Of a stretch of 64,000 nt of DNA, positions 1 to 64,000 are shown in pieces (positions within the stretch are counted from its first letter, which is position 1; every line of letters begins with the position of its first letter). The position numbers and the translations under genes were made by a program. The notes under the pieces were generated by a model, which was given only the letters and a program-made list of their open reading frames with translations, was not told the origin of the DNA and did no database searches. Source of the DNA: a virus (lineage: Duplodnaviria; Caudoviricetes); IMG/VR virus record IMGVR_UViG_3300012665_000990, positions 9,776-73,775 of that record, one strand, 5' to 3'.

Positions 1-1
1 A

Positions 2-169
2 AAGAATCTAACAGAAATTTACGCAAAGCATAATAGTCAAGGCAAGACATATGAAACTTTGAGTGCTGACATGGAAAGAGATAAATTCATGAGTGCTCAA
101 GAAGCTCTCGATTATGGGCTAATTGACCACATTGTGGACAAAAGGCCAAATGGTAGCACCAGCGTATAA
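2..169 (+). CDS. clpP: ATP-dependent Clp protease proteolytic subunit, C-terminal part (truncated by window edge)
   Basis: Frame 2 reads KNLTEIYAKHNSQGKTYETLSADMERDKFMSAQEALDYGLID, the typical ClpP C-terminus; stop TAA at 167-169. Not in the ORF track. Confidence 0.85.
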   Translation, partial: KNLTEIYAKHNSQGKTYETLSADMERDKFMSAQEALDYGLIDHIVDKRPNGSTSV

Positions 170-1235
170 TAGTAGCCAGTTACTAAAAAACATACGTCTA
201 GATCAACTAGACATCAAAAGAGGTGAGCTTTCCGGAAACTTAATATCTGGAGGGCTTATCTCTGCCTTTGCATCTACAGGTATTAAAGACGATGCATCAG
301 TACAAACTTTAATCATTGAAGATGGTCGCATCATTGTTGACAAAATTACTGTTAAAGAAATTGATAGCAATTTAGTAATATCTGGAAAACTAAATGTATT
401 AGGTGAGTTAACTGCTACTAAAATTACTGCTGATGAAATTTTTAGTAATCAAAAATACGATAAGCAATATATTGAATTCATTCCAAACGCACAAACACAA
501 AGTACAATTGGCTCTGGATTCGTTTGGAAGGATGCAGGTCCTACAAGGATGTTTGTACTACGTCCAGAACCTGAACGTTTTTTCTCTAGTGAAAATATTG
601 ACATTAGAGATGGTAAAAACTACAGCATTGGTAATGTCAATGTGTTGTCCTTCAACCTACTTGGACCAACTGTTAAGAAAAGTAGTCTAACTGAAGTTGG
701 CACACTAAAAGATTTAACTGTAAATGGTGACACTGTATTGGGTGGGTTTGCTACATTTAATAGTGACTTACAGCGTATTGGTATTAACACTGATCAACCA
801 GTAGGTGTATTAACACTGACTGATTTTGAACAGGATGTAATTTTAAATTTAGAAGTAGAAAATGGCCGTGCAAAAGTTGGCACATTTAATAACCGTCCTT
901 TTGAATTAACTGCGGGAGATCTGGCACTCGTCACATTAGAGCCAAAAGGCATTGTTAATATTGGGCATGAATACAGAAGTGACATTACCACTAGAGCATG
1001 GGGCAAGTTAGGTATCAATGTAAAGCATCCTGAAGAAGATCTAGAAGTACGTGGGAATATTCGTTTTAGAGAAAAACTTTTCGCAGTAGATAATTCTCCG
1101 CCAACTAAAGGTAACTATAAAAGAGGGGACATAGTTTGGAATGAAAATCCGGACGCTGGCTCTTTTATTGGCTGGGTATGTGTAGTCGCAGGCACACCTG
1201 GCATATGGAAAACTTTTGGAGCGATCAGTGAATAA
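150..1235 (+). CDS. Probable virion structural / fibre-like protein
   Basis: Beta-rich, Gly/Asn-rich ORF with C-terminal GDIVWN...GWVCV...G.WK.FG motif seen in phage fibre/spike proteins; ATG at 150 preferred over 123 because it overlaps the clpP end less. Confidence 0.5.
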   Translation: MVAPAYNSSQLLKNIRLDQLDIKRGELSGNLISGGLISAFASTGIKDDASVQTLIIEDGRIIVDKITVKEIDSNLVISGKLNVLGELTATKITADEIFSNQKYDKQYIEFIPNAQTQSTIGSGFVWKDAGPTRMFVLRPEPERFFSSENIDIRDGKNYSIGNVNVLSFNLLGPTVKKSSLTEVGTLKDLTVNGDTVLGGFATFNSDLQRIGINTDQPVGVLTLTDFEQDVILNLEVENGRAKVGTFNNRPFELTAGDLALVTLEPKGIVNIGHEYRSDITTRAWGKLGINVKHPEEDLEVRGNIRFREKLFAVDNSPPTKGNYKRGDIVWNENPDAGSFIGWVCVVAGTPGIWKTFGAISE

Positions 1236-1548
1236 TTTAATTAAACTAATACAGGCAAGGAAGCAAACTCAATTATGGCTATGGTTTGGACGCATCAGTC
1301 CAATTCTATTTTTAATTGGCGCAATAGGCTTTTACGAAATCATGCATACAGATATACCTTTCATTTTCTATGCAAGTTGGGCAGGTTTTATCACAGTATC
1401 TTTAATTTGGTGGGGATGGGTTCTAAAAATCATTTTAGAATTTATACACTTTTTTGAAGAAGTTAACAAATCAGTTAATGAAATTCAAAATAATGTTATC
1501 GAAGTATGTGATGAGGTAAAAAAATTGAACGAAGAGAAACGCAAATAA
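1216..1548 (+). CDS. Small two-TM membrane protein with C-terminal coiled coil
   Basis: Two hydrophobic segments followed by a heptad-like tail. Confidence 0.55.
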   Translation: MERSVNNLIKLIQARKQTQLWLWFGRISPILFLIGAIGFYEIMHTDIPFIFYASWAGFITVSLIWWGWVLKIILEFIHFFEEVNKSVNEIQNNVIEVCDEVKKLNEEKRK

Positions 1549-1551
1549 ATA

Positions 1552-1579
1552 TTGACATAGTTATACATTAGTGTATAAT
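1552..1579 (+). promoter_or_regulatory. Sigma70-type promoter of queD
   Basis: TTGACA (1552-1557), 16 nt spacer, TATAAT (1574-1579). Confidence 0.75.
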
Positions 1580-1585
1580 TACTAT

Positions 1586-1630
1586 ATGCGGACTCAGGCA
1601 TTCATCCCGCAATATAAACTCTGCATGTCA
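1586..1630 (+). ncRNA. Candidate preQ1-I-like riboswitch / H-type pseudoknot leader
   Basis: UGCGG/CCGCA stem, 15-nt loop ending in C, A-rich tail AUAUAAA, then CUCUG/AUGUC able to pair with loop CAG/GGCAU; lies between the promoter and queD. Confidence 0.35.
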
Positions 1631-1652
1631 TTGCTTAATCAAGGAGATTACA

Positions 1653-2183
1653 ATGGCAAAATTTTACTCAACAAAAACTTACGGTAATGACCGCGGCTTA
1701 TCATGCTGTTTTAGACAATGGCGTGCCACACATAGCCACTGCTCAACACTACATGGTTACTCAATTGGCATCAAATTAATTTTTGAATGTGACACATTGG
1801 ATGACAAAAACTGGTGTATGGACTTTGGTGGTCTTAAAGAATTCAAAGCGTGGGCAGATGATACATTTGATCACACTTTGGTTATTGCCCAGGATGATCC
1901 ACACTTAGCATTTTTCCAACAGATGGCTAATATGGGCAATGTTCCAAGTTCAGGAAACGGCGATCAAGGCTTTGATAAACTAGAACCTTATCAGCGTGGA
2001 GCATTATGTGACTTGCGTATTGTACCAGGTGTAGGCTGTGAAATGTTTGCCAAAATGGCTTATGACAAAATGGCTGAGCTACTTGCAAGTGGCGACATGC
2101 GCTACCCAATCAATCCATCAGTTAGGGTTAAATCAGTTGAAGTATTTGAACACGGTGCTAACTCAGCAACTTACGAAGGATAA
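1653..2183 (+). CDS. queD: 6-carboxy-5,6,7,8-tetrahydropterin synthase QueD
   Basis: CSTLHGY (CxxxHG), DFGGLK, FDH, E.FEH motifs; SD AAGGAG. Confidence 0.9.
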   Translation: MAKFYSTKTYGNDRGLSCCFRQWRATHSHCSTLHGYSIGIKLIFECDTLDDKNWCMDFGGLKEFKAWADDTFDHTLVIAQDDPHLAFFQQMANMGNVPSSGNGDQGFDKLEPYQRGALCDLRIVPGVGCEMFAKMAYDKMAELLASGDMRYPINPSVRVKSVEVFEHGANSATYEG

Positions 2184-2188
2184 AGTAA

Positions 2189-2344
2189 TTGTGGCGACTT
2201 TGGGCTAAGGCTTTGGGGGAGAAAGCAGGCGATTCTGATAAAGAATCAGATAAAATCGCTTGCATTCGTACCGTAATTGTGTTAATATACATTATAACGA
2301 ACTTTTTCATTATGGCAGGTATATTAAGGCATTGGAATGATTAA
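2189..2344 (+). CDS. Small membrane protein (51 aa, TTG start)
   Basis: Reads MWRLWAKALGEKAGDSDKESDKIACIRTVIVLIYIITNFFIMAGILRHWND; SD AAGGA upstream; fills the queD-uvsE gap; below ORF-track cutoff. Confidence 0.7.
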   Translation: MWRLWAKALGEKAGDSDKESDKIACIRTVIVLIYIITNFFIMAGILRHWND

Positions 2345-3353
2345 ACGAATAGGCTTTGCGTGTAAGTGGATTGATAACCCAAATCAAACAGCAGGTATTA
2401 AACCTACTGATGATTGTAAACAGTACAACACTGGGTCAACGACTATTAGTTGGCTCAAACGGCAATCACAAGAAGTAGCCGAACAAAAGTTATGGGACTT
2501 GATGGTTCAGAATATTGAATCAGCTCGTCGTCTTGTAGAAAAGGTAGGAACACTGAATGAAGAACTTCGTATGGTACGTATTAGCAGTGATTTGCTTCCT
2601 GCATATACTCAGCGTGACTACAGTTACTTTTGGCACAAGCCTGACGTTGTTCAGTATTGTGAACGCAATTTTGGCATTATTGGCGATAGTGCTCGTGCAA
2701 GCAATACCCGTCTTAGTTTTCATCCTGGTCAGTTTACTGTCTTGGCTAGTGATAACCCAGGCATTGTTGAAAGATCAATAGAGGAATTTGAATATCATGC
2801 GGATATGGCACGTTGGATGGGTTACGGGAAATCCTTTCAGGACTTTAAGATCAACGTCCACATCTCCGGTAAACAAGGTCCAGCCGGTATCCTCCGTGCC
2901 TACGAACGACTATCGCCAGAAGCAAGAAACTGTATTACTATCGAAAACGAAGAAAACGCCTGGGGGTTAAATGATTGTCTTGAGCTTAGTGGTACTATTC
3001 CTATTGTTATGGATGTACATCACCATTGGATCAGGGAAGGTGTATATATTACGCCAGATGATGATCAAGTACAACGTGTTATTGATAGTTGGCGTGGCGT
3101 TCGCCCTACTATGCATTACTCAGTTAGTAGAGAAGACTACCTTCTCGAGCATGATCGAACTACCGCGCCTGTTCATGCCCAACTTCTTCTAGAAGGTTAC
3201 AAAAAACAAAAACTTAGAGCACATAGCGACTTTTATTGGAATACCGCAGTTAATGACTGGGTGCTAACATTCCGAGATAATTTTGATATTATGTGTGAAA
3301 GTAAAGGCAAAAATATTGCCAGTTTTGAACTGCACAGATACGCAACAACATAA
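2337..3353 (+). CDS. uvsE: UV damage endonuclease UvsE/UVDE
   Basis: RIGFACK start, RISSDLLP, RLSFHPGQF, IENEE, DVHHH and HSD motifs. Confidence 0.9.
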   Translation: MIKRIGFACKWIDNPNQTAGIKPTDDCKQYNTGSTTISWLKRQSQEVAEQKLWDLMVQNIESARRLVEKVGTLNEELRMVRISSDLLPAYTQRDYSYFWHKPDVVQYCERNFGIIGDSARASNTRLSFHPGQFTVLASDNPGIVERSIEEFEYHADMARWMGYGKSFQDFKINVHISGKQGPAGILRAYERLSPEARNCITIENEENAWGLNDCLELSGTIPIVMDVHHHWIREGVYITPDDDQVQRVIDSWRGVRPTMHYSVSREDYLLEHDRTTAPVHAQLLLEGYKKQKLRAHSDFYWNTAVNDWVLTFRDNFDIMCESKGKNIASFELHRYATT

Positions 3354-3354
3354 A

Positions 3355-3389
3355 TGCAAAAACCCGCACTAGGCGGGTTTCATTTTGCA
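3355..3389. terminator. Bidirectional intrinsic terminator
   Basis: AAACCCGC-ACTAG-GCGGGTTT with A/T flanks between convergent uvsE and the minus-strand gene. Confidence 0.8.
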
Positions 3390-3405
3390 AGAAGATTCCG
3401 TACTA

Positions 3406-3681
3406 TTACTTGGCAGTCTTCTTTGGAGCACGTGGCTTAGCTGGGGCTTTAACAGCCTTTGGCTTTGCTGGTGCTTTTGGCTTGGCCGGTGCTTTTGGCT
3501 TTGCTACTTTTGGTGTAGCTGGCTTTCTAGTTGCACGTGGCTTCTTAGCTGGTTCCGCGGCTGGCGCTACCGTAGTTTCTACAACTGCCTCAACTACTGG
3601 GGCTGATGTTTCTACTTTGTATGGTGCTGGCTCTGCTGGAGTAGCTGAAGTACCAAATAGTGATTTTAAAAATTTAATCAT
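3406..3681 (-). CDS. Histone H1-like Lys/Ala/Pro-rich basic protein
   Basis: KAPAKP repeats at the C-terminus; SD AAGGAG upstream on the minus strand. Confidence 0.65.
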   Translation of the reverse strand: MIKFLKSLFGTSATPAEPAPYKVETSAPVVEAVVETTVAPAAEPAKKPRATRKPATPKVAKPKAPAKPKAPAKPKAVKAPAKPRAPKKTAK

Positions 3682-3859
3682 GATTAATCTCCTTGTAATT
3701 TAATTATGCCGGAAGATTGTCTCTGAAAAAATTTTGAAAGTAAAAATATCAAACGCCAATTTGCCGTTAGCTACATTAGCTGTATCACTTAGAAACAGGG
3801 AAAACAGTGATTTCAGGATCCTTGGGTGCCCTGTTGACCGTTTGACGGAAATATTTACC

Positions 3860-3867
3860 TATAAATA
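3860..3867 (+). promoter_or_regulatory. T4-type late promoter
   Basis: Exact TATAAATA 5 nt before the sod ATG; the TAAATA core also occurs at 9304, 17929, 31361, 34640, 39946, 40372, 42636, 48321, 50526 and on the minus strand at 31312-31317. Confidence 0.65.
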
Positions 3868-3872
3868 CAGAC

Positions 3873-4421
3873 ATGTATAATTTTATCAAAAACTTAACTG
3901 AAGGGCGAGATTTAACAGAGTTAAAAAGAATTACTCTAAACTATTCATCTGATGGATTAGGACGTAGTTTGAGTAAGCAGGCTATTGATTATCATTATGG
4001 TAAGTTATACAAAACCTATGTTGATAGATTTAATAACAATGAGGGCGACTCAGACTTTAATGAAGCGGGTGCCTTTTTACACAGCATTTACTTTAGCCAA
4101 TTTAAATCACCTGTTAGTTCAAATAAACCAATAGATGAATCACTTGCATTTATTGAAGAGCATTATCAAACATTTGATAACTTTAAAAAAGAGTTTGAAA
4201 AAACTGCAATGAGTATTCAAGGCAGTGGTTGGGTGTATCTAGCTCGTGATGGTAAAATTAAAACTATCAAAAATCATGAAATTAAAAATGATATATTGTT
4301 ATTAATTGATTGGTGGGAGCATGCCTGGGCACTAGACTATCAAGCTGATAAAAAGAAATATTTAGAAAATCAATGGAAAATTATTGATTGGGAAGTTATT
4401 AATCATAAAAAGAGAGGTTGA
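3873..4421 (+). CDS. sod: Fe/Mn superoxide dismutase
   Basis: YHYGK, LHSIYF, QGSGWVYL and DWWEHAWALDY keep the four metal ligands. Confidence 0.85.
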   Translation: MYNFIKNLTEGRDLTELKRITLNYSSDGLGRSLSKQAIDYHYGKLYKTYVDRFNNNEGDSDFNEAGAFLHSIYFSQFKSPVSSNKPIDESLAFIEEHYQTFDNFKKEFEKTAMSIQGSGWVYLARDGKIKTIKNHEIKNDILLLIDWWEHAWALDYQADKKKYLENQWKIIDWEVINHKKRG

Positions 4422-4449
4422 TATGAAGTTTGGTGCTATGACTAAAGTA

Positions 4450-4478
4450 TTGACTTTTTAATATTTTAAAAGTATAAT
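4450..4478 (+). promoter_or_regulatory. Sigma70-type promoter of the suf operon (probably leaderless)
   Basis: TTGACT, 17 nt, TATAAT; sufB ATG 5 nt downstream with no SD. Confidence 0.75.
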
Positions 4479-4483
4479 ACACT

Positions 4484-5908
4484 ATGGACGCAAAAGAAAT
4501 AAAACAGAACGTCTATAAGCATGGATGGTCATCCAAATTTAAAGCTGAAACTTTTGATAGAGGTTTAAGTGAAGATATTATTAGAAAAATATCAGAAGTT
4601 AAAGATGAACCTAATTGGTTATTAGATTGGCGACTAGCCGCATACCACAGTTGGAGGAGGATGTCCAAGCCAGAATGGTCAGAGCTTGACATACCTGATA
4701 TTGACTTCAACGAAATAAGTTATTTTAGTAGACCTAAAAATAGACCTAAGGATCTAAGCGAAGTAGATCCGTCAATTATAAAAGACTTTGAAAAGTTAGG
4801 CATACCACTTGAAGAACAAAAGTGGTTGGCAGGCGTTGCTGTTGACGTAGTACTTGACAGCGAGAGTCTTGGAACAACCCACAAACAAACATTACTAGCA
4901 CAGGGAATTATTTTTTGCAGTATCAGTGAAGCTGTAAAAGAATATCCAGACCTAGTTAAAGAATATTTAGGCAGTGTGGTCCCAGCAAGGGACAATTATT
5001 ACAGTTGTCTAAATGCCGCGGTGTTCACTGACGGTAGTTTTGTTTATATTCCCAAAGGTGTACGTTGCCCATTAGAGCTTAGTACTTACTTTAGAATTAA
5101 TGAACCTAGCACTGGACAATTTGAACGAACACTGATTATAGCAGAGGATGATTCATATGTATCTTATTTGGAAGGATGCACAGCACCAAAACGTGACGAG
5201 AATCAGTTACATGCCGCCGTCGTCGAACTTGTTGCCCTTGATAGGGCCGAAATCAAATATTCGACTGTACAAAACTGGTACCCCGGAGATGAGGAAGGAC
5301 GAGGCGGAATTTATAATTTTGTCACAAAGAGAGGAATTTGTCGCGGCGAATCAAGCAAAATATCTTGGACCCAAGTAGAAACTGGTAGTAGTATTACTTG
5401 GAAATACCCAAGCTGTATTTTAAAGGGCGACAATAGCGTTGGCGAGTTTTATAGTGTAGCAATTACTAAAAACAAAATGCAGGCAGATACTGGCACTAAA
5501 ATGATACACTTAGGAGCCAATACATCAAGTACAATTATTAGTAAAGGTATTAGCATGGATCATAGTGTTAATACATATCGTGGGTTGGTTAAGATCATGC
5601 CCAACGCACACAATTCAAGAAATTATACACAATGCGATAGTATGATAATTGGAGACTATGGCATAGCCAATACAATACCTTATGTTGAAAGTAAAAACAT
5701 TTCTTCAATTATTGAACATGAAGCAACAACTGGGAGAATAAGTGATAAGCAGTTATATTACCTAGCACAGCGTGGCATGACTACAGAGCAGGCCGCAACT
5801 ACTATTGTCAGTGGATTTTGTAAAGAAGTTTTCAAAACATTACCATTAGAATTTGCGGCTGAAGCACAAAAATTGTTAAGTATTAAAATAGAGGGATCAA
5901 TAGGATAA
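4484..5908 (+). CDS. sufB: Fe-S cluster assembly scaffold SufB
   Basis: [53 protein letters not shown] and HEATT motifs. Confidence 0.95.
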
Positions 5909-6633
5909 TGTTAAAAATTACAAATTTGTCTGTTAACGTAGCAGAAATTGATATTTTGAAAAATATCAATCTTGAAGTTAATGCAGGCGAAATACACGCA
6001 ATACTAGGACCTAATGGTGCTGGAAAAAGTTCTTTAGCCAATGCTATATCAGGACATCCAGAAATCATTATCACTAAAGGAAGGATGTCCTTTAATAAAA
6101 AGTCGTTACTTAAAATGGCCGCTGACGAAAGAAGTCGTGCTGGCATTTTTATGACTTTTCAAGACCCTCCAGAAATTCCAGGAGTTAGCAACTTACAGCT
6201 AACTAGAGATATCATTAAAGCACGTGGTGATAGTAGAGATAGTGGCACTATCATTAATGATTATAAAAAATTCGTCAAGCAGTGTGATTTAGGTAGTGAG
6301 TGGGGTAAAAGGGATTTCAATTTAGGAGCGAGTGGCGGGGAAAAGAAAAAGAATGAAGTTTTAATGATGCAAATGATTGACCCTTCATTGTTGATCTTAG
6401 ATGAAATTGATAGTGGTTTAGATATCGATGCGGTACAACAAGTTACAAAAGATATCAAAACATTTCTAGCTAAAGAAGGAAAGGCGTGTATTATTATTAC
6501 ACATCAGCCAACGATCCTAGATACAATCAAACCAACGCATGTTCATATAATTGTAGATGGCAAAATCGTAGAGAGTGGCGATATTACACTTGTTAAAAGG
6601 ATCAGTAAAAATGGCTATAGAGAGTTTTCTTAA
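5908..6633 (+). CDS. sufC: Fe-S assembly ABC ATPase SufC
   Basis: Walker A GPNGAGKSS, FQDPPEIPGV, SGGEKKKNE signature, LDEIDSGLDIDA. Confidence 0.93.
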   Translation: MLKITNLSVNVAEIDILKNINLEVNAGEIHAILGPNGAGKSSLANAISGHPEIIITKGRMSFNKKSLLKMAADERSRAGIFMTFQDPPEIPGVSNLQLTRDIIKARGDSRDSGTIINDYKKFVKQCDLGSEWGKRDFNLGASGGEKKKNEVLMMQMIDPSLLILDEIDSGLDIDAVQQVTKDIKTFLAKEGKACIIITHQPTILDTIKPTHVHIIVDGKIVESGDITLVKRISKNGYREFS

Positions 6634-7435
6634 AGTAGACAAAAAAGACCCGGATTGGTCCTACAGCCCAAGCAGTTATTTTGGGAAACAATTTAAAGTA
6701 ATCGATGCAAACTGTTTACAGATTGCACCAGGTACAGAAGACTTAATGGTATTACGATTAAGTCCAACTGAAAATGACATGCTGTGCAAGCACCTACAAG
6801 TTATTGGTAGATCAAACAGCAGATTAGATTTATACATTATTTGTGATGGTGATGTTAATCTACAACAAGTATTTGTTTATGATGTTGCACTAGAGCCATA
6901 TTCAATTTTAAACATTGGGTTCTTTGTAAAAAATGGCAAACTTAATAAACATATTGTAGAAGCTGAACTTGCTGAAGGAAGCGTACTTAATATTTTTGGA
7001 CTAGTTGAAAATGACATTGGCGGTAGCAGTGAAGTTATTAACAAAATATGTCACTCAGAACCAAGTGCCGAAAGTCAACAGTTAATAAACTGTAAAGCAG
7101 GCAAAAATAGTCGAACTGTTTTCCAAGGATATGTAAGAGTAATAGAAGGAATGACTGACAATTTTGTAACAGTAGCCAATTCTAGTATTATTACTGAGGA
7201 AGGCGGACAAGCATACAGTGTTCCACAAATGATGATTGACTGTGGCGAAGTTGAAGCTAGTCATAGTTGTGCTGTGGGAAAATTTGATGAAGAAGCTATT
7301 TGGTACCTACAGAGCAGAGGCATGTCTGAAGAAGGTGCTAAAGAGTTGCTAATCAGAACGCATCAGGATTATATACTCAATATGATTCCACACCAAGAGA
7401 TACAAGATGAACTTAAAGAATTTTTCCAAAATTGA
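6611..7435 (+). CDS. sufD: SufD-like beta-helix protein (divergent)
   Basis: VFQG, PQMMIDCGEVEASHSCAVG, WYLQSRG C-terminal SufD motifs; position between sufC and sufS. Confidence 0.8.
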   Translation: MAIESFLKVDKKDPDWSYSPSSYFGKQFKVIDANCLQIAPGTEDLMVLRLSPTENDMLCKHLQVIGRSNSRLDLYIICDGDVNLQQVFVYDVALEPYSILNIGFFVKNGKLNKHIVEAELAEGSVLNIFGLVENDIGGSSEVINKICHSEPSAESQQLINCKAGKNSRTVFQGYVRVIEGMTDNFVTVANSSIITEEGGQAYSVPQMMIDCGEVEASHSCAVGKFDEEAIWYLQSRGMSEEGAKELLIRTHQDYILNMIPHQEIQDELKEFFQN

Positions 7436-8645
7436 ACATGATTTTGTACTCCCTAACTTAACATACTTAGACAATGCCGCAACCACATTTTGCCCAGAAA
7501 AGGTTGTTAATAAATTAAACGACTATTTTACAAACTACAAAGCAAATATACATCGCGGCAGTCATAGTTTAGGTATTAAGGCCACAGATGAGTACGAGTC
7601 AGTACGCCTAAAAGTTGCTCGTTTAGTAAACGCAAAAACCTCAAAAGATGTTGTGTTTACCAGTGGCACTACACATAGTATTAATTTACTTGCTTTTGGA
7701 TTCTGTAATAAATGGGGGCCAAACGATCTTGTTATTGTTCCTGAAAGTGAGCACCATGCAAATCTTTTACCATGGGTCAAAGCCAGTGAACAGTTTGGTT
7801 TCCAATTTAAAACTGTAAATGTGATTAAAGACGGCAGTTTAGATTTAGGACATTTACAAGAGCTACTTGATGATAGTCGTGGCAAAATACTATTCAGTAT
7901 GGCACACATTAGCAATACAATCGGTTACGTACAACCAGTTAAAGTAATCTTTGATTTAATTAAAGAATTTGATGGCATTACTGTTTTAGATGCCGCACAA
8001 AGCATATCTAAATTCAATGTAGATATGAATAGAGACAATATTGATTTCATAGCGTTCAGTGCTCACAAGTTATACGGCCCAACGGGAGTAGGAGTGTTGG
8101 TTGGCAGAAATAAACATTTAACTAAAATTGACCCACTGTTTTGGGGCGGTGACATGATTAGTAGTGTACATTGGGGCACAATCTCACTCAACTCAATCCC
8201 TTATAAATTAGAAGCTGGAACTCCCAATATTGGCGGAGTTATTGGTATGGGAGCCGCAATAGACTGGTTTAACGAATATGATATTAAAGATTTTAATGCT
8301 CATGATTTAGAACTAGGCAAGTATTTTGTTGAACAATTAGAAGAACTAGAGTTTATTGAAATTTTTCATCCTGGAACAAAAAGCGGCGTCATAAGTTTTA
8401 ACGTAACTGGACAACACCCAGAAGATGTGGCACAATTATTAAATGCTCAAAAGATTGCTGTTAGAAATGGCTTCCTTTGCGCACAACCAATTGTAGAAGA
8501 AAAGTTTGTTAATGGTGTTGTTAGAGCCAGTTGGGCTTGCTACAATACCAAAGATGACGTGGACAAGCTAGTAGCGGCTTTAAATAAGCTACATGGAATA
8601 CTTGACAATAGAACAAGAAATAACGAAGTTATCACAGACTCTTAA
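7407..8645 (+). CDS. sufS: Cysteine desulfurase SufS
   Basis: YLDNAATT, EHHANLLPW, DAAQ, SAHKLYGPTGVG (PLP Lys), EAGTPNI, RNGFLCAQP (catalytic Cys). Confidence 0.93.
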   Translation: MNLKNFSKIEHDFVLPNLTYLDNAATTFCPEKVVNKLNDYFTNYKANIHRGSHSLGIKATDEYESVRLKVARLVNAKTSKDVVFTSGTTHSINLLAFGFCNKWGPNDLVIVPESEHHANLLPWVKASEQFGFQFKTVNVIKDGSLDLGHLQELLDDSRGKILFSMAHISNTIGYVQPVKVIFDLIKEFDGITVLDAAQSISKFNVDMNRDNIDFIAFSAHKLYGPTGVGVLVGRNKHLTKIDPLFWGGDMISSVHWGTISLNSIPYKLEAGTPNIGGVIGMGAAIDWFNEYDIKDFNAHDLELGKYFVEQLEELEFIEIFHPGTKSGVISFNVTGQHPEDVAQLLNAQKIAVRNGFLCAQPIVEEKFVNGVVRASWACYNTKDDVDKLVAALNKLHGILDNRTRNNEVITDS

Positions 8646-9288
8646 CGAGTTTGATGATAACTTAGAAAAGTACCAATTCATAATGGAGTTTGGTGATAAT
8701 CTTGACGAGTTGTCAACTGAGTTTCGCATAGACGAAAATAAGGTTATAGGATGTCAAAGTGACCTTTGGATATCAAATTTTTCTCAAGATAAACTAGAAG
8801 CTAAGGCACACAGTGAAGCACTTATTGTTCGAGGGCTAGTTGGCATTGTGCTTAAAATTTACAATGGAAGAACTGCTGATGAAATACTATATTCTAATCC
8901 AAAATTATTAAATGGGCTTGGAATAGATGGAATTTTAACTCCAGGAAGACAAAACGGTGTTGGTAACTTAATTAAAAAGATATACAAAATTATGGAGAAA
9001 ATTAAGATAATCAATGCTATTAAGCAAGTATATGACCCTGAAATAGATGTTAATATATACGATTTAGGGCTAATTTATTCTGTTGAAGTTACTGGTAGCA
9101 AGGTGTCTATTGTTATGACGTTGACTAGTGCGTTCTGTCCAGAAGCTGAAGCAATACCAAAAATGGTAAAAGATGCTGTTTTGACTGTTGATACAATAGA
9201 TGAAGTTGAGGTAACAGTCACTATGGAGCCGCCATGGAATCCTGACAAAATTAGTGACGAAGCCAAACTTGAATTAGGAATATACTAA
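8593..9288 (+). CDS. sufE: SufE-SufT(DUF59) fusion protein
   Basis: N-half VIGCQSDLW, SEALIVRGL, LTPGRQNG (SufE); C-half VYDPEIDVNIYDLGLIY, MTLTSAFCP, EPPWNPD (DUF59); single uninterrupted frame. Confidence 0.88.
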   Translation: MEYLTIEQEITKLSQTLNEFDDNLEKYQFIMEFGDNLDELSTEFRIDENKVIGCQSDLWISNFSQDKLEAKAHSEALIVRGLVGIVLKIYNGRTADEILYSNPKLLNGLGIDGILTPGRQNGVGNLIKKIYKIMEKIKIINAIKQVYDPEIDVNIYDLGLIYSVEVTGSKVSIVMTLTSAFCPEAEAIPKMVKDAVLTVDTIDEVEVTVTMEPPWNPDKISDEAKLELGIY

Positions 9289-9314
9289 GATATTCAATCG
9301 TGGTAAATAACAGT

Positions 9315-9644
9315 ATGAGTACTGTTATATTAACCCCAGAAGCTGCCGAATTTATTAAGGCAAGCTGTGATAAAAATAATTCCCAAGGTATGCGTTTATC
9401 CGTCAAGTCCAGCGGATGCAACGGATTTAAATACTCTTGGGACCTTGCTACAGATAAAGAATCTGAAGACGAGATACTAGATGCAAATGGTGTGTTCTTA
9501 GCTATAGATAGCACAACCGCCAATATGCTACAAAATTCAACGATAGAGCTAGAAAAAGATTTGTTTAGCTCTACTTTAAAAATAAACAATCCGCAAGTGG
9601 GTTATACTTGTGGTTGTGGACAATCATTTTCAATAGGGTCATAA
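9315..9644 (+). CDS. sufA: A-type Fe-S carrier SufA/IscA
   Basis: SGCNG and CGCG cysteine motifs, NPQ; ATG at 9315 follows a TAAATA. Confidence 0.88.
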   Translation: MSTVILTPEAAEFIKASCDKNNSQGMRLSVKSSGCNGFKYSWDLATDKESEDEILDANGVFLAIDSTTANMLQNSTIELEKDLFSSTLKINNPQVGYTCGCGQSFSIGS

Positions 9645-9645
9645 A

Positions 9646-12600
9646 ATGTCAAGACAAGACGTTAATATTGGTTTAACTGGTAACGATGGAACTGGTGATA
9701 GCATCCGTGATGCGTTTAGTAAGGTTAATGAAAACTTTCAAGAGTTATACGCTAGCCAAGGTTTAGAGGGCGGGCTGTCTTTTGATAGTTTATCTAATGT
9801 TACTAAACCATTAGTTCCTAATAGATTCTTAAGTATAGATAGCTTAGGTAAAAATGTAGTAGGTAGAGAAATTTTTGCAGGTGCAGGTATTGCTATTACT
9901 GTACAAGATGATAAAGTTGTTATCAGTACAGGTTCAGTTGATATTGTTCGTGACCCTAATCCAACACTATCAAATCATTTAGACGCCGCAACAAATAGAA
10001 TTCAACGATTAGGCGATCCATTATCTGATCAAGATGCTGTTACTAGAAAGTGGATTTATCAAAACTTTTTAAATAGAGATTCTCAAGAAATTCTTGGTGC
10101 CACTGCCACAACGACTGGCAGTGTAATGCGTCAAAACTTTAGAATTACACCTACTCCAGATAATGGTAATACTAATTTAGGCTTAACACAATTTATTAAT
10201 TTAAAGGCCGCTGATGGTATTACTAACAAAACTTCAGTATTATTAAATCAACAAGGTACACTAAGTTCACATGCTGTACGTAAAGACTATGCTGATAGTA
10301 AGATAAGTTTACACGGCACTGATGCAATTGATCCAGCAACTGGACTACGTGATCAAGGCTTTGGTACAATGACTGGACCATTAATTTTAAATGATCACCC
10401 AGGTGATTATGCAACATTAACTAAAAAGCCATCTGGTGAATTATTTGTACGTGAAGATTACAGAGCCGCCACCAAAGGATATGTTGACAGTAAAAGTTAT
10501 GATAGTACTACCAACTTGTATGTTACCACAAATGGTAACGATGATCTATGGGATTTTGAAAATAACAGACCAAACCCAATATATGGTTATACTGTAAAAG
10601 AAATTGGCCGTAAATGGAGTACTGCATTTAAAACCGTTCGTGCGGCTTGTGCTTACGCCAAGTTGTACATGGATCAAATTACTTTAAGTGATACAGGATT
10701 TTCTGTTGCTCCTGGTAATATTACAAGGTATAATCCAACGTTTGCTCCTGCTGGTCCAAGAACTCGTGTACGTGTCAGTTTGCAAAATCACGGATTTAGA
10801 GATGGCGACTATGTTTTTGTAACCGGAGCAATTGTTGTTGGCAATAATGATACTAGAGCATTAAACGGAACACACCGTGTTAATCAAGTTGACGTTAATA
10901 CTTTTGAATTAGATTTAAAATCTACAATTTTGTGGGCCACACCTGTAACTGCTAATAATAGTACTGACCCAATCATTATCAAATTAGCCAATGCCAAAGA
11001 TGGTCCTTATAGTTTAAGTAGTAGCGTTGCCCTTGGTCAAAGAGGATATGCTGTACCCAAGTACGAAATTACTATTATGATTGAGACTGGTGTATATGAA
11101 GAATATATGCCTATTATTGTTCCTCCAAACGTTGCATTACGTGGAGATGAATTTAGACGTACCATTATTAAACCAGCGCCTGGACCAGTAGTTAAAGACA
11201 CAGCTGATGCACTTGCTAGAAAAATTCCTGGTACACCTACTGAAGATATTAAATTTGTTCGTGGTGATCAGAGTTTTGCATCACCATACTGGTATAACAC
11301 TCACTATTATAAACACCTAGCATTGGCTAACGGACAGCAAAGTATTGGTAGTACAACATTAACTATCTTTAACAGTGCATATCCTCCTAAATCAGGAACA
11401 CGATTTATTGTTAATAATATTCAATATCGTGTTGGTGACGAAAGCACCATTAGCTATATTGATCCAATAACAAATATTGGAACAGCACAAGGCACATACA
11501 CTATGGCCATCGTTGACGAAAACGGTGACCCAAAGCCTTTACAAAATACTATTTTACAAGATACCACAATTACATTCTATTTAGATAATGAACATTGTGA
11601 TATGTTATTAGTTGACGATGCTTTTCAATTACGTAATTTAAGTTTCTATGGACATAAAGGTTTTATAATGGCCTTTAATCCAGCTGGCCAAATTTTAACA
11701 CGTTCACCATATGCACAAGTTTGCGGTTCTTTCTCAAACAAAGGTGGAGGTGGTCAATTAATTGACGGTATGGCTGGTAACCAAGTTTGCCAAGTTGATG
11801 ACACTACCTATACTGACCCAAATACAGGTAACTCTGGTTCAAGAGGTACTAGAATGTATGTTAAAGGTCTAATTAGACCAGTACAATTACCAAATACATT
11901 CTATTTTAATAAAAAACGCTACGTTATTAAAGAAGCTACCATTCCAGATGCTCAAGGTAAAGCTATGCTAACATTGGAGGATACTACTCCAATTGAAGAA
12001 GACGACACATATTTGACTGCTGGTTTCTTACCAAATGGTACGCAGATTATGATACAAACTGCTGGTAACCGTTCAATGTTGTCAAATGACTTTACCATGA
12101 TCAATAACTTGGGTTATGGTATCTATGCAGATAACAATGGTGTTACAGAAGCGGTATCGCAGTTCACATACTATTGTAAAATTAGCTATCTTGCTAGAGC
12201 TGGTGGTCAAGTTCGTTCAGTAACAGGTTCAAGTTGCTATGGACAATATGGTTTACAATCTGAAGGTAGTGATCCAAACGAAGCAACTCAAATTGTAAGA
12301 TTCAACACCGACGTTGTCAATCTAATGACTCCACAGATTGACGATCCTGAAGTAGATGGTTTGGTAGGAGCCATTAGTTTTGTTGCTGGAGGATTTAATA
12401 GTGCTCCAACAAGAAATTCAACATTCTTATTGAATAAAGCTCGAGTAGTTATTAGTCAAATTAATCGTGCTCGTTTGGGCGGTGGTACATTAACTACAGG
12501 CCCATTAACTGTTATAACAGCTCATCCGCATCCATTCAAAACTGGTGAGGAAATTCAACTTAGTAATATTAAACCAGATCGAGGTTTACAATTAAATCCA

Positions 12601-15600
12601 ATACCGCCAAGTGTAATTCCAAGAAATACTAATTTAGATGGAACAACACACACTGTTACAGTGGTTGACCAAAGAACATTTACACTAGATAACACAGAAA
12701 GTACAAACTATTATAGTGATTTGATAGCTTATACTGCCACCGAGTCACAACCATATGCTATACAAAATCTTGTTCCTGGTGCATTAGAACTTGTTTATTC
12801 AGTTAAGGGTGATCCAAGTCCAGTTAACTTTACAGCATCAGCACGTTTTGACGGAGTAGTTGGTGAAAATTCAACATCAACATCAACATTAAAATTATTT
12901 TCCGCAACAAGACCTGCTCAGGTTGGAATGAAATTTAGACTTGATGCCACTAACCCTGCGGTTAATGACAGCAGTCAAGTTTATAAAGTATTAACTGTAT
13001 CTAAGAAAGTTGTAACATTTAAAGCAGTTCCGCCAACAGCAAGTGATAACAAAATTGGCGCAACAATACTTTACGTTAGAAACGTTACGTTTGCTGGAAC
13101 AGCAGTGAACAGTCAAGGTAGTGCATTTGCACCCAAGGCTGGTTGGAGTTTCCAACTTAGAGATTCCAATATTGCCAACAGTGATTTTACAAGATATACT
13201 GTTACTGGAACTCCTACATATGACAGTGGCTCTGCAACATGGGCACTTATGCTGGATCAAGCATTGACAGTCAACATGGTTGACCAGGTTGCTACTGGAA
13301 GAGTCACAACTGTTGACGGTATCTGGGACGTGACCTTAGATAGAAATCTTGGAACTACCATTACAAATAGTGCAACACCAGTACAGTTTGTATTCTATGA
13401 TGCTTACTGGACAATAGGTATTGACCCTTCATTAAGCGTAGCGATTCCTCAAGAACAACAATTAATGTTGTTCCAACAGCGTTCTGTTAGAGTACACCAA
13501 GTACTTAACAACCCAACTATTATTAATAGTTCTGCATTAAAATTTGGTGCTACAAACTTTGATTCAACTGTTTATAGAATTATTGCTAAGACAGCAGAAG
13601 GTGGTTTAAGTAAGGACGTTTATAAACTAGCGGCCACTGCACAACCATTACTTGGAAATAACTTAAATGCTGTTTCAATTTTAAATCAAAACAAGTCATT
13701 TATTCAATCTGAAGTAATTGCATATCTGGCTACAATATATCCAGATTTTGTATACACACAATCTACATGTTATCGTGACGTTGGGTTAATTATCGATGCT
13801 GTTGCATATGACATGACCTATGGTGGTAATATTAGAAGTATTGCCGCAGGTAAATCTTATTACCAAGCAAATAATGCCAGTGTTGTAATTGTTATTGCAG
13901 AACAAAAACCTGAAACAGTTGATGCAATTAACTATGCAACAACAGTGGCCAAACTTGCACTGGCAAAGACCTCATTAAGTTACTCGGGAATTAATCCCAA
14001 TGCCGCATTACAATTAACTAACAACAAAGCATTTATCATAGCTGAAGTTATTGCTTGGTTATCATTTACATATCCGTCATTTGTTTATGACAGAGCAATA
14101 TATCGTAGAGACATTGAAGTGGTCATTGATGCAATGATTTATGATTTAAAATATAATGGCAATGTTAAAACATTACAGGCAGCACAGGCATATTACGATG
14201 AAAATGGCGCACTTATATTATCAACTCAAAAGCCACAAATTCGTGCTTCTGTAGTAAGAGCAAAAAATGTAGCCAAAGATATCATTGCTAAAAACACAGT
14301 ATCTAAAACTACTACAGGATCTGATCCTAATATATTAACGCAAACATTAACTGGCAGTGCTGGTGAAGTAGGAACCACTGACACTGTTGAAACATTAATG
14401 GGCGTGATTGACAGTATTTTAAATAGTGGCTTAGGCGTTTCTCCAGCTAGAAATTTAGGCGATCCACGTTTATATCAAAATCCAGCAAATCCAGGTTATG
14501 TGGCACAAACTATTCCAGGTGATATTACTTCTGAAGTAGGGACTCCTGCTCTATTAGAAAATAGAATGAATATTATTACCAATATTGTGCAAAATGGCCT
14601 AACCGCAGTGCCACAGGCGCAAGCAACTGGTGAGACAATTCAAACATTGGTATTCCCACCAGATGCTAATATGTTGATTTACGGAGGTGTATTAACTGGA
14701 CCAAACATTCCACCTAATACAATTATTCGTGCTAGTCAGCAGGATAGTGTAACTGGAAATTACATTGCCAAAATTAGCAACACAATTTCTGGAACAATTT
14801 CAGCAGATACAGAATTAACAATTACTGGACCTGGTTTTGACTTCATATTTGACTTGAACACTGACTTTGATGTTAGACATTTGAATGGTGATAGAGCGTA
14901 TGTAACAACAACATTCTCAACTGTACGTGCTACGGGACATGACTTCTTAGAAGTTGGTACTGGTGGATTTGATGATTCCAACTATCCACACAATGTATAC
15001 GGGCAATCAGTGAATAGTCCTAGTGAAGGACGCATTGTACGTGAAATTGGTACGGGTCGTGTTTTCCACGTAAGTACTGATCAAAACGGTAACTTCCGTG
15101 TTGGTAGTTATTTTAACGTTAACCAGGGTGACGGTACAGTTAGTATTACTGCTAAAATTGGTTTAACTGCTGTTAGTGCTATTAGCTTTGCTAGTGGTGG
15201 TGCTTTAGTTACACAGTTTGGCACGGACCCAAAGATGGGCGACAATGCTGACTATATTGTACCAACACAAAAAGCAATTGTTAGCTATATTACTGCACAA
15301 ATTAGAGGTCGATTTGAAGACGGAGTAGCAACAACTAAAGGTGGTTTATTGACCTTAGATGGCGAAAGCTCAATGGCTGGTCCAATCAAAGTAAACTACA
15401 ATGAAGTAGAAGGTGTAATTAACAGTACTGATACAACAGGTTTTGGTGCAGTTAACAGAAAATATGTTGACAACGTGTTTGCAGGCGGTACTATTGACTA
15501 TGATGGTCAATACGCAATTGCTTTGACAGGTGTTAGAACTAATGTATTAGGCTTCACAATGAGGCAGGATAGAACTAGTTTAGGTGGAGTGTTACAAAAC

Positions 15601-17886
15601 TTTGGTCTAATTAATCTTAACGGAAATAAAATTACCAACGTTAGAACACCAACAGCAACATTAGATGCGGCAAATAAGATTTATGTAGATCAAACTATCG
15701 CTAATGGTGGGGTAAGAACTAACTGGGACGGATTTGCATTACGTACCGCAGGAACTTATGGACAAGTTAGTAGTTCATTTACTGTACTAAATTCTGGAAC
15801 AGGTTACACCACTGCTCCAGTAGTAACATTTGTAAGCTCAAGTGGTACAGGAGCGCAAGCTAGTGCCACAGTAGTTGGCAATAGTGTAGTTGGTATTACA
15901 CTTGACTTCCCAGGATCTGGATACACTTCAGCACCAACAATTATTATTGGCGGGGCTATTGCCACAGTGAACGTTATTAGTCAAGGTTCTGGATATGGTA
16001 GCGCACCGTTGATTGACTTCCCTGAGCCACAAACAAGTGGTGGTGTAAAAGCAACTGCTGTTACCAACATCAACGCTAGTGGTCAAATCACAAGTGTAAC
16101 TGTACTCAATGGTGGTAGTGGATATACAATTGCTCCTATCCCATTCTTAGTCGTTAATACTGGAGGTGCTGTATTTTCATCCACACTAAGTCCAGGAACA
16201 GGTGCAACTGCATCATGTACGTTAGTTACAACATTATCAAATATTAATTTAAGTGGTAACAAGGTAACTGGCAGTGCTGATCCAACCCAAGCAACTGATT
16301 TAGTTACATGGCAATATTTTGATAATAACCACTGGATTAAAGATAATAAAGATATCACTATAACAGGCACACCAGGTGATGGCGACTTGTTAATGTTTAC
16401 TGGATATGTTCCATCAAATGTGGATACTGACAAACGCAGAAGTATGGTCAACGTTCGTCTAACACCAAATAGTGATATCACTTTTGCTAGAACTGATAAT
16501 CAATTATTGGCCAAAGTTAAAGACAATATTCTAACCAATGCACAAATTAATGCTAGTGCTGGAATTGATCAAAGTAAGTTAAACTTAAAAACTGCTACTG
16601 TATTTCCACCTATTAATAATCCAGGGCAAGCTGTCCCATTATCAAGTGATTTGGGTATTAGTACATATGACACTGATCAATTTGTTGTTGATAGTGGCTT
16701 GGTAAAATTAAGACAGGCAACAAGTAATACTACAGGTGTTACTCTTAACAGAATTTCTCATGTAACTAATTTTAAAATATTAGGTAGAAATGATACAAGT
16801 TCTGGTGCACCTGTATACGGCCCAGTTGTTGAGTTAAGCACAGCAGATTTGCGTTCATTATTGAATTTCCAAGAAGCTGTACAAAATTTAATTAGTGATG
16901 ATAGTTTAGATACTCCATTAGTCAACAGAGCAAACCAAGCACCAAGTTACGGTGCTGTACTAAAAACTGGTAGTTCAATGCGTGGGCCATTGACACTTGA
17001 TGTTGCTAACCAAGATATTAATCAAGGGCTGAACCCAATGATTAGGGTTGCAACTGATAATGTGTATGAAGTAGGTACTGCTGCCAAGAGATTTAAAAAT
17101 ATCTACTCAGCAATGTTTACTGGTACATTAACAGGTAATGTAACTGGTAAAGCAGATACTGCTGGCACAGCTGATAGAGTTGCCAATAATTTAAGTGCTG
17201 GTTCTTGGATTAGCATGGTACAAGGTTCAACTGCCAGTCCTTACAACGGATCAGCAGGCATAACAATTTCTGTATCTGGCGTTAGTACAAGTAGTACTGG
17301 TAATTCGATAGCACAACGTGATGCAAGTGGTTTTATAACTGCCGCAAAATTTATTGGTCCATTAAATGGAACTGCTGATAATGCAACTACTTTGGCCACA
17401 TATTCACCGGCTATCAATTCTGCTGGTACGGGTACTGCCAACAGTATTGCACAACGAGATGGTAACGGTTATTTAAATGCCGCAAGATTCCAAGGTACTG
17501 CTACAAGTGCATTTTACGCAGACTTGGCTGAACGTTATCAAGCTGATACACAATACGAACCAGGAACTGTGTTAGAATTTGGTGGGGAATTTGAAGTTAC
17601 TGTAGCCGAAGATGAAACACGAAGAATTGCAGGTGTTGTTTCTACTAATCCTGCTTTTGAAATGAATACAGTGCTAGAAGGTGAAAATGTAGTAGCAGTA
17701 GCATTAATGGGCCGTGTTCCATGTAAAGTTCGTGGAGTAATTAGAAAAGGGGATATGTTAGTGAGTGGTGGTGGCGGTTATGCTCGTCCTACAACAGATC
17801 CAAAACTTGGTACAATCATTGGTAAAGCCCTAGAAAACTTTGACGGTGGTGAAGGTATTATCGAAGTTGTCGTGGGAAGACTGTAA
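9646..17886 (+). CDS. Giant virion structural protein (2746 aa; fibre/baseplate-type)
   Basis: N-terminal GxxGNDGTGDxxRxAFxKVNxNF baseplate-attachment motif; G-S/T-G-Y-x-x-A-P repeats; C-terminal ADLAERY..EPGTV..GIIEV domain. Confidence 0.75.
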   Translation: MSRQDVNIGLTGNDGTGDSIRDAFSKVNENFQELYASQGLEGGLSFDSLSNVTKPLVPNRFLSIDSLGKNVVGREIFAGAGIAITVQDDKVVISTGSVDIVRDPNPTLSNHLDAATNRIQRLGDPLSDQDAVTRKWIYQNFLNRDSQEILGATATTTGSVMRQNFRITPTPDNGNTNLGLTQFINLKAADGITNKTSVLLNQQGTLSSHAVRKDYADSKISLHGTDAIDPATGLRDQGFGTMTGPLILNDHPGDYATLTKKPSGELFVREDYRAATKGYVDSKSYDSTTNLYVTTNGNDDLWDFENNRPNPIYGYTVKEIGRKWSTAFKTVRAACAYAKLYMDQITLSDTGFSVAPGNITRYNPTFAPAGPRTRVRVSLQNHGFRDGDYVFVTGAIVVGNNDTRALNGTHRVNQVDVNTFELDLKSTILWATPVTANNSTDPIIIKLANAKDGPYSLSSSVALGQRGYAVPKYEITIMIETGVYEEYMPIIVPPNVALRGDEFRRTIIKPAPGPVVKDTADALARKIPGTPTEDIKFVRGDQSFASPYWYNTHYYKHLALANGQQSIGSTTLTIFNSAYPPKSGTRFIVNNIQYRVGDESTISYIDPITNIGTAQGTYTMAIVDENGDPKPLQNTILQDTTITFYLDNEHCDMLLVDDAFQLRNLSFYGHKGFIMAFNPAGQILTRSPYAQVCGSFSNKGGGGQLIDGMAGNQVCQVDDTTYTDPNTGNSGSRGTRMYVKGLIRPVQLPNTFYFNKKRYVIKEATIPDAQGKAMLTLEDTTPIEEDDTYLTAGFLPNGTQIMIQTAGNRSMLSNDFTMINNLGYGIYADNNGVTEAVSQFTYYCKISYLARAGGQVRSVTGSSCYGQYGLQSEGSDPNEATQIVRFNTDVVNLMTPQIDDPEVDGLVGAISFVAGGFNSAPTRNSTFLLNKARVVISQINRARLGGGTLTTGPLTVITAHPHPFKTGEEIQLSNIKPDRGLQLNPIPPSVIPRNTNLDGTTHTVTVVDQRTFTLDNTESTNYYSDLIAYTATESQPYAIQNLVPGALELVYSVKGDPSPVNFTASARFDGVVGENSTSTSTLKLFSATRPAQVGMKFRLDATNPAVNDSSQVYKVLTVSKKVVTFKAVPPTASDNKIGATILYVRNVTFAGTAVNSQGSAFAPKAGWSFQLRDSNIANSDFTRYTVTGTPTYDSGSATWALMLDQALTVNMVDQVATGRVTTVDGIWDVTLDRNLGTTITNSATPVQFVFYDAYWTIGIDPSLSVAIPQEQQLMLFQQRSVRVHQVLNNPTIINSSALKFGATNFDSTVYRIIAKTAEGGLSKDVYKLAATAQPLLGNNLNAVSILNQNKSFIQSEVIAYLATIYPDFVYTQSTCYRDVGLIIDAVAYDMTYGGNIRSIAAGKSYYQANNASVVIVIAEQKPETVDAINYATTVAKLALAKTSLSYSGINPNAALQLTNNKAFIIAEVIAWLSFTYPSFVYDRAIYRRDIEVVIDAMIYDLKYNGNVKTLQAAQAYYDENGALILSTQKPQIRASVVRAKNVAKDIIAKNTVSKTTTGSDPNILTQTLTGSAGEVGTTDTVETLMGVIDSILNSGLGVSPARNLGDPRLYQNPANPGYVAQTIPGDITSEVGTPALLENRMNIITNIVQNGLTAVPQAQATGETIQTLVFPPDANMLIYGGVLTGPNIPPNTIIRASQQDSVTGNYIAKISNTISGTISADTELTITGPGFDFIFDLNTDFDVRHLNGDRAYVTTTFSTVRATGHDFLEVGTGGFDDSNYPHNVYGQSVNSPSEGRIVREIGTGRVFHVSTDQNGNFRVGSYFNVNQGDGTVSITAKIGLTAVSAISFASGGALVTQFGTDPKMGDNADYIVPTQKAIVSYITAQIRGRFEDGVATTKGGLLTLDGESSMAGPIKVNYNEVEGVINSTDTTGFGAVNRKYVDNVFAGGTIDYDGQYAIALTGVRTNVLGFTMRQDRTSLGGVLQNFGLINLNGNKITNVRTPTATLDAANKIYVDQTIANGGVRTNWDGFALRTAGTYGQVSSSFTVLNSGTGYTTAPVVTFVSSSGTGAQASATVVGNSVVGITLDFPGSGYTSAPTIIIGGAIATVNVISQGSGYGSAPLIDFPEPQTSGGVKATAVTNINASGQITSVTVLNGGSGYTIAPIPFLVVNTGGAVFSSTLSPGTGATASCTLVTTLSNINLSGNKVTGSADPTQATDLVTWQYFDNNHWIKDNKDITITGTPGDGDLLMFTGYVPSNVDTDKRRSMVNVRLTPNSDITFARTDNQLLAKVKDNILTNAQINASAGIDQSKLNLKTATVFPPINNPGQAVPLSSDLGISTYDTDQFVVDSGLVKLRQATSNTTGVTLNRISHVTNFKILGRNDTSSGAPVYGPVVELSTADLRSLLNFQEAVQNLISDDSLDTPLVNRANQAPSYGAVLKTGSSMRGPLTLDVANQDINQGLNPMIRVATDNVYEVGTAAKRFKNIYSAMFTGTLTGNVTGKADTAGTADRVANNLSAGSWISMVQGSTASPYNGSAGITISVSGVSTSSTGNSIAQRDASGFITAAKFIGPLNGTADNATTLATYSPAINSAGTGTANSIAQRDGNGYLNAARFQGTATSAFYADLAERYQADTQYEPGTVLEFGGEFEVTVAEDETRRIAGVVSTNPAFEMNTVLEGENVVAVALMGRVPCKVRGVIRKGDMLVSGGGGYARPTTDPKLGTIIGKALENFDGGEGIIEVVVGRL

Positions 17887-17954
17887 TATATACAGTTTTT
17901 CCCAAAATCACTATAAGCGTTCTGGAAATAAATATATGAACGGGGCAGAATTTT

Positions 17955-20900
17955 ATGACTATTCAATATATTAATGTAGGTACTAATGCTAATGATGGGA
18001 CAGGAGAAGACCTAAGATCAGCTTTCTTTAAGGTCAATTCCAACTTTCAATACCTAGCAGGACTAGGTGGAGAAACAAACGCTGGACAGAACATTGGTTC
18101 TGGCAGTGGTATATACGCAACTAAAAGTGGTACATTATTACAATTTAAAAGTTTAGTCGCTGGTGCAGGAGTATCAATAACTCCAGACACTAGCGTTATT
18201 ACTATTTCCAGTACTGCGGCCCAACCAAATACAATTTCAAGAATAGTTGGTAATAGCGGTAGTTGGGACATTACACAGCCTAATTCAACATTACAGATTT
18301 TAGGTACCCCCGGTTCAAAAGCAACTACATCAGTTAGTGGTAATCAAGTATACATCACTAGTAATTTTTCCATAGTTGAAGATGCAATACCAACCTTAGG
18401 TGCTAATTTAGACTTGAACGAGTTTGATATTGGCAATATTGGTACAGATAGCGATGAACCTACAGTAGGAAATATTAATATTGCTGGCTATATTCTAGCC
18501 AACACGTTAACAATTGGGCGTCCTCTTCCTGGACAACCAAATCCTGGAACAGTAACATTAAATGCTAGTTTAACTGTTGGTGGTGCTACGCAATTATCAT
18601 CATTAGATGCTACAAGTATAAATGTGTCAGGCGGTACTTTAACTGCTAGCACCATTACTGCAACTTCAATTAACGCTGCCACAATTGGTAACGTAATAGG
18701 ATCTAGTAATATATATGGAACATTGGTTGGTAATATAAACAGTTTGTACGACGATGCTATTGAAGTACTGAATACTGATGGCCCAAATGCTACTTTTACA
18801 GGCAATGTAATTGGGTCAATATCAGGTAACATAACAGGCTCACTTGTTTCTCCTGGCTTAAACTTAAACAACAGTACAATTTCTGGTATTGGTAATATTA
18901 CCATTACTGGTAATTCTTCTTCGCCAATTGTTCCGTTTACTGTAGTTTCAAATTATAGATCTCCACCTGCTGATCCAACTTTACCACGTGCGCTTGAAGA
19001 TGGTCCACTTTCTGCTGTATTTGCAGTACAACAACAAGATACTTTTGGATTTAACGAAGCAATTAGATTGAGATCATATCAAACAAATGGCACCCAAGGA
19101 AAATTTCTTGGCGCAGGTGTAATGTTTGAATCAATCAATACTATAAACAATAATACAATACCAGATTTAGATCCTGAATATATCTTTCACGGGTTTGTGT
19201 CAATGCAAACATATACAGACCCAGACTGGAGTGATTTTGTGGTACGAACAAGAACCAATGTACCACTTCAGGAATTTGATGTATTGGTCGCTTCAGGTGA
19301 TGGAAGAATACATGCCTCAGGTATTACTATTAATGCAAATATTATTTCTAATAGGCTGTTAAACTATTCTAATTTCTTTACTAGTAATAACCCAGTTGAG
19401 TTAGACTTAATTTTAACTAATTATGCTTCTGGGAAATATGTTAATTTTTATGATGCTTATAAATTCCCAAAAACTATTGGAAGTCCTGGACAGGTATTAA
19501 CAGTCCCAGCTCCTGGATCAAATTTATTAACATGGACAACACCATCGGGTGGCGGAGGAGGTGGTGGTGGAGCAACATATTTTGTAAACCTATTAGACGT
19601 TCCGCAAACATATTTGCCAAGTGATGCTGAAAAACTTGTTAGAGTAAACTCAACTTATGACGGTTTAGAATTTGCAAGTAACATTACTGCTACAGTTACG
19701 GGATCGTTAGTTGGTAATGCTAGCACCGCAACTATATTGGAAACTTCTAGAACTATTAACGGTGTGAGTTTTAATGGTAGTGCAAACATTACCTTTGGAA
19801 CAGATTCAGTTAGTGAAGGCACAACTAATCAATATTATACAGATACTAGATCAAGAAATTCTGTTAGTGTTACTCCAAGTAAAGCATTAACATACACTGC
19901 AATCACTGGTGTGTTTGATCTAGCAGAAAGCACTGCTTCAACAGGCGACACATTAGTTAAACGTGATGCAAGTGGAAAGATTCATGCCCTTACAGTATAT
20001 ACTGACACACTATCTGTTGATGCCGCATTATCAATAACTGTTGCAAATAACTTAACAGGTAGTTTTGATGTTAATACTAGTGGCGTAGTTAGTGCTACTA
20101 ATTTTGTAACAACGGGAACGGGTGATCCAACAATTGAGAGTGCTGGAAAAATTATTTTAGATCCAGCAACATATATTGATGTAAGTGGCTCTAAAATTAG
20201 TAATCTAGCCACACCAACTGCCAACACTGACGCATCCACTAAGGCATACGTAGATACTGCTATTAGCACAGTGGACACAGCCGCAGTTAAAAGTAACATT
20301 TACACTGCTGACAGTGGTGGCCCAATTACAGTCACAAAAGGTTCTACACTAACAGTTGAAGGTGGCACAAATATTACTACTAGTGCAAGTAGTAATAAAA
20401 TTACTGTTAATTTAGATTCAACATTGAGCAATATTAGCATTAGTGGTAATTTGCCAGCAACAGGAAACATTACCAGTAGTGCTGGTTATTTAAAAGCTGG
20501 TAATATTAAAATTGATGGCGATGCTGTAACACAAACACAAACAAGTACTGATTTAAATCTTGTTCCAGGTCTTGGCGGTGCTGTTGCAATTGCAAGTTAT
20601 TTTAATCTGGTTGGAACAACAATGGCTGTTACTGGGTATGACACGCTAGTTATTCCAGCTGACAGTACACCAGTACAAGTTGATTTAACAACAAACTTAA
20701 CTTTTGTACGAACTTTAGATTGGACCGGCGGAGTTGGTGGTTTAGCTAATGCACAAATTGGCGCTGGACGAGAAGGACAAATTAAAACAATTATTTTAGA
20801 AACACGTGGTGTTTATGGAGATGCTTTAGATACAAGACCAAGATATCTCGTGTTAAGTGGTAACATTAACGGTGCCAGTCGAGTCGTCAACATTGGAACA

Positions 20901-20972
20901 GTAGATCCAAACGGATCTGCAACGTTCATATATTTGAACTTCTACTGGTGGCGTATTTCGCAGGTAAATTAA
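17955..20972 (+). CDS. Virion structural protein (1005 aa; fibre-like)
   Basis: Same N-terminal NDGTGEDLRSAFFKVNSNF motif; Ser/Thr/Gly-rich; late promoter TAAATA at 17929. Confidence 0.7.
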   Translation: MTIQYINVGTNANDGTGEDLRSAFFKVNSNFQYLAGLGGETNAGQNIGSGSGIYATKSGTLLQFKSLVAGAGVSITPDTSVITISSTAAQPNTISRIVGNSGSWDITQPNSTLQILGTPGSKATTSVSGNQVYITSNFSIVEDAIPTLGANLDLNEFDIGNIGTDSDEPTVGNINIAGYILANTLTIGRPLPGQPNPGTVTLNASLTVGGATQLSSLDATSINVSGGTLTASTITATSINAATIGNVIGSSNIYGTLVGNINSLYDDAIEVLNTDGPNATFTGNVIGSISGNITGSLVSPGLNLNNSTISGIGNITITGNSSSPIVPFTVVSNYRSPPADPTLPRALEDGPLSAVFAVQQQDTFGFNEAIRLRSYQTNGTQGKFLGAGVMFESINTINNNTIPDLDPEYIFHGFVSMQTYTDPDWSDFVVRTRTNVPLQEFDVLVASGDGRIHASGITINANIISNRLLNYSNFFTSNNPVELDLILTNYASGKYVNFYDAYKFPKTIGSPGQVLTVPAPGSNLLTWTTPSGGGGGGGGATYFVNLLDVPQTYLPSDAEKLVRVNSTYDGLEFASNITATVTGSLVGNASTATILETSRTINGVSFNGSANITFGTDSVSEGTTNQYYTDTRSRNSVSVTPSKALTYTAITGVFDLAESTASTGDTLVKRDASGKIHALTVYTDTLSVDAALSITVANNLTGSFDVNTSGVVSATNFVTTGTGDPTIESAGKIILDPATYIDVSGSKISNLATPTANTDASTKAYVDTAISTVDTAAVKSNIYTADSGGPITVTKGSTLTVEGGTNITTSASSNKITVNLDSTLSNISISGNLPATGNITSSAGYLKAGNIKIDGDAVTQTQTSTDLNLVPGLGGAVAIASYFNLVGTTMAVTGYDTLVIPADSTPVQVDLTTNLTFVRTLDWTGGVGGLANAQIGAGREGQIKTIILETRGVYGDALDTRPRYLVLSGNINGASRVVNIGTVDPNGSATFIYLNFYWWRISQVN

Positions 20973-23900
20973 TGATTTTACTAACATCCGTCCTTAGACC
21001 AGCTTGGCAAACACCAAAAGGAGACTTAGGCAGTTTTGCACAAAGCATTGCAATAGCACCTATTTCGCTAACTGCAACTAACACTTCAAGATATGAAATA
21101 TTATCAGGTAGTTTACCAACGGGATTAAAACTTAATAAAGATTCGGGAAGAATTGAAGGCACACCTATTGATATTAATATCAGTAGAACTTATGAGTTTG
21201 TTGTTAGGGCTAGCAACTTTTCAGGCATTGGTGGCGCCAAAGTAGTTCAAGACAGAACATTCACTATAACAATATTGAGTGGTGTTGCCCCAGTATTGTT
21301 AACTCCTGAAGGATATTTGAATATTGGTTATAATAATGAAAATTATGTACTTAATGATAGTACAATTAATTTCCAATTTCAAGCATCAGCAACCAGTATA
21401 CCAGTAGGTCAAAAATTAAAATTTTATGTAGAAGAAGGTACTAGTAACTTACCTCCTGGATTAAAATTAAGTAGTAGTGGATTATTATATGGCACTATCA
21501 AAGACGATTTAGAATTAGATTATAAAATTGTCAATGGTGCATATGATAAAGATTATTATGATATGAACCCATATGATTATGGGGCAATAGTTGAACCTGC
21601 TACAGCAATTACAGAAGTCACTAACGGACAAATTAGTAATATAACACTAACTGCTAGTGGTTATGGATATCTCCTAAATCCAGAAATAATTATTGGTGGA
21701 AGCGTAGATGCTGTAAGTGTTATTACATCGGGACTAAACTATACAGTTGCTCCAGAAATTATTTTTAGTCCAAGTCCAGTTGCTGGCGGAAGAACTGCCA
21801 AAGGATATGCAGTACTTGGTGATATCTTTGGAGCCAATGGCACGACACAGACAACAATAATTGATGGTGAATATAGTTCTAATATTGCAGACCAAACAAT
21901 TGACGGTGGCACTGCATTTAGTACAGCAGATGATTTTGTAGATGGCGGTGCCGGAAATGTTATCATTTATAACGTCACTGGAAAAGGTGTTGTAGAAATT
22001 GTAGTAACTGACCCAGGAACAGGCTACACATCTCCACCAACTGTTTATATTAAAGAAAAAGATGGCGGTGCTGGTGCAACAGCTGACTGCTTGCTAATAT
22101 CTGGCAGTGGTGCTGTTATTACTGCGCATGTCACAAACGGTAATGTTGTAGAATTAGAAATCGTAAATCCAGGAGCAAATTACGATATACCCCCATTGAT
22201 TAGTTTTGGATTACCAACTGTCGGACCAAAAATTCTAAGCAAAACATATCGTTTTAGTGTAACCGTAAGCAATGGCGAGTTGACTGACACTAAGACATAT
22301 TCTATTATTGTTAACAGTGAAGATTCTTTAAGAGCTGACACTACATTTATTAGTTCTGACAGCGTTGAATATGATTCAAGCAGTACATACGTACAAGCAC
22401 CAATTTGGATTACTGGCAGTGTATTGCCAACAGTCAAAGGTAATAATAATATAACAATTGATTTGGACATATTTGATCCAACACCAGACGTTGGCGAGAT
22501 AGAATTTACTCTAATGCCAACTAATTTTGACGGAAGTTTAAGTCAGTTTGGTCCAATTGATATTAATTCAACATTAGAAGCACCATATAATAGATTCTTA
22601 ACATTGGATCCAATTGGTGGAGAAATAAGTGGACTGGTTCCTTATCAACCAGCAGTTACTAAAGACTATGTATTCACTGTTAAGTGTGCAAGAATTATTG
22701 ATGGTGAAGAAGCAGTAACCACCTTTAAACAATTCTTAATGACAGTTGAAGGAAATATTCAAAGTAAGATATCATACATTACTGACCAAATTGTTGGAAC
22801 ACTGACACCAAACGAACAAAGTTTGTTAAAAATTGTAGCTAGCAGTTCACTACCAAGTGCAAGTGTTAACTATCAACTAATACCTGGCTATGGCACAACT
22901 AAAAAACAAGATTATGTTGAACTTACCCTAAGTGAAAGAAATGGTCGTGTATATGTTGAAGGCTATGGAATTTCTCCAACACTAATTTTAGAAAAAGGTC
23001 AAGCATATAAGATCAACGTTAGTTTAATCAACTTTTCGGCTAGTTTTAGAACATTAAATGATGATTATTATAGTCTTGGTTTACGACATAGTGATAATAC
23101 TATTGGCAACGCCGCACAAGAAAAGAACACTGGATATTTTATTTTTAATGTACCATTTGATGAGTCAGAAAAAATAAAATTACATTATTCTAATACTAAA
23201 AAAGATGGGTTGTTTGTAATATTAAACAAATATGACGAAATAACAAACGCTTGGGAAAGACAAGAATTTAAATCGTTCTTCAATGACTACGATGCAACTA
23301 CTTACTATGAAGGTAATGAAGCCTATGCATATTTCTTAACAGGCAATAAAATACAATTTACTACTAAGAAGTATAATACAGTCACACGTTCTTGGGAAAT
23401 AATTAATATTCCTACACAAAAATCTTTAATCCCTATTCAAGGTGATTTGTGGTTAGATTTAGAAAATAGTAATTTTGGTGTATTAGAGTATAGATACATA
23501 GTTGGTACAACCAGTGCGGCATGGTTTTCTGTTCAACCACCAGTGGTAACAATAGTTCCTGATAATTCAGTTGGCACAAACGGTAGTTATGTTGCAGTTA
23601 ATGATATTAACGGTGTTTATGATATCTATAGACGTATAAACGGTCAATGGAAAATACTTGAAGTTTTAAAATACAATGTTAAATCAACATTTGATCCAAA
23701 TATTTTCTTTAAACCACATATTAAGTCTGAACCAATTACTAATTTGGAATATGACATATGGTGGAAGTATACAACCCCATATGATGGATTTGATGACGAG
23801 ACTTTAATTACTATTAGAGAATTAGGTAATATTCCAAGTGAAATAAGTCTTTCTTTAGATGGTGAGATTGTTGGTAAAATAAGTCCAGGAAATACTTATG

Positions 23901-25147
23901 TTTATAGAAGTATATACAAGGGTAGCACACAGTACACATTAAATGATGTAATAACATTTAATGACGATTTGTATGTGTGTATTAACCAACACGTAACTTC
24001 TGGATTATGGTTAACAGATAGAGATAACTGGAGTTTATTCACATTCCCTAAAAAAATTACAACGTCTATAGATCAAAACAAATATGGTTCAAATAGTTGG
24101 ACGTTAGATGCCAATGAAACTACGATAGATGGAAAAATTAGATTTAGAGTACGTGCTAAAGATAGTCAAAACGTAAGTTATGCTGATAAAGATTTTGATA
24201 TCATTTATAACAATAATACCAACAAGACTCTAACAAACATATACTTACAACCATTCCTAGCTAAAACTTCTAGGGATTTGTATTTTAACTTTATTACTGA
24301 TCCAAATATTTTTATTAACGACTATCTATATCGTTCAAATGATACAAGTTTTGGTGTACAAAGAACTCCTAAAATGTTATTGTTAGGCGGGATCGAAAGT
24401 ACACTTGCGGAAAGATATGCATCAGCAGTTGTTAAAAACTATTATGATAGACCATTATATTTTGGAGATATCAAAACTGCTGTTGCTAAGACACCAGATG
24501 GAACAACGGAATACGAAATAGTTTACGTTGAAATAGTTGATCCTTATGAAATTAACGGCATCAGTGTAAGCGAGCAAATTAAATTACCATTTAATTACGA
24601 TATACTATCAACTGACTATAGTAAAATTAGAGTTGACGAATCAACTATGGTAAATGATTTAAGTAAAAATCCAATAGGGTTAGATACTATATTTCCAAGT
24701 AGTATCACACTGATGCAAAAAGAGTTAGAAAATGTAACTTTAGAAAGAGTTGGATCATTTGCGGCGGTTCCACAAGCAAACATTGAGGATTGGGGTGGAA
24801 TTTTAGACGTAGCATCGTCTGATGACGACTGGGGTCAAGTTGCTGAACGTGTGTTTATAATTGATGATTTCTTACTAGTTATTGAAGCATTAACAAAAGA
24901 TAACAAGTTTAGACCACTATGGATGAATACTAGTCAAGACGGTTCAGGAGTTCCTGTTGGATTCACAAAAGCAGTTCCAATTTGCTATGTGAAACCTGGT
25001 TATAGTGATAGAATCGTAAGTATTATTAAGAAATCGGGGTTCGATTTCAAACAGTTAAACTTCACAATTGATAGAATTATAATTCAAAATCCACAGGGAG
25101 TTACTGGTGATAAATATATTAAGTTTACTAACAGAGAAATTATATGA
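20972..25147 (+). CDS. Large virion structural protein with Ig-like and G-x-G-Y-P repeats (baseplate-like)
   Basis: SGSLPTGLKLN..G.IEGTP and LPPGLKLSSSG.LYGT Ig-like repeats; DPGTGYTSPP repeats. Confidence 0.65.
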   Translation: MILLTSVLRPAWQTPKGDLGSFAQSIAIAPISLTATNTSRYEILSGSLPTGLKLNKDSGRIEGTPIDINISRTYEFVVRASNFSGIGGAKVVQDRTFTITILSGVAPVLLTPEGYLNIGYNNENYVLNDSTINFQFQASATSIPVGQKLKFYVEEGTSNLPPGLKLSSSGLLYGTIKDDLELDYKIVNGAYDKDYYDMNPYDYGAIVEPATAITEVTNGQISNITLTASGYGYLLNPEIIIGGSVDAVSVITSGLNYTVAPEIIFSPSPVAGGRTAKGYAVLGDIFGANGTTQTTIIDGEYSSNIADQTIDGGTAFSTADDFVDGGAGNVIIYNVTGKGVVEIVVTDPGTGYTSPPTVYIKEKDGGAGATADCLLISGSGAVITAHVTNGNVVELEIVNPGANYDIPPLISFGLPTVGPKILSKTYRFSVTVSNGELTDTKTYSIIVNSEDSLRADTTFISSDSVEYDSSSTYVQAPIWITGSVLPTVKGNNNITIDLDIFDPTPDVGEIEFTLMPTNFDGSLSQFGPIDINSTLEAPYNRFLTLDPIGGEISGLVPYQPAVTKDYVFTVKCARIIDGEEAVTTFKQFLMTVEGNIQSKISYITDQIVGTLTPNEQSLLKIVASSSLPSASVNYQLIPGYGTTKKQDYVELTLSERNGRVYVEGYGISPTLILEKGQAYKINVSLINFSASFRTLNDDYYSLGLRHSDNTIGNAAQEKNTGYFIFNVPFDESEKIKLHYSNTKKDGLFVILNKYDEITNAWERQEFKSFFNDYDATTYYEGNEAYAYFLTGNKIQFTTKKYNTVTRSWEIINIPTQKSLIPIQGDLWLDLENSNFGVLEYRYIVGTTSAAWFSVQPPVVTIVPDNSVGTNGSYVAVNDINGVYDIYRRINGQWKILEVLKYNVKSTFDPNIFFKPHIKSEPITNLEYDIWWKYTTPYDGFDDETLITIRELGNIPSEISLSLDGEIVGKISPGNTYVYRSIYKGSTQYTLNDVITFNDDLYVCINQHVTSGLWLTDRDNWSLFTFPKKITTSIDQNKYGSNSWTLDANETTIDGKIRFRVRAKDSQNVSYADKDFDIIYNNNTNKTLTNIYLQPFLAKTSRDLYFNFITDPNIFINDYLYRSNDTSFGVQRTPKMLLLGGIESTLAERYASAVVKNYYDRPLYFGDIKTAVAKTPDGTTEYEIVYVEIVDPYEINGISVSEQIKLPFNYDILSTDYSKIRVDESTMVNDLSKNPIGLDTIFPSSITLMQKELENVTLERVGSFAAVPQANIEDWGGILDVASSDDDWGQVAERVFIIDDFLLVIEALTKDNKFRPLWMNTSQDGSGVPVGFTKAVPICYVKPGYSDRIVSIIKKSGFDFKQLNFTIDRIIIQNPQGVTGDKYIKFTNREII

Positions 25148-25746
25148 CAACAAGTGCAATCAATTACAGTACAATTAACATCAACTTTCCCGCGGCCGGG
25201 CAAGACAATGACTCACAGGGTTTTAGAGATAATTTTGCCCTAATCAAATCTGCATTAGGTACAGCTCAAACTGAGATTACATATCTAAATACCTATGCGA
25301 TTGATAAAACTAAAAATAATGATTTAGGCAGTAATACACTGAGCAATGTATTGCTCAAAGGATCAAGTACTACTAGTCTCACAGCATTAACTTCTGCAGG
25401 TACAACTAACGTTATTACATTTGCAGAAGCACATTATAGACGTTATGCTCTATCAAATGCTGTTAGCACTTTCCAAGTTGACTATTGGCCATTAAGCAGT
25501 AATGGTGAAATTATTTTAGAATTGAGTACTACAGTTACTAGTAAACAGGCGCAGTTCCAAGTTGGCGTTATAAACAGCGCATTAGGCACAGTAACTCAAA
25601 AAATGTACTTGGGCAATCAAGGTTTTGGTAGCAACAATTATATTACTGTTTCCCCAACCACAATTACTGTAGTCAAAATTAGTAGTCCAGATGGCGGTGT
25701 AACTACATTCGTTCGTGTAATTGACACATTTAAATTACAAGCATAA
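25144..25746 (+). CDS. Small virion structural protein
   Basis: FPAAGQDNDSQGFRDNF N-terminus; coupled to the structural block. Confidence 0.55.
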   Translation: MTTSAINYSTININFPAAGQDNDSQGFRDNFALIKSALGTAQTEITYLNTYAIDKTKNNDLGSNTLSNVLLKGSSTTSLTALTSAGTTNVITFAEAHYRRYALSNAVSTFQVDYWPLSSNGEIILELSTTVTSKQAQFQVGVINSALGTVTQKMYLGNQGFGSNNYITVSPTTITVVKISSPDGGVTTFVRVIDTFKLQA

Positions 25747-25985
25747 TGTTTCATCCTTTACAGCCAGATTTAACCACATTGTCTGAGCAAGAGCTTGAAG
25801 ACAAAATAAGAGATTTGACTAAAAAATATTTCTCAGCAATGAGAATGAGTCCACAAGCCGCAGGTCAAGTAGTAATGTTGCTTGACGGCTATAAAGATGA
25901 AAAATTCAAAAGAGAACAAAAACGATTAGACGATGTAAAATCCAATTACAATAGTGATTTGGATGGACTAATCAATATCGGTTGA
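25746..25985 (+). CDS. Hypothetical protein
   Basis: ORF coupled to the upstream gene (TAATG). Confidence 0.55.
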   Translation: MFHPLQPDLTTLSEQELEDKIRDLTKKYFSAMRMSPQAAGQVVMLLDGYKDEKFKREQKRLDDVKSNYNSDLDGLINIG

Positions 25986-26010
25986 CAGTCCGTTAAATAC
26001 CTGTTATATT
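25982..26010 (+). promoter_or_regulatory. Sigma70-type promoter (leaderless) of the DnaE-like fragment
   Basis: TTGACA, 17 nt, TATATT; ATG 6 nt downstream. Confidence 0.6.
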
Positions 26011-26016
26011 AACTTA

Positions 26017-26532
26017 ATGCGAGTTAATGAATACGGTCAAATTCTTAGAACAGAACAAGAAGTAATTGACCTACTATATCAAAATCCCGAGCTAGACATC
26101 AAATCTATCAACGTTGATGCCCAGTCTGTTGATAGGTTCAACCTGTCTGCAAACTTATGTGAAGTAGATGCGTGTCTAAAGCATTTAGAATCCATAACGG
26201 ATAATATTGCAGAATTTGATAGGAAAAATCAACAAGATTGGTTTGTGCCTGCAGAATATAAAAATTTTAAAATCGTAGAATTTTTATTAGATAAAACTGA
26301 AAATGAAGAACAATACAGCAGAGTAGTACAAGAACTTGACTTGTACGTTCAATATGACATGTTTGACCTATTGATATATCTTAAATATCTAGTAGATACA
26401 TTAAGGTCCCAAAATATTGTTTGGGGAGTAGGACGTGGAAGTAGTGTAGCCAGTTATTGCTTATATCTAATTGGAGTCCACAAAGTTAACAGTATGCAAT
26501 ATAATTTAGACATACATGAGTTTTTAAAATAA
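26017..26532 (+). CDS. Short DNA polymerase III alpha-like fragment lacking the catalytic aspartates
   Basis: RVVQELDL..YLI...WGVGRGSSVASYCLYLIG matches the DnaE GxGRGS region; ends at EFLK* before the PDxDxD motif. Confidence 0.75.
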   Translation: MRVNEYGQILRTEQEVIDLLYQNPELDIKSINVDAQSVDRFNLSANLCEVDACLKHLESITDNIAEFDRKNQQDWFVPAEYKNFKIVEFLLDKTENEEQYSRVVQELDLYVQYDMFDLLIYLKYLVDTLRSQNIVWGVGRGSSVASYCLYLIGVHKVNSMQYNLDIHEFLK

Positions 26533-26553
26533 GTAAACGTCTAGGAGACAAAA

Positions 26554-26865
26554 ATGGCAGAAAGAAAAATATACAAAACAATGCAAGGCAAAGTAATTGA
26601 CTTTGATGCGTTGCGTGTAGCAAATGAGTTAGTCCCTGCTGTGGGCAATATGAAAGTAAATGCTCGCGGTGATGAAATTGGTCCAGGAGGCACAGTGGTG
26701 CGTTCAGGTAGCACTATTTCTGAAGAGAGAATTAAAACTGAAAGCGCATCTATTACACAAGTAGATACTTTTGAAGAGGATTTTGGTCCTGAACCTGAAA
26801 TCAGTCCAGAAGAAGCGCAGAAGATTTTAAACAGAAATCGTAAAACTAAACCACAAGAGGAATAA
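26554..26865 (+). CDS. Hypothetical protein preceding groES
   Basis: SD AGGAG; AVGNMKVNARGDEIGPGG core. Confidence 0.6.
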   Translation: MAERKIYKTMQGKVIDFDALRVANELVPAVGNMKVNARGDEIGPGGTVVRSGSTISEERIKTESASITQVDTFEEDFGPEPEISPEEAQKILNRNRKTKPQEE

Positions 26866-26866
26866 A

Positions 26867-27256
26867 ATGGCCGCAGTAAAAGGCACGTTACGTCCATTAC
26901 ATGACAAAGTTATTGTAACGGACATGAACTTTGATATGGAAAAAACTGCATCTGGTATTTTGTTACATAGTGATGACGGTAAAAGTAGCGGCTTACACCC
27001 ACGTTGGGCCCGTGTATTATTTGTTGGTAATGAACAGCTAGATGTTAAACCCGGACAGTGGGTGTTAATGCAACATGGACGTTGGACCAGAGCACACAAG
27101 TATGAAGATCCAGATGGTAATGAAATGGCTATTCATATGATTGATAACAACGGCATATTGGGAGTACAAGACGATAAGCCAGATGAAGACGGTACTCGTA
27201 TGAGCATCGGTGCAATGCCATTTAACATTCCAGGGGCAGGAGGAAATAACCCATGA
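26867..27256 (+). CDS. groES: GroES-like co-chaperonin
   Basis: LRPLHDKVIV, KTASGILL mobile loop, VG..VKPGQWV pattern. Confidence 0.8.
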   Translation: MAAVKGTLRPLHDKVIVTDMNFDMEKTASGILLHSDDGKSSGLHPRWARVLFVGNEQLDVKPGQWVLMQHGRWTRAHKYEDPDGNEMAIHMIDNNGILGVQDDKPDEDGTRMSIGAMPFNIPGAGGNNP

Positions 27257-27612
27257 CAAATCCTTTTAGAGATCAAGAAAAGTTTATGCGAGCTTGTGAT
27301 CAAAGTGTTGATAAATTTGACGAATCACAATACGCAATGTATAAGAGTTTAATTGAAGAAGAATTCAAAGAGCTACAAGAAGCTCACGACATGGAAGCAG
27401 AATTAGATGCACTAATTGATATTCTAGTTGTTACTATTGGTGCAATACATAGTGCAGGCTTTGATGCAGAAGGTGCTTGGAAAGAAGTTATGCGTACCAA
27501 CTTTGCTAAAGTTGATCACGAAACAGGCAAAGTTCGTAAACGTGAAGACGGTAAGGTATTGAAACCCATAGGGTGGATGCCACCGGAGTTAAGTAAGTTT
27601 TTAACCAAATAA
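27253..27612 (+). CDS. MazG/PRA-PH-like nucleotide pyrophosphohydrolase
   Basis: EEEFKEL, ELDALIDILVV, EVMRTNFAK, REDGKVLKP motifs. Confidence 0.8.
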   Translation: MTNPFRDQEKFMRACDQSVDKFDESQYAMYKSLIEEEFKELQEAHDMEAELDALIDILVVTIGAIHSAGFDAEGAWKEVMRTNFAKVDHETGKVRKREDGKVLKPIGWMPPELSKFLTK

Positions 27613-27616
27613 ACTC

Positions 27617-27653
27617 AAAGGGACTTGACAGTCCCTTTTCTTAACTGTATAAT
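27617..27653 (+). terminator. Intrinsic terminator fused with a sigma70 promoter
   Basis: AAAGGGACT-TGAC-AGTCCCTTTT hairpin whose apex is TTGACA (27625-27630), 17 nt, TATAAT (27648-27653). Confidence 0.75.
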
Positions 27654-27689
27654 ATGTTTATAAAACTCGTAGATAAGTTTGGGGGAATA

Positions 27690-28061
27690 ATGGTTAATAA
27701 AGACTTAGAAAAAGAAATAGCATTAGCAGAAGATTTACAAGAAAAACTTAAAGATATTGAAAATCCTAGTATTATTAAGCGCACACGAAAAAAAGTTTCA
27801 CAAGATGTAGCAAGCCCACGTGATGCTGAAGTTGACAAAAGCATTGGTGAAATGGGTGATATGAAACAGAGATTGGATAATATTGCTAACGTTTCAGAAG
27901 CCACAGCATATCCAGATGCCAAAAAACATCAGCACATTAGCTTTGTAAAGAGCTTTTTTAGAATACTTGCAGGTACTGTTTTATTCTTTGGTCATTTTGA
28001 AATTGCAGGTGTACTTTTAATTGTAGCAGAACTACTTGGAATTTATGAGGAAATGGTTTAA
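27690..28061 (+). CDS. Hypothetical protein with C-terminal membrane segments
   Basis: ATG 27690 has a GGGGGA SD; ATG 27654 abuts the -10 box and is unlikely to be used. Confidence 0.55.
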   Translation: MVNKDLEKEIALAEDLQEKLKDIENPSIIKRTRKKVSQDVASPRDAEVDKSIGEMGDMKQRLDNIANVSEATAYPDAKKHQHISFVKSFFRILAGTVLFFGHFEIAGVLLIVAELLGIYEEMV

Positions 28062-28666
28062 TGAATGTGCTGTCATTGTTTCCTACAGCAGTTAGTAGAA
28101 CTAACATTGCTAGGCCATTGACATCTATTGAATATGCTGTTTTTAAAAATATATCTGTAAGGGCGAATGTAGGCAATGTTACTAGTGAAAATAGTATGAT
28201 ACTAGATTTGCCAGAATTAAAAGATATAAAACAATTTATAATTGATAATGTGAATGAATACTTTGAAAAAGTAATCTCACCAAATGATAATGTCGTTCCG
28301 TATATTACAATGAGTTGGGCAAATATAACTAATACGCAAGGTTATCATCATAGACATGTTCATAAAAATAGTATTATAAGTGGAGTTTTTTATCCTAATG
28401 CTGATGAAGATTCTGACTCAATTATGTTTTATAAACCAAGTTATAAATCAGTCGCTTTTACTATAAAGAATTGGAATGTTTGGAATAGTGAATCATGGGA
28501 GATACCAACTGGTACAGGTGATTTATTAATATTTCCTTCAGACTTAGAACATGAAGTCAAACCTGTAAAAAAGATAGATCATGAAAGAATAAGTTTATCT
28601 TTCAACGTTTTTGTTAAAGGATCACTTGGGGCAGGAATTACTTTAGATTATGTGGAGATTAGGTAA
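28061..28666 (+). CDS. 2OG-Fe(II) oxygenase-like protein
   Basis: HRHVH..SIISGVFY, LLIFPSDLEHEV, RISLSFN. Confidence 0.8.
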   Translation: MNVLSLFPTAVSRTNIARPLTSIEYAVFKNISVRANVGNVTSENSMILDLPELKDIKQFIIDNVNEYFEKVISPNDNVVPYITMSWANITNTQGYHHRHVHKNSIISGVFYPNADEDSDSIMFYKPSYKSVAFTIKNWNVWNSESWEIPTGTGDLLIFPSDLEHEVKPVKKIDHERISLSFNVFVKGSLGAGITLDYVEIR

Positions 28667-28956
28667 TGGGTAAAGGTAGTAGAGCTAGACCTTTTAGTGT
28701 TAGTCAAGAGGAATTTGCTAACAGTTTTGAAAAAATATTTGGTAAAAAGGAAAAAGATATGCAAGTAAGAGCAAATCCAAAAGGTAGTATTGGTACTTGT
28801 GGTTGTGGTCGTAGCCCAACAGGCGATTGCTGTGGTTGGCATGGCTTAACTGAAGATCAATATAAAATTAAAAAGGGCGAGTGGGAATTAGAACAATACC
28901 AGAAACAAGCCCAAGAAACATGGAACGACAGTTGCACTAGTGGGAGAGCAGAATGA
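28666..28956 (+). CDS. Small protein with CDGSH-like Fe-S binding motif
   Basis: CGCGRSPTGDCCGWH resembles C-x-C-x2-S-x3-P-x-C-D-G-S-H. Confidence 0.55.
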   Translation: MGKGSRARPFSVSQEEFANSFEKIFGKKEKDMQVRANPKGSIGTCGCGRSPTGDCCGWHGLTEDQYKIKKGEWELEQYQKQAQETWNDSCTSGRAE

Positions 28957-29141
28957 AATCCTGTGTGCTAGTCAACAATCTAACTAATGAACGAACCGAA
29001 TTTTTAGTTGACGGCAACGCTGTAACTGTTAATATATATGAGAATGACCAAATAGGTGACACATTCTTTTTAGATTTTGACACTGCACAATCACTAAAAA
29101 ATCATATTTTAAAAGAAACAAGCTCTAAGGAAATACAATGA
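28953..29141 (+). CDS. Hypothetical protein
   Basis: ATGA-coupled on both sides. Confidence 0.5.
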   Translation: MKSCVLVNNLTNERTEFLVDGNAVTVNIYENDQIGDTFFLDFDTAQSLKNHILKETSSKEIQ

Positions 29142-30061
29142 AAGAATTATGGGTAGAAAAATATCGTCCCAAGACAGTTGACGGTTATGTCTTTAGAGAC
29201 GACAACCAACGTAAGCAGGTACAAGCATGGATTAAAGAAGGTAGTATCCCACACTTGCTATTAAGTGGTAGTCCAGGTATTGGTAAGACTACGCTGGCTA
29301 AACTATTGCTCAATGAGCTTGAAATTCCTGACTATGATATTTTAGAAATTAACGCTTCACGTGAGCGTGGTATCGACGAAGTTCGTGAACGTATTACAAA
29401 CTTTATTAGTATGATGCCATTTGGCCCATTTAAAGTTGTACTATTAGATGAGGCAGATTACTTAACTCCTGCGGCTCAAGCGGCTATGCGTGGGGTTATG
29501 GAAGAATACAGTGGCACAAGTCGTTTTATTCTAACTTGTAATCACCCTAATCAAATTATTCCAGCTATTCACAGTCGTTGTCAACAATTCCACTTTGAAA
29601 AGATTGATCAAACAGAGTTTACTGCTCGTGTTGCCACAATCATGGTGGAAGAAAATGTTGAGTTTGATTTAGACACATTGGATACATTTGTTAAAGTAAC
29701 TTATCCAGATTTGCGTAAGTGTATCAATATGGTGCAACAAAATATACGTGATAGTCAACTGTTAAGTCCTAATGCTAGTGATGCTGGTATGAGTGACTGG
29801 AAGATTAAAATGGTTGAGTTGTTTAAAGCAGGCGAAATTAGCAATGCACGTAAGTTAATCTGTTCAAGTGCAAGACCAGAAGAGATTGAAGGTATCTTCC
29901 GTTGGATGTATGATAACGTTGAACTGTTTAGTGACGATGAAGAAAAGCAAGACCAGGCAGTGGTCATTATTAAACAAGGTATGGTTGATCACACACTAAT
30001 TGCTGATCCAGAAATTAATATGAGTGCAACACTTGTTAAGTTGGCAAAATTAAGCAAATGA
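29138..30061 (+). CDS. Clamp loader AAA+ subunit (T4 gp44/RFC-like)
   Basis: LWVEKYRP, GSPGIGKTT, EINASRERG, LLDEAD, SRC motif. Confidence 0.92.
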   Translation: MKELWVEKYRPKTVDGYVFRDDNQRKQVQAWIKEGSIPHLLLSGSPGIGKTTLAKLLLNELEIPDYDILEINASRERGIDEVRERITNFISMMPFGPFKVVLLDEADYLTPAAQAAMRGVMEEYSGTSRFILTCNHPNQIIPAIHSRCQQFHFEKIDQTEFTARVATIMVEENVEFDLDTLDTFVKVTYPDLRKCINMVQQNIRDSQLLSPNASDAGMSDWKIKMVELFKAGEISNARKLICSSARPEEIEGIFRWMYDNVELFSDDEEKQDQAVVIIKQGMVDHTLIADPEINMSATLVKLAKLSK

Positions 30062-30064
30062 TGT

Positions 30065-30526
30065 ATGGAAAAGAATTCAGCTAAAGGAAGAGATAGCTAC
30101 GATTCAGAAATTGGGGGCAGTGTTGTCCCCTTTTTTAATCGCAATGTGACTCCTTATCCTACTGAGGCAGGAGGTCCTAAGTTTGACCTAATACCTGTTA
30201 CTAAACAAAAAGACATAATGATCAATCATGCTAGGATGTATGCCCAGCAAGAATATGATCGTATAATGGAATTAGTAACAGTGTTGCAAAAGCAAGCAGA
30301 CGATATTAAAAGAAGATTAGATGTAACCGATGCTGTTCATTCCGCTGAATATCAATTTCAAGTAGTTATGGGCAAACACTATTGGTTAGTTTGGGATTCA
30401 CGTAAAGAAAAAATGCTGTTAACGCAAAATGGCCCTGATGATTGGAGTAGTAGCCCTCCTGAAAATTACCAATATCAAACTGAGGTAAAATACATGGGTG
30501 ACCATACGTGGATGGAAATAAAATAA
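30065..30526 (+). CDS. Hypothetical protein
   Basis: Intact ORF with typical codon usage, ending at a terminator. Confidence 0.6.
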   Translation: MEKNSAKGRDSYDSEIGGSVVPFFNRNVTPYPTEAGGPKFDLIPVTKQKDIMINHARMYAQQEYDRIMELVTVLQKQADDIKRRLDVTDAVHSAEYQFQVVMGKHYWLVWDSRKEKMLLTQNGPDDWSSSPPENYQYQTEVKYMGDHTWMEIK

Positions 30527-30549
30527 AGCCCCAGGATTGGGGCTTTATT
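30522..30549. terminator. Bidirectional intrinsic terminator
   Basis: AATAAAGCCCCA-GGAT-TGGGGCTTTATT between convergent genes. Confidence 0.85.
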
Positions 30550-30551
30550 GT

Positions 30552-31277
30552 TTAACAATTGTCGCCGTAAATTCGTAAAATCTCTTTTACTGCGTCATGT
30601 CTCTCGATGTCCTTCTGTGCGAACTCCACTAAATCCACCCCCTTACGTGTAGTTGCGCTGTTATAGAGACTAATAAAATCTAAAAGGCCGTTTTCTGATG
30701 GTCGGTCTGCTTGTTGTAGGTCGCCGGTTACCGCCATCTTACTTCCTTCTCCCAAACGTGTGAGCAACATCTTCATCTGCGATGGTGTTGCGTTTTGCAT
30801 CTCGTCTGCAATAATAAATGCGTTCTTGAAAGTTCTCCCCCTCATGTATGCCAATGGACTTATTTCTAAGATTCCGTCATCCATCATACCAGCAATCTCC
30901 TGAGTACTATAATACTCTTCGAAAACATCAAAAATTGGCCTAGTCCACGGGGCCATTTTCTCGTTCAACGTTCCTGGTAAGAATCCGTGTTCTTCATCCA
31001 CACTGACAGCCGGGCGTGTGACAACTATCTTTTCGACAGTTTTTTCTTGCAATGCTTTAATAGCCATCTGCACACCCAATAGTGTTTTACCCGTTCCCGC
31101 AGGACCGATGGCAAATACTATATATTTTCGTGGATTTTTTAGTAGTTCGAGGTACGTTTCCTGCGAAAAGTTTCGTGGAACTATATGAACTTGACGGTTT
31201 TTCTTTTGATACTTGTTAATCTCAATGAGATTATTGTTATGTGAGCTATTACGCTCACGTTGTTTCGCTCTTGACAA
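30552..31277 (-). CDS. phoH: PhoH-like ATPase
   Basis: GPAGTGKT, TRPAV, GFLPG, LAYMRGRTF, DEMQN, GDLQQAD; TTG start with AGGAGG SD. Confidence 0.93.
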   Translation of the reverse strand: MSRAKQRERNSSHNNNLIEINKYQKKNRQVHIVPRNFSQETYLELLKNPRKYIVFAIGPAGTGKTLLGVQMAIKALQEKTVEKIVVTRPAVSVDEEHGFLPGTLNEKMAPWTRPIFDVFEEYYSTQEIAGMMDDGILEISPLAYMRGRTFKNAFIIADEMQNATPSQMKMLLTRLGEGSKMAVTGDLQQADRPSENGLLDFISLYNSATTRKGVDLVEFAQKDIERHDAVKEILRIYGDNC

Positions 31278-31386
31278 TGAACACCTCCTGTTAAGTCGCG
31301 ACCTACAATACTATTTAAGAACGTATTTTAAAACCAAGCCCATATACCCAAATTTCGTGCTAAATATTGATGAGGATTAGAATACT

Positions 31387-31908
31387 ATGCCAGATATCAT
31401 TGAAGTACTTAAAAACATACAAGAAGTATATGCCGGAAATAACAATCTGGGTATACTAAAAGACTTTGAACGAGTCCTAGACGAACTAGATTTGTATGTC
31501 TACGAAAATTGGGAAGACGGTGAACTAGTAGAAGGACCAATAGTTAATAGATATACTGTAGGTTGCAAGTTCATGTGGCCAAGAGATAAGATGCCAGATC
31601 CAGAAGGTGGTCAGCGTTTACTAGAGTACGACTGCAAAGTATCGTATAAACGTGATTACTTACTTGTTCCTCGTAAAGTTTTAAATCCTAGTGACTATCG
31701 TCCAGGAAGTAAAAAAGGTAAAATTGACAAGAAGAATGTTTGGATTGTTGAAATTATAATGCCTAAAAAATTAATGCAAGACATTTACCAAGGCTATGTC
31801 AAGAAAGAAAATGACAAGATGGGAGATGACATGCAAATGAATACACAACGAGAAAACATGGTGCCTGATATTAACGCGGCACAAAATGCAGAGGCCGGAA
31901 ATGTCTAA
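31387..31908 (+). CDS. Hypothetical protein
   Basis: TAAATA and SD upstream. Confidence 0.6.
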   Translation: MPDIIEVLKNIQEVYAGNNNLGILKDFERVLDELDLYVYENWEDGELVEGPIVNRYTVGCKFMWPRDKMPDPEGGQRLLEYDCKVSYKRDYLLVPRKVLNPSDYRPGSKKGKIDKKNVWIVEIIMPKKLMQDIYQGYVKKENDKMGDDMQMNTQRENMVPDINAAQNAEAGNV

Positions 31909-32638
31909 TCAACTTAACGAAGGCCTAAAGGCAAAAGATTTAGAACACTTTGTTTCTAACTTATTTTCAGTTGACACATATCAAAGTAAGATGGGTGAAG
32001 ACCGTGATGTATCTGTTGTTAGCTTTAGAGTTAAAGACAGATTGCCAGCAATGGACTTGATGGAGTTTTTAGAACGTGGGTATACATACGTTTTAGATGC
32101 AGACATTAGTAGTGGAGAAGAAAGCGATGGCAAGTATAGCGTATTTGTTGAAATAGAACGTGATAGATATTTGCCAGAACGTATTGCCGAAATGTTAGGT
32201 GGAGTTGGTCGATTAACAGGTATTAATGAATGGCGTTACAGATACTACAAAGAATGGCGTAGTAAGGATTTTAGTATAGAGAGTATTACAGAAGACATTC
32301 CATTAGACCCAGACACATATGATAGTTTTTTACATGAAAGCAAAGTTGGTATACTTAAAGGATTTTTTGATCAATCAGTATACGATGATATTGTAATTCA
32401 TGAAAACAATGTAACATTGGTTAAGCCATTTGATAACAGTATTACTTTTGAACTACAAGACGTTGGACAATACAATGAAGTAATGTCAAGAACCGAAGGT
32501 AATGTTAAGTTAGACGAACAAGCACTTGCGGAAACAGTATACCTTAACAAGATATTTGGTGACTATGAAATCATCAAACTAAGTGAGAGTTTTTTAATAA
32601 AGAAAAATAATCACGCACTATTAATTAAACTAATATAA
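31901..32638 (+). CDS. Hypothetical protein (N-terminal LNEG, possibly a head protein)
   Basis: Start MSNQLNEG overlapping the upstream stop. Confidence 0.55.
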   Translation: MSNQLNEGLKAKDLEHFVSNLFSVDTYQSKMGEDRDVSVVSFRVKDRLPAMDLMEFLERGYTYVLDADISSGEESDGKYSVFVEIERDRYLPERIAEMLGGVGRLTGINEWRYRYYKEWRSKDFSIESITEDIPLDPDTYDSFLHESKVGILKGFFDQSVYDDIVIHENNVTLVKPFDNSITFELQDVGQYNEVMSRTEGNVKLDEQALAETVYLNKIFGDYEIIKLSESFLIKKNNHALLIKLI

Positions 32639-32649
32639 GAGGGCGAAAT

Positions 32650-33276
32650 ATGAGTTTTACTTTTGATTTTACACTAAACAAATTTACAGAAATTATTGGG
32701 AAAAATCCTTATGCTGATCATTGGTTTGACGCATTATGTGAAATTCTTCCAGACTACGATATTAATACTCCAGAACGTGTTGCGGCTTTCCTAGCACAAA
32801 CAGCACATGAGTCAGGCGGATATCGTGCTATTAAAGAAAATTTAAATTATAAAGCAGCCAGTCTACGCAAAGTATTTCCTAAATATTTCCCAACAGATGA
32901 ATTGGCGGCACAGTACGCACAACAGCCAGAAAAGATTGCTAACCGTGTTTACGGAAATCGTATGGGCAATGGTCCAGAAGAATCAGGCGATGGTTTCCGT
33001 TATTGTGGTCGTGGTCTTATTCAGTTAACTGGTAAGGACAACTACACACGTTACGCACAGAGTTTGGAGATCAGTGTTGAAGAAGCACAAGAACATTTGA
33101 CAACTTTTGAAGGTTGTGTACAATCAGCGGCTTGGTTCTGGGAATCAAATAACTTAAACCAGTGGGCAGACAAGGGCGACATCCTTACACTAACAAAACG
33201 CATTAACGGCGGTACAATTGGATTAGAAGATCGTATCAAGCATTATAATCATGCTTGCCATGTATTAGGAGCCTAA
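32650..33276 (+). CDS. Endolysin, glycoside hydrolase family 19
   Basis: AAFLAQTAHESG, ENLNY, GRGLIQLTGKDNY, SAAWFW, INGGTIGLEDR. Confidence 0.9.
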   Translation: MSFTFDFTLNKFTEIIGKNPYADHWFDALCEILPDYDINTPERVAAFLAQTAHESGGYRAIKENLNYKAASLRKVFPKYFPTDELAAQYAQQPEKIANRVYGNRMGNGPEESGDGFRYCGRGLIQLTGKDNYTRYAQSLEISVEEAQEHLTTFEGCVQSAAWFWESNNLNQWADKGDILTLTKRINGGTIGLEDRIKHYNHACHVLGA

Positions 33277-33277
33277 C

Positions 33278-33730
33278 ATGGGCCAATTTGCTTGGATGTT
33301 GAGCTTAATTCCAGATGCTGTACTTGTATTTTTAGTACACCTATGTTTAGTTACAGGTATTATATTATCTATACTTGGCACGTTTTCAAGCAAATTTCCT
33401 TTCGTTGGTGAGTATGGTCGTTTAGCAAAACTAATTGGAATACCTTTATTCTTGTTAGGAGTATTTTTTGAAGGCGGGCTTGTTACAGAAATGAAATGGC
33501 GAGCCCAAGTTGAAGAGTTACAAGCTAAAGTAAAAGTTGCCGAAGAACAAAGTAAAGAAACTAATACTGTTATTCAAACACAGTATAGAGACAAAATTAA
33601 AACTGTCAAAGAAGTTCAAGTTGTTGTACAAGAACGCATTGTTAAAGAAGCCGCAAAAATGGATGCAGAGTGCAAAATTGAACCAGAAGTTATTAATATT
33701 TTAAACCAAGCCGCAGGAGGTAAGAAATGA
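33278..33730 (+). CDS. Probable inner-membrane spanin (Rz-like)
   Basis: N-terminal TM segments plus coiled coil and a C-terminal Cys; follows the endolysin. Confidence 0.6.
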   Translation: MGQFAWMLSLIPDAVLVFLVHLCLVTGIILSILGTFSSKFPFVGEYGRLAKLIGIPLFLLGVFFEGGLVTEMKWRAQVEELQAKVKVAEEQSKETNTVIQTQYRDKIKTVKEVQVVVQERIVKEAAKMDAECKIEPEVINILNQAAGGKK

Positions 33731-33993
33731 AAAAACTATTATTAGTTGGCGCATTTGTTTTACTTTCAGGGTGTGCAACCACTGTTCCAGTTACCATGAG
33801 TTTCCCGCAGGCTCCAGAAGATTTAAAAGTTGCTTGCCCAGATTTAAAACAAACACAACCCACTACTAAATTAAGTGAAGTTGTTACAGTAGTTACTGAA
33901 AATTATGGCCAATACCAAGAATGCCAAATTAAAGTAAATGCATGGATACAATGGTACAACAGTCAAAAGAAAATATTTGAAGGTATTAAATGA
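33727..33993 (+). CDS. Probable outer-membrane spanin lipoprotein (Rz1-like)
   Basis: Lipobox LSGC; Pro-rich start; CPDL and ECQ cysteines. Confidence 0.65.
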   Translation: MKKLLLVGAFVLLSGCATTVPVTMSFPQAPEDLKVACPDLKQTQPTTKLSEVVTVVTENYGQYQECQIKVNAWIQWYNSQKKIFEGIK

Positions 33994-34391
33994 AAAAACT
34001 ATTACTAATTTTATTAATAAGTTTGCTACCAGGGTGCGCTTTATATGATGCATATATCATGGCCCGCTTTGATAACAATGAATACGCATTAATTAATCGT
34101 ATTCGTACTGAAGCAAATTTAGGTGCCGCCAAATGCGGAAAGCCTGAAGTCGTAGCAGTTGTAGATCATTTATGGGCAACTAGTGTAGAATTTAGAAATT
34201 ACACACAAGCAATACCAAATAATCAAGAAGCAACTAAAATGGGCAGTGAGTTGGCTGAAATTGTTAAAGGGCTAAGTGATCGTTATAAAGGAACTGAGCC
34301 AGTTAGCATGATGTATTGTACTACCAAGTTTAGCAGTATTGAACGCAATGCTGTTAATATTCAAAATGTTATAGGGAAGAAACCAAGATGA
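33990..34391 (+). CDS. Lipoprotein of unknown function
   Basis: Lipobox LPGC; two further Cys. Confidence 0.6.
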   Translation: MKKLLLILLISLLPGCALYDAYIMARFDNNEYALINRIRTEANLGAAKCGKPEVVAVVDHLWATSVEFRNYTQAIPNNQEATKMGSELAEIVKGLSDRYKGTEPVSMMYCTTKFSSIERNAVNIQNVIGKKPR

Positions 34392-34642
34392 GCGTGGAAC
34401 TAAACGAAGCATTAGCCGCAATTAATAACACTGGCGATCCTAGTTTACAGGATTTAGCCAAACGTGCTTATGAATATAAAACAGCATTAGAGTCAGGACA
34501 ACTTAGCAAAAGCGAGTACACTGAACTAGTAACTGATTTATATCATGAGAAAAATATAAATGAAGCAGTTCAAGATTTGCAATTAAAAGAATATATTAAT
34601 ACAACAATGAACGCACTAATAAACTTAGCAAGTTTATATTAA
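34388..34642 (+). CDS. Hypothetical protein
   Basis: ATGA-coupled within the lysis region. Confidence 0.5.
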   Translation: MSVELNEALAAINNTGDPSLQDLAKRAYEYKTALESGQLSKSEYTELVTDLYHEKNINEAVQDLQLKEYINTTMNALINLASLY

Positions 34643-34663
34643 ATAAAAAGCAAGGAGCGAAAA

Positions 34664-35215
34664 ATGTCAGATAAAGTAGAAATGAGTGAAAGTGAAAAGA
34701 AAAAAGAAGATTGGATGAATTCTAAATGGCGTCCTATGATGGGCTGGATGTACATGGCAGTCTGTATGATGGACTTTATTGGATTTCCAGTTTTATGGAG
34801 CTTGCTACAAGCAATGAGCAAAGGCGCAGTCAATCTACAGTGGCAACCATTGACATTACAAGGTGCTGGGTTATTCCACATCGCAATGGGTGCTGTTTTA
34901 GGACTTGCGGCTTATGGTCGTACTCAAGAAAAACTAAACGGAGCAAATAATGGCGGACTACAAATGCCAACAGGAGGCGGTACCTCATATACACCACCTA
35001 GCGCAATCCCAGCAACACCAGCACCAAGTTTTGGAAATGCACCACTGGGAGGAAACAGCGCAAGTAGTTTCACACCAGCACCAAGCTGGGGGACAACTCC
35101 AATTGCATCAACAAGCGGCTTTGGTAGCGGTGCAGGAGTTGGAGCGACAGCGACTCCAGCCGTAACAGCAAGCGGTAAGAAAATTGTACCAGATTTTGAA
35201 CAACCAGTAATTTAA
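34664..35215 (+). CDS. Probable holin (GTA 3TM-like) with Gly/Pro/Thr-rich tail
   Basis: WRPMMGWMY..TM..WQPLTLQGAGLFHIAMGAVLG; late promoter at 34640. Confidence 0.6.
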   Translation: MSDKVEMSESEKKKEDWMNSKWRPMMGWMYMAVCMMDFIGFPVLWSLLQAMSKGAVNLQWQPLTLQGAGLFHIAMGAVLGLAAYGRTQEKLNGANNGGLQMPTGGGTSYTPPSAIPATPAPSFGNAPLGGNSASSFTPAPSWGTTPIASTSGFGSGAGVGATATPAVTASGKKIVPDFEQPVI

Positions 35216-35227
35216 TAGGAGCAGAAT

Positions 35228-35350
35228 ATGTTAGATACATTATTTTGGGTAGCAGTAGGAGCATTTGTAGGATGGAATTTTCCACAGCCATTTTGGGCTA
35301 AGATTATTCAAGAAAAAATTCAAGCTATGATAGCTAAAAAAGGAGCATAA
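35228..35350 (+). CDS. Small membrane protein (40 aa)
   Basis: MLDTLFWVAVGAFVGWNFPQPFWAK...; SD AGGAG; below track cutoff. Confidence 0.65.
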   Translation: MLDTLFWVAVGAFVGWNFPQPFWAKIIQEKIQAMIAKKGA

Positions 35351-35351
35351 T

Positions 35352-35567
35352 ATGAAATTGTTATTTGCATTGCTAACAAGTTTAGCATTAGTTGGCACAG
35401 CATACGCTGGCGGGGAAATGAAAGAAGTTTGTACACCAAAAGTAGACAAAGCAGGTAAAGCTGTTATGGATAAGAAAACTGGTAAGCAAGCTCAAGATTG
35501 TAAAAAAATCAAAGTTCATAAGAAAGTAGAAGGCGAAAAGGTTCCAGAGCCTGCCAAAAAGAAATAA
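35352..35567 (+). CDS. Small secreted basic protein
   Basis: Signal peptide ending AYA; two Cys; SD AGGAG. Confidence 0.6.
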   Translation: MKLLFALLTSLALVGTAYAGGEMKEVCTPKVDKAGKAVMDKKTGKQAQDCKKIKVHKKVEGEKVPEPAKKK

Positions 35568-35585
35568 TTTAATTATTTCCATTTC

Positions 35586-35624
35586 AAAAGGCAGCTTGAC
35601 AGTTGCCTTTTTTTGTTATATAAT
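35586..35624 (+). terminator. Intrinsic terminator fused with a sigma70 promoter
   Basis: AAAAGGCAGCT-TGAC-AGTTGCCTTTT hairpin with TTGACA (35596-35601) at the apex, 17 nt, TATAAT (35619-35624). Confidence 0.75.
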
Positions 35625-35630
35625 TGTACT

Positions 35631-36479
35631 ATGAAAGACTATTATAAGACTCTCGGCGTTCCTCGAAACGCATCACCAGATGAAATTAAAAAGGCCTACA
35701 GAAGCAAGGCAATGAAACATCACCCTGATCGAGGCGGTGATGAAAAAGTATTCAAAGAAATTAACGAAGCACATGATATACTAAGTGATCCACAGAAAAA
35801 ATCTATGTTGGATCAAGGAGTAGATCCGCTGAATCCAAATCAAGGCGGATTTGGTAATCATGAATTCCATTTTACTACAGGCGGGATGGACGATATATTG
35901 CGTGGCTTTGGATTTAACTTTGGATTTGGACAAGGACCAAGTTTTCAACAACGCCAACAACCAAGAAATAAATCTTTAAATGTTAATCTAACAATTAGTT
36001 TAGAAGAAGCATTTACGGGTGTTGAAAAAACAATTGAAATACAATATCCAACTGGACGTAAACAAATGAATATTACAATTCCTAAAGGAGTTGATAATGG
36101 TATGGCCATTCGTTATTCAGGAATGGGTGATGATTCAATTAGAAATATCCCTGCTGGAGATTTAACTATTAGCATCAATGTAATGCCACATCCTAAGTTT
36201 GCTAGAGAAGGTTTAAATCTTTTAACAGATTCAAATATTGATTGCTTTGATGCAATTCTTGGTACTTCGGTAGATATTAGGACATTAGACGGTCGTGTGC
36301 TACAATTAGTTGTGCCAGCAGGAACGCAAAGTGGAACTACTTTAGGATTGCGTAATGAGGGTATGACAGATCAAGCAGGTAATATTGGTAGGCTGTATGT
36401 CAGAGTAAATGTACAAATTCCAACTGATTTAGATTCAAATGCTATTAACATGGTTAAACATATTAAGGGTATCAAGTAA
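35631..36479 (+). CDS. dnaJ: DnaJ-family co-chaperone (type II, no Zn finger)
   Basis: DYYKTLGV, HHPD, G/F-rich linker, GDL C-terminal domain; probably leaderless start. Confidence 0.9.
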   Translation: MKDYYKTLGVPRNASPDEIKKAYRSKAMKHHPDRGGDEKVFKEINEAHDILSDPQKKSMLDQGVDPLNPNQGGFGNHEFHFTTGGMDDILRGFGFNFGFGQGPSFQQRQQPRNKSLNVNLTISLEEAFTGVEKTIEIQYPTGRKQMNITIPKGVDNGMAIRYSGMGDDSIRNIPAGDLTISINVMPHPKFAREGLNLLTDSNIDCFDAILGTSVDIRTLDGRVLQLVVPAGTQSGTTLGLRNEGMTDQAGNIGRLYVRVNVQIPTDLDSNAINMVKHIKGIK

Positions 36480-36988
36480 TGTTGAAAATTGTAAAACATC
36501 CAGACCCTATTTTAGAAGAAGTAATGCCAGCATTTGATTTTGCTAATCCAATTATGGATCCCAAGCAATTGGAAACAGAGATGTTAGCAGTAATGTTTGC
36601 ACATGACGGAATTGGCCTTGCCGCACCTCAAGTGGGAATTCGAACAAGAGTTTTTACCATGGGCCATATATTAATGAAAGAACAAAGTAATGCGTACTTT
36701 AATCCTGAAGTAGTTGATGCTAGTACTGATTTACTTGATATAGAAGAAGGGTGTTTGAGTTTCCCAACAGTTTTTGTTAAAATTAAACGACCAAGTTGGA
36801 TTGTAGGTAAGTATTTTGATAGCGAAGGCAACGAGCATCAAAATAAATTTGAAGGATATGATTGTAAATGCTTTTTACACGAGCTTGATCATTTAAACGG
36901 CATCAATTTTAAAGATAGACTTTCTACTTTAAAATGGGCCATGGCAGTTAAAAAATCTAAGAAAGTCAAAGTGAGGAACTATGCTTGA
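36479..36988 (+). CDS. def: Peptide deformylase
   Basis: GIGLAAPQVG, EEGCLSFP, HELDHLNG. Confidence 0.93.
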   Translation: MLKIVKHPDPILEEVMPAFDFANPIMDPKQLETEMLAVMFAHDGIGLAAPQVGIRTRVFTMGHILMKEQSNAYFNPEVVDASTDLLDIEEGCLSFPTVFVKIKRPSWIVGKYFDSEGNEHQNKFEGYDCKCFLHELDHLNGINFKDRLSTLKWAMAVKKSKKVKVRNYA

Positions 36989-39257
36989 ACCAAATGAAGA
37001 GTTAGAAGGTATTTTTGAACGTGCTGTATTGTTGGCTATCGAAAATAAACATCAATATATTACGTTGGAACACTTTCTACTAAGTTTAGTAAGTGATGAA
37101 AAGTTTGGCAAAAAGCTAAATGATTTTGGTACCGATGTTACAGATTTAAAATTAAATTTGACTAGTTACATTGCAAATGAATTGTCAACTATTGTTAATG
37201 AAAATCAAAGTAGCAGACCAAAGAAAACAAATAGTATTGAACGTATGTTAAATCGTGCGTTTACACAAACATTGTTTGCTGGCCGTACTACTATTGAACC
37301 TATTGATTGCTTCTTAAGCATATTGCATGAAAAGAAAAGTCATGCACATTACTACTTGCGTTTGGCTAAGATTGATAAAGACAAATTTGTAGAGTTTATC
37401 AATCAGGAAAACAACACTATTGAAAACGGTGAAGAAGCGACTATCCCAGAAAGTAAACTAGAAGCAGTTATTAATAATTTCTGTGTTAACTTGAATAACA
37501 GAGTTAAACAAAAGAAAATCGATCCAGTTATTGGTCGTGAAAAAGAAATTGAAGAGATTCAACTTGTATTGGCACGTAGACACAAATCAAACGTAATGAT
37601 GATTGGTGATCCTGGTGTAGGTAAGACTGCGATTGCTGAAGGTCTTGCTCGTAACATTGTTGAAGGCAAAGTACCAAAGTTTATCGAAGACCACACAGTC
37701 TATACATTGGATATCAGTGCGTTACTTGCTGGCAGTAAGTATCGTGGTGATTTTGAAGAAAGACTAAAGACTGTACTAACTGCTATTGAAAAGAAAAAGA
37801 AAGCTATTCTATTCATTGACGAAGCACACATGATGAATGGTGCTGGAGCAAGCAGTGGTCAAAGCAATGACATGGCTAATATGTTAAAACCAGCATTGGC
37901 CAAGGGCGGCTTTAAAGTTATTGCCAGTACTACATGGGAAGAATTCCGCAAGCACTTTGAAAAGGATCGTGCCCTAATGCGCAGATTCCAACGTGTTGTA
38001 GTTGACGAGCCAGATGAGGAAACAGCAATTAAGATCCTTACAGGACTTAAGAAGTATTACGAAAAACATCATGGTGTCAAAATTACCAAACAGGCAATTA
38101 TCGACAGCGTCAAGTATAGTATCAAGTACATGAGTGATAAGAAGTTGCCCGACAAGGCAATTGATATTATTGATTGTGCATGTGCTCGTTTTAAGATACG
38201 TGACGAAGAAAATGGCACTGTTGATCATGACGAAGTAGTTTATGAAGTTGCTAAAATGACTAACTTGCCGTTAGAGCAAGTTGCGGCTAAAGAGACTAAG
38301 AAACTTACAAACTTAGAAGATAGTTTGAAAGCAGAAGTGTTTGGTCAAGAAAATGCCATTGATACATTGCTTGATAAAATTTATATTGCTCAAGCAGGAC
38401 TTAAATCAGTCAACAAACCAGTTGGTAGTTTCTTGTTTGTAGGTCCCACTGGTTGTGGTAAAACTGAAACTGCTAAACAGCTGAGTGACAAAATGGGAAT
38501 TAAACTTGTACGTTTTGATATGAGTGAGTTCCAAGAAAAACACGCAGTGGCAAAGTTTATTGGTGCACCTCCAGGATATGTTGGCTTTGAAGACAATGCT
38601 GGACAATTGATTACTACATTACAAGAAACACCTAACTGTGTATTGTTATTAGATGAGATTGAAAAAGCACATCCTGATGTTGTTAACGTAATGTTACAAT
38701 TAATGGATAATGGATTCGTAACTGGCAGTAATGGTAAGAAAGCAGATGCACGTAACGCCATTATTATCATGACCAGTAACTTAGGTGCCGCAGATAGTGA
38801 AAAGAAAAACATTGGCTTTGGCAGTCAAGAAAAGTTAAGCGAAACTGATACTGCTGTTAATGCGTTCTTTGCTCCAGAGTTTAGAAATCGTTTAGACGGT
38901 ATTATTAAGTTTAAGAAACTTGGTCATAGTGTAATGCTCAAAGTTGTTGACAAGTTTGTGCGTGAAATGAACGAACTAATTTCTGATAAGAATGTGTTTG
39001 TACAATTAACAGACGTTGCACGTGACTATTTGGTTGAACAAGGATTTAACAGTAAAATGGGCGCACGTCCATTACAAAGAGTAATTGATGATAAAATTAA
39101 GAAGCCATTAAGCCGTGAAATACTGTTTGGTCAATTACTTAACGGTGGAATTGTTAAAGTTGACAAAACAGATGATGGTTTAGTATTTGATTATTTAGAT
39201 CCTCTACCCGTAGCATTAGAGCCAGAGGTAATTGAAGATGTCATTTCGGAAGATTGA
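36981..39257 (+). CDS. clpA: ClpA AAA+ unfoldase
   Basis: N domain, GDPGVGKT and GPTGCGKT Walker A motifs, RFDMSEF, GAPPGYVGF, IGF ClpP-docking loop. Confidence 0.93.
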   Translation: MLEPNEELEGIFERAVLLAIENKHQYITLEHFLLSLVSDEKFGKKLNDFGTDVTDLKLNLTSYIANELSTIVNENQSSRPKKTNSIERMLNRAFTQTLFAGRTTIEPIDCFLSILHEKKSHAHYYLRLAKIDKDKFVEFINQENNTIENGEEATIPESKLEAVINNFCVNLNNRVKQKKIDPVIGREKEIEEIQLVLARRHKSNVMMIGDPGVGKTAIAEGLARNIVEGKVPKFIEDHTVYTLDISALLAGSKYRGDFEERLKTVLTAIEKKKKAILFIDEAHMMNGAGASSGQSNDMANMLKPALAKGGFKVIASTTWEEFRKHFEKDRALMRRFQRVVVDEPDEETAIKILTGLKKYYEKHHGVKITKQAIIDSVKYSIKYMSDKKLPDKAIDIIDCACARFKIRDEENGTVDHDEVVYEVAKMTNLPLEQVAAKETKKLTNLEDSLKAEVFGQENAIDTLLDKIYIAQAGLKSVNKPVGSFLFVGPTGCGKTETAKQLSDKMGIKLVRFDMSEFQEKHAVAKFIGAPPGYVGFEDNAGQLITTLQETPNCVLLLDEIEKAHPDVVNVMLQLMDNGFVTGSNGKKADARNAIIIMTSNLGAADSEKKNIGFGSQEKLSETDTAVNAFFAPEFRNRLDGIIKFKKLGHSVMLKVVDKFVREMNELISDKNVFVQLTDVARDYLVEQGFNSKMGARPLQRVIDDKIKKPLSREILFGQLLNGGIVKVDKTDDGLVFDYLDPLPVALEPEVIEDVISED

Positions 39258-39948
39258 TACTAAAAAGCTATTTTATAAAAAATGGCTGTATAAGATTGTT
39301 ATAGAAAGCAAAGGACTTGGACATTTACATAGAAGTAATTGTGCAGATCAATTGCTTTCACTTCCTCCCGAAACCCCTTTAGATAATAGATGGGGTTCGG
39401 TTATTATATATGACAAAAAGAAGGACGTTTGGAATAATAGAAAAGACCTTCTTAATCTAACAGCCTTTTTAGAATTAACTTTACTTGATAAAGAGTTTCA
39501 AACTAGATACGAAAGTGACAGGGTTAGTATTTTTACCAATGACACACAACTGGTAACTGTTATATCTGATGGTATTAAAACTTTTATAAAAGAAATTCAC
39601 AGTCCTCACAGTGACGAAGAAGCTGTATTCCTAAGTTCAAATAAGAATAAAGTAATCTGTACAACACTACCCCACGAAAAATTTAGGTATAAAATGTACT
39701 TTAAAGATGGAAATAGACCATCTACATCATTCTTAAACGACTTTCTAACGTGGACTAGCAAATTTAATGATGGAAGAATTCATATTCCTGACGGAACTCG
39801 ACGAATTTTAGCAGGTAACGCATATCCTTATTTCTATGGACACTATTTCTATGCCAAGGATCAAAAAATAGCCAGTATGGCTATGTTGTATGTTGGTGAG
39901 CATTTACACAGAACTGAAGAGTTTATATTAAAGGAAGAAATCGCTTAA
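39232..39948 (+). CDS. Hypothetical protein
   Basis: Intact 238-aa ORF. Confidence 0.55.
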   Translation: MKMSFRKIDTKKLFYKKWLYKIVIESKGLGHLHRSNCADQLLSLPPETPLDNRWGSVIIYDKKKDVWNNRKDLLNLTAFLELTLLDKEFQTRYESDRVSIFTNDTQLVTVISDGIKTFIKEIHSPHSDEEAVFLSSNKNKVICTTLPHEKFRYKMYFKDGNRPSTSFLNDFLTWTSKFNDGRIHIPDGTRRILAGNAYPYFYGHYFYAKDQKIASMAMLYVGEHLHRTEEFILKEEIA

Positions 39949-39958
39949 ATATTATACT

Positions 39959-40348
39959 ATGCCAAAACTCAGCGAAACATTACAATTTACAGTTAGACAA
40001 GTCACTAGTGGGTCAGTCACTTATGAGCCTTCTATGACATTGAGATCTACCGGAACTTACACTTATTACAGTGAAAAAGTCAAAGGTGATGGCTACTATC
40101 TTGGGCATACCATGTTACATACAGTGACGTATAGCCCTAATTTGATGGTAGGCGATGTAGTAATGCAAGCTACTCTTGCAACTGAACCAACAGATAACGA
40201 CTGGTTTAATATAGATAGTACATACAGTAGTTTCAACAAGAACCCCAACGATATTAAATTCTTTAATTTCAGTGGAAATTTTGTGTGGATTCGAGCTAAA
40301 GTTAACATTTCTGGTGGGAATTTTGGTGGAATTCTGTACAATCACTAA
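39959..40348 (+). CDS. Hypothetical late protein
   Basis: TAAATA at 39946; beta-rich. Confidence 0.55.
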   Translation: MPKLSETLQFTVRQVTSGSVTYEPSMTLRSTGTYTYYSEKVKGDGYYLGHTMLHTVTYSPNLMVGDVVMQATLATEPTDNDWFNIDSTYSSFNKNPNDIKFFNFSGNFVWIRAKVNISGGNFGGILYNH

Positions 40349-40372
40349 TTCATATCCCATTACGTTACAAAT

Positions 40373-40404
40373 AAATACATGATAGATTACTGTCATGTAT
40401 TTTT
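40373..40404 (+). terminator. Hairpin/terminator overlapping a late promoter
   Basis: AAATACATGATAG-ATTA-CTGTCATGTATTT followed by TT; TAAATA at 40372-40377 lies in the 5' arm. Confidence 0.6.
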
Positions 40405-40439
40405 GCGTTTCAGTCAAATTAAAATGGGTCATATAAATT

Positions 40440-40796
40440 ATGTTTTTAAGAGAATTTTTTAGTCAAAACACAAGCGTTGATAAAGAAGAAGAATCCAGTG
40501 AGGAACTATGTAAAGACCTCATGGCATATATCTTAGATCATGATGACCTTCATAAGAAATTAATGATCCCTATTCTTAACGATGTTAAGAAAGAAATAGC
40601 AAACAAAACATACGACAAGAAAACAGCCTATAAAAAGTATGACGAACTAGTTGATACAGCCTGTGTAATGTTTTATAAAGATGAAAAACTACAGGGCGAC
40701 CCAAATAAATTATTCCCTGCCCCATTAAGAGTTAAAGTTGCTCGACAATTGGCCCAAATTAACCAAGAGAGTCATAAAGAGCATGAGGATAACTGA
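40440..40796 (+). CDS. Hypothetical, putative internal head protein
   Basis: Degenerate leader MFLREFF; first gene of the tagged cluster. Confidence 0.5.
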   Translation: MFLREFFSQNTSVDKEEESSEELCKDLMAYILDHDDLHKKLMIPILNDVKKEIANKTYDKKTAYKKYDELVDTACVMFYKDEKLQGDPNKLFPAPLRVKVARQLAQINQESHKEHEDN

Positions 40797-41799
40797 ACTT
40801 TTTGAGGGCGGTTGGGACACTACTAAAACTCAACAAACTGTATTACATCCAAAGATAGTCAGTGTGGCTCTCAAGGTAGTAGATCAGTTTGTTTCTGATT
40901 TCAACAACTATCTAAAAAAACAAAATATCCCTCCAATTAAACGTGGAAAGCCTACAGGTAGTAGTGCTTATCATGAACAAGACTCGGTTGAGAGACCTGA
41001 TGTTATATATGGCGATATTGATTTACAAATGATTGGTAATCCTGTAGAAGGATTAACGTATGGTCAATTTACTAGTTATTGGAATGATCTTGCAGACAAA
41101 TTTGTTACAACAATACATCCGCAATATGTAGACACTAGTGAAAGCAAACCAGGACATCCCATATTTCAAGTTGGTCAAGATCAATACGTACAAGTTGATT
41201 TTATGTGGCATGAAGAAAAGATGGCAGAATGGGGTGCGGCACGTGTAACACCAGAACGTGGAATGAAGGGATTGCTAATGGGCAATATGTTTAGTGTGTT
41301 AGGTGAACTGCTAAACATGAGTATTCAACACGCAGGCGTTCAATTAAAAACAGTAAATGGACAACAAGTACCATTTAGTAAACAAAAAGGTGTTGAAGTT
41401 CAAACTCTCAGTATTAACCCAAGAACGTTTGTATACGATATCTTCAATTACCTACATCAACAAATTTTAGGTACACCAGCTAAAAAAGTTGATCCTCTGT
41501 TAAAACAATTTCCAGGTAACAATATTGACGATGTTAAAATTGCCACTATGGTAAATGCTGTTAAAGGCTTTGCTCGTAGTTGCGAGCTAAATCAGATGTT
41601 TGGGCAGGGCGCATTAGAGCCATATGCTAGTGCAGATGATTTTTTACAAAAGTTTTTAGCACGATACGATGAGAAAGCACAAATTGACATTGCAGGTAAG
41701 AAGCGTGACAAAGCAACAACCCCCGAAGCAATTGCTCGTGCAAATGCAGATCGTGAAAAGATACAAGGTGGTTTAGATATAGTTAAGGGGTTATTTTAA
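40783..41799 (+). CDS. Pol-beta-superfamily nucleotidyltransferase-like protein with capsid-targeting-like leader
   Basis: MRITELFE/GG leader; TGSS...GDIDLQ and VQVDFM acidic motifs. Confidence 0.65.
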   Translation: MRITELFEGGWDTTKTQQTVLHPKIVSVALKVVDQFVSDFNNYLKKQNIPPIKRGKPTGSSAYHEQDSVERPDVIYGDIDLQMIGNPVEGLTYGQFTSYWNDLADKFVTTIHPQYVDTSESKPGHPIFQVGQDQYVQVDFMWHEEKMAEWGAARVTPERGMKGLLMGNMFSVLGELLNMSIQHAGVQLKTVNGQQVPFSKQKGVEVQTLSINPRTFVYDIFNYLHQQILGTPAKKVDPLLKQFPGNNIDDVKIATMVNAVKGFARSCELNQMFGQGALEPYASADDFLQKFLARYDEKAQIDIAGKKRDKATTPEAIARANADREKIQGGLDIVKGLF

Positions 41800-42638
41800 T
41801 GCGTATTAATGAATTATTATTTGAAGCAGGGAAAAGACTTGCTAGTCAAGGTATTGAAGTGTCACGTGTTAATAAACAAGACTTTTTAACTGCCAAAGGC
41901 GCACTTGACCCTATATTAAAGAAAGCAGGCATTGTTGGTGGTTGGACTGCTGGCGGTGCTGGAAGTTTTGATCCAGAGCACCCATATGGTGGCGGTGGCA
42001 GAGAAGACAGTGGTGACATTGATATTATGATTGATCCACAAAATTTAACAAAACAATTTCCTCCAGACATAGAAGCATATAATTCTGCCAGTGCTAAACC
42101 AATTGGTCCAAAAGCAATGGCAAATGTTCTAGCAGATCCTGCTAAAAAAGCAAAATTAGAAATGAGTTCAAGTAAATGGGCATTAGCTGATTACATGAGC
42201 AGAAGTGGATTCCGTACTGACCCAGGAACACTAACTGTTGAATATGGTGCAGGTGGTAAAACATTTTCAGTAGACTTAATTGTGCGTCCAAAAGAATCAT
42301 GGGAACTACATACACATGACTTTGCTAAAGATACAACAATGCGTGGTGGCGATTTATGGATACAGATGTATCCAGTACTGGCTAAACTTGCTAGCCAAAA
42401 AACTTTTATTGATCCAAAGACAGGTGAAGAAAAAGGCAACTTGCAGTTTAGTCCAGACAGAGGCCTAGTAGATAGAGATACCAATCAAGTCATTGCTATT
42501 AAGAAAGATGACATTGCTAAAATACTATTAGGACCACAAGCAACTGCTAGAGACTTAGCCAGCATGAGTGGTATTAGAGCCGCACTAGCAAAACAGCCGC
42601 AAAAGTTATCCCAATTACCCCAACAGCAAACACAATAA
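41799..42638 (+). CDS. Pol-beta-superfamily nucleotidyltransferase-like protein with capsid-targeting-like leader
   Basis: MRINELLFE/AG leader; GAGS...DSGDIDIMID and FSVDLIV motifs. Confidence 0.65.
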   Translation: MRINELLFEAGKRLASQGIEVSRVNKQDFLTAKGALDPILKKAGIVGGWTAGGAGSFDPEHPYGGGGREDSGDIDIMIDPQNLTKQFPPDIEAYNSASAKPIGPKAMANVLADPAKKAKLEMSSSKWALADYMSRSGFRTDPGTLTVEYGAGGKTFSVDLIVRPKESWELHTHDFAKDTTMRGGDLWIQMYPVLAKLASQKTFIDPKTGEEKGNLQFSPDRGLVDRDTNQVIAIKKDDIAKILLGPQATARDLASMSGIRAALAKQPQKLSQLPQQQTQ

Positions 42639-42648
42639 ATATAACATT

Positions 42649-44544
42649 ATGTATTTGATAGAACTTTTTACACCATCTCGCAAAGCAATTATGGAAGGCA
42701 TTGACCATCCAGAAGACCTTATTATCTCTCAAGGTAGTACAGGTGCAGATCGTGTTCTAAAAGATTTAGCAAGTTTACAAACAGATCCAAGTACAGTGAG
42801 TGTTAAATGGGATGGATTCCCTGCCGTTGTTTTTGGTCGAGATGAAAATGGTAGTTTAGTATTCATGGACAAGCACATGTATGACAAAGTTGTCAAAGGT
42901 GCTATGAGTTTTATGAGTATTAAAGATTATGATATATCACGTGATGCAAATCGTGGCGACTTGTGGGAAAAAGAAAGTGTACTAAGACCAGCATTAGAGA
43001 AAGCTGTACCAAATGTAAAAAATCAATTTTGGATGGGTGATCTAATGTGGACTGGAACTCCGCCAACAAGTGATGGTTATTTTGTATTCAAACCAAACAC
43101 AGTTGAATATCGTGTACAAATAGATGACGGCAAGGGAAATAGTTTAGGTGACAAAATTGCTAGAAGTATTGGCGGTATTGCTGTACACACATATATTCCT
43201 GGTATTGGTTCAGGTGATCAACCATTAGTAGGATTAAAAGGTTTATCAGAAGATACAGGTGTTGTATTTTTGGTTGGTGAAATGAAAGACAAACCACGTG
43301 TCGGAATTAACACAGACCTATTAGCAGAAACACAAACTATTATTAATAACCATAGAACAGATGTTGATGAGTTTATTAAAGATTTAACAGCAATGAAGGG
43401 CAAGGCAGTTATTACTGCTATGGGCCCTTTCATTACACGTATGCTGGAAGAGAACGATATACAAACTAATATAGTTCCACGCTTCTTAGAATTTTTAAAA
43501 GAACGTTTAAATGAAACTGCACAGGCAAAATTCTTAGGTGCTAATAAAGATGGCTGGTTATATCAAGAAGGTCAAGGCGGACCAGGCTTACTAGGCATTT
43601 GGACCATGTGGGCCGCCATTGTTGATTTAAAACTGCATATCAAACAACAAATTGATACACAGCAACAAGGTAGTGAAGTTATTGCTATCACTGACGGACT
43701 AAATGCACACGAAGGTTATGTGTTTGGTGCAGGTAAAGACAAATTAAAATTAATTGATCGTTTAGGATTTAGCCGTGCTAACTTTGCTAAACATAAAGTA
43801 CCAGATGAAGAGATTGCACAAAAGAGTAAAATGCCTTTGGCAACATTCTGTTTTGGTCGTATGAACCCTCCTACAATGGGTCACGGTTTAGTAATGAACA
43901 AGACTATTGAGGCGGGTGGTGAAAATTCTTTTGTATTCTTAAGTAATAGTGTTGGTACTGATGATCCATTAGATCCAAATACAAAAGCACAATTCATTGC
44001 ACAAATTTATCCAGAAGTTGCTAGTCATATTGTAACTGATTACGTACAAGGTCCAATTTATGCGGCTAATTGGTTATACCAAAAAGGTTATCGCAACATG
44101 GCATTTGTTGCTGGCAGTGATAGACTAGGCAAAGAAAAAGGCAGTATTGAAAAATTATTAACTAGTTGGAACAGTGGTCCTATTCGTAGCACGGATCCAG
44201 CTGGAGCACGTGAACACGTGGTTATGCAATATATCAGTGCAGGTCAACGTGATGCTGATGCAGAAGGTGTAGAAGGTTACAGTGGAACTAAAGCTCGGCA
44301 AGCCGCAGTTGCTGGCAACGAACAACAATTCCAACAATTTACTGGTGTTGGTAATGATGTTATAGTTAACGGAAAAACTTTATACCAAACAGTAAGAGAA
44401 GGTTTAGGAATTAAAGATCAAGCGCAAAAACCTGCGCCAGTACAACAAAAACAACCTGTGCAACAACCTGCACAACAAACACAAGTTACTAAAAAAATTC
44501 CTGGTAAGGCACCAGCCAAAGTAGGAGCAGAGGAACAACTATGA
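42649..44544 (+). CDS. Two-domain protein: ligase-like KxDG domain plus HxGH-type cytidylyl/adenylyltransferase domain
   Basis: SVKWDGFPAVVFG, GDLMW, HEGYV, KLIDR in the N part; FGRMNPPTMGH, AGSDR, SGTKAR in the C part. Confidence 0.7.
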   Translation: MYLIELFTPSRKAIMEGIDHPEDLIISQGSTGADRVLKDLASLQTDPSTVSVKWDGFPAVVFGRDENGSLVFMDKHMYDKVVKGAMSFMSIKDYDISRDANRGDLWEKESVLRPALEKAVPNVKNQFWMGDLMWTGTPPTSDGYFVFKPNTVEYRVQIDDGKGNSLGDKIARSIGGIAVHTYIPGIGSGDQPLVGLKGLSEDTGVVFLVGEMKDKPRVGINTDLLAETQTIINNHRTDVDEFIKDLTAMKGKAVITAMGPFITRMLEENDIQTNIVPRFLEFLKERLNETAQAKFLGANKDGWLYQEGQGGPGLLGIWTMWAAIVDLKLHIKQQIDTQQQGSEVIAITDGLNAHEGYVFGAGKDKLKLIDRLGFSRANFAKHKVPDEEIAQKSKMPLATFCFGRMNPPTMGHGLVMNKTIEAGGENSFVFLSNSVGTDDPLDPNTKAQFIAQIYPEVASHIVTDYVQGPIYAANWLYQKGYRNMAFVAGSDRLGKEKGSIEKLLTSWNSGPIRSTDPAGAREHVVMQYISAGQRDADAEGVEGYSGTKARQAAVAGNEQQFQQFTGVGNDVIVNGKTLYQTVREGLGIKDQAQKPAPVQQKQPVQQPAQQTQVTKKIPGKAPAKVGAEEQL

Positions 44545-45761
44545 AAATCACACAAATAATTGAACATAAAAAAGGTGTTCGTGCAGTTAAGGCAACTGTT
44601 AAGCCAAGAAACTTTGTTGCTAAAAATGCAATTCAAAGTGGTGCTGGGGCACACAAAGATAAAAAGAAAGCAGCCAAACAAGGTGATGTTAAGCACAAAG
44701 CCCAATCAGTTGCAGAAGGTATTGGCGATACAATTTCTACCGTTGCTACAAAAGTTGGCGATGCACTAGCAGGTGCTTTACCAAAAGAATATAGACCTTT
44801 TGATAATGATACTGCCGCTAAAAATCAACAATCAATGAAAGTGGCTAAAAACGAAAGCAATGCCGAGTACGATGATGAAGCTGGTATGGCTGACAACAAT
44901 CTTGAAACACTTCGTCGTGCCGTGGACGGCATTGACGATGTTATCAATGCAGGCGATAACTTGCCTGAATGGTGTCAAGAAAAGATTGCAGTGGCTAAAT
45001 CAATGTTAATAGCAGTGTGGGATTATATGCGTTCAGAAGAAGAACGTGGCGTAAACGAACAAGTTGGTACCTATTCTAGCAGTAATATGCAAATGTCAGT
45101 AGACGGTGCTAGACAACTAGCTACTACAGATTTACTTAGAAAAAAATACGGAGACAATTTCCAAGATAAACCAGGAAATGGGATGCACTATAATCAAGAA
45201 GTCAAAACAATAGCTGATCCTAAAAACCCTGGGAAATATCACTCAACGGTAACATTAAAACCAAAAGATTATACGCTATCACCAAATATATCAGCAAGAC
45301 CTAGCATGGATCCTAATCAAGACTTTGATTATTTCCATAAAGGTGAACAACTAAAATCAGATCATCCACTTTTTAATAAAGTTAAGCAGATGCACATTGA
45401 CAGTTTAAACCCTGTGGCTGAACCAGATGTAAAAGAATCAAGAATGACAGAAGTATCACGCAACCCAGATACAATGAGCGCAACTGATTATGACCGTTAC
45501 CAACAAGGTCAAATGGACCAACAAAAGCGCAATTTCAAACGTGACGAAATGGAACACGAACTTGGCGACGAAGATCGCGGAATGTATTTTGTTGTGATTG
45601 CCAAGAATGGTAAATGGGAACATACTAAGGCGCAGCCTAGACAAGAAGGTATGAATGCCGCACAAAAAGTAATCAATGCATTACACGCCAAATATCCTAG
45701 TATGCATTTAGGTATGCAAGGACCAGACGGCAAAGTATATAATATGGGTAAAGGCAAATAA
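44541..45761 (+). CDS. Putative internal head protein with multiple protease sites
   Basis: MKITQIIE leader; internal VAE, VNE, VKE, MTE sites; LPEWCQEKI block. Confidence 0.55.
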   Translation: MKITQIIEHKKGVRAVKATVKPRNFVAKNAIQSGAGAHKDKKKAAKQGDVKHKAQSVAEGIGDTISTVATKVGDALAGALPKEYRPFDNDTAAKNQQSMKVAKNESNAEYDDEAGMADNNLETLRRAVDGIDDVINAGDNLPEWCQEKIAVAKSMLIAVWDYMRSEEERGVNEQVGTYSSSNMQMSVDGARQLATTDLLRKKYGDNFQDKPGNGMHYNQEVKTIADPKNPGKYHSTVTLKPKDYTLSPNISARPSMDPNQDFDYFHKGEQLKSDHPLFNKVKQMHIDSLNPVAEPDVKESRMTEVSRNPDTMSATDYDRYQQGQMDQQKRNFKRDEMEHELGDEDRGMYFVVIAKNGKWEHTKAQPRQEGMNAAQKVINALHAKYPSMHLGMQGPDGKVYNMGKGK

Positions 45762-45762
45762 G

Positions 45763-46197
45763 ATGGACAAGTATCAATTAGCTCTTAAAACAGCGTTTGC
45801 AAGTGAGTATGCATTTGCAATCAAAGCACAAAACTTTCATTGGAATGTAGAAGGTTCTCTGTTTCCACAACTACACGAGTTGTTTGAAAAAATTTATACA
45901 GAAGTTTATGGAAGCATTGACACTTTTGCAGAGCAATTACGTGCATTACAGATATATGCTCCCGCTAGTTTACAAAAATTTAGTATGCTATCAGTAGTTG
46001 AAGATGAAAACGAAATCCTTGAGCAAGGCGCTATGGTTGGTGAGCTATTAGATGATAGCGAAAAAATGGCTAACATTTTTAAATTAACATTTAGCATGGC
46101 TGAACAAGCTGGTGATCATGGGTTAAGTAACTTTTTAGCTGATCGTCAAGACGCACATAAGAAACACAGTTGGATGCTACGTAGCACGTTAAAATGA
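45763..46197 (+). CDS. dps: Dps/ferritin-like protein
   Basis: NFHWNVEG..FPQLHELFE, DTFAEQLR, HKKHSWML. Confidence 0.9.
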   Translation: MDKYQLALKTAFASEYAFAIKAQNFHWNVEGSLFPQLHELFEKIYTEVYGSIDTFAEQLRALQIYAPASLQKFSMLSVVEDENEILEQGAMVGELLDDSEKMANIFKLTFSMAEQAGDHGLSNFLADRQDAHKKHSWMLRSTLK

Positions 46198-46481
46198 AAC
46201 AGTATAAGATTACTACAGAAAATTTAAATCAAGATACAGATGAAGATTGTTATCTTGACAGTAGTGATCCTATACATGAATTAAAAGCAATACAACACTT
46301 AGCAGGCCTTAATAGGCATTTAAAAGAATATAAAGGTTTAGAAGGTAGCAACATAAGTGGGACAGGTAACGAAAAAGGTCAGTTAATGAAGCAACATAAT
46401 ATTAAACCAGGAACTCCAGAATGGTTCCAATTATGGTTTAGTTTGCCTTATATGACTGGCGAAAAGCCTGTAGGGAAATAA
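46194..46481 (+). CDS. Hypothetical protein
   Basis: Coupled ORF; IKPGTPEWFQLWFS motif. Confidence 0.55.
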   Translation: MKQYKITTENLNQDTDEDCYLDSSDPIHELKAIQHLAGLNRHLKEYKGLEGSNISGTGNEKGQLMKQHNIKPGTPEWFQLWFSLPYMTGEKPVGK

Positions 46482-46482
46482 G

Positions 46483-47136
46483 ATGCGTATAACTGAATTA
46501 TTAGAAACTGTTGCCAAAAAACCTGAAGAAGTGGATCAGTCCAATCTAGCCACTATACAGGGAAATGTTTACGGTAATGAAAGCGGTTATGGAAAGGCCG
46601 ATACTACTAAACCAAACTATGCTGGTGCTTTAGGTCCAATGCAAATACTACCTAGTACATTTGACTGGATGAAACAAGCAAAGATAATTCCAACTGAATA
46701 TGATATCAATAATCCTGATCAAAATAGAGCGGCAGGCGATGCATTGTTAGGACACTATCATAAAAAATATCAAGGCGACCCTGCAAAAGTATATGCGGCG
46801 TATTACGCTGGCCCTGGAGCAATAAATAAAGATGGAAGTATTAATACTCACTGGAGAGATTTAAAAAATCCCAAAGCACCAACTGTAGGACAGTATATTG
46901 AAAAAGCAATGGCTAGAAGTGGTGGCAACACTAATAGTTTTATGGCGTCAATTAATAATGCGCCAAGTGCTGTTAAAGATTACGTTAGTTCAACATATGG
47001 TAGTATCAAAGACTTTGTAAGTTCAATGTCAAGGCCAGAAACAACGTTTGATCCAGAAGAAGAAAAACGTAAAGAAGAACTTAAAAAGAAACGCAAGGCA
47101 TTGGCAGCATTAAAGGCGCAAGGAAAGACAGCATGA
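46483..47136 (+). CDS. Lytic transglycosylase (SLT) with capsid-targeting-like leader
   Basis: MRITELLE leader; ESG (catalytic Glu), GALGPMQILPST, AAYYAGPG. Confidence 0.8.
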   Translation: MRITELLETVAKKPEEVDQSNLATIQGNVYGNESGYGKADTTKPNYAGALGPMQILPSTFDWMKQAKIIPTEYDINNPDQNRAAGDALLGHYHKKYQGDPAKVYAAYYAGPGAINKDGSINTHWRDLKNPKAPTVGQYIEKAMARSGGNTNSFMASINNAPSAVKDYVSSTYGSIKDFVSSMSRPETTFDPEEEKRKEELKKKRKALAALKAQGKTA

Positions 47137-47492
47137 GAATTAATGAATTACTAATTGAAGGCGGCAAATTACGTGCTAGTCAAGAAAACCCAATCAGCAG
47201 ATTACAAACATTCAATGCACTAAACATGTACAATGGTGACGGATATAAAGCATATCGTTTTGGCGTTGCACTTGCAGGATCGCCCGATGTTAATGTAGAA
47301 AACGAAAGTCCATTTGCTGGTGACTATACAGTTAAAAGTTATACTGATGAAGAACAAGAAATGATTAATCATGCGGCAAAACAATTAGGTATCAAGGGCT
47401 CTACAAAAGCTGGCAATGGCAGTTTAGAACCTAAAGGCACCAATACTGCTAGTCCAGTAGCAACAATTAAAAAGAACAAATACGGCGTATAA
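47133..47492 (+). CDS. Putative internal head protein
   Basis: MRINELLIE/GG leader. Confidence 0.55.
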   Translation: MRINELLIEGGKLRASQENPISRLQTFNALNMYNGDGYKAYRFGVALAGSPDVNVENESPFAGDYTVKSYTDEEQEMINHAAKQLGIKGSTKAGNGSLEPKGTNTASPVATIKKNKYGV

Positions 47493-47493
47493 T

Positions 47494-48078
47494 ATGAAGA
47501 TACAAGAAATTCTATTAGAATTTGAACTCCCAGGTGCTCTTAGAGATATACCAGTTGCTAATATATTTGGTGCAACACTCACTGCTGGCCAAATTTCTGA
47601 TGCAATTCCAGGTGCTGATCCAAGAACTGTAATCAAATACGGTAAACAAATTAACGATATTATACAAACTAATATAACACCAAATTATACTGTAGGTAGT
47701 GCTATTGCTGATATCGCAGTTGCATTGCCAATTGGTCGTGCAATTAAAGGTGCAAAAACTGCAACTCAAGCTACAAGTGCATTAGGCGGAGTTGCCGCAA
47801 GAAGAGAACTTGGCAGAGAATTAGCAAGTAATGTTACACTCATGCCAGGAATGTCAAACTCTTCAGGATCTAAAATTGAACCTGCAAATCAGCAACCAGT
47901 TAAAAAGAAAAGAAAAAATGTTGGTGAAGTTATTCCTGTTCCAATTGGTGGGAAACAGTATAATCTACCAATTATAAAAGTATTACCAAGTTCTGGATAC
48001 ATAGTTGATGCAAGCAAAGTTCCTGGTAAAAAACCAGGCGAAACAATAGATGCCCCAGAACCAGAGGATAAACTATAA
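47494..48078 (+). CDS. Putative internal head protein
   Basis: MKIQEILLE leader; basic KKKRK patch. Confidence 0.55.
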   Translation: MKIQEILLEFELPGALRDIPVANIFGATLTAGQISDAIPGADPRTVIKYGKQINDIIQTNITPNYTVGSAIADIAVALPIGRAIKGAKTATQATSALGGVAARRELGRELASNVTLMPGMSNSSGSKIEPANQQPVKKKRKNVGEVIPVPIGGKQYNLPIIKVLPSSGYIVDASKVPGKKPGETIDAPEPEDKL

Positions 48079-48323
48079 TGCGTATTCAAGATTTATTAGT
48101 AGAAGCAGGTAGTGAAGGCGGTACTACTACCGCATCATTAGGTCCAGCTAATCCTACTGCTAATTTAAGCCCAGGGTCAGCCCGTGGAAAGAAAAGTTAT
48201 TTAGGTAGTCCAGGATCAGGGTCAGGAACTAAAGCACCACCACAGCCAAAGCCAAAAAAGCAAAAACCAACAGATAATGCCCTAGATGGCGATAGTATCT
48301 TTGGCACACCGCAAAAACGATAA
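48078..48323 (+). CDS. Putative internal head protein (small, disordered)
   Basis: MRIQDLLVE/AG leader; Gly/Pro/Lys-rich. Confidence 0.55.
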   Translation: MRIQDLLVEAGSEGGTTTASLGPANPTANLSPGSARGKKSYLGSPGSGSGTKAPPQPKPKKQKPTDNALDGDSIFGTPQKR

Positions 48324-48343
48324 ATAAAGTATCGGAGATTATT

Positions 48344-49192
48344 ATGCCATATAAAACAGCCAAACAGAAAAAAGCAATTGATGCGGCGGCACATAATCCA
48401 AAAATAGCTAAAAATTTAGGGATCAATATGAAAGATGCAAAGAAAATGTCAGCACATGGCAAAGGACAGAAGTTTAATGAGACTCAAGAAGATCCTCCAT
48501 TTGACGGTCCGTATTCTAAAGCAGGAGAAGTTAAAAAAGATCGCTATGGTAACATAATTAAAGATAAAAATATTGCTAAACATTTAGCAAAGAAAGGAAG
48601 AGCTGAAGTGGAAAAGACAACAGACACAAAAGTTAAAGAAGCAGTAGTTACTTCTGGTCCACATAAGGGCAAACAATGGAGTCCAAAAACTCCAGGGCCA
48701 ACAAATCCAAATTTTAAAGATGACGGATCGATGGGGCCAAGTGATGGAGCCACTGCGCCACCTCCAGGATATAAACCACCAAAACCAAAGTCAATGAAGA
48801 AAGCAGAAGTTGGTAGTGATACAGCAGTAGCAGTAAATGATACTGATGATCAAGAACTAACTGCAAGTATGGAACACAAAGGTAAAAAAGTTAAAGAAGC
48901 CAAAAAGAACGATGGTAATTTAGCTAATAATGCTAAACCATATGACAAGGTCACACGCGGTGATGTTATTGCTGGTCGTTTAGGTAAAGACGAAATGGGC
49001 GGTAAGAAAAAGAAAGTCAAAGAAAGTACAGAAGCTCAATTACTACGCATTGCTAAACAAGCAATGGATACAGTTAAAGCGTTGAGAGAAGCTAAACAAG
49101 AAGCGGCACGTATTAAACACATGCCAATTTCCGAAAGCGATGAATACTTTGCAGGCTTACAATCACGTTTGAACAAACAAATTAAAGGTTAA
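48344..49192 (+). CDS. Lys-rich disordered putative head/core protein
   Basis: Late promoter at 48321; repeated VKE/A, VKE/S, LRE/A, ISE/S sites. Confidence 0.5.
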   Translation: MPYKTAKQKKAIDAAAHNPKIAKNLGINMKDAKKMSAHGKGQKFNETQEDPPFDGPYSKAGEVKKDRYGNIIKDKNIAKHLAKKGRAEVEKTTDTKVKEAVVTSGPHKGKQWSPKTPGPTNPNFKDDGSMGPSDGATAPPPGYKPPKPKSMKKAEVGSDTAVAVNDTDDQELTASMEHKGKKVKEAKKNDGNLANNAKPYDKVTRGDVIAGRLGKDEMGGKKKKVKESTEAQLLRIAKQAMDTVKALREAKQEAARIKHMPISESDEYFAGLQSRLNKQIKG

Positions 49193-49202
49193 TCCTTTTT
49201 AT

Positions 49203-49232
49203 ATAGGGCAACGTTTATCTTGCCCTATTTTT
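49203..49232 (+). terminator. Intrinsic terminator closing the late cluster
   Basis: ATAGGGCAA-CGTTTATC-TTGCCCTAT followed by TTTT. Confidence 0.8.
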
Positions 49233-49253
49233 ATGACTAAAATTTCTGTAGGC

Positions 49254-49282
49254 TTGACACCAGTACATAATTACGCTATAAT
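49254..49282 (+). promoter_or_regulatory. Sigma70-type promoter
   Basis: TTGACA, 17 nt, TATAAT (perfect consensus). Confidence 0.85.
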
Positions 49283-49305
49283 TGTAAAACAATAGGAGTT
49301 TATAC

Positions 49306-49614
49306 ATGAGCAAAGTATTTGGTGCACCAGAACAAGCAAAATTAAAACAACTGGTTAAAGACGGTTGGCAAGTAATGGATGAAATTAAAAGCCTACAAGA
49401 AGGCTTGAATGAAACAATTAAAGCAGTAGCAGAAGAATTGGATGTAAAGCCCAGTGTTATTAAAAAGGCAATCCGTACAGCAATGAAGGATGATTGGGAA
49501 CAAACTGCTAAAGACTTTAGTGACTTAGAGGACATTGTACATACTACTGGACATGGAAGCGGTACTCCATGGAATCAACAAGGGTCGACTACAAATGTCA
49601 CTACAACTCCGTAA
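49306..49614 (+). CDS. Small DNA-binding-like protein (T4 DsbA-like, tentative)
   Basis: Helical; KAVAEELDVKPSVIKKAIR pattern; SD AGGAG. Confidence 0.45.
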   Translation: MSKVFGAPEQAKLKQLVKDGWQVMDEIKSLQEGLNETIKAVAEELDVKPSVIKKAIRTAMKDDWEQTAKDFSDLEDIVHTTGHGSGTPWNQQGSTTNVTTTP

Positions 49615-49897
49615 ACAATTATCAGGAGTTATAAGTTGGGTCAAAGCGGATTGGTATGCTAATCCATGGCGTCTAACTGCCGAGACCTATAATGCTTTCA
49701 CAGCATTGGCCACTGCTATCATCTTTGCATTTATGGCCCCAAATGTTCCATATGGAATTACATACCCGTTGTGGCTAAGTGGAACGTTTCTGATGATATT
49801 CTGTGGCATTAGTCGTGGTAGCGTTGGCATGGTAGTGATGAGTGTTGTTATGACAATCATAGACACTTTTGGATATATTAGGTTTCTATTACAATGA
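49595..49897 (+). CDS. Membrane protein
   Basis: Three hydrophobic segments; start MSLQLRK. Confidence 0.55.
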   Translation: MSLQLRKQLSGVISWVKADWYANPWRLTAETYNAFTALATAIIFAFMAPNVPYGITYPLWLSGTFLMIFCGISRGSVGMVVMSVVMTIIDTFGYIRFLLQ

Positions 49898-50523
49898 GTA
49901 CCGTTAACTATTTTAGCAATTTAGGATTTTTAGCAGAGCAATTAACAGATGAACAGTTGCGGCCTATCAAAGAAGAGATTGAGTCTATTAAGTTAAATTT
50001 TGAAGGCAGTGTCAAACACAATTCTGATTTAGCGGGAAATATTGTTAATGAATTTGGATTGATTAAAAATCATCAATATATTGAAAAACTTATACTACCA
50101 TATGTAATAGAGTATGATAAAGAATTTAATTTTTTAAAAGATTATAATTTTTTAACTAAAGACTGCCCAGTTATTTTAGAAACTGCTTGGGTCAATTTTC
50201 AAAAGAAACATGAATTTAATCCAGTACACAACCATACAGGAATTATGAGTTTTGTAATTTGGATTAATATTCCTTATAATTTAGAAGAAGAAATAACCAA
50301 AGGTCCTGGTGCAAAGTCTAATAAAAATGTTCCAGGAGCGTTTGAATTTCAATACACTTCAATAATGGGAGATGTATGCGGACATACTATTCATGTAGAT
50401 AAAAGTTTAGAAAATGCATTAATAGTTTTTCCAGCTAAATTATGTCATAGTGTATATCCGTTTTATACTTCAGATGATTATAGAATAAGCGTTTCAGGAA
50501 ATTTTAAATTTAAAACAGACTAA
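49894..50523 (+). CDS. 2OG-Fe(II) oxygenase-like protein
   Basis: NPVHNH..MSFVIW, IVFPAKLCHSV, RISVSGN. Confidence 0.78.
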   Translation: MSTVNYFSNLGFLAEQLTDEQLRPIKEEIESIKLNFEGSVKHNSDLAGNIVNEFGLIKNHQYIEKLILPYVIEYDKEFNFLKDYNFLTKDCPVILETAWVNFQKKHEFNPVHNHTGIMSFVIWINIPYNLEEEITKGPGAKSNKNVPGAFEFQYTSIMGDVCGHTIHVDKSLENALIVFPAKLCHSVYPFYTSDDYRISVSGNFKFKTD

Positions 50524-50540
50524 CGTAAATATACGTGTAG

Positions 50541-50598
50541 ATGGTTAGATCAGCCATAATTGATCATTTTGGTTTGCGAGCCCAAAGTCGCTAGGAGA
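50541..50598 (+). ncRNA. Candidate structured leader (tandem pseudoknots) of the DNA polymerase mRNA
   Basis: Two GGUU-loop-AGCC hairpins whose loops (GAUC, GCGA) match downstream GAUC and UCGC; the second abuts SD AGGAGA. Confidence 0.4.
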
Positions 50599-50603
50599 AA
50601 AAT

Positions 50604-53279
50604 ATGAGTTATGTAGATGCTCTCTGGGATAGAGAGAAGGATATTATCAATGTCGTTGAAAGAGACGAAAAAGGTAATAGACGGTTTGTAGAATACCCCG
50701 CACGTTATCAATTTTATTACCCTGATCATAAGGGCAAGTATCGCAGTATGTTTGGCGATAACTTGAGCAAAGTCACTGTAAGAAGTTTTAAAGACTTTAC
50801 TAAAGAACAAAAAATCCACAGCAATAAAACACTTTTTGAAAGTGATATCAATCCAGTATTTAGAATATTGGAAGAAAACTATCTGGGCAAAGAACCTCCT
50901 AAAATGCACGTAGCATTTTTTGATATTGAGGTGGACTTTGATCCAGAACGTGGCTATGCTTCACCAGATGATGCGTTCATGCCAATTACTGCGATTGCTG
51001 TTCACCTGCAATGGATGGATACACTTGTATGTTTAGCATTACCTCCAAAGACAATGACTATGGAGCAAGCACAAGAGTCCATTAAAGATTTCCCTAATAC
51101 AATATTGTTTGAAACTGAAGCAGAATTGTTAGATAACTTTCTAACACTAATTGATGACGCTGACATTATCACAGGTTGGAACAGCGAAGGTTTTGACGTA
51201 CCTTATACTGTTAATCGTGTAACCCGTGTATTAAGTAAAGAAGACACTAAGCGTTTTTGTTTGTGGGATCAATATCCTAAAAAGCGTGAATATGAAAAGT
51301 TTGGTAAAACTGCTATCACTTATGACTTTGTTGGCCGTGTACACTTGGATAGTTTGGAAGTTTATCGCAAATACAAGTATGAAGAAATGCACAGTTACAG
51401 ACTTGATGTAATTGGTGAACTTGAAGTTGGTGAAAATAAAACACAATACGAAGGAACACTTGATCAACTATACAATAATGATTTCCGTACTTTTATTGAA
51501 TATAACAGACAAGACTGTGCATTGTTGGATAAGATGGATAAGAAGTTAAAATTCTTAGACCTTGCAAACGTGCTGGCGCACGGTAATACTGTATTGCTAC
51601 AAACAACAATGGGTGCTGTGGCAATGACTGAACAGGCTATTATTAACGAAGCACATCAACACGGACTAATTGTTCCAAGTCGCCAACGTAAAGGCGAACA
51701 AGGCGACACTGCGGCCGCTGGTGCGTATGTTGCATTTCCTAAAAAAGGATTGCATGATTGGATTGGTGCAATTGACATTAACTCATTGTATCCTTCAGCT
51801 ATTCGTGCGCTTAACATGGGACCAGAAACTATTGTTGGTCAGTTACGTCAAACTAAAACAGAAGAATTTATCCAAAATCAAATGCTCTTACATAAAAAGT
51901 CATTTGCAGGCAGTTGGGAAGATAAGTTTGGCAGTTTAGAATATGAAGCTGTTATGAATCAAAGTAAGTCAGAAGAGATTACTATTGACTGGAGCAACGG
52001 TGATTCTAGCGTAAACAGTGGTGCTGAGATTTACGAAGTTATTTTTAACAGTAATAAACCTTGGATGCTAAGTGCTAATGGAACTATTTTTACATACGAG
52101 TATGAAGGTATTATTCCAGGCTTATTGAAAAAGTGGTATGCTGAACGTAAAGAAATGCAGAGGAAGTCTCGAGATGCTGAAGTTGCTGGCAACAAAATTG
52201 AAGCTGAATATTGGGACAAGCGACAACTAGTACGTAAGATTAATTTGAATTCACTATATGGTGCGTTGTTAAATCCAGGTTGCAGATTCTTTGATAAGCG
52301 TATTGGACAGTCAACTACACTAGTTGGTCGATGTGTAGCAAGACACATGGCTAGTAAGATTAATGAAATTATTTGTGGCGAGTATGACTACAAAGGTAAA
52401 AGTATCATTTATGGTGATACTGACTCATGCTATTTTAGTGCCTGGAGTACTTTACGTAATGAAGTAGAAAAAGGCAACTTACATTGGGATAAAGACACCG
52501 TAGTACAGTTATATGACCAAATTGCGGAAGAAGTTAATAATAGTTTCCCACAATTTATGTTAGATTACTTTCATTGTCCAAAGTCACGTGGCGAAGTTAT
52601 TAAAGGTGGACGTGAACTAGTTGCTATTAAAGGATTGTTTATTACTAAAAAACGTTATGCTGTTCTTAACTATGATAAAGAAGGCAAACGTTTAGATGAA
52701 AATGGCAAACCTGGTAAAATTAAAGCTATGGGTTTGGACCTCAAGCGTAGTGATACTCCAGAATATATGCAGAACTTCTTAGAAGAAATTCTAATGGACG
52801 TATTGCAAGGTGCAGAAGAACAATTTGTATTAGATAAAATTATCGAGTTTAGACAAGATTTTAAATCTAAGCCAGGTTGGGAGAAGGGAAGCCCAAGACG
52901 GGCAAATAACATTACTGATTATCAAGAACAAGAACGTAAACAAGGTAAAGCAAATATGCCTGGTCACGTTCGTGCTAGTATTAACTATAATCGTTTGCGT
53001 GAAATGAACGGTGACAAGTATTCTGTACAAATTGTTGATGGTATGAAAGTGTATGTTTGCAAATTGAAAAATAACGCAATGGGTTATACCAGTGTTGCTT
53101 ATCCAGTAGATGAATTGAAAATTCCTAAGTGGTTCCAAGATTTGCCATTTGATGATTTGGCAATGGAGGAGACAATTATCGACAATAAGATTAGTAACCT
53201 TATTGGAGTTTTGGAATGGGACATTGAAAGTACCACTGATAGTGGAAGTACTTTTGGTAAGTTATTTGATTTTGAATAA
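50604..53279 (+). CDS. polB: Family B DNA polymerase (T4 gp43-like)
   Basis: FDIEV, GWNSEGFD, YNRQD exonuclease motifs; DINSLYPS, KINLNSLYG, YGDTDS, KKRYA; C-terminal KLFDF clamp-binding peptide. Confidence 0.96.
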   Translation: MSYVDALWDREKDIINVVERDEKGNRRFVEYPARYQFYYPDHKGKYRSMFGDNLSKVTVRSFKDFTKEQKIHSNKTLFESDINPVFRILEENYLGKEPPKMHVAFFDIEVDFDPERGYASPDDAFMPITAIAVHLQWMDTLVCLALPPKTMTMEQAQESIKDFPNTILFETEAELLDNFLTLIDDADIITGWNSEGFDVPYTVNRVTRVLSKEDTKRFCLWDQYPKKREYEKFGKTAITYDFVGRVHLDSLEVYRKYKYEEMHSYRLDVIGELEVGENKTQYEGTLDQLYNNDFRTFIEYNRQDCALLDKMDKKLKFLDLANVLAHGNTVLLQTTMGAVAMTEQAIINEAHQHGLIVPSRQRKGEQGDTAAAGAYVAFPKKGLHDWIGAIDINSLYPSAIRALNMGPETIVGQLRQTKTEEFIQNQMLLHKKSFAGSWEDKFGSLEYEAVMNQSKSEEITIDWSNGDSSVNSGAEIYEVIFNSNKPWMLSANGTIFTYEYEGIIPGLLKKWYAERKEMQRKSRDAEVAGNKIEAEYWDKRQLVRKINLNSLYGALLNPGCRFFDKRIGQSTTLVGRCVARHMASKINEIICGEYDYKGKSIIYGDTDSCYFSAWSTLRNEVEKGNLHWDKDTVVQLYDQIAEEVNNSFPQFMLDYFHCPKSRGEVIKGGRELVAIKGLFITKKRYAVLNYDKEGKRLDENGKPGKIKAMGLDLKRSDTPEYMQNFLEEILMDVLQGAEEQFVLDKIIEFRQDFKSKPGWEKGSPRRANNITDYQEQERKQGKANMPGHVRASINYNRLREMNGDKYSVQIVDGMKVYVCKLKNNAMGYTSVAYPVDELKIPKWFQDLPFDDLAMEETIIDNKISNLIGVLEWDIESTTDSGSTFGKLFDFE

Positions 53280-53286
53280 AATTAAT

Positions 53287-53315
53287 TTGACTTTATCACT
53301 AGATCTAAATATAAT
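53287..53315 (+). promoter_or_regulatory. Sigma70-type promoter
   Basis: TTGACT, 17 nt, TATAAT. Confidence 0.7.
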
Positions 53316-53339
53316 CATTATATACGGAGAATAATAAAA

Positions 53340-54074
53340 ATGAAAGATATACTACAAGACATCGTTGGCCACACACATACATTGGGCCTTAGCATTGTAA
53401 AAATTACAGGCGATGACAACGAAACAAAAATTGACAGCATGGCAGATGACCGTTCAGTTATTATGATGGGTCAAACAAATGCACCAATCCCACAAATGAA
53501 GGGTGTATTTGGTATGCCACAATTAAACAAGTTGAAATACTTAATCGATTGTGCTGAGTACAAAGAAGGTGCTGAGATTGAATTAACTTCAAGAAGCATT
53601 AATGGTGAAATGATTCCAGACGGCATTCACTTTGAAAATAAAGATGGCGATTTCAAGAACGACTATAAGTTTATGAACACGCAGATCATTAATGAAAAAC
53701 TTAAGAACGTTAAGTTCAAAGAGCCAAAGTGGACAGTGGAACTTGAGCCAACGCTAGCATCTATTCAACGTTTTAGTTTACAAGCAGGTGCTAATACAGA
53801 GCACACTACATTCCTAGCACGTACTGACGGCGATAAAGTTAAATTTATCTTTGGTGATGCTAGTACACACGGTGGCGAATTTGTTTTTGCACAAGGTGTT
53901 AGTGGCAAATTAGACAAAGGCTGGACTTGGCCAGTTAGTAGCGTTTTAAACATTCTAAAAATTGCAGATGTTAACAATGCCAAAATTAGTTTTAGCAATG
54001 AAGTAGGAGCAATTCAAATTACTTTAGATAGCGGAACTGCTACTTACAAATATATTATTCCAGCACAGGCGTAA
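53340..54074 (+). CDS. Probable sliding clamp (gp45/PCNA-like)
   Basis: 244 aa, alternating beta/alpha pattern, directly after PolB, which ends in a clamp-binding peptide. Confidence 0.6.
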   Translation: MKDILQDIVGHTHTLGLSIVKITGDDNETKIDSMADDRSVIMMGQTNAPIPQMKGVFGMPQLNKLKYLIDCAEYKEGAEIELTSRSINGEMIPDGIHFENKDGDFKNDYKFMNTQIINEKLKNVKFKEPKWTVELEPTLASIQRFSLQAGANTEHTTFLARTDGDKVKFIFGDASTHGGEFVFAQGVSGKLDKGWTWPVSSVLNILKIADVNNAKISFSNEVGAIQITLDSGTATYKYIIPAQA

Positions 54075-54075
54075 T

Positions 54076-54177
54076 ATGGATTTATATCAAGTAAACTTTT
54101 TAATAGGTGCAATTGTTCTACTTGTAGGGCTTTCATACCTGTTATATAGATGTATTAAAGGCGACAGCGATGATTAA
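54076..54177 (+). CDS. Small single-TM protein (33 aa)
   Basis: MDLYQVNFLIGAIVLLVGLSYLLYRCIKGDSDD; fills the gap; below cutoff. Confidence 0.5.
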   Translation: MDLYQVNFLIGAIVLLVGLSYLLYRCIKGDSDD

Positions 54178-54544
54178 AGGTCTACAAGGCATTAGCGGGT
54201 TAATAGTATCTGGCGGCAATACTGCCCTACCGTATGTACCACCTAATTCCAATAATCCTATACAAGGTATGATGCGTATTAACAATACGGAACTTGAAGT
54301 GTTTAATGGTAGCAGTTGGCAACAACTATCTACTAGCTATGCCACAGTAGGTCTAGATCAAGATGTACTAGATATAGTACAATGGGCACGTAAGAAACGT
54401 AATGAAGAATTAGAGTACGAACGTTTGGCCAAAGAGCATCCTGCTGTACAACATGCAATTGATGCTTTTAAAAAAGCAGAAAAACAATTAGATCTAATAG
54501 TAAAATTATCGAAAGAACACGGAGAACAACTTGAAACAAGTTAA
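54170..54544 (+). CDS. Hypothetical protein
   Basis: Coupled ORF. Confidence 0.55.
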   Translation: MIKGLQGISGLIVSGGNTALPYVPPNSNNPIQGMMRINNTELEVFNGSSWQQLSTSYATVGLDQDVLDIVQWARKKRNEELEYERLAKEHPAVQHAIDAFKKAEKQLDLIVKLSKEHGEQLETS

Positions 54545-56132
54545 TTTTAACGAAACACAGAGAGACTATGCTGTCTATTTGCCAGCTATCAGTAGTTTCT
54601 ACAGTACATACATAAGCAAACAACGATACGGCGAGTTTGTTCCTCCGGATAGAATCCCTGCAGGCTTTGATAGAGGCATTGAAGGGATGAACTTCTTAAA
54701 TCCAGAAGCTGGTTATTTTACATATAAGAACGCATTGTATTCTGCAGGTCATGCACAACTTGATTTAGATAAAGCTATAAAACAAGATAGTATGATACAA
54801 GAAAGAGATCGTAATAACACCATCATTTTAGGTGACTCCGGCGGTTTCCAAATTGGTAAAGGCATACTAAAATTTGATTGGCAAGACTTTAAAGGTAAAG
54901 GTGCTAACGTAACTAGAGACAAAATTCTTAATTGGCTAGAATTAACTGCCGATTGGAGTATGTGTCTTGACGTTCCAACGTGGGCCAGTAATGCACAGCA
55001 TAGAGAAAAGACAGGACTTAAGAGTTTCCAAGACTGTTTAGATGCCACTGTCTGGAATAACAACTACTTTGTTCAAAATAGATTAGGCAATACTAAGTTT
55101 TTAAACGTATTACAAGGTAATAGTCCAGAAGAATGTGATACTTGGTACGATGCTGTTAAAAATATGCCGTTTGAAGGTTGGGCTATGGGTTCACAAAATA
55201 TGTGTAACATGCCAATTATCCTAAATAGACTTATCACAATGCGTGATGAAGGTATGTTAGAAGGTAAAGACTGGATGCACTTTTTGGGAACTGCTCCTTT
55301 AGACTGGGCATGTTACTTGACTAGTATTCAACGTGTACTGCGTAAGCATTGTAACCCTAATTTAACAATTAGTTTTGACTGTGCAAGTCCATATATTGCT
55401 GTTGCGTATGGTTTAGCATATACAACACCAAGTCACAGACGTGATAAGTGGAGTATTGTTATGGAAAAAGCTCCAGATAATAAAATACTTGCTAACAGCA
55501 TGAACCCTTTCCCATGGGGAAATGCAATTGGTGATCGATTAACAATGGGTGACGTATGTTTTTATAGTCATGGCGAACCAAATTGGCCTGCTGTTAATGC
55601 AGATAATATTGATCCAGTAAGATTGTTTAAAGATCCAAAGTTTATGAATGATCCTAAATATTGGATTACAATGGGCGACAAAAATAAAATTGATAAAGTT
55701 GGTACAACAAGTTGGGATAGTTTCAGTTATGCACTGTACATGGCGCACAATACAGAAATTCATATTGAAGCTGTACAACGTGCCAATCGTTTAATGGATA
55801 TGGAAATTGCTCGTTACAAGCCAGACTGGAGACAGTGGAAGCGGTTAGACGGCAAGAGTGCAAAGAGTGATGAACCAAGTGATTGGGTACCACGTAACAT
55901 TTTGTATTTTGATCGTTTTGTAAATGAATTGTTTGAAAGTGATGATCCAAAAGCAATGCTCAAACACGCACATAAATTCTTAACTGAATTACAAGGCGGT
56001 TTACAGCGTGGCAAAGTCCAAAATGACGTACTCAATAATTTTATCGAATTTGAAGATGCTGAACCAGGCGAAAGCGATTTGACAAATATGAATGATGATA
56101 AAATTATCGAATTAGAGCACAGTTTGGACTAA
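54531..56132 (+). CDS. dpdA: TGT-fold transglycosylase, DpdA-like (7-deazaguanine insertion into DNA)
   Basis: GDSGGFQ, LDVP, VLQG, GWAMG, HFLG, SFDCASP, MAHN motifs; located among que/fol genes and next to the replication genes. Confidence 0.75.
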   Translation: MKQVNFNETQRDYAVYLPAISSFYSTYISKQRYGEFVPPDRIPAGFDRGIEGMNFLNPEAGYFTYKNALYSAGHAQLDLDKAIKQDSMIQERDRNNTIILGDSGGFQIGKGILKFDWQDFKGKGANVTRDKILNWLELTADWSMCLDVPTWASNAQHREKTGLKSFQDCLDATVWNNNYFVQNRLGNTKFLNVLQGNSPEECDTWYDAVKNMPFEGWAMGSQNMCNMPIILNRLITMRDEGMLEGKDWMHFLGTAPLDWACYLTSIQRVLRKHCNPNLTISFDCASPYIAVAYGLAYTTPSHRRDKWSIVMEKAPDNKILANSMNPFPWGNAIGDRLTMGDVCFYSHGEPNWPAVNADNIDPVRLFKDPKFMNDPKYWITMGDKNKIDKVGTTSWDSFSYALYMAHNTEIHIEAVQRANRLMDMEIARYKPDWRQWKRLDGKSAKSDEPSDWVPRNILYFDRFVNELFESDDPKAMLKHAHKFLTELQGGLQRGKVQNDVLNNFIEFEDAEPGESDLTNMNDDKIIELEHSLD

Positions 56133-56148
56133 TTAGTTCAAAACTGTA

Positions 56149-56177
56149 TTGACAAAACCTTTTGAAACCGTTATTAT
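56149..56177 (+). promoter_or_regulatory. Sigma70-type promoter (leaderless)
   Basis: TTGACA, 17 nt, TATTAT; ATG 6 nt downstream with no SD. Confidence 0.65.
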
Positions 56178-56183
56178 ATAAAC

Positions 56184-56726
56184 ATGCTAAACACAGAAGA
56201 ACGTCAACAAGTTAGATTTTTTACAGGTTACGAAGTTGAACATACTGTATGTTACAATATGTTCACTTTGTTTGTAGTAAGTGTACAACCTATTGAAGAA
56301 ATTCTAAAAATTGCAAACGACACACAGAGTTATACTGACGAGACAAAGCGTATCAAACAAATATATTTTGGTACTAGCCAAAGTTTTCCTAATATTGGAG
56401 TTAATGATGCAAGTCAATGGCGTCCATGGGAAGACATGATCAAGGCTTGTTTAGATGCAGGCTATTGGTGTACTTTGGATTTAGATGTAGCACAAGCGGA
56501 AGGATTACTTGAAAGTGGTCTAACTGAATACAATAAATTTGTTCCTATGATTAGTGTAAAACTTCCTTACATTAACCAATTTAACTACAACACAACTATT
56601 AAACTTGACGACCGTACTTGGGGTGCAACTAACCCTGGAGTATGGACACATCAATTGCACGACTTAATGACTATGAAAAATTATACTCATTGGGATCAAT
56701 ACACGCAAGATACGGAAATACAATGA
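56184..56726 (+). CDS. Hypothetical protein in the deazaguanine cluster
   Basis: FFTGYEVEHT..TLFVV, IYFGTSQSF, NPGVW. Confidence 0.6.
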   Translation: MLNTEERQQVRFFTGYEVEHTVCYNMFTLFVVSVQPIEEILKIANDTQSYTDETKRIKQIYFGTSQSFPNIGVNDASQWRPWEDMIKACLDAGYWCTLDLDVAQAEGLLESGLTEYNKFVPMISVKLPYINQFNYNTTIKLDDRTWGATNPGVWTHQLHDLMTMKNYTHWDQYTQDTEIQ

Positions 56727-57118
56727 TAATTAAACAAGACATACGACCGCTTAAAATGATTTGGGTCACATTTCAAAAGGAAGGCATTCATTGCTACCCT
56801 GCGGCCGCAACAGACCCTAACTTAGCAACAGGAGATCAATATGATGTATCGTTTCTTGCTAATCCTCATCGTCATATTTTCCATTTTAGGGTATGGCTTA
56901 GTGTCACCCACAATGATAGAGATGTGGAATTCATTCAGTTCAAGCGATGGCTTGAACAACTGTATTCTAGCGCACAAGGTGTTTTGTCGCTAGATCATAA
57001 GAGTTGTGAAATGATGTCAGACGAATTGTATGATATCATTTCCAATAAGTATCCTAACCGTGAGGTTTGGATTGAGGTCTCCGAAGACGGAGAAAATGGT
57101 AGTTTTATCAAATATTGA
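56723..57118 (+). CDS. QueD-like T-fold paralog with LxxxHRHxF motif (DpdL-type)
   Basis: EGIHCYP, LANPHRHIF, NDRDVEFI, SCEM, EVSEDGENG; lacks CxxxHGH. Confidence 0.7.
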   Translation: MIIKQDIRPLKMIWVTFQKEGIHCYPAAATDPNLATGDQYDVSFLANPHRHIFHFRVWLSVTHNDRDVEFIQFKRWLEQLYSSAQGVLSLDHKSCEMMSDELYDIISNKYPNREVWIEVSEDGENGSFIKY

Positions 57119-57133
57119 TATAAGGAAATAAAA

Positions 57134-57415
57134 ATGGCTGTTCCTGGCTATATTCAAAAGACGCTTCAAATGAAGCCCGAAGTAAGTAAGATCTTTGATG
57201 ATCTTGATGAGTGGCTTGACCACTGCCGTTTTAACCTACTGGATTTTAATCCAGCCGACTTACATAGGTCACAGGCCTATAAAGACTTTGCACGTCGTAA
57301 GCACGGCAACTTTAGGTATCAAGGCAGGAATGGCAATGCCAAATTCCACAATAACAATAACGGCGAGCGTAAGCCATATTTGGGCAAGAACCCTCGCTAC
57401 AATCGTGAAAATTGA
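57134..57415 (+). CDS. Hypothetical protein with basic low-complexity tail
   Basis: SD AAGGA. Confidence 0.55.
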   Translation: MAVPGYIQKTLQMKPEVSKIFDDLDEWLDHCRFNLLDFNPADLHRSQAYKDFARRKHGNFRYQGRNGNAKFHNNNNGERKPYLGKNPRYNREN

Positions 57416-58509
57416 TGACTGTATTTTTAGTTGATCTAGAAGCAGTAGAAACTAGGTACACGGGTCAGTGGAAGACTCATGTACCTACTCTCTTACGAAA
57501 GGCAGGACACAATGTTCAAATTATCTCTGGCCCTGAAGATATTCCTTCAGCCACTACTCCTGGTGCTTTTCTTAATTTTGGTGGCACCAATATATACAAG
57601 GCTCGACAAGTTGAGCAGATGGGTAGGCTGTTTTGCAACGGATCCGTTCATCCCGGCGACCACTTTATTTTTACTGACGCTTGGCATCCGGGCATTATAA
57701 ATTTAAAGTACATGAGTGAACTACTAGGCATTCCAGTAACTACACATGGTTTATGGCATGCTGGCAGTTATGATCCGCAAGACTTCTTGGGTCGACTTGT
57801 TGGAGATAAACCTTGGGTAAGGCATGCAGAAAAAAGTTTCTACCATGCTTTTGATCACAACTACTTTGCCACAGACTTTCATATTCACATGTTTTACGAA
57901 AACTTGATCCAACCAGATCCGGATCGTAAAGTAAGTATGTATAAGACTGTATTTGACGATACGTTATTCAACAACAAGGTTGTACGCACAGGCTGGCCCA
58001 TGGAGTATATGGATGATATACTTACCGCATACAAGGGTATGCCAAAGCGTGACTTAATTTTATTTCCGCATCGTATTGCTCCAGAGAAGCAAGTTGAAAT
58101 CTTTAGAGATTTAAAAACACATTTACCACAATATGAATTTGTAGTATGTCAAGATCAACAATTGACAAAGAACGAATATCATAATTTGTTAGGTGAAGCT
58201 AAATTGGTGTTCAGTGCTAATTTACAGGAAACATTAGGCATTAGCTGTTATGAAGGTGCAGTAGTAGACGCTATTCCTATGGTTCCAGATCGTTTGTCAT
58301 ATAGTGAAATGTATTACGATACATTTAAGTACCCAAGTAAGTGGACTGAAAGTTGGGAATTGTATAACGTATATCGTCCAGATTTGTGTCGTGCTATTAT
58401 GTCACACATGGACTACTACGAACAAAGATTGCCAGCAATTAGGAAACAAGCATTGGATTTAACAGAACAGTTTTTCAGTGCAGGTGGCTTAATTGACAAC
58501 ATCAAATAA
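57412..58509 (+). CDS. GT-B fold glycosyltransferase (GT4-like)
   Basis: HAGSYD, FPHRIAPEKQ, QETLGISCYEG (EX7E), VPDRLSYSEM. Confidence 0.8.
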   Translation: MMTVFLVDLEAVETRYTGQWKTHVPTLLRKAGHNVQIISGPEDIPSATTPGAFLNFGGTNIYKARQVEQMGRLFCNGSVHPGDHFIFTDAWHPGIINLKYMSELLGIPVTTHGLWHAGSYDPQDFLGRLVGDKPWVRHAEKSFYHAFDHNYFATDFHIHMFYENLIQPDPDRKVSMYKTVFDDTLFNNKVVRTGWPMEYMDDILTAYKGMPKRDLILFPHRIAPEKQVEIFRDLKTHLPQYEFVVCQDQQLTKNEYHNLLGEAKLVFSANLQETLGISCYEGAVVDAIPMVPDRLSYSEMYYDTFKYPSKWTESWELYNVYRPDLCRAIMSHMDYYEQRLPAIRKQALDLTEQFFSAGGLIDNIK

Positions 58510-59068
58510 AATTATAGTATCAGACGATACTTTTACAAAATACGACTTTAGTTCAGTTATAACTGAAAACGACAAGTTACAGGCAATGTCAATGATTAAA
58601 GAAATTATTGACGCAGGTAGGTATTTTGAAAATGGTCCAAAATTCCAAACTAAAGAAAATCTATTTGGCAGACATGAAGTTTGTTGGCTCAAATTAAGAA
58701 TGAGTTTTATTTTTAGTTGTTTTATGTATTTGAAAACAGAAGTACCAATTAAACATATATCAGCTTGGAGTTTCATGACTTCAAATGCTACAGTAGAAGA
58801 TAGAGATGATTTGTGGCATGAGCACCATTTAACTAAACAAAATAAATCAATATCTGGAATTTTGTATCTTCATATTCCAGATGATGTTGAAAATTTTGAC
58901 TTGTCTGGAACAGAGTTTGCGCCGAACGGATTGCAAGATCCTGAAAGAGTATTTTTAAAACCTGAACCATATTGTTGGTTCATTTACCCTAGTAATATCT
59001 ATCATAGACCAGCACCCCCAACGTCAAGTCAATTTAGATATATTGTAGCCGCAGATTTGGAGTTTTAA
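58493..59068 (+). CDS. 2OG-Fe(II) oxygenase-like protein
   Basis: WHEH..SISGILYL, GTEF, FIYPSNIYHRP, RYIVAAD. Confidence 0.7.
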   Translation: MTTSNKIIVSDDTFTKYDFSSVITENDKLQAMSMIKEIIDAGRYFENGPKFQTKENLFGRHEVCWLKLRMSFIFSCFMYLKTEVPIKHISAWSFMTSNATVEDRDDLWHEHHLTKQNKSISGILYLHIPDDVENFDLSGTEFAPNGLQDPERVFLKPEPYCWFIYPSNIYHRPAPPTSSQFRYIVAADLEF

Positions 59069-59069
59069 T

Positions 59070-59372
59070 ATGAAATGGTTTGATAAATGGATAATGCGTA
59101 AAGCAGAAAGAATTGCTATCAGTCATCGAGATGTTTATGAGGAAAGTATGAAAACAAGTGCTGTACCAGTTAGTTCCTTAGGTCGTGCAAGCCTTGATGC
59201 AAATAATATACAATTTAAAGTATATAAAGCAAGTGGCGGCACAATTATTGAAACTAGTATGTATGATAGACGTACAGATCGACATACCAATGGTTTGTAT
59301 ATTATTACCGACGACAAAGATTTAGGAAAAGAAATTGGTAAAATTATTACCATGGAATCTTTGAAAAGTTGA
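59070..59372 (+). CDS. Hypothetical protein
   Basis: Intact ORF. Confidence 0.55.
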   Translation: MKWFDKWIMRKAERIAISHRDVYEESMKTSAVPVSSLGRASLDANNIQFKVYKASGGTIIETSMYDRRTDRHTNGLYIITDDKDLGKEIGKIITMESLKS

Positions 59373-59398
59373 CACTCAGACCTAAATAATGTTATAAT
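59369..59398 (+). promoter_or_regulatory. Sigma70-type promoter of folE
   Basis: TTGACA, 18 nt, TGtTATAAT (extended -10). Confidence 0.7.
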
Positions 59399-59416
59399 GA
59401 TACATAGGAGTAATAA

Positions 59417-60181
59417 ATGACTGAATCCGTAATATTTAAAAACATACTTGCTGGCGCAGAACAGCAAGGTGACGATGACAAAAACTACAAAGAAGCTAAC
59501 CTAGCAGATGTATTACGTTTTAAAATGAAACGTGATAATAAACGCTTTTGGGCTGGAGATAACATTAGCGAATATGTTAGCGAAGACGACAAAGAAATTT
59601 TAATCAAAGAAGCAACTGTAGCATTTGAAAAAGTTTTAGACACATTGCTTATTGATCGTGAAAACGATCCTAACTCGCATGGTACTGCAAAGCGACTAGC
59701 TAAAATGTACTTTAATGAAATAATGGCAGGAAGATATGAACCAGCACCAGACGCAACAGCATTTCCAAACGACTCGCAGGACCGTTACGAAGGTATGTTG
59801 GTTGTTCGTAGTGAGCTTCGCAGTATGTGTAGCCATCATCACCAACCCGTTAGTGGTGTTGCTTATATTGGCATTATTGCCGCTAATAAACTTATCGGCT
59901 TATCTAAGTACACACGTATCGCACAGTGGTGTGCAAGACGAGGTACTCTCCAGGAGGAACTTTGTAATGACATTGCTAGGGAAATCCAAAAAGCAACAGG
60001 TGCAACAGATTTAGGCGTTTACATTCAAGCAACACACGGATGTTGCGAGAATCGTGGCATTATGGCACATTCTAGTCTAACACAAACTACAGTATTACAA
60101 GGTTCTTTTAAAACTGACCCAAGTGCTAAGAAAGAATTCTTTGACAATATTAAAATGCAACAAGAGTTTGCGCCACGATAA
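59417..60181 (+). CDS. folE: GTP cyclohydrolase I
   Basis: TAKRLAKMY, SMCSHH, IGLSKYTR, LQEEL, HGCCENRG, FFD. Confidence 0.92.
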   Translation: MTESVIFKNILAGAEQQGDDDKNYKEANLADVLRFKMKRDNKRFWAGDNISEYVSEDDKEILIKEATVAFEKVLDTLLIDRENDPNSHGTAKRLAKMYFNEIMAGRYEPAPDATAFPNDSQDRYEGMLVVRSELRSMCSHHHQPVSGVAYIGIIAANKLIGLSKYTRIAQWCARRGTLQEELCNDIAREIQKATGATDLGVYIQATHGCCENRGIMAHSSLTQTTVLQGSFKTDPSAKKEFFDNIKMQQEFAPR

Positions 60182-60402
60182 TGGAATTATATGATGACGG
60201 TCCTGTGTCAATTGATGACATCTTTACGCAAGAAGATCAACAAAAAATTGTTCGCAGGTTAAATGAAATTAGTGCGTGGAAATTACAAGAAATGATTAGT
60301 AAGTATCCTACACTAAAGAAAAGTTGGGAATCGTTTTTAATTGATTACCATATTTGTTTGTCAAACGAACCACCGGAAGAACATGATGACATCCCTTTCT
60401 AA
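60181..60402 (+). CDS. Hypothetical protein
   Basis: Coupled ORF. Confidence 0.45.
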   Translation: MELYDDGPVSIDDIFTQEDQQKIVRRLNEISAWKLQEMISKYPTLKKSWESFLIDYHICLSNEPPEEHDDIPF

Positions 60403-60862
60403 TAAATTCCTAAACTGGTTAGAGTCTAAAGGACGTAAACGTATTATTATGGATCGCCAGTGTAACGAGCCACTGTTAACTCGTTACTACTTGTTTTTAA
60501 AGGAACGCAAACGTTTTCCGTTTAACGTGTTCTTACACAAGTTCCACAAAGGTGATCCCGGTGATGTACACGATCATCCATGGCCATACTTTACTTTAAT
60601 TTTGGCAGGCGGTTATTACGAATGGGTTCCGCAATTTGCCGACGGTAAGATGATTGGTGAGATTCGACACTGGCGAGGACCGGGGCATTTTAGATTTTGT
60701 GGTTCTAACAGCTATCATCGTATCGAATTGGTTCCTGGAATAACTGCTTGGACATTGTTTATGCCAGGACCACATAAACGTGAATGGGGATTTTTAGTCA
60801 ACAACAAGTGGACACACAACGAACAATACTTACAGGACAGGTATGAACAAGCTCATAATTGA
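60383..60862 (+). CDS. Cupin-fold protein (HDHPW type)
   Basis: LHKF, HDHPW, GGYYE, YHRIE, WTLF..G..REWGF. Confidence 0.7.
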   Translation: MMTSLSNKFLNWLESKGRKRIIMDRQCNEPLLTRYYLFLKERKRFPFNVFLHKFHKGDPGDVHDHPWPYFTLILAGGYYEWVPQFADGKMIGEIRHWRGPGHFRFCGSNSYHRIELVPGITAWTLFMPGPHKREWGFLVNNKWTHNEQYLQDRYEQAHN

Positions 60863-61397
60863 TAATTCTACTTTTAAAAACTATGTAAGTAAAATTGGCC
60901 AAGAGATTGCTACTAGTGATTGGAAACCAGATTACATTGTTGGACTGACTCGAGGCGGACTTCTTCCAGCAGTAATGTTAAGTCATTATTTAGAAATACC
61001 AATGATGTCACTAGATGTTAGTTTGCGTGATGGTGGTGGATGCGTTAGTAATCTTAGCATGGCTGAAGATGCATTTGGATACATCAGTATGCAAGATAGA
61101 GAGTTTTCAGAAGGCGAAATATCTTCTGTAGAAGCACGTAAAAATATACTTATTGTTGACGACATTAATGACACCGGTGCTACATTTAATTGGATTATGG
61201 AAGATTGGCCAAGTGGTTGTTTTCCAGATGATCCAATTTGGAAAACAATTTGGACGCAAAATGTACGTTTTGCAGTAGTAGTGGACAATCTTGCTAGTAA
61301 GTGCAATGTTAAAATGGACTACTGTGGACTGGAAATCAACAAAGCAGAGAATGATGTTTGGATTGAATTCCCTTATGAAAATTGGTGGACAAAATGA
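60843..61397 (+). CDS. Type I phosphoribosyltransferase (purine PRT-like)
   Basis: VGLTRGGLLPA, ILIVDDINDTGAT PRPP loop, WIEFPYE. Confidence 0.85.
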   Translation: MNKLIIDNSTFKNYVSKIGQEIATSDWKPDYIVGLTRGGLLPAVMLSHYLEIPMMSLDVSLRDGGGCVSNLSMAEDAFGYISMQDREFSEGEISSVEARKNILIVDDINDTGATFNWIMEDWPSGCFPDDPIWKTIWTQNVRFAVVVDNLASKCNVKMDYCGLEINKAENDVWIEFPYENWWTK

Positions 61398-61780
61398 GAG
61401 AGAAAATCGTAAATAGTATTCCAGACGACATTGAAGATAGCACCGCCCCTTGGACTGAATTAGTCACTGAAGACTTTCACGTTAAAGTGTTTGCAGACAA
61501 ATATCCAGTAACTGAAGGACATCTATTGTATGTGCCTAAATATAATACAATACACGTATTAATGGATGCATTTGAAGATGCAGTTCGTTTTGGTATCAAC
61601 AATGTTGAAGCTGGAAATTGGGATGGCTTTAATGTTGGATTTAATTACGGCAAGGCAGCAGGTCAAACTGTTGACTGGCCACACGTTCATGTCATTCCTA
61701 GGCGTAACGGTGACATGGAAGATCCTACTGGCGGGGTTCGCCATGTCATACCTGAAAAAGGAAATTATAAAAAATGGTAA
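61394..61780 (+). CDS. HIT family nucleotide hydrolase
   Basis: DKYPVTEGHLL.VP, GFNVG.N.G.AAGQTV..PHVHVIPRR.GD. Confidence 0.85.
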   Translation: MREKIVNSIPDDIEDSTAPWTELVTEDFHVKVFADKYPVTEGHLLYVPKYNTIHVLMDAFEDAVRFGINNVEAGNWDGFNVGFNYGKAAGQTVDWPHVHVIPRRNGDMEDPTGGVRHVIPEKGNYKKW

Positions 61781-61962
61781 AAGAAGGCTCTAGATGGGAA
61801 GGAAATAACGGGGACAAATTTCACGTTATACACACTATAGAATTAGACGGACACAACTGGGTACACTATATTAAAGAAAATGTTCAAGAGCATGAACTAA
61901 CTCGTGAATATAGTTGCTATGAAGAAAGTTTTTTACAAAGATTTAGACAACTACCGGAATAA
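61774..61962 (+). CDS. Hypothetical protein
   Basis: Coupled ORF. Confidence 0.5.
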   Translation: MVKEGSRWEGNNGDKFHVIHTIELDGHNWVHYIKENVQEHELTREYSCYEESFLQRFRQLPE

Positions 61963-61964
61963 AA

Positions 61965-62471
61965 ATGTCAAAAGTATACCTTATTAAACCCTTACATAAA
62001 AAAAGCATCTGCTGGCGTATAGAAATGTATCGCAAAAATCCAGATGGTAGTGTTAGCTGGTTCAACATTGACGATCACTATCGGTGGGGACAAGGTTTTA
62101 TTGAGGAAGACTTGGAGTGCAATCTTCCGTATGAAGGCGATCAACAGGCACATGCTCGTACGGATTGCGGGTGGGGATCGGAACTAGATGATCAACATGC
62201 TTGTTGGTTTGAATATAGTGACGACATACTAGAAGAAGAAAAAGAAGCAATTGAATCTTCTTATCATGAAGGCGGTGCCGGATGGTTATTTGATGGCGAA
62301 CACGAGTGGCAAACTGAAGATGATTATCTTGTTATTGATGCTCCATATCAAATAAGTTTGTGTGACGATGATGGCACAGTCATAGAAGAAAATGTTAAAC
62401 TAAGAACTCGCCCAAAATTAACAACAGCATGGCCTTGGCCAATTGAAAGTGAAGGTGGAGAAATTGACTAA
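61965..62471 (+). CDS. Hypothetical acidic protein
   Basis: Intact ORF. Confidence 0.55.
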   Translation: MSKVYLIKPLHKKSICWRIEMYRKNPDGSVSWFNIDDHYRWGQGFIEEDLECNLPYEGDQQAHARTDCGWGSELDDQHACWFEYSDDILEEEKEAIESSYHEGGAGWLFDGEHEWQTEDDYLVIDAPYQISLCDDDGTVIEENVKLRTRPKLTTAWPWPIESEGGEID

Positions 62472-62664
62472 TAATACTGTTACCGTAGTATGGGATAATC
62501 AAAATGGGTTTTGGTGGAACGAAACTTGTGCTATGGTATTAGAAGTTTTTGGTTTACCAGGTGATAGATATGTATCAAAACCAGAACATGATTATATGAG
62601 TTTTACTTTTAAAAGTGAAAAAGATGCCAGTTTGTGTAAAATTTTATTAAGTGATAGATTATGA
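62443..62664 (+). CDS. Hypothetical protein
   Basis: Intact ORF; start uncertain. Confidence 0.45.
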   Translation: MKVKVEKLTNNTVTVVWDNQNGFWWNETCAMVLEVFGLPGDRYVSKPEHDYMSFTFKSEKDASLCKILLSDRL

Positions 62665-62669
62665 TGTAC

Positions 62670-62698
62670 TTGACAGAACTAGAAAAAGGTAGTAAAAT
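62670..62698 (+). promoter_or_regulatory. Sigma70-type promoter of queE (near-leaderless)
   Basis: TTGACA, 17 nt, TAAAAT; ATG 62706 lies 7 nt downstream. Confidence 0.6.
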
Positions 62699-62705
62699 AA
62701 CTAAT

Positions 62706-63611
62706 ATGGAAAAAATTAGATATAGCGAAATGTTTTATAGCGTACAAGGCGAAGGTCGCTTTGTAGGCGTTCCCAGCGTTTTCTTTAGAACGTTTGGATG
62801 TAACTTTGAATGTAGAGGCTTTGGTCAGCCACGTGGCGATTTTATCCCAATCGAACAAATGCCACATAACACAGATCCTAAAGCAGATCCAGATCATCCA
62901 GAAGCATATAAAACTTTTGAAGAACTTCCAGTAACAAATATTGGTTGTGATACAAGTGCAAGCTGGAGTGCAAAATATAAACACTTGGCCGCTTGGGATA
63001 CTGTTGACGTTATTGCAAAGAAACTAACAGCAATGACTCCAGAAGGCAAGTGGACTTGTAGTAACGGACAAGATGTACATTTGGTTATCACTGGCGGTGA
63101 ACCATTAATGTGGCAAAAACAAATCACTGCATTACTAACACAGCCAGAGTTTGCAGATATTAAAAATGTAACATTTGAAACAAATACTACACACAAACTA
63201 AAGCCAGAGTTTGTACAAATGATGTTGGATTTAAGTTTTGGGCCAACACGTAATCCAGAAAACTTTGTTAAGTTTACTTGGAGTTGCAGTCCTAAACTAA
63301 CTTGCTCAGGTGAAGAATGGGATAAAGCAATCCTACCAGAAGTAGCCGCAGAGTATTATGGACTTCCTGGTCGCAATTTTTATTTTAAGTTTGTTGTATC
63401 AGATGATCAAGATGTTGAAGAAGTTGATAAGGCGGTTGCACTATATAAGGAAAAACAAATTGACTGTGATGTTTATTTGATGCCTTGTGGCGCAACACAA
63501 GAAGGGCAAGCAAAGACTGCTCGCCAAGTAGCAGAACTTTGTTTGAAAAAGGGTTATAAGTTTAGTCCACGATTACACGTAGACTTATTTGGAAACGCAT
63601 GGGGAACCTAA
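62706..63611 (+). CDS. queE: 7-carboxy-7-deazaguanine synthase QueE (radical SAM)
   Basis: SEMFYSVQGEG, RTFGCNFEC...GCDT, VITGGEP, FETN, SPKL, PRLHVDLFG. Confidence 0.9.
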   Translation: MEKIRYSEMFYSVQGEGRFVGVPSVFFRTFGCNFECRGFGQPRGDFIPIEQMPHNTDPKADPDHPEAYKTFEELPVTNIGCDTSASWSAKYKHLAAWDTVDVIAKKLTAMTPEGKWTCSNGQDVHLVITGGEPLMWQKQITALLTQPEFADIKNVTFETNTTHKLKPEFVQMMLDLSFGPTRNPENFVKFTWSCSPKLTCSGEEWDKAILPEVAAEYYGLPGRNFYFKFVVSDDQDVEEVDKAVALYKEKQIDCDVYLMPCGATQEGQAKTARQVAELCLKKGYKFSPRLHVDLFGNAWGT

Positions 63612-63612
63612 T

Positions 63613-64000
63613 ATGGCAACAAGAAAACCAAAAGAAGAAGTAGTAAAAAAAGAGGCGCCTGTAAAAACCGTTCCTAAAAAGACAGCAAAGCCTAGAGCTA
63701 AAAAAGTTGTTGTTGAAGAAACGGTGGCTCCCAAGAATAAAGCACAGGCTACTAGAATGAAACAGCCTTGGGTTGCTGTACTAGAGACACACGTTAATCC
63801 AGCAGATCCTAGTAACGGATTTTTTGAACTTGACTGGAATGAGTATTTTATAGTACAATTGAAACAAGCTGGTTACTTTGGCGAGAACGAAGAAGCAGTT
63901 GTTGATCAGTGGTTTAAAGAGCTCTGCAGAAATATTGGTGCCGAAGAAGGTGTTGATATGGAACGTAGAGGTAGTGGTTATATTAACGTACAGAAAGTTG
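63613..64000 (+). CDS. Hypothetical protein with Lys-rich N-terminus (truncated by window end)
   Basis: Open frame from ATG 63613 to the end: MATRKPKEEVVKK...FFELDWNEYF. Confidence 0.6.
   Translation, partial: MATRKPKEEVVKKEAPVKTVPKKTAKPRAKKVVVEETVAPKNKAQATRMKQPWVAVLETHVNPADPSNGFFELDWNEYFIVQLKQAGYFGENEEAVVDQWFKELCRNIGAEEGVDMERRGSGYINVQKV

What the first reader, a model, noticed from the sequence alone, without database searches (positions are those of the whole stretch)
40440..49192. Late gene cluster sharing a capsid-targeting-like N-terminal tag: a putative injected-cargo system
Seen: seven otherwise unrelated proteins begin M-[RK]-I-x-[EQD]-[LI]-[LIF]-x(0-1)-E: MRITELFE (40783), MRINELLFE (41799), MKITQIIE (44541), MRITELLE (46483), MRINELLIE (47133), MKIQEILLE (47494), MRIQDLLVE (48078). 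MFLREFF (40440) and MYLIELF..IME (42649) are degenerate versions. The block is fed by TAAATA late promoters (40372, 42636, 48321) and closed by a terminator at 49203. Established: T4 internal proteins carry a ~10-aa capsid-targeting sequence ending in Glu that the gp21 prohead protease removes at (L/I)-x-E. Inference: this is a modular tag-plus-payload array packaged in the head and delivered at infection, with enzymatic payloads (three nucleotidyltransferases and an SLT). That would give a pre-made arsenal acting before phage gene expression.
Basis: partly seen in the sequence, partly recalled or inferred. Interest (0 to 1): 0.85.

Follow-up and report, generated by a model that had tools for sequence, protein, structure and literature searches.

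The report
Cleavable head-targeting leaders on phage cargo
A late operon in an uncultured giant T4-like phage encodes at least seven unrelated proteins, several of them enzymes, that all begin with the short leader T4 uses to load proteins into its head and then cut off, so the head's protein cargo can probably be read from sequence alone.

Summary
The motif M-[RK]-I-x-[EQD]-[LI]-[LIF]-x(0-1)-E occurs seven times in the six-frame translation of the whole 73.8-kb contig, each time at the start of a clustered + strand gene (40783-48323). Codons differ, and the proteins are unrelated beyond the leader.

In three deep families the conserved domain begins right after an invariant Glu, with L/I/V (F or K in a few) three residues before it. 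That is the [LIV]-x-E cut site of the T4 gp21 prohead protease. T4 gp24 (MAKINELLRE) and Alt (MELITELFDE) begin almost identically.

A complete 322-kb relative has the T4 head module with an S77 protease. There the same leader type sits on the small protein in the gp67 position, and the capsid protein keeps L-x-E-G.

ATAAATA late-promoter boxes feed the operon and a terminator closes it. A cyanophage homologue of one payload, and several of that homologue's neighbours, were found by mass spectrometry in S-SM1 virions.

Payloads include a Pol X-like nucleotidyltransferase, a DUF6267 + NMNAT-like fusion and an SLT transglycosylase.

This is a T4-type capsid-targeting/propeptide cargo locus in a new lineage. 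Packaging is inferred and injection is untested. The scan's first readers noted this same stretch before.

The parts
40371..40377 (+). ATAAATA late-promoter-like box, 63 nt before the first gene of the block; it overlaps a 13-pair hairpin at 40373-40402
   Evidence: Only 8 copies occur in 64 kb against about 32 expected, and all are on the + strand.
40440..40796 (+). 118-aa protein of unknown function with the class-B leader MFLREFF
   Evidence: Orthologues begin MKLLEFF or MLLNEFF. The start is the same type as on the small protein in the gp67 position of the relatives' head modules.
40783..41799 (+). 338-aa Pol X-like (Pol-beta fold) nucleotidyltransferase; leader MRITELFE, then the conserved core GGWDT
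   Evidence: Glu at P1 and L/I/V at P3 in 120 of 120 homologues; pLDDT 87, residues 1-11 disordered. Z 9.5-10.2 to the palm + thumb of Pol beta, lambda, mu, TdT and ASFV Pol X.
41799..42638 (+). 279-aa protein with G-S ... S-G-D-I-D motifs (Pol-beta-type nucleotidyltransferase by motif only); leader MRINELLFE, then AGKRLA
   Evidence: M1, E9 and G11 are invariant; the leader is 5-14 aa long in orthologues.
42635..42641 (+). ATAAATA late-promoter-like box, 8 nt before the 42649 start
42649..44544 (+). 631-aa fusion of DUF6267 (KxDG / EG / KxK ligase-like motifs) with an HxGH NMNAT/PPAT-like nucleotidyltransferase and a disordered tail; bipartite leader MYLIELF...AIME|GIDHPEDL
   Evidence: Residues 395-590 match NMNAT/NaMNAT/PPAT at Z about 11.
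44541..45761 (+). 406-aa protein of unknown function; leader MKITQIIE
   Evidence: The orthologue in L003 begins MKIRQLLE.
45763..46197 (+). 144-aa Dps/ferritin-like protein, no leader
   Evidence: Pfam Ferritin, E 3.4e-19.
46194..46481 (+). 95-aa conserved protein of unknown function, no leader
46483..47136 (+). 217-aa SLT lytic transglycosylase; leader MRITELLE
   Evidence: Pfam SLT, 57.2 bits against a cut-off of 21.3; close homologues begin MRITELLE, MRIKDLLE or MKITELLE.
47133..47492 (+). 119-aa protein of unknown function; leader MRINELLIE
   Evidence: Orthologues begin MRAKEFITE or MRSKEFIVE.
47494..48078 (+). 194-aa basic protein of unknown function; leader MKIQEILLE
48078..48323 (+). 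81-aa Gly/Pro/Lys-rich basic protein (pI about 10 after the leader); leader MRIQDLLVE
48320..48326 (+). ATAAATA late-promoter-like box, 18 nt before the 48344 start
48344..49192 (+). 282-aa Lys-rich basic protein, no leader; last gene of the block
49203..49228 (+). Intrinsic-terminator-like hairpin with a T-run that closes the block; a 12/12 sigma70-like promoter follows at 49254-49282

Best explanation
The block 40440-49192 is a late-transcribed, fast-evolving cargo locus of a giant T4-like myovirus.

Proposed mechanism:
1. Its products carry a short N-terminal leader. Class A is M-[RK]-I-x-[EDQ]-[LI]-[LIF]-x-E. Class B is M-x-L-x-E-[LF]-F followed by a downstream [ILV]-x-E.
2. As with the T4 capsid-targeting sequences and the gp24/Alt propeptides, the leader brings the protein into the prohead core.
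3. The S77 (gp21-type) prohead protease then removes the leader after the Glu of [LIV]-x-E.
4. The mature proteins stay in the DNA-filled head and most likely leave with the DNA at infection. They are a Pol X-like nucleotidyltransferase, a second putative nucleotidyltransferase, a DUF6267 + NMNAT-like enzyme, an SLT transglycosylase and several small basic proteins.

What is shown:
- The leader exists, is specific to this locus, and is conserved at protein level.
- An invariant Glu (with L/I/V, rarely F or K, at P3) sits directly before the conserved domains.
- Only the leader is shared among the proteins.
- The folds of two payloads.
- The late-promoter boxes and the terminator.

What is inferred:
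- Targeting, cleavage, retention in the virion and ejection.
For: 1. Specificity. The motif hits 7 times in six frames of 73.8 kb, all at the N-termini of adjacent genes. Codons differ. The proteins are otherwise unrelated.

2. Cut-site signature in three independent families.
- In 120 of 120 homologues of 40783, the residue before the GGWDT core is Glu and P3 is L/I/V. Nineteen of them carry 54-189 extra residues between an N-terminal leader and a retained [LIV]-x-E|GGWDT junction; two of these are labelled GNAT acetyltransferase by their source.
- In 41799 orthologues the leader varies from 5 to 14 aa, but E-[AGS]-G is invariant.
- In the 42649 family, Glu is at P1 in 97 of 98, I/L/V at P3 in 96 of 98 and Gly at P1' in 97 of 98.

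3. Match to T4. T4 gp24 begins MAKINELLRE, Alt MELITELFDE, IPII and IPIII MKTYQEFIAE, and gp22 MLKEQLIAE. These are gp21 substrates, and the 10-aa IPIII leader suffices for head targeting (PMC9026906; PMC3012670).

4. Head link in relatives.
- The complete 322.5-kb relative G001 has, in T4 order, a Gp20 portal, an 80-aa protein, a 337-aa protein, the S77 protease, a scaffold and the Gp23 capsid protein.
- The 80-aa protein sits in the gp67 position and begins MFLREFIYF.
- Across 77 related head modules the leader is on 45 of 54 small ORFs upstream of the capsid gene and on only 2 of the other roughly 600 ORFs.
- The capsid protein keeps L-x-E-G at residues 15-18 in 76 of 77.

5. Late expression.
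- ATAAATA is four-fold depleted (8 copies against 32 expected) and occurs only on the + strand. It lies before a tail-fibre gene (17928) and at three sites in the block.
- In G001 it lies 11-34 nt before several leader-bearing ORFs and giant virion genes.
- G001 encodes a gp55-type late sigma factor.

6. Virion evidence in a cultured relative. Mass spectrometry of S-SM1 virions detected the cytidylyltransferase T4-GC190 (25 counts) and its neighbours T4-GC1453, 1454, 1455, 425 and 426 (PMC3037559). SSM1_190 is homologous to the C-terminal domain of 42649 and begins MKKFSAFLNE.

7. Structure models put the leader outside the fold: residues 1-11 of 40783 and 1-16 of 42649 are low-confidence.
Against: - There are no virion, cleavage or injection data for this phage or any close relative.
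- The contig is about 21% complete and carries no protease or head gene. The protease link rests on G001, which is 64-74% identical in the shared proteins compared.
- T4 gp24 and Alt show that such leaders can be plain propeptides. A targeting role was proved only for the IPIII leader.
- Three genes in the operon lack a leader: the Dps-like gene, 46194 and 48344.
- In S-SM1 the DUF6267 homologue (T4-GC71) does not appear in the parts of the detected-protein table that were read.
- The promoter and terminator calls are consensus matches only.
Confidence: 0.65

Rival explanations
1. The leaders are prohead-protease propeptides and the proteins enter the head, but they are not an injected arsenal. 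They act inside the particle or during assembly. Possible roles are core or scaffold-like components, or a kit of Dps, SOD, Pol X-like and ligase-like proteins that protects or repairs the packaged DNA. They are either expelled at maturation or never reach the host cytoplasm in active form.
For: - In T4 the core proteins gp22, gp67 and gp68 carry similar starts and are degraded and lost (PMC9026906).
- The same leader type marks the small protein in the gp67 position of the relatives' head modules.
- The operon holds a Dps-like protein.
- An SOD elsewhere on the contig has a late promoter and a leader ending L-T-E|G, and this arrangement is conserved in G001.
Against: - An SLT transglycosylase has no substrate inside a capsid.
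- The folded enzymes resemble T4 Alt, which is ejected, more than they resemble scaffold proteins.
- The locus turns over quickly between relatives. That fits host-facing functions better than assembly functions.
Confidence: 0.17
2. The leader is a recognition tag for the phage's own chaperone and protease set. DnaJ, peptide deformylase and a ClpA-like ATPase lie directly upstream, and ClpP lies at the contig start. The tag would mark these proteins for unfolding, timed degradation or translocation rather than for cleavage by the prohead protease.
For: - DnaJ (35631), deformylase (36479) and the ClpA-like gene (36981-39257) sit next to the cluster, and the arrangement is conserved in L003, L009 and G001.
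- ClpA/ClpX in jumbo phages have been proposed as translocases or virion-assembly aids (PMC7824862).
Against: - It does not explain the invariant [LIV]-x-E-[GAS] junction placed exactly at the start of the conserved domains, including after inserted domains.
- It does not explain the near-identity to the T4 gp24 and Alt starts.
- It does not explain the same leader on a head-module protein or L-x-E-G in the capsid protein.
- A role for ClpA in loading leader-bearing proteins is compatible with the main explanation rather than opposed to it.
Confidence: 0.07
3. The shared start reflects a constraint on translation initiation or mRNA structure, or recent recombination of a 5' cassette, and has no role in the protein.
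For: Many genes in the block are translationally coupled through ATGA-type overlaps, and AT-rich starts are common in phages.
Against: - The upstream DNA and the codons differ between copies.
- The pattern is absent from the other roughly 85 genes of the contig.
- The Glu is invariant across hundreds of diverged orthologues while leader length varies.
Confidence: 0.03

Closest known systems
[quoted passage not shown]
   Same: - Unrelated payloads share only a roughly 10-aa N-terminal leader that ends in (L/I)-x-E.
- The genes are late and clustered in a variable locus.
- The phage has a gp21-type S77 protease, seen here in a complete relative.
- Some payloads are small and basic (48078, 47494).
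   Different: - The leader consensus is M[RK]I.[ED][LI][LI].E rather than MKT[YF].EF..E.
- The lineage is a roughly 320-350-kb jumbo phage whose DNA polymerase is nearest to Atu_ph07, Phosso and Rak2-like phages.
- Most payloads are large enzymes.
- Some orthologues are polyprotein-like, with a leader, an extra domain and a second cut site.
- Nothing has been tested experimentally.
T4 Alt (packaged ADP-ribosyltransferase) and the gp24 vertex-protein propeptide
   Same: - The N-termini are almost identical: Alt MELITELFDE against MRITELFE, and gp24 MAKINELLRE against MRINELLFE.
- Alt sets the precedent for an enzyme that is packaged through the prohead core, trimmed by gp21 and ejected.
   Different: - The payload folds differ (Pol X-like, DUF6267 + NMNAT-like, SLT).
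- gp24 is a shell protein, so the resemblance shows protease processing more firmly than it shows core targeting.
Propeptide-processed ejection proteins of phiKZ and SPN3US giant phages
   Same: Many head-internal proteins are cut after Glu by a diverged gp21 homologue and are ejected into the host (PMC9026906, PMC5694885).
   Different: Those phages use an S/A-x-E motif with long propeptides and belong to a different lineage. Here the site is [LIV]-x-E, the leaders are 5-17 aa, and the head module is of true T4 type.
Virion 'structural' proteins T4-GC190, 1453, 1454, 1455, 425 and 426 of cyanophage S-SM1 (Sullivan et al. 2010)
   Same: - SSM1_190 is homologous to the C-terminal domain of 42649.
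- It lies in a comparable cluster of late genes near the replication genes.
- It starts with a CTS-like leader, MKKFSAFLNE.
- It was detected in purified virions.
   Different: - The proteins were reported only as structural proteins.
- In the papers read and searched here, no leader, cleavage or cargo interpretation was found.
- In S-SM1 the DUF6267 and HxGH domains are separate genes.
Internal core proteins with an SLT domain in podoviruses (T7 gp16 type), and the injected polyvalent proteins of phages
   Same: A lytic transglycosylase and enzymatic effectors are carried in the particle and released during genome delivery (PHROG 342 hit; PMC7824862).
   Different: Those are giant multidomain proteins that form the ejectosome. 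Here there are separate small genes, each with its own cleavable leader, in a contractile-tailed phage.

Membership tests
T4-type CTS / gp21-processed internal head proteins | Short N-terminal leader ending in (L/I)-x-E directly before the mature protein | tested here: met
   All seven leaders end in [LI]-x-E. Glu is invariant before the conserved core in the three families analysed in depth, with L/I/V at P3 in nearly all members and F or K in a few 41799 orthologues.
T4-type CTS / gp21-processed internal head proteins | The genome encodes a gp21-type (Peptidase_S77) prohead protease within a T4-type head module | tested here: inconclusive
   Absent from this contig, which is about 21% complete. 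Present in the complete relative G001, in the order portal, small protein, 337-aa protein, S77 protease, scaffold, Gp23.
T4-type CTS / gp21-processed internal head proteins | Only the leader is shared; the payloads are unrelated and the locus is variable between relatives | tested here: met
   BLASTP all-against-all. Gene gain, loss and reordering in L003, L009 and G001.
T4-type CTS / gp21-processed internal head proteins | Late transcription from T4-type late promoters | tested here: inconclusive
   ATAAATA boxes lie at 40371, 42635 and 48320. The motif is depleted four-fold and also precedes a tail-fibre gene. The same pattern and a gp55-type sigma factor occur in G001. These are consensus matches only; there are no expression data.
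T4-type CTS / gp21-processed internal head proteins | Protein present in the virion with the leader removed, and ejected into the host | not testable with these tools
   Only indirect evidence: the S-SM1 homologue of the 42649 C-terminal domain, and several neighbours of that S-SM1 gene, were detected in virions.
Family X DNA polymerase / Pol-beta-fold nucleotidyltransferase (40783) | Palm + thumb fold with a G-S motif and a carboxylate triad | tested here: met
   Model pLDDT 87. Z 9.5-10.2 over 169-187 residues to Pol beta, lambda, mu, TdT, Thermus Pol X and ASFV Pol X. G59, S60, D78, D80 and D139 are invariant. No 8-kDa or fingers domain is present, and activity is untested.
ATP-dependent ligase / capping-enzyme nucleotidyltransferases (DUF6267 part of 42649) | Motifs I (KxDG), IV (EG) and V (KxK) and the ligase adenylylation fold | tested here: inconclusive
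   K53, D55, G56, E355, G356, K365 and K367 are invariant. Profile comparison with T4 DNA ligase and Rnl2 found nothing. The fold searches were filled by the C-terminal domain.
HxGH (cytidylyltransferase-like) nucleotidyltransferases (42649, residues 395-590) | Rossmann-like fold with a (T/H)xGH motif | tested here: met
   PHROG cytidyltransferase hit, E 2.8e-33. T409, G411 and H412 are invariant. Z 10-11 to NMNAT, NaMNAT and PPAT. The substrate is unknown.
SLT lytic transglycosylase (46483) | Pfam SLT domain with the catalytic Glu-Ser motif and a GxMQ motif | tested here: met
   PF01464 at 57.2 bits against a cut-off of 21.3. The sequence reads ...GNESGYG... and ...GPMQI....

The most novel reading that the evidence does not exclude
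The [LIV]-x-E leader rule lets the head-packaged proteome ('ejectome') of a large uncultured clade of giant T4-like phages be read from sequence.

In this reading the head carries a pre-made DNA protection-and-repair kit. It would consist of a Pol X-like gap-filling enzyme or enzymes, a ligase-like + NMNAT-like enzyme, a Dps-like protein and a leader-bearing superoxide dismutase, delivered together with an SLT. Some of the cargo would be made as polyproteins (leader, GNAT-labelled domain, cut site, Pol X-like core) that the prohead protease splits inside the capsid.

This would be a phage counterpart of the base-excision-repair enzymes that, from my own recall and not checked here, African swine fever virus packages in its particles.
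Probability: 0.2. Interest if true: 0.75.

Novelty: new member of a known kind. Interest (0 to 1): 0.55.

Why it matters
Which proteins a phage injects along with its DNA is known for only a handful of cultured phages, yet these proteins decide the first minutes of infection.

Here a simple sequence rule marks candidate cargo in a clade seen only in metagenomes. The rule is a short N-terminal leader ending in [LIV]-x-E directly before the folded domain, combined with a late promoter. At least 600 related capsid loci exist in IMG/VR.

The rule points to cargo types not found described for T4-like heads in the papers read and searched here: a Pol X-like enzyme, a DUF6267 + NMNAT-like enzyme, an SLT, and polyprotein forms. 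It also re-reads 'structural proteins' found by mass spectrometry in cyanophage S-SM1 as probable CTS-type cargo.

Two practical uses follow. The leader is a candidate packaging tag for engineering, and the prediction can be tested directly on viral-fraction metaproteomes.

Tried and rejected
- Megablast of the block against 50,697 phage records: no match.
- tblastn of 40783 against the same records: no match.
- PF03420 (prohead protease) on the window's own contig: no match. This is uninformative because the contig is about 21% complete.
- Sequence searches of PDB with 40783, 41799, 42649 and the A3 profile: nothing meaningful.
- hhalign of the 42649 family against T4 DNA ligase and T4 Rnl2: no similarity, so 'ligase-like' rests on motifs only.
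- hhalign of the 40783 family against the 41799 family: E 0.011, probability 4%, not significant. Common origin of the two putative nucleotidyltransferases is not shown.
- ESM Atlas look-ups for 44541 and 47494: no usable lead, and the Atlas's own models are poor.
- NCBIfam and PADLOC scans of ten cluster proteins: only Dps and SLT, no defence or anti-defence family.
- IMG/VR scan with the SLT protein: no close locus. The large protein search did find tagged homologues.
- MKQYKITTE at 46194 considered as a leader: rejected, because the Glu is not conserved in G001.
- A DNA-level repeat or recombination cassette as the cause of the shared start: rejected on codon and upstream divergence.

Full report
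**What the window is**

The window is 64 kb of a 73,775-base IMG/VR contig that CheckV rates about 21% complete. Nearly all genes are on the + strand. The contig carries:
- a T4 gp43-type DNA polymerase (50604-53279), a gp44-type clamp loader and giant tail-fibre genes;
- a DnaJ, peptide deformylase and ClpA-like set just upstream of the finding.

The polymerase is closest, at 42-50% identity, to jumbo phages Phosso, Atu_ph07, SCTP-2 and the Rak2/121Q group.

A complete relative with terminal repeats, G001 (322,512 bases), shares the locus at 64-74% protein identity. G001 has a T4-type head module in T4 order: Gp20 portal, an 80-aa protein, a 337-aa protein, the Peptidase_S77 prohead protease, a scaffold and the Gp23 capsid protein. 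It also has a gp55-type late sigma factor.

**Checking the observation**

- The pattern [RK]-I-x-[EQD]-[LI]-[LIF]-x(0-1)-E, searched without requiring a Met in all six frames of the whole contig, occurs seven times. All seven are these gene starts.
- A far looser pattern over 95 gene calls adds one outside gene.
- Upstream DNA is unrelated and codons differ.
- Beyond the leader the proteins show no similarity, apart from 24 shared N-terminal residues between 41799 and 47133.

This is protein-level selection on a short leader. It is neither chance nor a DNA repeat.

**What the leader looks like across relatives**

Three families could be sampled deeply.

*Family of 40783 (120 homologues).*
- The conserved core starts GGWDT.
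- The residue before it is Glu in 120 of 120, and the residue three before it is L, I or V in 120 of 120.
- About 100 homologues have an 8-9-aa leader directly on the core.
- Nineteen have 54-189 extra residues between an N-terminal leader and the core. Two of these proteins are labelled GNAT acetyltransferase by their source. They still keep [LIV]-x-E|GGWDT at the junction, as expected for a polyprotein cut at two sites.

*Orthologues of 41799.*
- The leader varies from MTIQE to a 14-aa form.
- Met1, the Glu and the following [AGS]-G never vary.

*Family of 42649.*
- The leader is bipartite: M-x-L-x-E-[LF]-F, about nine variable residues, then [ILV]-x-E|GIDHPEDL.
- Glu is present in 97 of 98, I/L/V at P3 in 96 of 98 and Gly next in 97 of 98.

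Close SLT homologues also start MRITELLE, MRIKDLLE or MKITELLE.

The AlphaFold models place the leaders outside the folded domains.

**Link to T4 and to the head**

Read from the T4 record itself:
- gp24 begins MAKINELLRE;
- Alt begins MELITELFDE;
- IPII and IPIII begin MKTYQEFIAE;
- gp22 begins MLKEQLIAE.

These are substrates of the gp21 protease, which cuts after Glu in a short motif. The first ten residues of IPIII are enough to target foreign proteins into the head. T-even internal proteins are described as diverse proteins that share only this sequence (PMC9026906; PMC3012670).

In the clade studied here:
- The leader type M-x-L-x-E-F also marks the 80-aa protein in the gp67 position of G001.
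- In 77 related head modules it is on 45 of 54 small ORFs upstream of the capsid gene, and on only 2 of the other roughly 600 ORFs.
- The capsid protein keeps L-x-E-G at residues 15-18 in 76 of 77.

The lineage's own head proteins therefore carry the same signature that marks the cargo cluster.

**Timing of expression**

- ATAAATA occurs 8 times in the window against about 32 expected, and always on the + strand.
- It lies before a tail-fibre gene (17928), before an SOD gene (3861), and at 40371, 42635 and 48320 in the block.
- In G001 the same heptamer lies 11-34 nt before giant virion genes and before five of the twelve leader-bearing ORFs.
- The block ends at a hairpin plus T-run (49203-49228). 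A perfect sigma70-type promoter then starts the polymerase unit.

These are consensus matches. They fit a late operon but do not prove one.

**Experimental support from a cultured relative**

Sullivan et al. 2010 detected 41 proteins in purified S-SM1 virions. Among them were the 'cytidylyltransferase' T4-GC190 (25 counts) and T4-GC1453, 1454, 1455, 425 and 426 (PMC3037559). In the S-SM1 record these are SSM1_188, 190, 191, 192, 195 and 197, one block next to the replication genes.

SSM1_190 matches residues 399-590 of the 42649 protein (E 6e-18) and begins MKKFSAFLNE. SSM1_192 begins MLSFKELQE. Melnitz and HTVC008M have similar starts on the homologous genes.

In the papers read and searched here, none interprets these as CTS-type cargo.

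**The payloads**

- **40783:** a Pol-beta-fold nucleotidyltransferase, closest to the palm + thumb of family X polymerases (Z 9.5-10.2, 169-187 residues aligned). G-S and three Asp residues are invariant.
- **41799:** has G-S and S-G-D-I-D motifs, but its fold was not modelled and its relation to 40783 is not significant.
- **42649:** joins DUF6267 (invariant KxDG, EG and KxK; ligase-like by motif only) to an HxGH domain that matches NMNAT, NaMNAT and PPAT at Z about 11.
- **46483:** an SLT transglycosylase.
- **45763:** Dps/ferritin-like, without a leader.
- **44541, 47133, 47494, 48078 and 48344:** no assignable function. Several are basic.

**Plasticity of the locus**

Between this contig, L003/L009 and G001, the block gains, loses and reorders leader-bearing genes, while the flanking ClpA-like and polymerase genes stay put. 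A different phage group (L012-L020) carries the same payload families with its own leaders, such as MYLYE|GG and MKIRDIILE.

**Most likely mechanism and rivals**

1. Late in infection the operon is expressed.
2. The leaders bring the proteins into the assembling prohead core.
3. The S77 protease cuts after the Glu.
4. The mature proteins remain with the DNA and leave with it at the next infection.

The leader and cut-site signature are shown. Targeting, retention and ejection are inferred by analogy with T4.

Rivals considered:
- cargo that works only inside the particle;
- a tag for the neighbouring Clp/DnaJ machinery;
- a translation artefact.

The last two fail to explain the invariant junction and the head-module link. 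A ClpA role in loading would be compatible with the main model (PMC7824862).

**Novelty**

The principle is established for T-even phages, so this is a new member of a known kind. What is new is the lineage, the leader consensus, the enzymatic and polyprotein cargo, and a rule that can be applied to metagenomes.

Noticed in passing
window 3861-4421; G001 about 16800-17354: An Fe/Mn superoxide dismutase has an exact TATAAATA 5 nt before its ATG and a roughly 15-aa N-terminal extension, MYNFIKNLTE|G (L-T-E-G). The G001 orthologue also has AATAAATA just upstream and a leader ending ...ITLAE|S when read from a GTG start. It may be another head-packaged protein.
   Followed up: partly
window 35631-39257, and contig bases before the window (window coordinates -439 to 169): The phage encodes its own proteostasis set: DnaJ, peptide deformylase and a 758-aa ClpA-like ATPase directly upstream of the cargo block. 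An ORF at the contig start begins like ClpP; that reading is by eye and was not scanned. The DnaJ-Def-ClpA arrangement next to the block is conserved in L003, L009 and G001.
   Followed up: partly
window, whole length: The heptamer ATAAATA is four-fold depleted (8 copies against about 32 expected) and occurs only on the + strand, mostly 5-110 nt before gene starts (1545, 3861, 17928, 25110, 40371, 42635, 48320). This is as expected if it is the late promoter and is avoided elsewhere.
   Followed up: yes
window 49254-49282: A perfect 12/12 sigma70 consensus (TTGACA, 17 nt, TATAAT) lies right after the terminator of the cargo block. It heads the unit that runs into the DNA polymerase gene.
   Followed up: no
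window 44541-45761 (residues 23-55); G001 269407-271566 (residues 65-100): A short basic motif (PHROG 1359, a 39-position model) recurs near the N-terminus of two otherwise different cargo-locus proteins. Its function is unknown.
   Followed up: no
proteins P0196, P0201, P0204 and others: Homologues of the 42649 protein range from 579 to 1084 aa because of variable C-terminal additions. Some carry a pterin-4a-carbinolamine dehydratase domain (PF01329). The payload is therefore modular at its C-terminus as well.
   Followed up: no
window -896 to -450 (contig 8879-9325): A 148-aa ORF next to the putative ClpP begins MREFINVVTE|S, another start ending V-T-E. No late-promoter box was seen in the 60 nt upstream.
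   Followed up: no
window 4484-9644 and 54531-63611: From the scan's earlier notes only, not examined here: a SUF Fe-S assembly operon and a 7-deazaguanine DNA-modification gene set lie elsewhere in the window.
   Followed up: no

What the first reader, a model, noticed from the sequence alone, without database searches (positions are those of the whole stretch)
40783..44544. Three consecutive genes covering three unrelated nucleotidyltransferase folds
Seen: two Pol-beta-type NTases (GS...GDID plus a third Asp) followed by a protein joining a ligase/capping-like KWDG domain (with EGYV and KLIDR resembling motifs IV/V) to an HxGH/SxTxxR adenylyltransferase domain (NMNAT/PPAT-like). The first two carry the tag and the third a degenerate version. 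Inference: a co-delivered nucleotide-transfer module. Possible roles are tRNA/RNA repair (CCA re-addition plus ligation) against host anticodon nucleases, NAD+ regeneration against NADase defences, diversion of CBASS/Thoeris-type signals, or NMPylation of host machinery as a functional analogue of T4 Alt. I know no characterised system with this combination.
Basis: partly seen in the sequence, partly recalled or inferred. Interest (0 to 1): 0.8.

Follow-up and report, generated by a model that had tools for sequence, protein, structure and literature searches.

The report
Phage head-packaged polymerase-ligase enzyme kit
Three neighbouring genes of a giant T4-like water phage encode two small DNA-polymerase-X-like enzymes and an RNA-ligase-like enzyme fused to an NAD/CoA-type adenylyltransferase. 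Each starts with the short tag that T4 uses to load proteins into its head, so they are probably injected with the DNA as a strand-repair kit, though no activity has been measured.

Summary
ORF1 (40783-41799), ORF2 (41799-42638) and ORF3 (42649-44544) carry four nucleotidyl-transfer domains of three folds.

- **ORF2:** it folds with high confidence as a minimal family-X polymerase core (palm plus thumb; Z 9.6 to Pol beta and Pol mu, Z 8.3 to ASFV Pol X).
- **ORF1:** it could not be folded. It is a distant paralogue of ORF2, and its GS / DxD / D residues align in register with ORF2's.
- **ORF3, N-terminal half:** this is Pfam DUF6267. It matches only RNA ligases (NgrRnl, T4 Rnl1, Trl1) and keeps ligase motifs I, IV and V.
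- **ORF3, C-terminal half:** it is an NMNAT/PPAT-like HIGH-type transferase (Z 11.7).

Eight genes between 40.8 and 48.3 kb begin with a T4 capsid-targeting-like leader that ends in (L/I)xE. Relatives encode a T4-type prohead protease. A homologous cyanophage cytidylyltransferase has been found in virions by mass spectrometry.

In metagenomes the same domains occur fused in several orders, with (L/I/V)xE sites at the junctions.

Best reading: ejected enzymes that extend and seal nucleic-acid ends early in infection. The substrate (DNA or RNA) and the role of the adenylyltransferase are unknown.

The scan has already found the same combination on other phage DNA. No paper describes it.

The parts
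40371..40377 (+). ATAAATA, the core of a T4/cyanophage-type late promoter, 69 nt upstream of the ORF at 40440 that overlaps ORF1
   Evidence: The window has 8 copies against 32 +/- 5.5 expected. All 8 are on the + strand, and 7 of 8 lie 12-108 nt upstream of gene starts, including the fibre genes. Promoter function is inferred.
40783..41799 (+). ORF1, 338 aa. It has an 8-residue leader (40783-40806) ending L-F-E, then a Pol-beta-type NTase core. Putative catalytic residues: G59-S60 (40957-40962), D78 and D80 (41014-41022), D139 (41197-41199).
   Evidence: Residues invariant in 37 homologues. hhalign of the core against ORF2 scores 34.6 (P 5e-5) with the three motifs in register; 100 column shuffles gave mean 13.5, maximum 22. 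No Pfam, PHROG, NCBIfam or PDB sequence hit. Not folded.
41799..42638 (+). ORF2, 279 aa. It has a 9-residue leader (41799-41825) ending L-F-E, then a minimal family-X-polymerase-like palm plus thumb. Residues: G55-S56 (41961-41966), D73 and D75 (42015-42023), D159 (42273-42275), and an invariant H171-x-H173-D174.
   Evidence: AF2 model pLDDT 87.6, pTM 0.82, residues 1-10 disordered. Foldseek top hits Pol lambda and Pol beta, E 3e-4. VIA Z 9.6, rmsd 3.2-3.3 A over 167-179 residues, to Pol mu and to Pol beta 139-335. In the unbiased search of 48,161 chains the top 7 are all family X polymerases, ASFV Pol X scores Z 8.3 with 157 of 176 residues aligned, and all 50 rows are Pol-beta-fold NTases. 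Weak PF14792 match at residues 67-86.
42635..42641 (+). ATAAATA late-promoter-like core, 14 nt upstream of ORF3
42649..42696 (+). ORF3 leader, 16 residues, ending I-M-E immediately before the conserved G-I-x-H-P-E-D start of the ligase-like domain
   Evidence: Residues 1-15 are disordered in the model. A [LIVMF]xE site lies within 10 residues upstream of the domain start in 64 of 96 relatives, against a 13% background, whether the domain is N-terminal or internal.
42697..43803 (+). ORF3 residues 17-385: DUF6267, an RNA-ligase-like covalent nucleotidyltransferase domain with a helical insert (about residues 222-340) before motif IV. Putative AMP-accepting Lys53 (42805-42807); E355-G356 (43711-43716); K367 (43747-43749).
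   Evidence: Pfam PF19782, E 2e-32. AF2 pLDDT 89.8. The only matches to this half among the top 50 of 48,161 chains are RNA ligases: NgrRnl 5cot Z 8.1 (183 aligned), T4 Rnl1 Z 6.9, Trl1 ligase domains Z 6.7 and 6.6. Motif conservation.
43831..44418 (+). ORF3 residues 395-590: HIGH-type (Rossmann) nucleotidyltransferase, NMNAT/PPAT-like. TxGH at 43873-43884; S545...R550 at 44281-44298.
   Evidence: VIA Z 11.7 NadM NMNAT, 11.6 PPAT, 11.3 M. jannaschii NMNAT. Foldseek E 1.6e-4 to NadM. PHROG 3041 'cytidyltransferase' 3e-33. 27% identity, E 3e-14, to the virion protein S-CREM2 gp154.
44443..44544 (+). ORF3 residues 599-631: disordered Gln/Lys/Pro-rich tail
   Evidence: pLDDT below 50
44541..45761 (+). 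Leader-tagged protein of unknown function, 406 aa
46483..47136 (+). Leader-tagged lytic transglycosylase (SLT domain), a typical ejected cell-wall-opening enzyme
   Evidence: PF01464, E 1.6e-15; PHROG 'internal virion protein with endolysin domain'; tag
47133..48323 (+). Three further leader-tagged small proteins (47133-47492, 47494-48078, 48078-48323)
   Evidence: In most relatives a paralogue of the first lies between ORF1 and ORF2.

Best explanation
The three genes belong to a late-expressed cluster of head cargo proteins in a roughly 350 kb T4-like (Kyanoviridae-like) phage.

**Loading and processing (inferred).** Each protein is made with a short N-terminal leader that works like the T4 capsid targeting sequence. 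The leader takes the protein into the prohead core. The T4-type prohead protease then cuts after the Glu of the (L/I)xE that ends the leader.

**Mature enzymes (folds shown).**
- ORF1 and ORF2 are two divergent polymerase-X-like nucleotidyltransferases.
- ORF3 is a bifunctional protein joining an RNA-ligase-like Lys-AMP enzyme (DUF6267) to an NMNAT/PPAT-like adenylyltransferase.

**Delivery and action (inferred).** The enzymes lie in the DNA-filled head and are ejected into the host with the genome. There they act together on broken polynucleotide ends. The Pol X-like enzymes add the missing nucleotide(s) to a 3'-OH, and the ligase-like domain seals the nick through Lys53-AMP. The adenylyltransferase domain supplies or recycles an adenylylated cofactor or intermediate.

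**Status of each step.**
- Shown here: the folds, the conserved catalytic residues, the shared leader, the synteny and the natural fusions.
- Inferred: packaging, cleavage, ejection and the fill-and-seal chemistry.
- Open: whether the target is the phage's own damaged or restricted DNA, or RNA cut by host nucleases.
For: **Folds and residues.**
- ORF2 matches the Pol X palm plus thumb.
- ORF1 is a paralogue of ORF2 with the catalytic motifs aligned and invariant.
- The ORF3 N-terminal domain matches RNA ligases only and keeps motifs I, IV and V.
- The ORF3 C-terminal domain matches NMNAT/PPAT.

**Leader and packaging.**
- The leader occurs on 8 gene starts and nowhere else in six frames, with different codons.
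- All copies end in (L/I)xE, the T4 gp21 type of site: 10-20-residue propeptides cut after Glu (PMC5694885, PMC9026906).
- The leader is unstructured in both models.
- The Peptidase_S77 prohead protease is present in two related contigs.
- One tagged neighbour is a lytic transglycosylase, a classic ejected protein.
- S-CREM2 gp154 is homologous to the ORF3 C-terminal domain, has a similar leader, and was found in CsCl-purified virions by mass spectrometry (PMC10665884).
- ATAAATA late-promoter-like cores lie before the cluster and before ORF3. The motif is depleted four-fold elsewhere in the window.

**Functional linkage.**
- ORF1, ORF2 and ORF3 are adjacent in most of the 29 related contigs, although their order varies.
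- 24 of the 150 most similar 50%-identity cluster representatives of ORF3 carry an ORF1- or ORF2-like domain fused to the ligase-like and/or HIGH domain, in at least six arrangements.
- 37 of the 63 long ORF1 homologues contain DUF6267.
- Two of the fusions were checked on their contigs as uninterrupted genes, one of them in three samples.

**Precedent in the literature.** A Pol-beta NTase predicted to work beside RNA ligases to restore lost nucleotides (RlaP) has been described for jumbo phages (PMC7824862).
Against: - No biochemical activity, virion proteome or transcript data exist for this phage. The contig is a 21% fragment without its own protease or capsid genes.
- The fusions may be polyprotein cargo rather than pathway partners. 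Their junctions keep (L/I/V)xE-Gly sites. ORF1 is also found fused to unrelated domains: GNAT, GH19 lysozyme, Amidoligase_2 and AIG2/GGACT.
- ORF1 is missing next to ORF2-ORF3 in the more distant relatives, and both ORF1 and ORF2 are missing in others (L021-L025). The set is therefore not obligate.
- ORF2 lacks the 8-kDa/HhH DNA-binding part of Pol beta. Its best Z of 9.6 is only moderately above the tool's usual background.
- The ligase-like matches (Z 6.6-8.1) are modest, and they came from a 631-residue model, a size at which the tool warns that single-domain matches can come out weak or be missed.
- The role proposed for the adenylyltransferase is guesswork.
- S-PM2's homologue starts without an obvious leader.
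Confidence: 0.5

Rival explanations
1. The enzymes are an injected RNA (tRNA) repair kit against host anticodon nucleases. The Pol-beta-fold enzymes restore lost nucleotides or CCA ends and the DUF6267 domain reseals the RNA, as T4 Pnkp/Rnl1 and the predicted RlaP-ligase systems do. This is a sub-case of the best explanation, with RNA as the substrate.
For: - All structural matches of the ligase-like domain are RNA ligases: Rnl5, Rnl1 and Trl1.
- The domain has no OB domain of the kind DNA ligases have (secondary structure).
- RlaP-type NTases are predicted to accompany RNA ligases in jumbo phages (PMC7824862).
Against: - ORF2's nearest structures are DNA polymerases of family X, not CCA-adding enzymes or TUTases. 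The latter align only over the roughly 100-residue core, at Z up to 8.2.
- No RlaP match.
- No polynucleotide kinase or phosphatase was found in the window.
- One fused relative carries a deoxynucleotidase-type NT5C domain.
- A few injected molecules would have to repair an abundant tRNA pool.
Confidence: 0.2
2. The proteins are independent cargo effectors that share only the packaging route. ORF1 and ORF2 nucleotidylate host tRNA, proteins or small molecules (as MenT, ANT or AMPylators do). The HIGH domain adjusts NAD+/CoA-type cofactors. There is no joint pathway.
For: - T4 internal proteins are an unrelated set united only by the CTS (PMC3012670).
- The fusions look like cleavable polyproteins.
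- ORF1 also fuses to GNAT, lysozyme and amidoligase domains.
- Gene order and content vary among relatives.
- MenT1 and ANT(2'') appear among the weaker structural matches of ORF2, at Z 7.1 and 6.0.
Against: - Pol X-like domains are joined to the ligase-like/HIGH pair in at least six different arrangements, far more often than to anything else.
- ORF2 matches the polymerase thumb as well as the core, which small-molecule and protein NMPylators lack.
Confidence: 0.17
3. This is an NAD+ supply or counter-defence module. The NMNAT-like domain rebuilds NAD+ at the start of infection to defeat NAD-depleting defences (Thoeris, SIR2, DSR), in the manner of the phage NARP pathways. The other domains are accessory.
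For: - The best structural matches of the C-terminal domain include NadM and archaeal NMNATs.
- The cyanophage literature already speculates that virion cytidyltransferases act as NMNAT (PMC10665884).
Against: - NMNAT, PPAT and NaMNAT matches are tied, with Z 11.3-11.7.
- No Nampt was found to make NMN, in this fragment or in two 61-70% complete relatives.
- A handful of injected molecules is unlikely to restore a cellular NAD+ pool.
- This reading does not explain the ligase-like and Pol X-like partners.
Confidence: 0.08
4. The proteins are not packaged. The shared N-terminus is a translation or expression signal, or a degradation or localisation tag, of cytoplasmic late enzymes. Alternatively the proteins are non-catalytic core or scaffold components.
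For: There is no virion proteome for this phage. Its prohead protease was not seen in the fragment.
Against: - The tag is conserved as protein, not as RNA.
- It ends in the protease-type site, and that site also flanks internal domains in the fused relatives.
- A homologue is in virions (PMC10665884).
- The catalytic residues are invariant over hundreds of homologues, which argues against a purely structural role.
Confidence: 0.05

Closest known systems
T4 internal proteins IPI-III and Alt, loaded through the capsid targeting sequence and trimmed by prohead protease gp21
   Same: - Short N-terminal leader (8-16 residues here; 10-20 in T4) ending in a hydrophobic-x-Glu site.
- The leader sits on a set of otherwise unrelated proteins encoded side by side.
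- Relatives encode a T4-type Peptidase_S77 protease.
- T4's cargo includes an enzyme (Alt) and anti-defence proteins (PMC3012670, PMC9026906).
   Different: The cargo here is polynucleotide-type nucleotidyltransferases, not an ADP-ribosyltransferase or nuclease inhibitors. Packaging and cleavage are not shown for this phage. The leader sequence is only similar to T4's, not identical.
African swine fever virus Pol X with its DNA ligase (minimal base-excision repair pair); eukaryotic Pol beta / Lig3
   Same: ORF2 aligns with the whole 174-residue ASFV Pol X (Z 8.3, 157 residues) and with the palm plus thumb of Pol beta. Like ASFV Pol X it lacks the 8-kDa and fingers parts. It is paired with a ligase-superfamily enzyme.
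   Different: - No detectable sequence similarity: PF14792 scores 11.5 bits against a 25-bit cut-off.
- ORF2 has a roughly 55-residue helical insert.
- The partner looks like an RNA ligase, not a DNA ligase with an OB domain.
- The proteins carry head-targeting leaders.
- That ASFV carries its repair enzymes in the virion is from my memory, not checked here.
[quoted passage not shown]
   Same: A Pol-beta-fold NTase genomically coupled to an ATP-type RNA-ligase-fold enzyme in large phages. RlaP is predicted to restore nucleotides before ligation (PMC7824862).
   Different: - ORF1 and ORF2 give no PF10127 match even at E 10 on a single-genome search.
- The ligase-like partner is DUF6267, not Rnl1 or Rnl2.
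- No kinase or phosphatase healing enzyme is present in the window.
- The RlaP systems are not known to be virion cargo.
Virion-associated 'cytidylyltransferase' of T4-like cyanophages (e.g. S-CREM2 gp154)
   Same: Homologous to ORF3 residues about 375-570 (27% identity, E 3e-14). It has a similar leader and was detected in purified virions (PMC10665884).
   Different: In the cyanophages it is a separate gene, usually next to a DUF6267 gene. Here the two are fused, and two Pol X-like genes precede them that have no match in 50,697 sequenced phages.
NadM / archaeal NMNAT and bacterial PPAT (HIGH-motif adenylyltransferases)
   Same: Rossmann fold at Z 11.3-11.7 over 152-170 residues, with (T/H)xGH and SxxxxR motifs.
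   Different: The first His of the motif is Thr. There is no Pfam PF01467 or NCBIfam hit for the window protein. The substrate is unknown.

Membership tests
Pol-beta-fold nucleotidyltransferase superfamily | hG[GS] ... DxD ... third Asp on the neighbouring strand | tested here: met
   ORF1: G59-S60, D78/D80 and D139 are invariant in 37 sequences. ORF2: G55-S56, D73/D75 and D159 are invariant in 40 sequences. The spacer between GS and DxD is long, at 16-17 residues.
Pol-beta-fold nucleotidyltransferase superfamily | alpha-beta-alpha-beta-alpha-beta core fold (ORF2) | tested here: met
   In the search of 48,161 chains all 50 best rows are Pol-beta-fold NTases. The model has pLDDT 87.6.
Pol-beta-fold nucleotidyltransferase superfamily | the same core fold in ORF1 | tested here: inconclusive
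hhalign against ORF2 gives score 34.6, probability 67%, with the three motifs in register; shuffled controls reached at most 22.
Family X DNA polymerases (Pol beta, lambda, mu, TdT, ASFV Pol X) | palm plus thumb (nucleotide-selection) subdomains | tested here: met
   ORF2 residues 15-257 align with Pol beta 139-335 at Z 9.6, rmsd 3.3 A, 167 residues. ASFV Pol X aligns over its whole chain at Z 8.3.
Family X DNA polymerases (Pol beta, lambda, mu, TdT, ASFV Pol X) | sequence membership (PF14792 palm profile above its cut-off) | tested here: not met
   11.5 bits against a cut-off of 25, covering the DxD stretch only. No Pfam hit in 40 homologues.
Family X DNA polymerases (Pol beta, lambda, mu, TdT, ASFV Pol X) | 8-kDa dRP-lyase and helix-hairpin-helix DNA-binding subdomains | tested here: not met
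   The protein has 279 residues, and most alignments start at Pol beta residue 139. ASFV Pol X lacks these subdomains too.
RlaP (PF10127) | match to the family profile | tested here: not met
   No match at E <= 10 in this contig or in two relatives. None appeared in the Pfam scans of 77 homologues.
Covalent nucleotidyltransferases (ATP/NAD ligases, capping enzymes) | motif I KxDG lysine, with motifs III/IIIa, IV (EG) and V in order | tested here: met
   K53, D55 and G56 are kept in 100% of relatives; D131 and Y154 in 100%; E355-G356 in 97%; K367 and R371 in 100%. Motif V is K-x-x-x-R rather than K-x-K.
Covalent nucleotidyltransferases (ATP/NAD ligases, capping enzymes) | nucleotidyltransferase domain fold | tested here: met
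   NgrRnl Z 8.1 (183 residues), T4 Rnl1 6.9, Trl1 6.7 and 6.6. These are the only matches to residues 1-383 among the top 50. The Z values are modest, and the tool warns that single-domain matches can come out weak for a model this large (631 residues).
Covalent nucleotidyltransferases (ATP/NAD ligases, capping enzymes) | formation of a covalent Lys-AMP intermediate | not testable with these tools
   Needs a self-adenylylation assay.
Rnl1 / Rnl2 / Rnl5 RNA ligase families | family-specific flanking domain and sequence profile | tested here: not met
   A 60-sequence profile gives no PDB sequence match to any ligase at E <= 10. The helical insert before motif IV is not a feature I know of in Rnl1; that comparison is from memory. 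The domain is filed as its own family, DUF6267.
HIGH-motif nucleotidyltransferases (PF01467 clan; NMNAT, PPAT, CTs) | Rossmann fold with (H/T)xGH and a C-terminal SxxxxR motif | tested here: met
   Z 11.7-11.3. T409-x-G-H412 and S545...R550 are conserved.
HIGH-motif nucleotidyltransferases (PF01467 clan; NMNAT, PPAT, CTs) | match to Pfam PF01467 | tested here: inconclusive
   The window protein gives no hit at E <= 0.1. The fused relative P0324 hits at 32.6 bits, above the cut-off.
NMNAT specifically | NMN + ATP -> NAD+ activity | not testable with these tools
   The structural scores for NMNAT, PPAT and NaMNAT are tied.
T4-type CTS-loaded head cargo | short N-terminal propeptide ending in (L/I)xE | tested here: met
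   Found on 8 genes. The same site lies before internal domains in the fused relatives.
T4-type CTS-loaded head cargo | T4-type prohead protease in the same phage | tested here: inconclusive
   Absent from this 74 kb fragment. Present in two related contigs at 91-93 bits.
T4-type CTS-loaded head cargo | the processed protein is present in virions | not testable with these tools
   Known only for the homologue S-CREM2 gp154, from 3 peptides (PMC10665884).

The most novel reading that the evidence does not exclude
The DUF6267 domain takes its AMP from NAD+ rather than ATP. The fused NMNAT-like domain re-adenylylates the released NMN with ATP on the same polypeptide. The phage would then inject a strand-sealing enzyme that carries its own NAD+ cycle, so it would keep working in a host that has destroyed its NAD+ as an anti-phage defence. 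A variant of this reading is that the HIGH domain directly adenylylates 5'-phosphate ends. In either form, together with two new minimal polymerase-X-like enzymes, this would be the first virion-delivered fill-and-seal repair machine known in a phage.
Probability: 0.1. Interest if true: 0.85.

Novelty: new variant of a known kind. Interest (0 to 1): 0.62.

Why it matters
- **A new function for a common family.** DUF6267 and the 'cytidyltransferase' are among the commonest genes of marine and freshwater T4-like phages: 2,902 clusters at 50% identity match ORF3, and 481 sequenced phages carry a homologue. No paper in the searched library mentions DUF6267. Showing that it is a ligase-fold enzyme gives it a testable function.
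- **Two unrecognised polymerase-like families.** ORF1 and ORF2 have about 700 and 141 metagenomic homologues, but no Pfam, PHROG or NCBIfam model and no match in sequenced phages. They represent previously unrecognised minimal polymerase-X-like families.
- **A wider view of phage cargo.** If the leader really loads these enzymes into the head, phages inject not only anti-restriction proteins and RNA polymerases but a nucleic-acid repair set. That bears on how aquatic phages survive sunlight damage or host nucleases in the first minutes of infection.
- **A possible tool.** The leader-plus-cleavage-site logic, including natural polyproteins, could also be used for loading foreign proteins into large phage heads.

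Tried and rejected
- **Sequence searches on ORF1 and ORF2 found nothing.** Pfam, PHROGs, NCBIfam, PDB phmmer and PDB profile searches were all empty. tblastn against 50,697 phage records was also empty.
- **Sequence-to-PDB search for ORF3.** The ORF3 profile against PDB sequences gave only noise, so the fold evidence rests on the predicted structures.
- **Whole-length comparison of ORF1 and ORF2.** The first whole-length hhalign gave a spurious top alignment. The relationship appears when the cores are compared or alternative alignments are listed.
- **Protein-atlas leads.** They pointed to a viral cluster in which 33% of members carry PF01909. They were used only as a hint.
- **TATAAATA.** The exact T4 late promoter occurs once in the window, and not at this cluster. 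A TATAAAT copy 8 nt before the ATG at 40440 is too close to that start to serve it. The shorter ATAAATA core gave the clearer pattern.
- **Partner enzymes.** No Nampt (PF04095) and no NT5C (PF06941) were found in this contig or in two relatives.
- **Complex prediction.** A prediction of ORF2 with the ligase-like domain was sent seven times, and the machine could not be reached. There is no result.

Full report
**What the window is.** The 64 kb come from a 73,775-base viral contig that CheckV rates 21% complete, which implies a genome of about 350 kb. Contigs of 296-354 kb carry close homologues. The gene content is that of a T4-like myovirus:
- a gp43-type DNA polymerase at 50604-53279;
- giant fibre-like proteins at 9646-25147;
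- a full suf operon, superoxide dismutase, UvdE, QueD and FolE;
- DnaJ, a peptide deformylase and a ClpA-like protein upstream of the finding.

The nearest sequenced phages are Kyanoviridae: cyanomyoviruses, Pelagibacter phage HTVC008M and the Methylophilales phage Melnitz. They match only at 22-32% protein identity for ORF3 and not at all at the DNA level.

**The observation.** Three tightly packed + strand ORFs occupy 40783-44544.
- ORF1: G59-S60, D78-x-D80 and D139 are invariant in 37 homologues.
- ORF2: G55-S56, D73-x-D75, D159 and an H171-x-H173-D174 motif are invariant in 40 homologues reaching down to 31% identity.
- ORF3, in diverse relatives at 24-64% identity: K53-x-D55-G56, D131, Y154, E355-G356, K367 and R371 in the first half; the G-R-x-N-P-P-T-x-G-H stretch and S545...R550 in the second half.

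**ORF2.** No sequence method recognised ORF2.
- AlphaFold2 on alignment A2 gave a confident model: pLDDT 87.6, pTM 0.82, with only the first ten residues disordered.
- Foldseek's best PDB matches are Pol lambda and Pol beta, at E 3e-4.
- VIA-align gives Z 9.6 at 3.2-3.3 A over 167-179 residues, to Pol mu and to Pol beta residues 139-335, that is, palm plus thumb.
- In the search of 48,161 representative chains that does not depend on Foldseek, the seven best are all family X polymerases. The 174-residue ASFV Pol X is covered almost completely (Z 8.3, 157 residues).
- Every one of the 50 rows listed is a Pol-beta-fold transferase. TUTases, MenT, CCA-adding enzymes, CD-NTases, OAS and ANT align only over the roughly 100-residue core.
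- Among predicted viral structures the matches are uncharacterised proteins of uncultured Caudovirales, a protein of the jumbo Agrobacterium phage Atu_ph07, and giant-virus Pol X enzymes.
- The Pol X palm profile PF14792 touches the DxD stretch weakly: 11.5 bits, E 0.016 on this contig, below the cut-off.

ORF2 is therefore a minimal polymerase-X-like enzyme by structure, but not a recognisable family member by sequence.

- Profile-profile comparison of the ORF1 core (residues 20-165) with the ORF2 core gives a 129-column alignment: score 34.6, P 5e-5, probability 67%. In it the GS, DxD and third-Asp motifs of the two proteins coincide.
- One hundred column-shuffled controls averaged 13.5 +/- 2.6 (maximum 22), and the reversed profile scored 13.
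- With alternative alignments listed, the match extends to 185 columns.

I take ORF1 to be a distant paralogue of ORF2. This is inferred, not shown by structure.

**ORF3.** Pfam calls residues 18-383 DUF6267 (E 2e-32). PHROGs call residues 371-612 'cytidyltransferase'. The AlphaFold2 model is very confident: pLDDT 89.8, with residues 1-15 and 599-631 disordered.
- C-terminal domain: it matches NadM NMNAT (Z 11.7), PPAT (11.6), a putative NaMNAT (11.4) and M. jannaschii NMNAT (11.3). These are tied, so the substrate cannot be read from the fold.
- N-terminal domain: its only matches among the top 50 are RNA ligases. These are Naegleria NgrRnl (Z 8.1, 183 residues), T4 Rnl1 (6.9) and two fungal Trl1 ligase domains (6.7 and 6.6).

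The domain has a helical insert of roughly 120 residues before motif IV and no OB domain. No paper in the searched library mentions DUF6267.

**The tag.**
- A loose pattern for the shared N-terminus matches eight times in all six frames. Each match is the first codon of an ORF: 40783, 41799, 42649, 44541, 46483, 47133, 47494 and 48078. Synonymous codons differ between the copies.
- All the leaders end in (L/I)-x-E after 8-9 residues, or after 16 in ORF3. The leaders are the disordered parts of both models.
- The T4 literature describes 10-20-residue N-terminal propeptides, the capsid targeting sequences. They load otherwise unrelated internal proteins into the prohead and are cut off after a Glu by the prohead protease (PMC3012670, PMC9026906, PMC5694885).
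- This fragment does not contain a prohead protease. Two related contigs of 215 and 246 kb encode a Peptidase_S77 protein at 91-93 bits.
- One of the tagged proteins is a lytic transglycosylase, the kind of enzyme other phages eject.
- S-CREM2 gp154 was detected in purified virions (PMC10665884). It is homologous to the ORF3 C-terminal domain (E 3e-14) and begins with a similar leader ending L-T-E. That paper notes that cytidyltransferases are frequently found in cyanophage virion proteomes.
- The late-promoter-like core ATAAATA occurs 8 times against 32 +/- 5.5 expected, only on the coding strand. Seven of the eight copies lie 12-108 nt upstream of gene starts: before the fibre genes, at 40371 ahead of the ORF1/ORF2 transcription unit, and at 42635 ahead of ORF3.

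**Are the three genes a unit?**
- In 29 related viral contigs the block from the ClpA-like gene through ORF1, ORF2 and ORF3 to the polymerase is conserved. The order of ORF1 and ORF2 can swap. ORF1 is missing beside ORF2-ORF3 in the more distant relatives, and the most distant have ORF3 alone.
Twenty-four of them carry such a domain fused to the ligase-like and/or HIGH domain. The arrangements are Pol X-like then ligase (16); ORF2, ligase, HIGH (2); ligase then Pol X-like (2); ligase then ORF1 (2); ligase, ORF1, Pol X-like (1); and HIGH then Pol X-like (1).
- P0248 is a full-length ORF2 homologue (E 3e-67) joined to an ORF3 homologue. P0248 and P0348 are uninterrupted genes on their contigs, and P0348 occurs in three samples.
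- From the ORF1 side, 37 of the 63 long homologues contain DUF6267.

**A caveat that changes how the fusions should be read.**
- The junctions keep the protease-type site. Examples are I-S-E before the ligase start in P0248, I-V-E before the G-G-W start of the ORF1 part, and L-N-E before the third domain in P0348.
- A [LIVMF]xE site lies within ten residues upstream of the ligase-like domain in 64 of 96 relatives, against a background of 13%, whether the domain is first or internal.
- ORF1 is also fused elsewhere to GNAT, GH19 lysozyme, Amidoligase_2 and AIG2/GGACT domains.

The fusions may therefore be polyproteins that share one leader and are cut apart in the head. That supports the cleavage model, but it weakens the inference that fused partners act in one pathway. 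The strong preference of Pol X-like domains for the ligase-like/HIGH pair, in several independent arrangements, still favours a functional set.

**Mechanism.** The best-supported account is a head-loaded, ejected set of polynucleotide end-repair enzymes. Pol X-like transferases extend or fill a 3' end, a Lys53-AMP ligase seals it, and an adenylyltransferase of unknown substrate assists.

The known analogues are:
- T4's CTS cargo, for delivery;
- ASFV Pol X plus ligase, for minimal fill-and-seal;
- the RlaP/RNA-ligase systems predicted for jumbo phages (PMC7824862), although ORF1 and ORF2 are not RlaP members.

DNA versus RNA is unresolved. The polymerase-like parts resemble DNA polymerases and the ligase-like part resembles RNA ligases. 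An NAD+-salvage role lacks a Nampt partner.

**Novelty.** Each ingredient belongs to a known kind. The combination as phage head cargo, the ligase-fold identity of DUF6267 and the two Pol X-like families do not appear in the literature I could search. Other agents of this scan have reached similar readings on other phage DNA, so this is a recurrent feature of T4-like aquatic phages and not a peculiarity of this contig.

Noticed in passing
window 1653-9644: The phage carries a complete Fe-S cluster assembly set: SufB, SufC, SufD, SufS, a SufE-FeS_assembly_P fusion and a SufA-like protein. It also has an Fe/Mn superoxide dismutase, a UvdE UV endonuclease and QueD. A Dps/ferritin gene without a leader sits inside the tagged cluster at 45763-46197.
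   Followed up: partly
window, whole; 1545, 3861, 17928, 25110, 40371, 42635, 46822, 48320: ATAAATA is four-fold depleted (8 against 32 expected). It is found only on the coding strand, almost always just upstream of gene starts. This is the signature of a T4/cyanophage-type late promoter that is purged elsewhere.
   Followed up: partly
window 47133-47492 and L005-L012, L020, L026-L031: The small tagged protein at 47133 resembles ORF2 beyond the leader, over roughly the first 17 residues. In most relatives a paralogue of it sits between ORF1 and ORF2. Its function is unknown.
   Followed up: no
proteins P0042, P0065, P0079, P0114, P0090 (ORF1 homologues): Longer ORF1 homologues keep the leader at the extreme N-terminus and insert an extra module between the leader and the ORF1 core, which always starts at E-G-G-W. 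The module is a GNAT acetyltransferase in P0042 and P0065 and is unknown in the others.
   Followed up: partly
alignment A2, rows P0200-P0240: A distant subgroup of ORF2 homologues (about 31% identity) lacks the N-terminal leader. Together with some closer members it carries a conserved C-terminal extension (E-G-T-x-x-W-F ...). This may be a C-terminal propeptide; T4 Alt is trimmed at both ends (PMC9026906).
   Followed up: no
proteins P0245, P0393-P0397, P0401-P0402, P0410: Some multi-domain relatives combine these cargo domains with NT5C deoxynucleotidase, DUF5661, GH19 lysozyme plus LysM, Amidoligase_2 or AIG2/GGACT domains. They reach 1,657 residues and look like natural cargo polyproteins.
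   Followed up: partly
window 35631-39257: DnaJ, peptide deformylase and a ClpA-like AAA+ protein are encoded back to back immediately upstream of the cargo cluster. The arrangement is conserved in relatives.
   Followed up: no
window 59417-60181 and 1653-2183: GTP cyclohydrolase I (FolE) and QueD-type PTPS are present, which suggests a 7-deazaguanine DNA-modification pathway.
   Followed up: no
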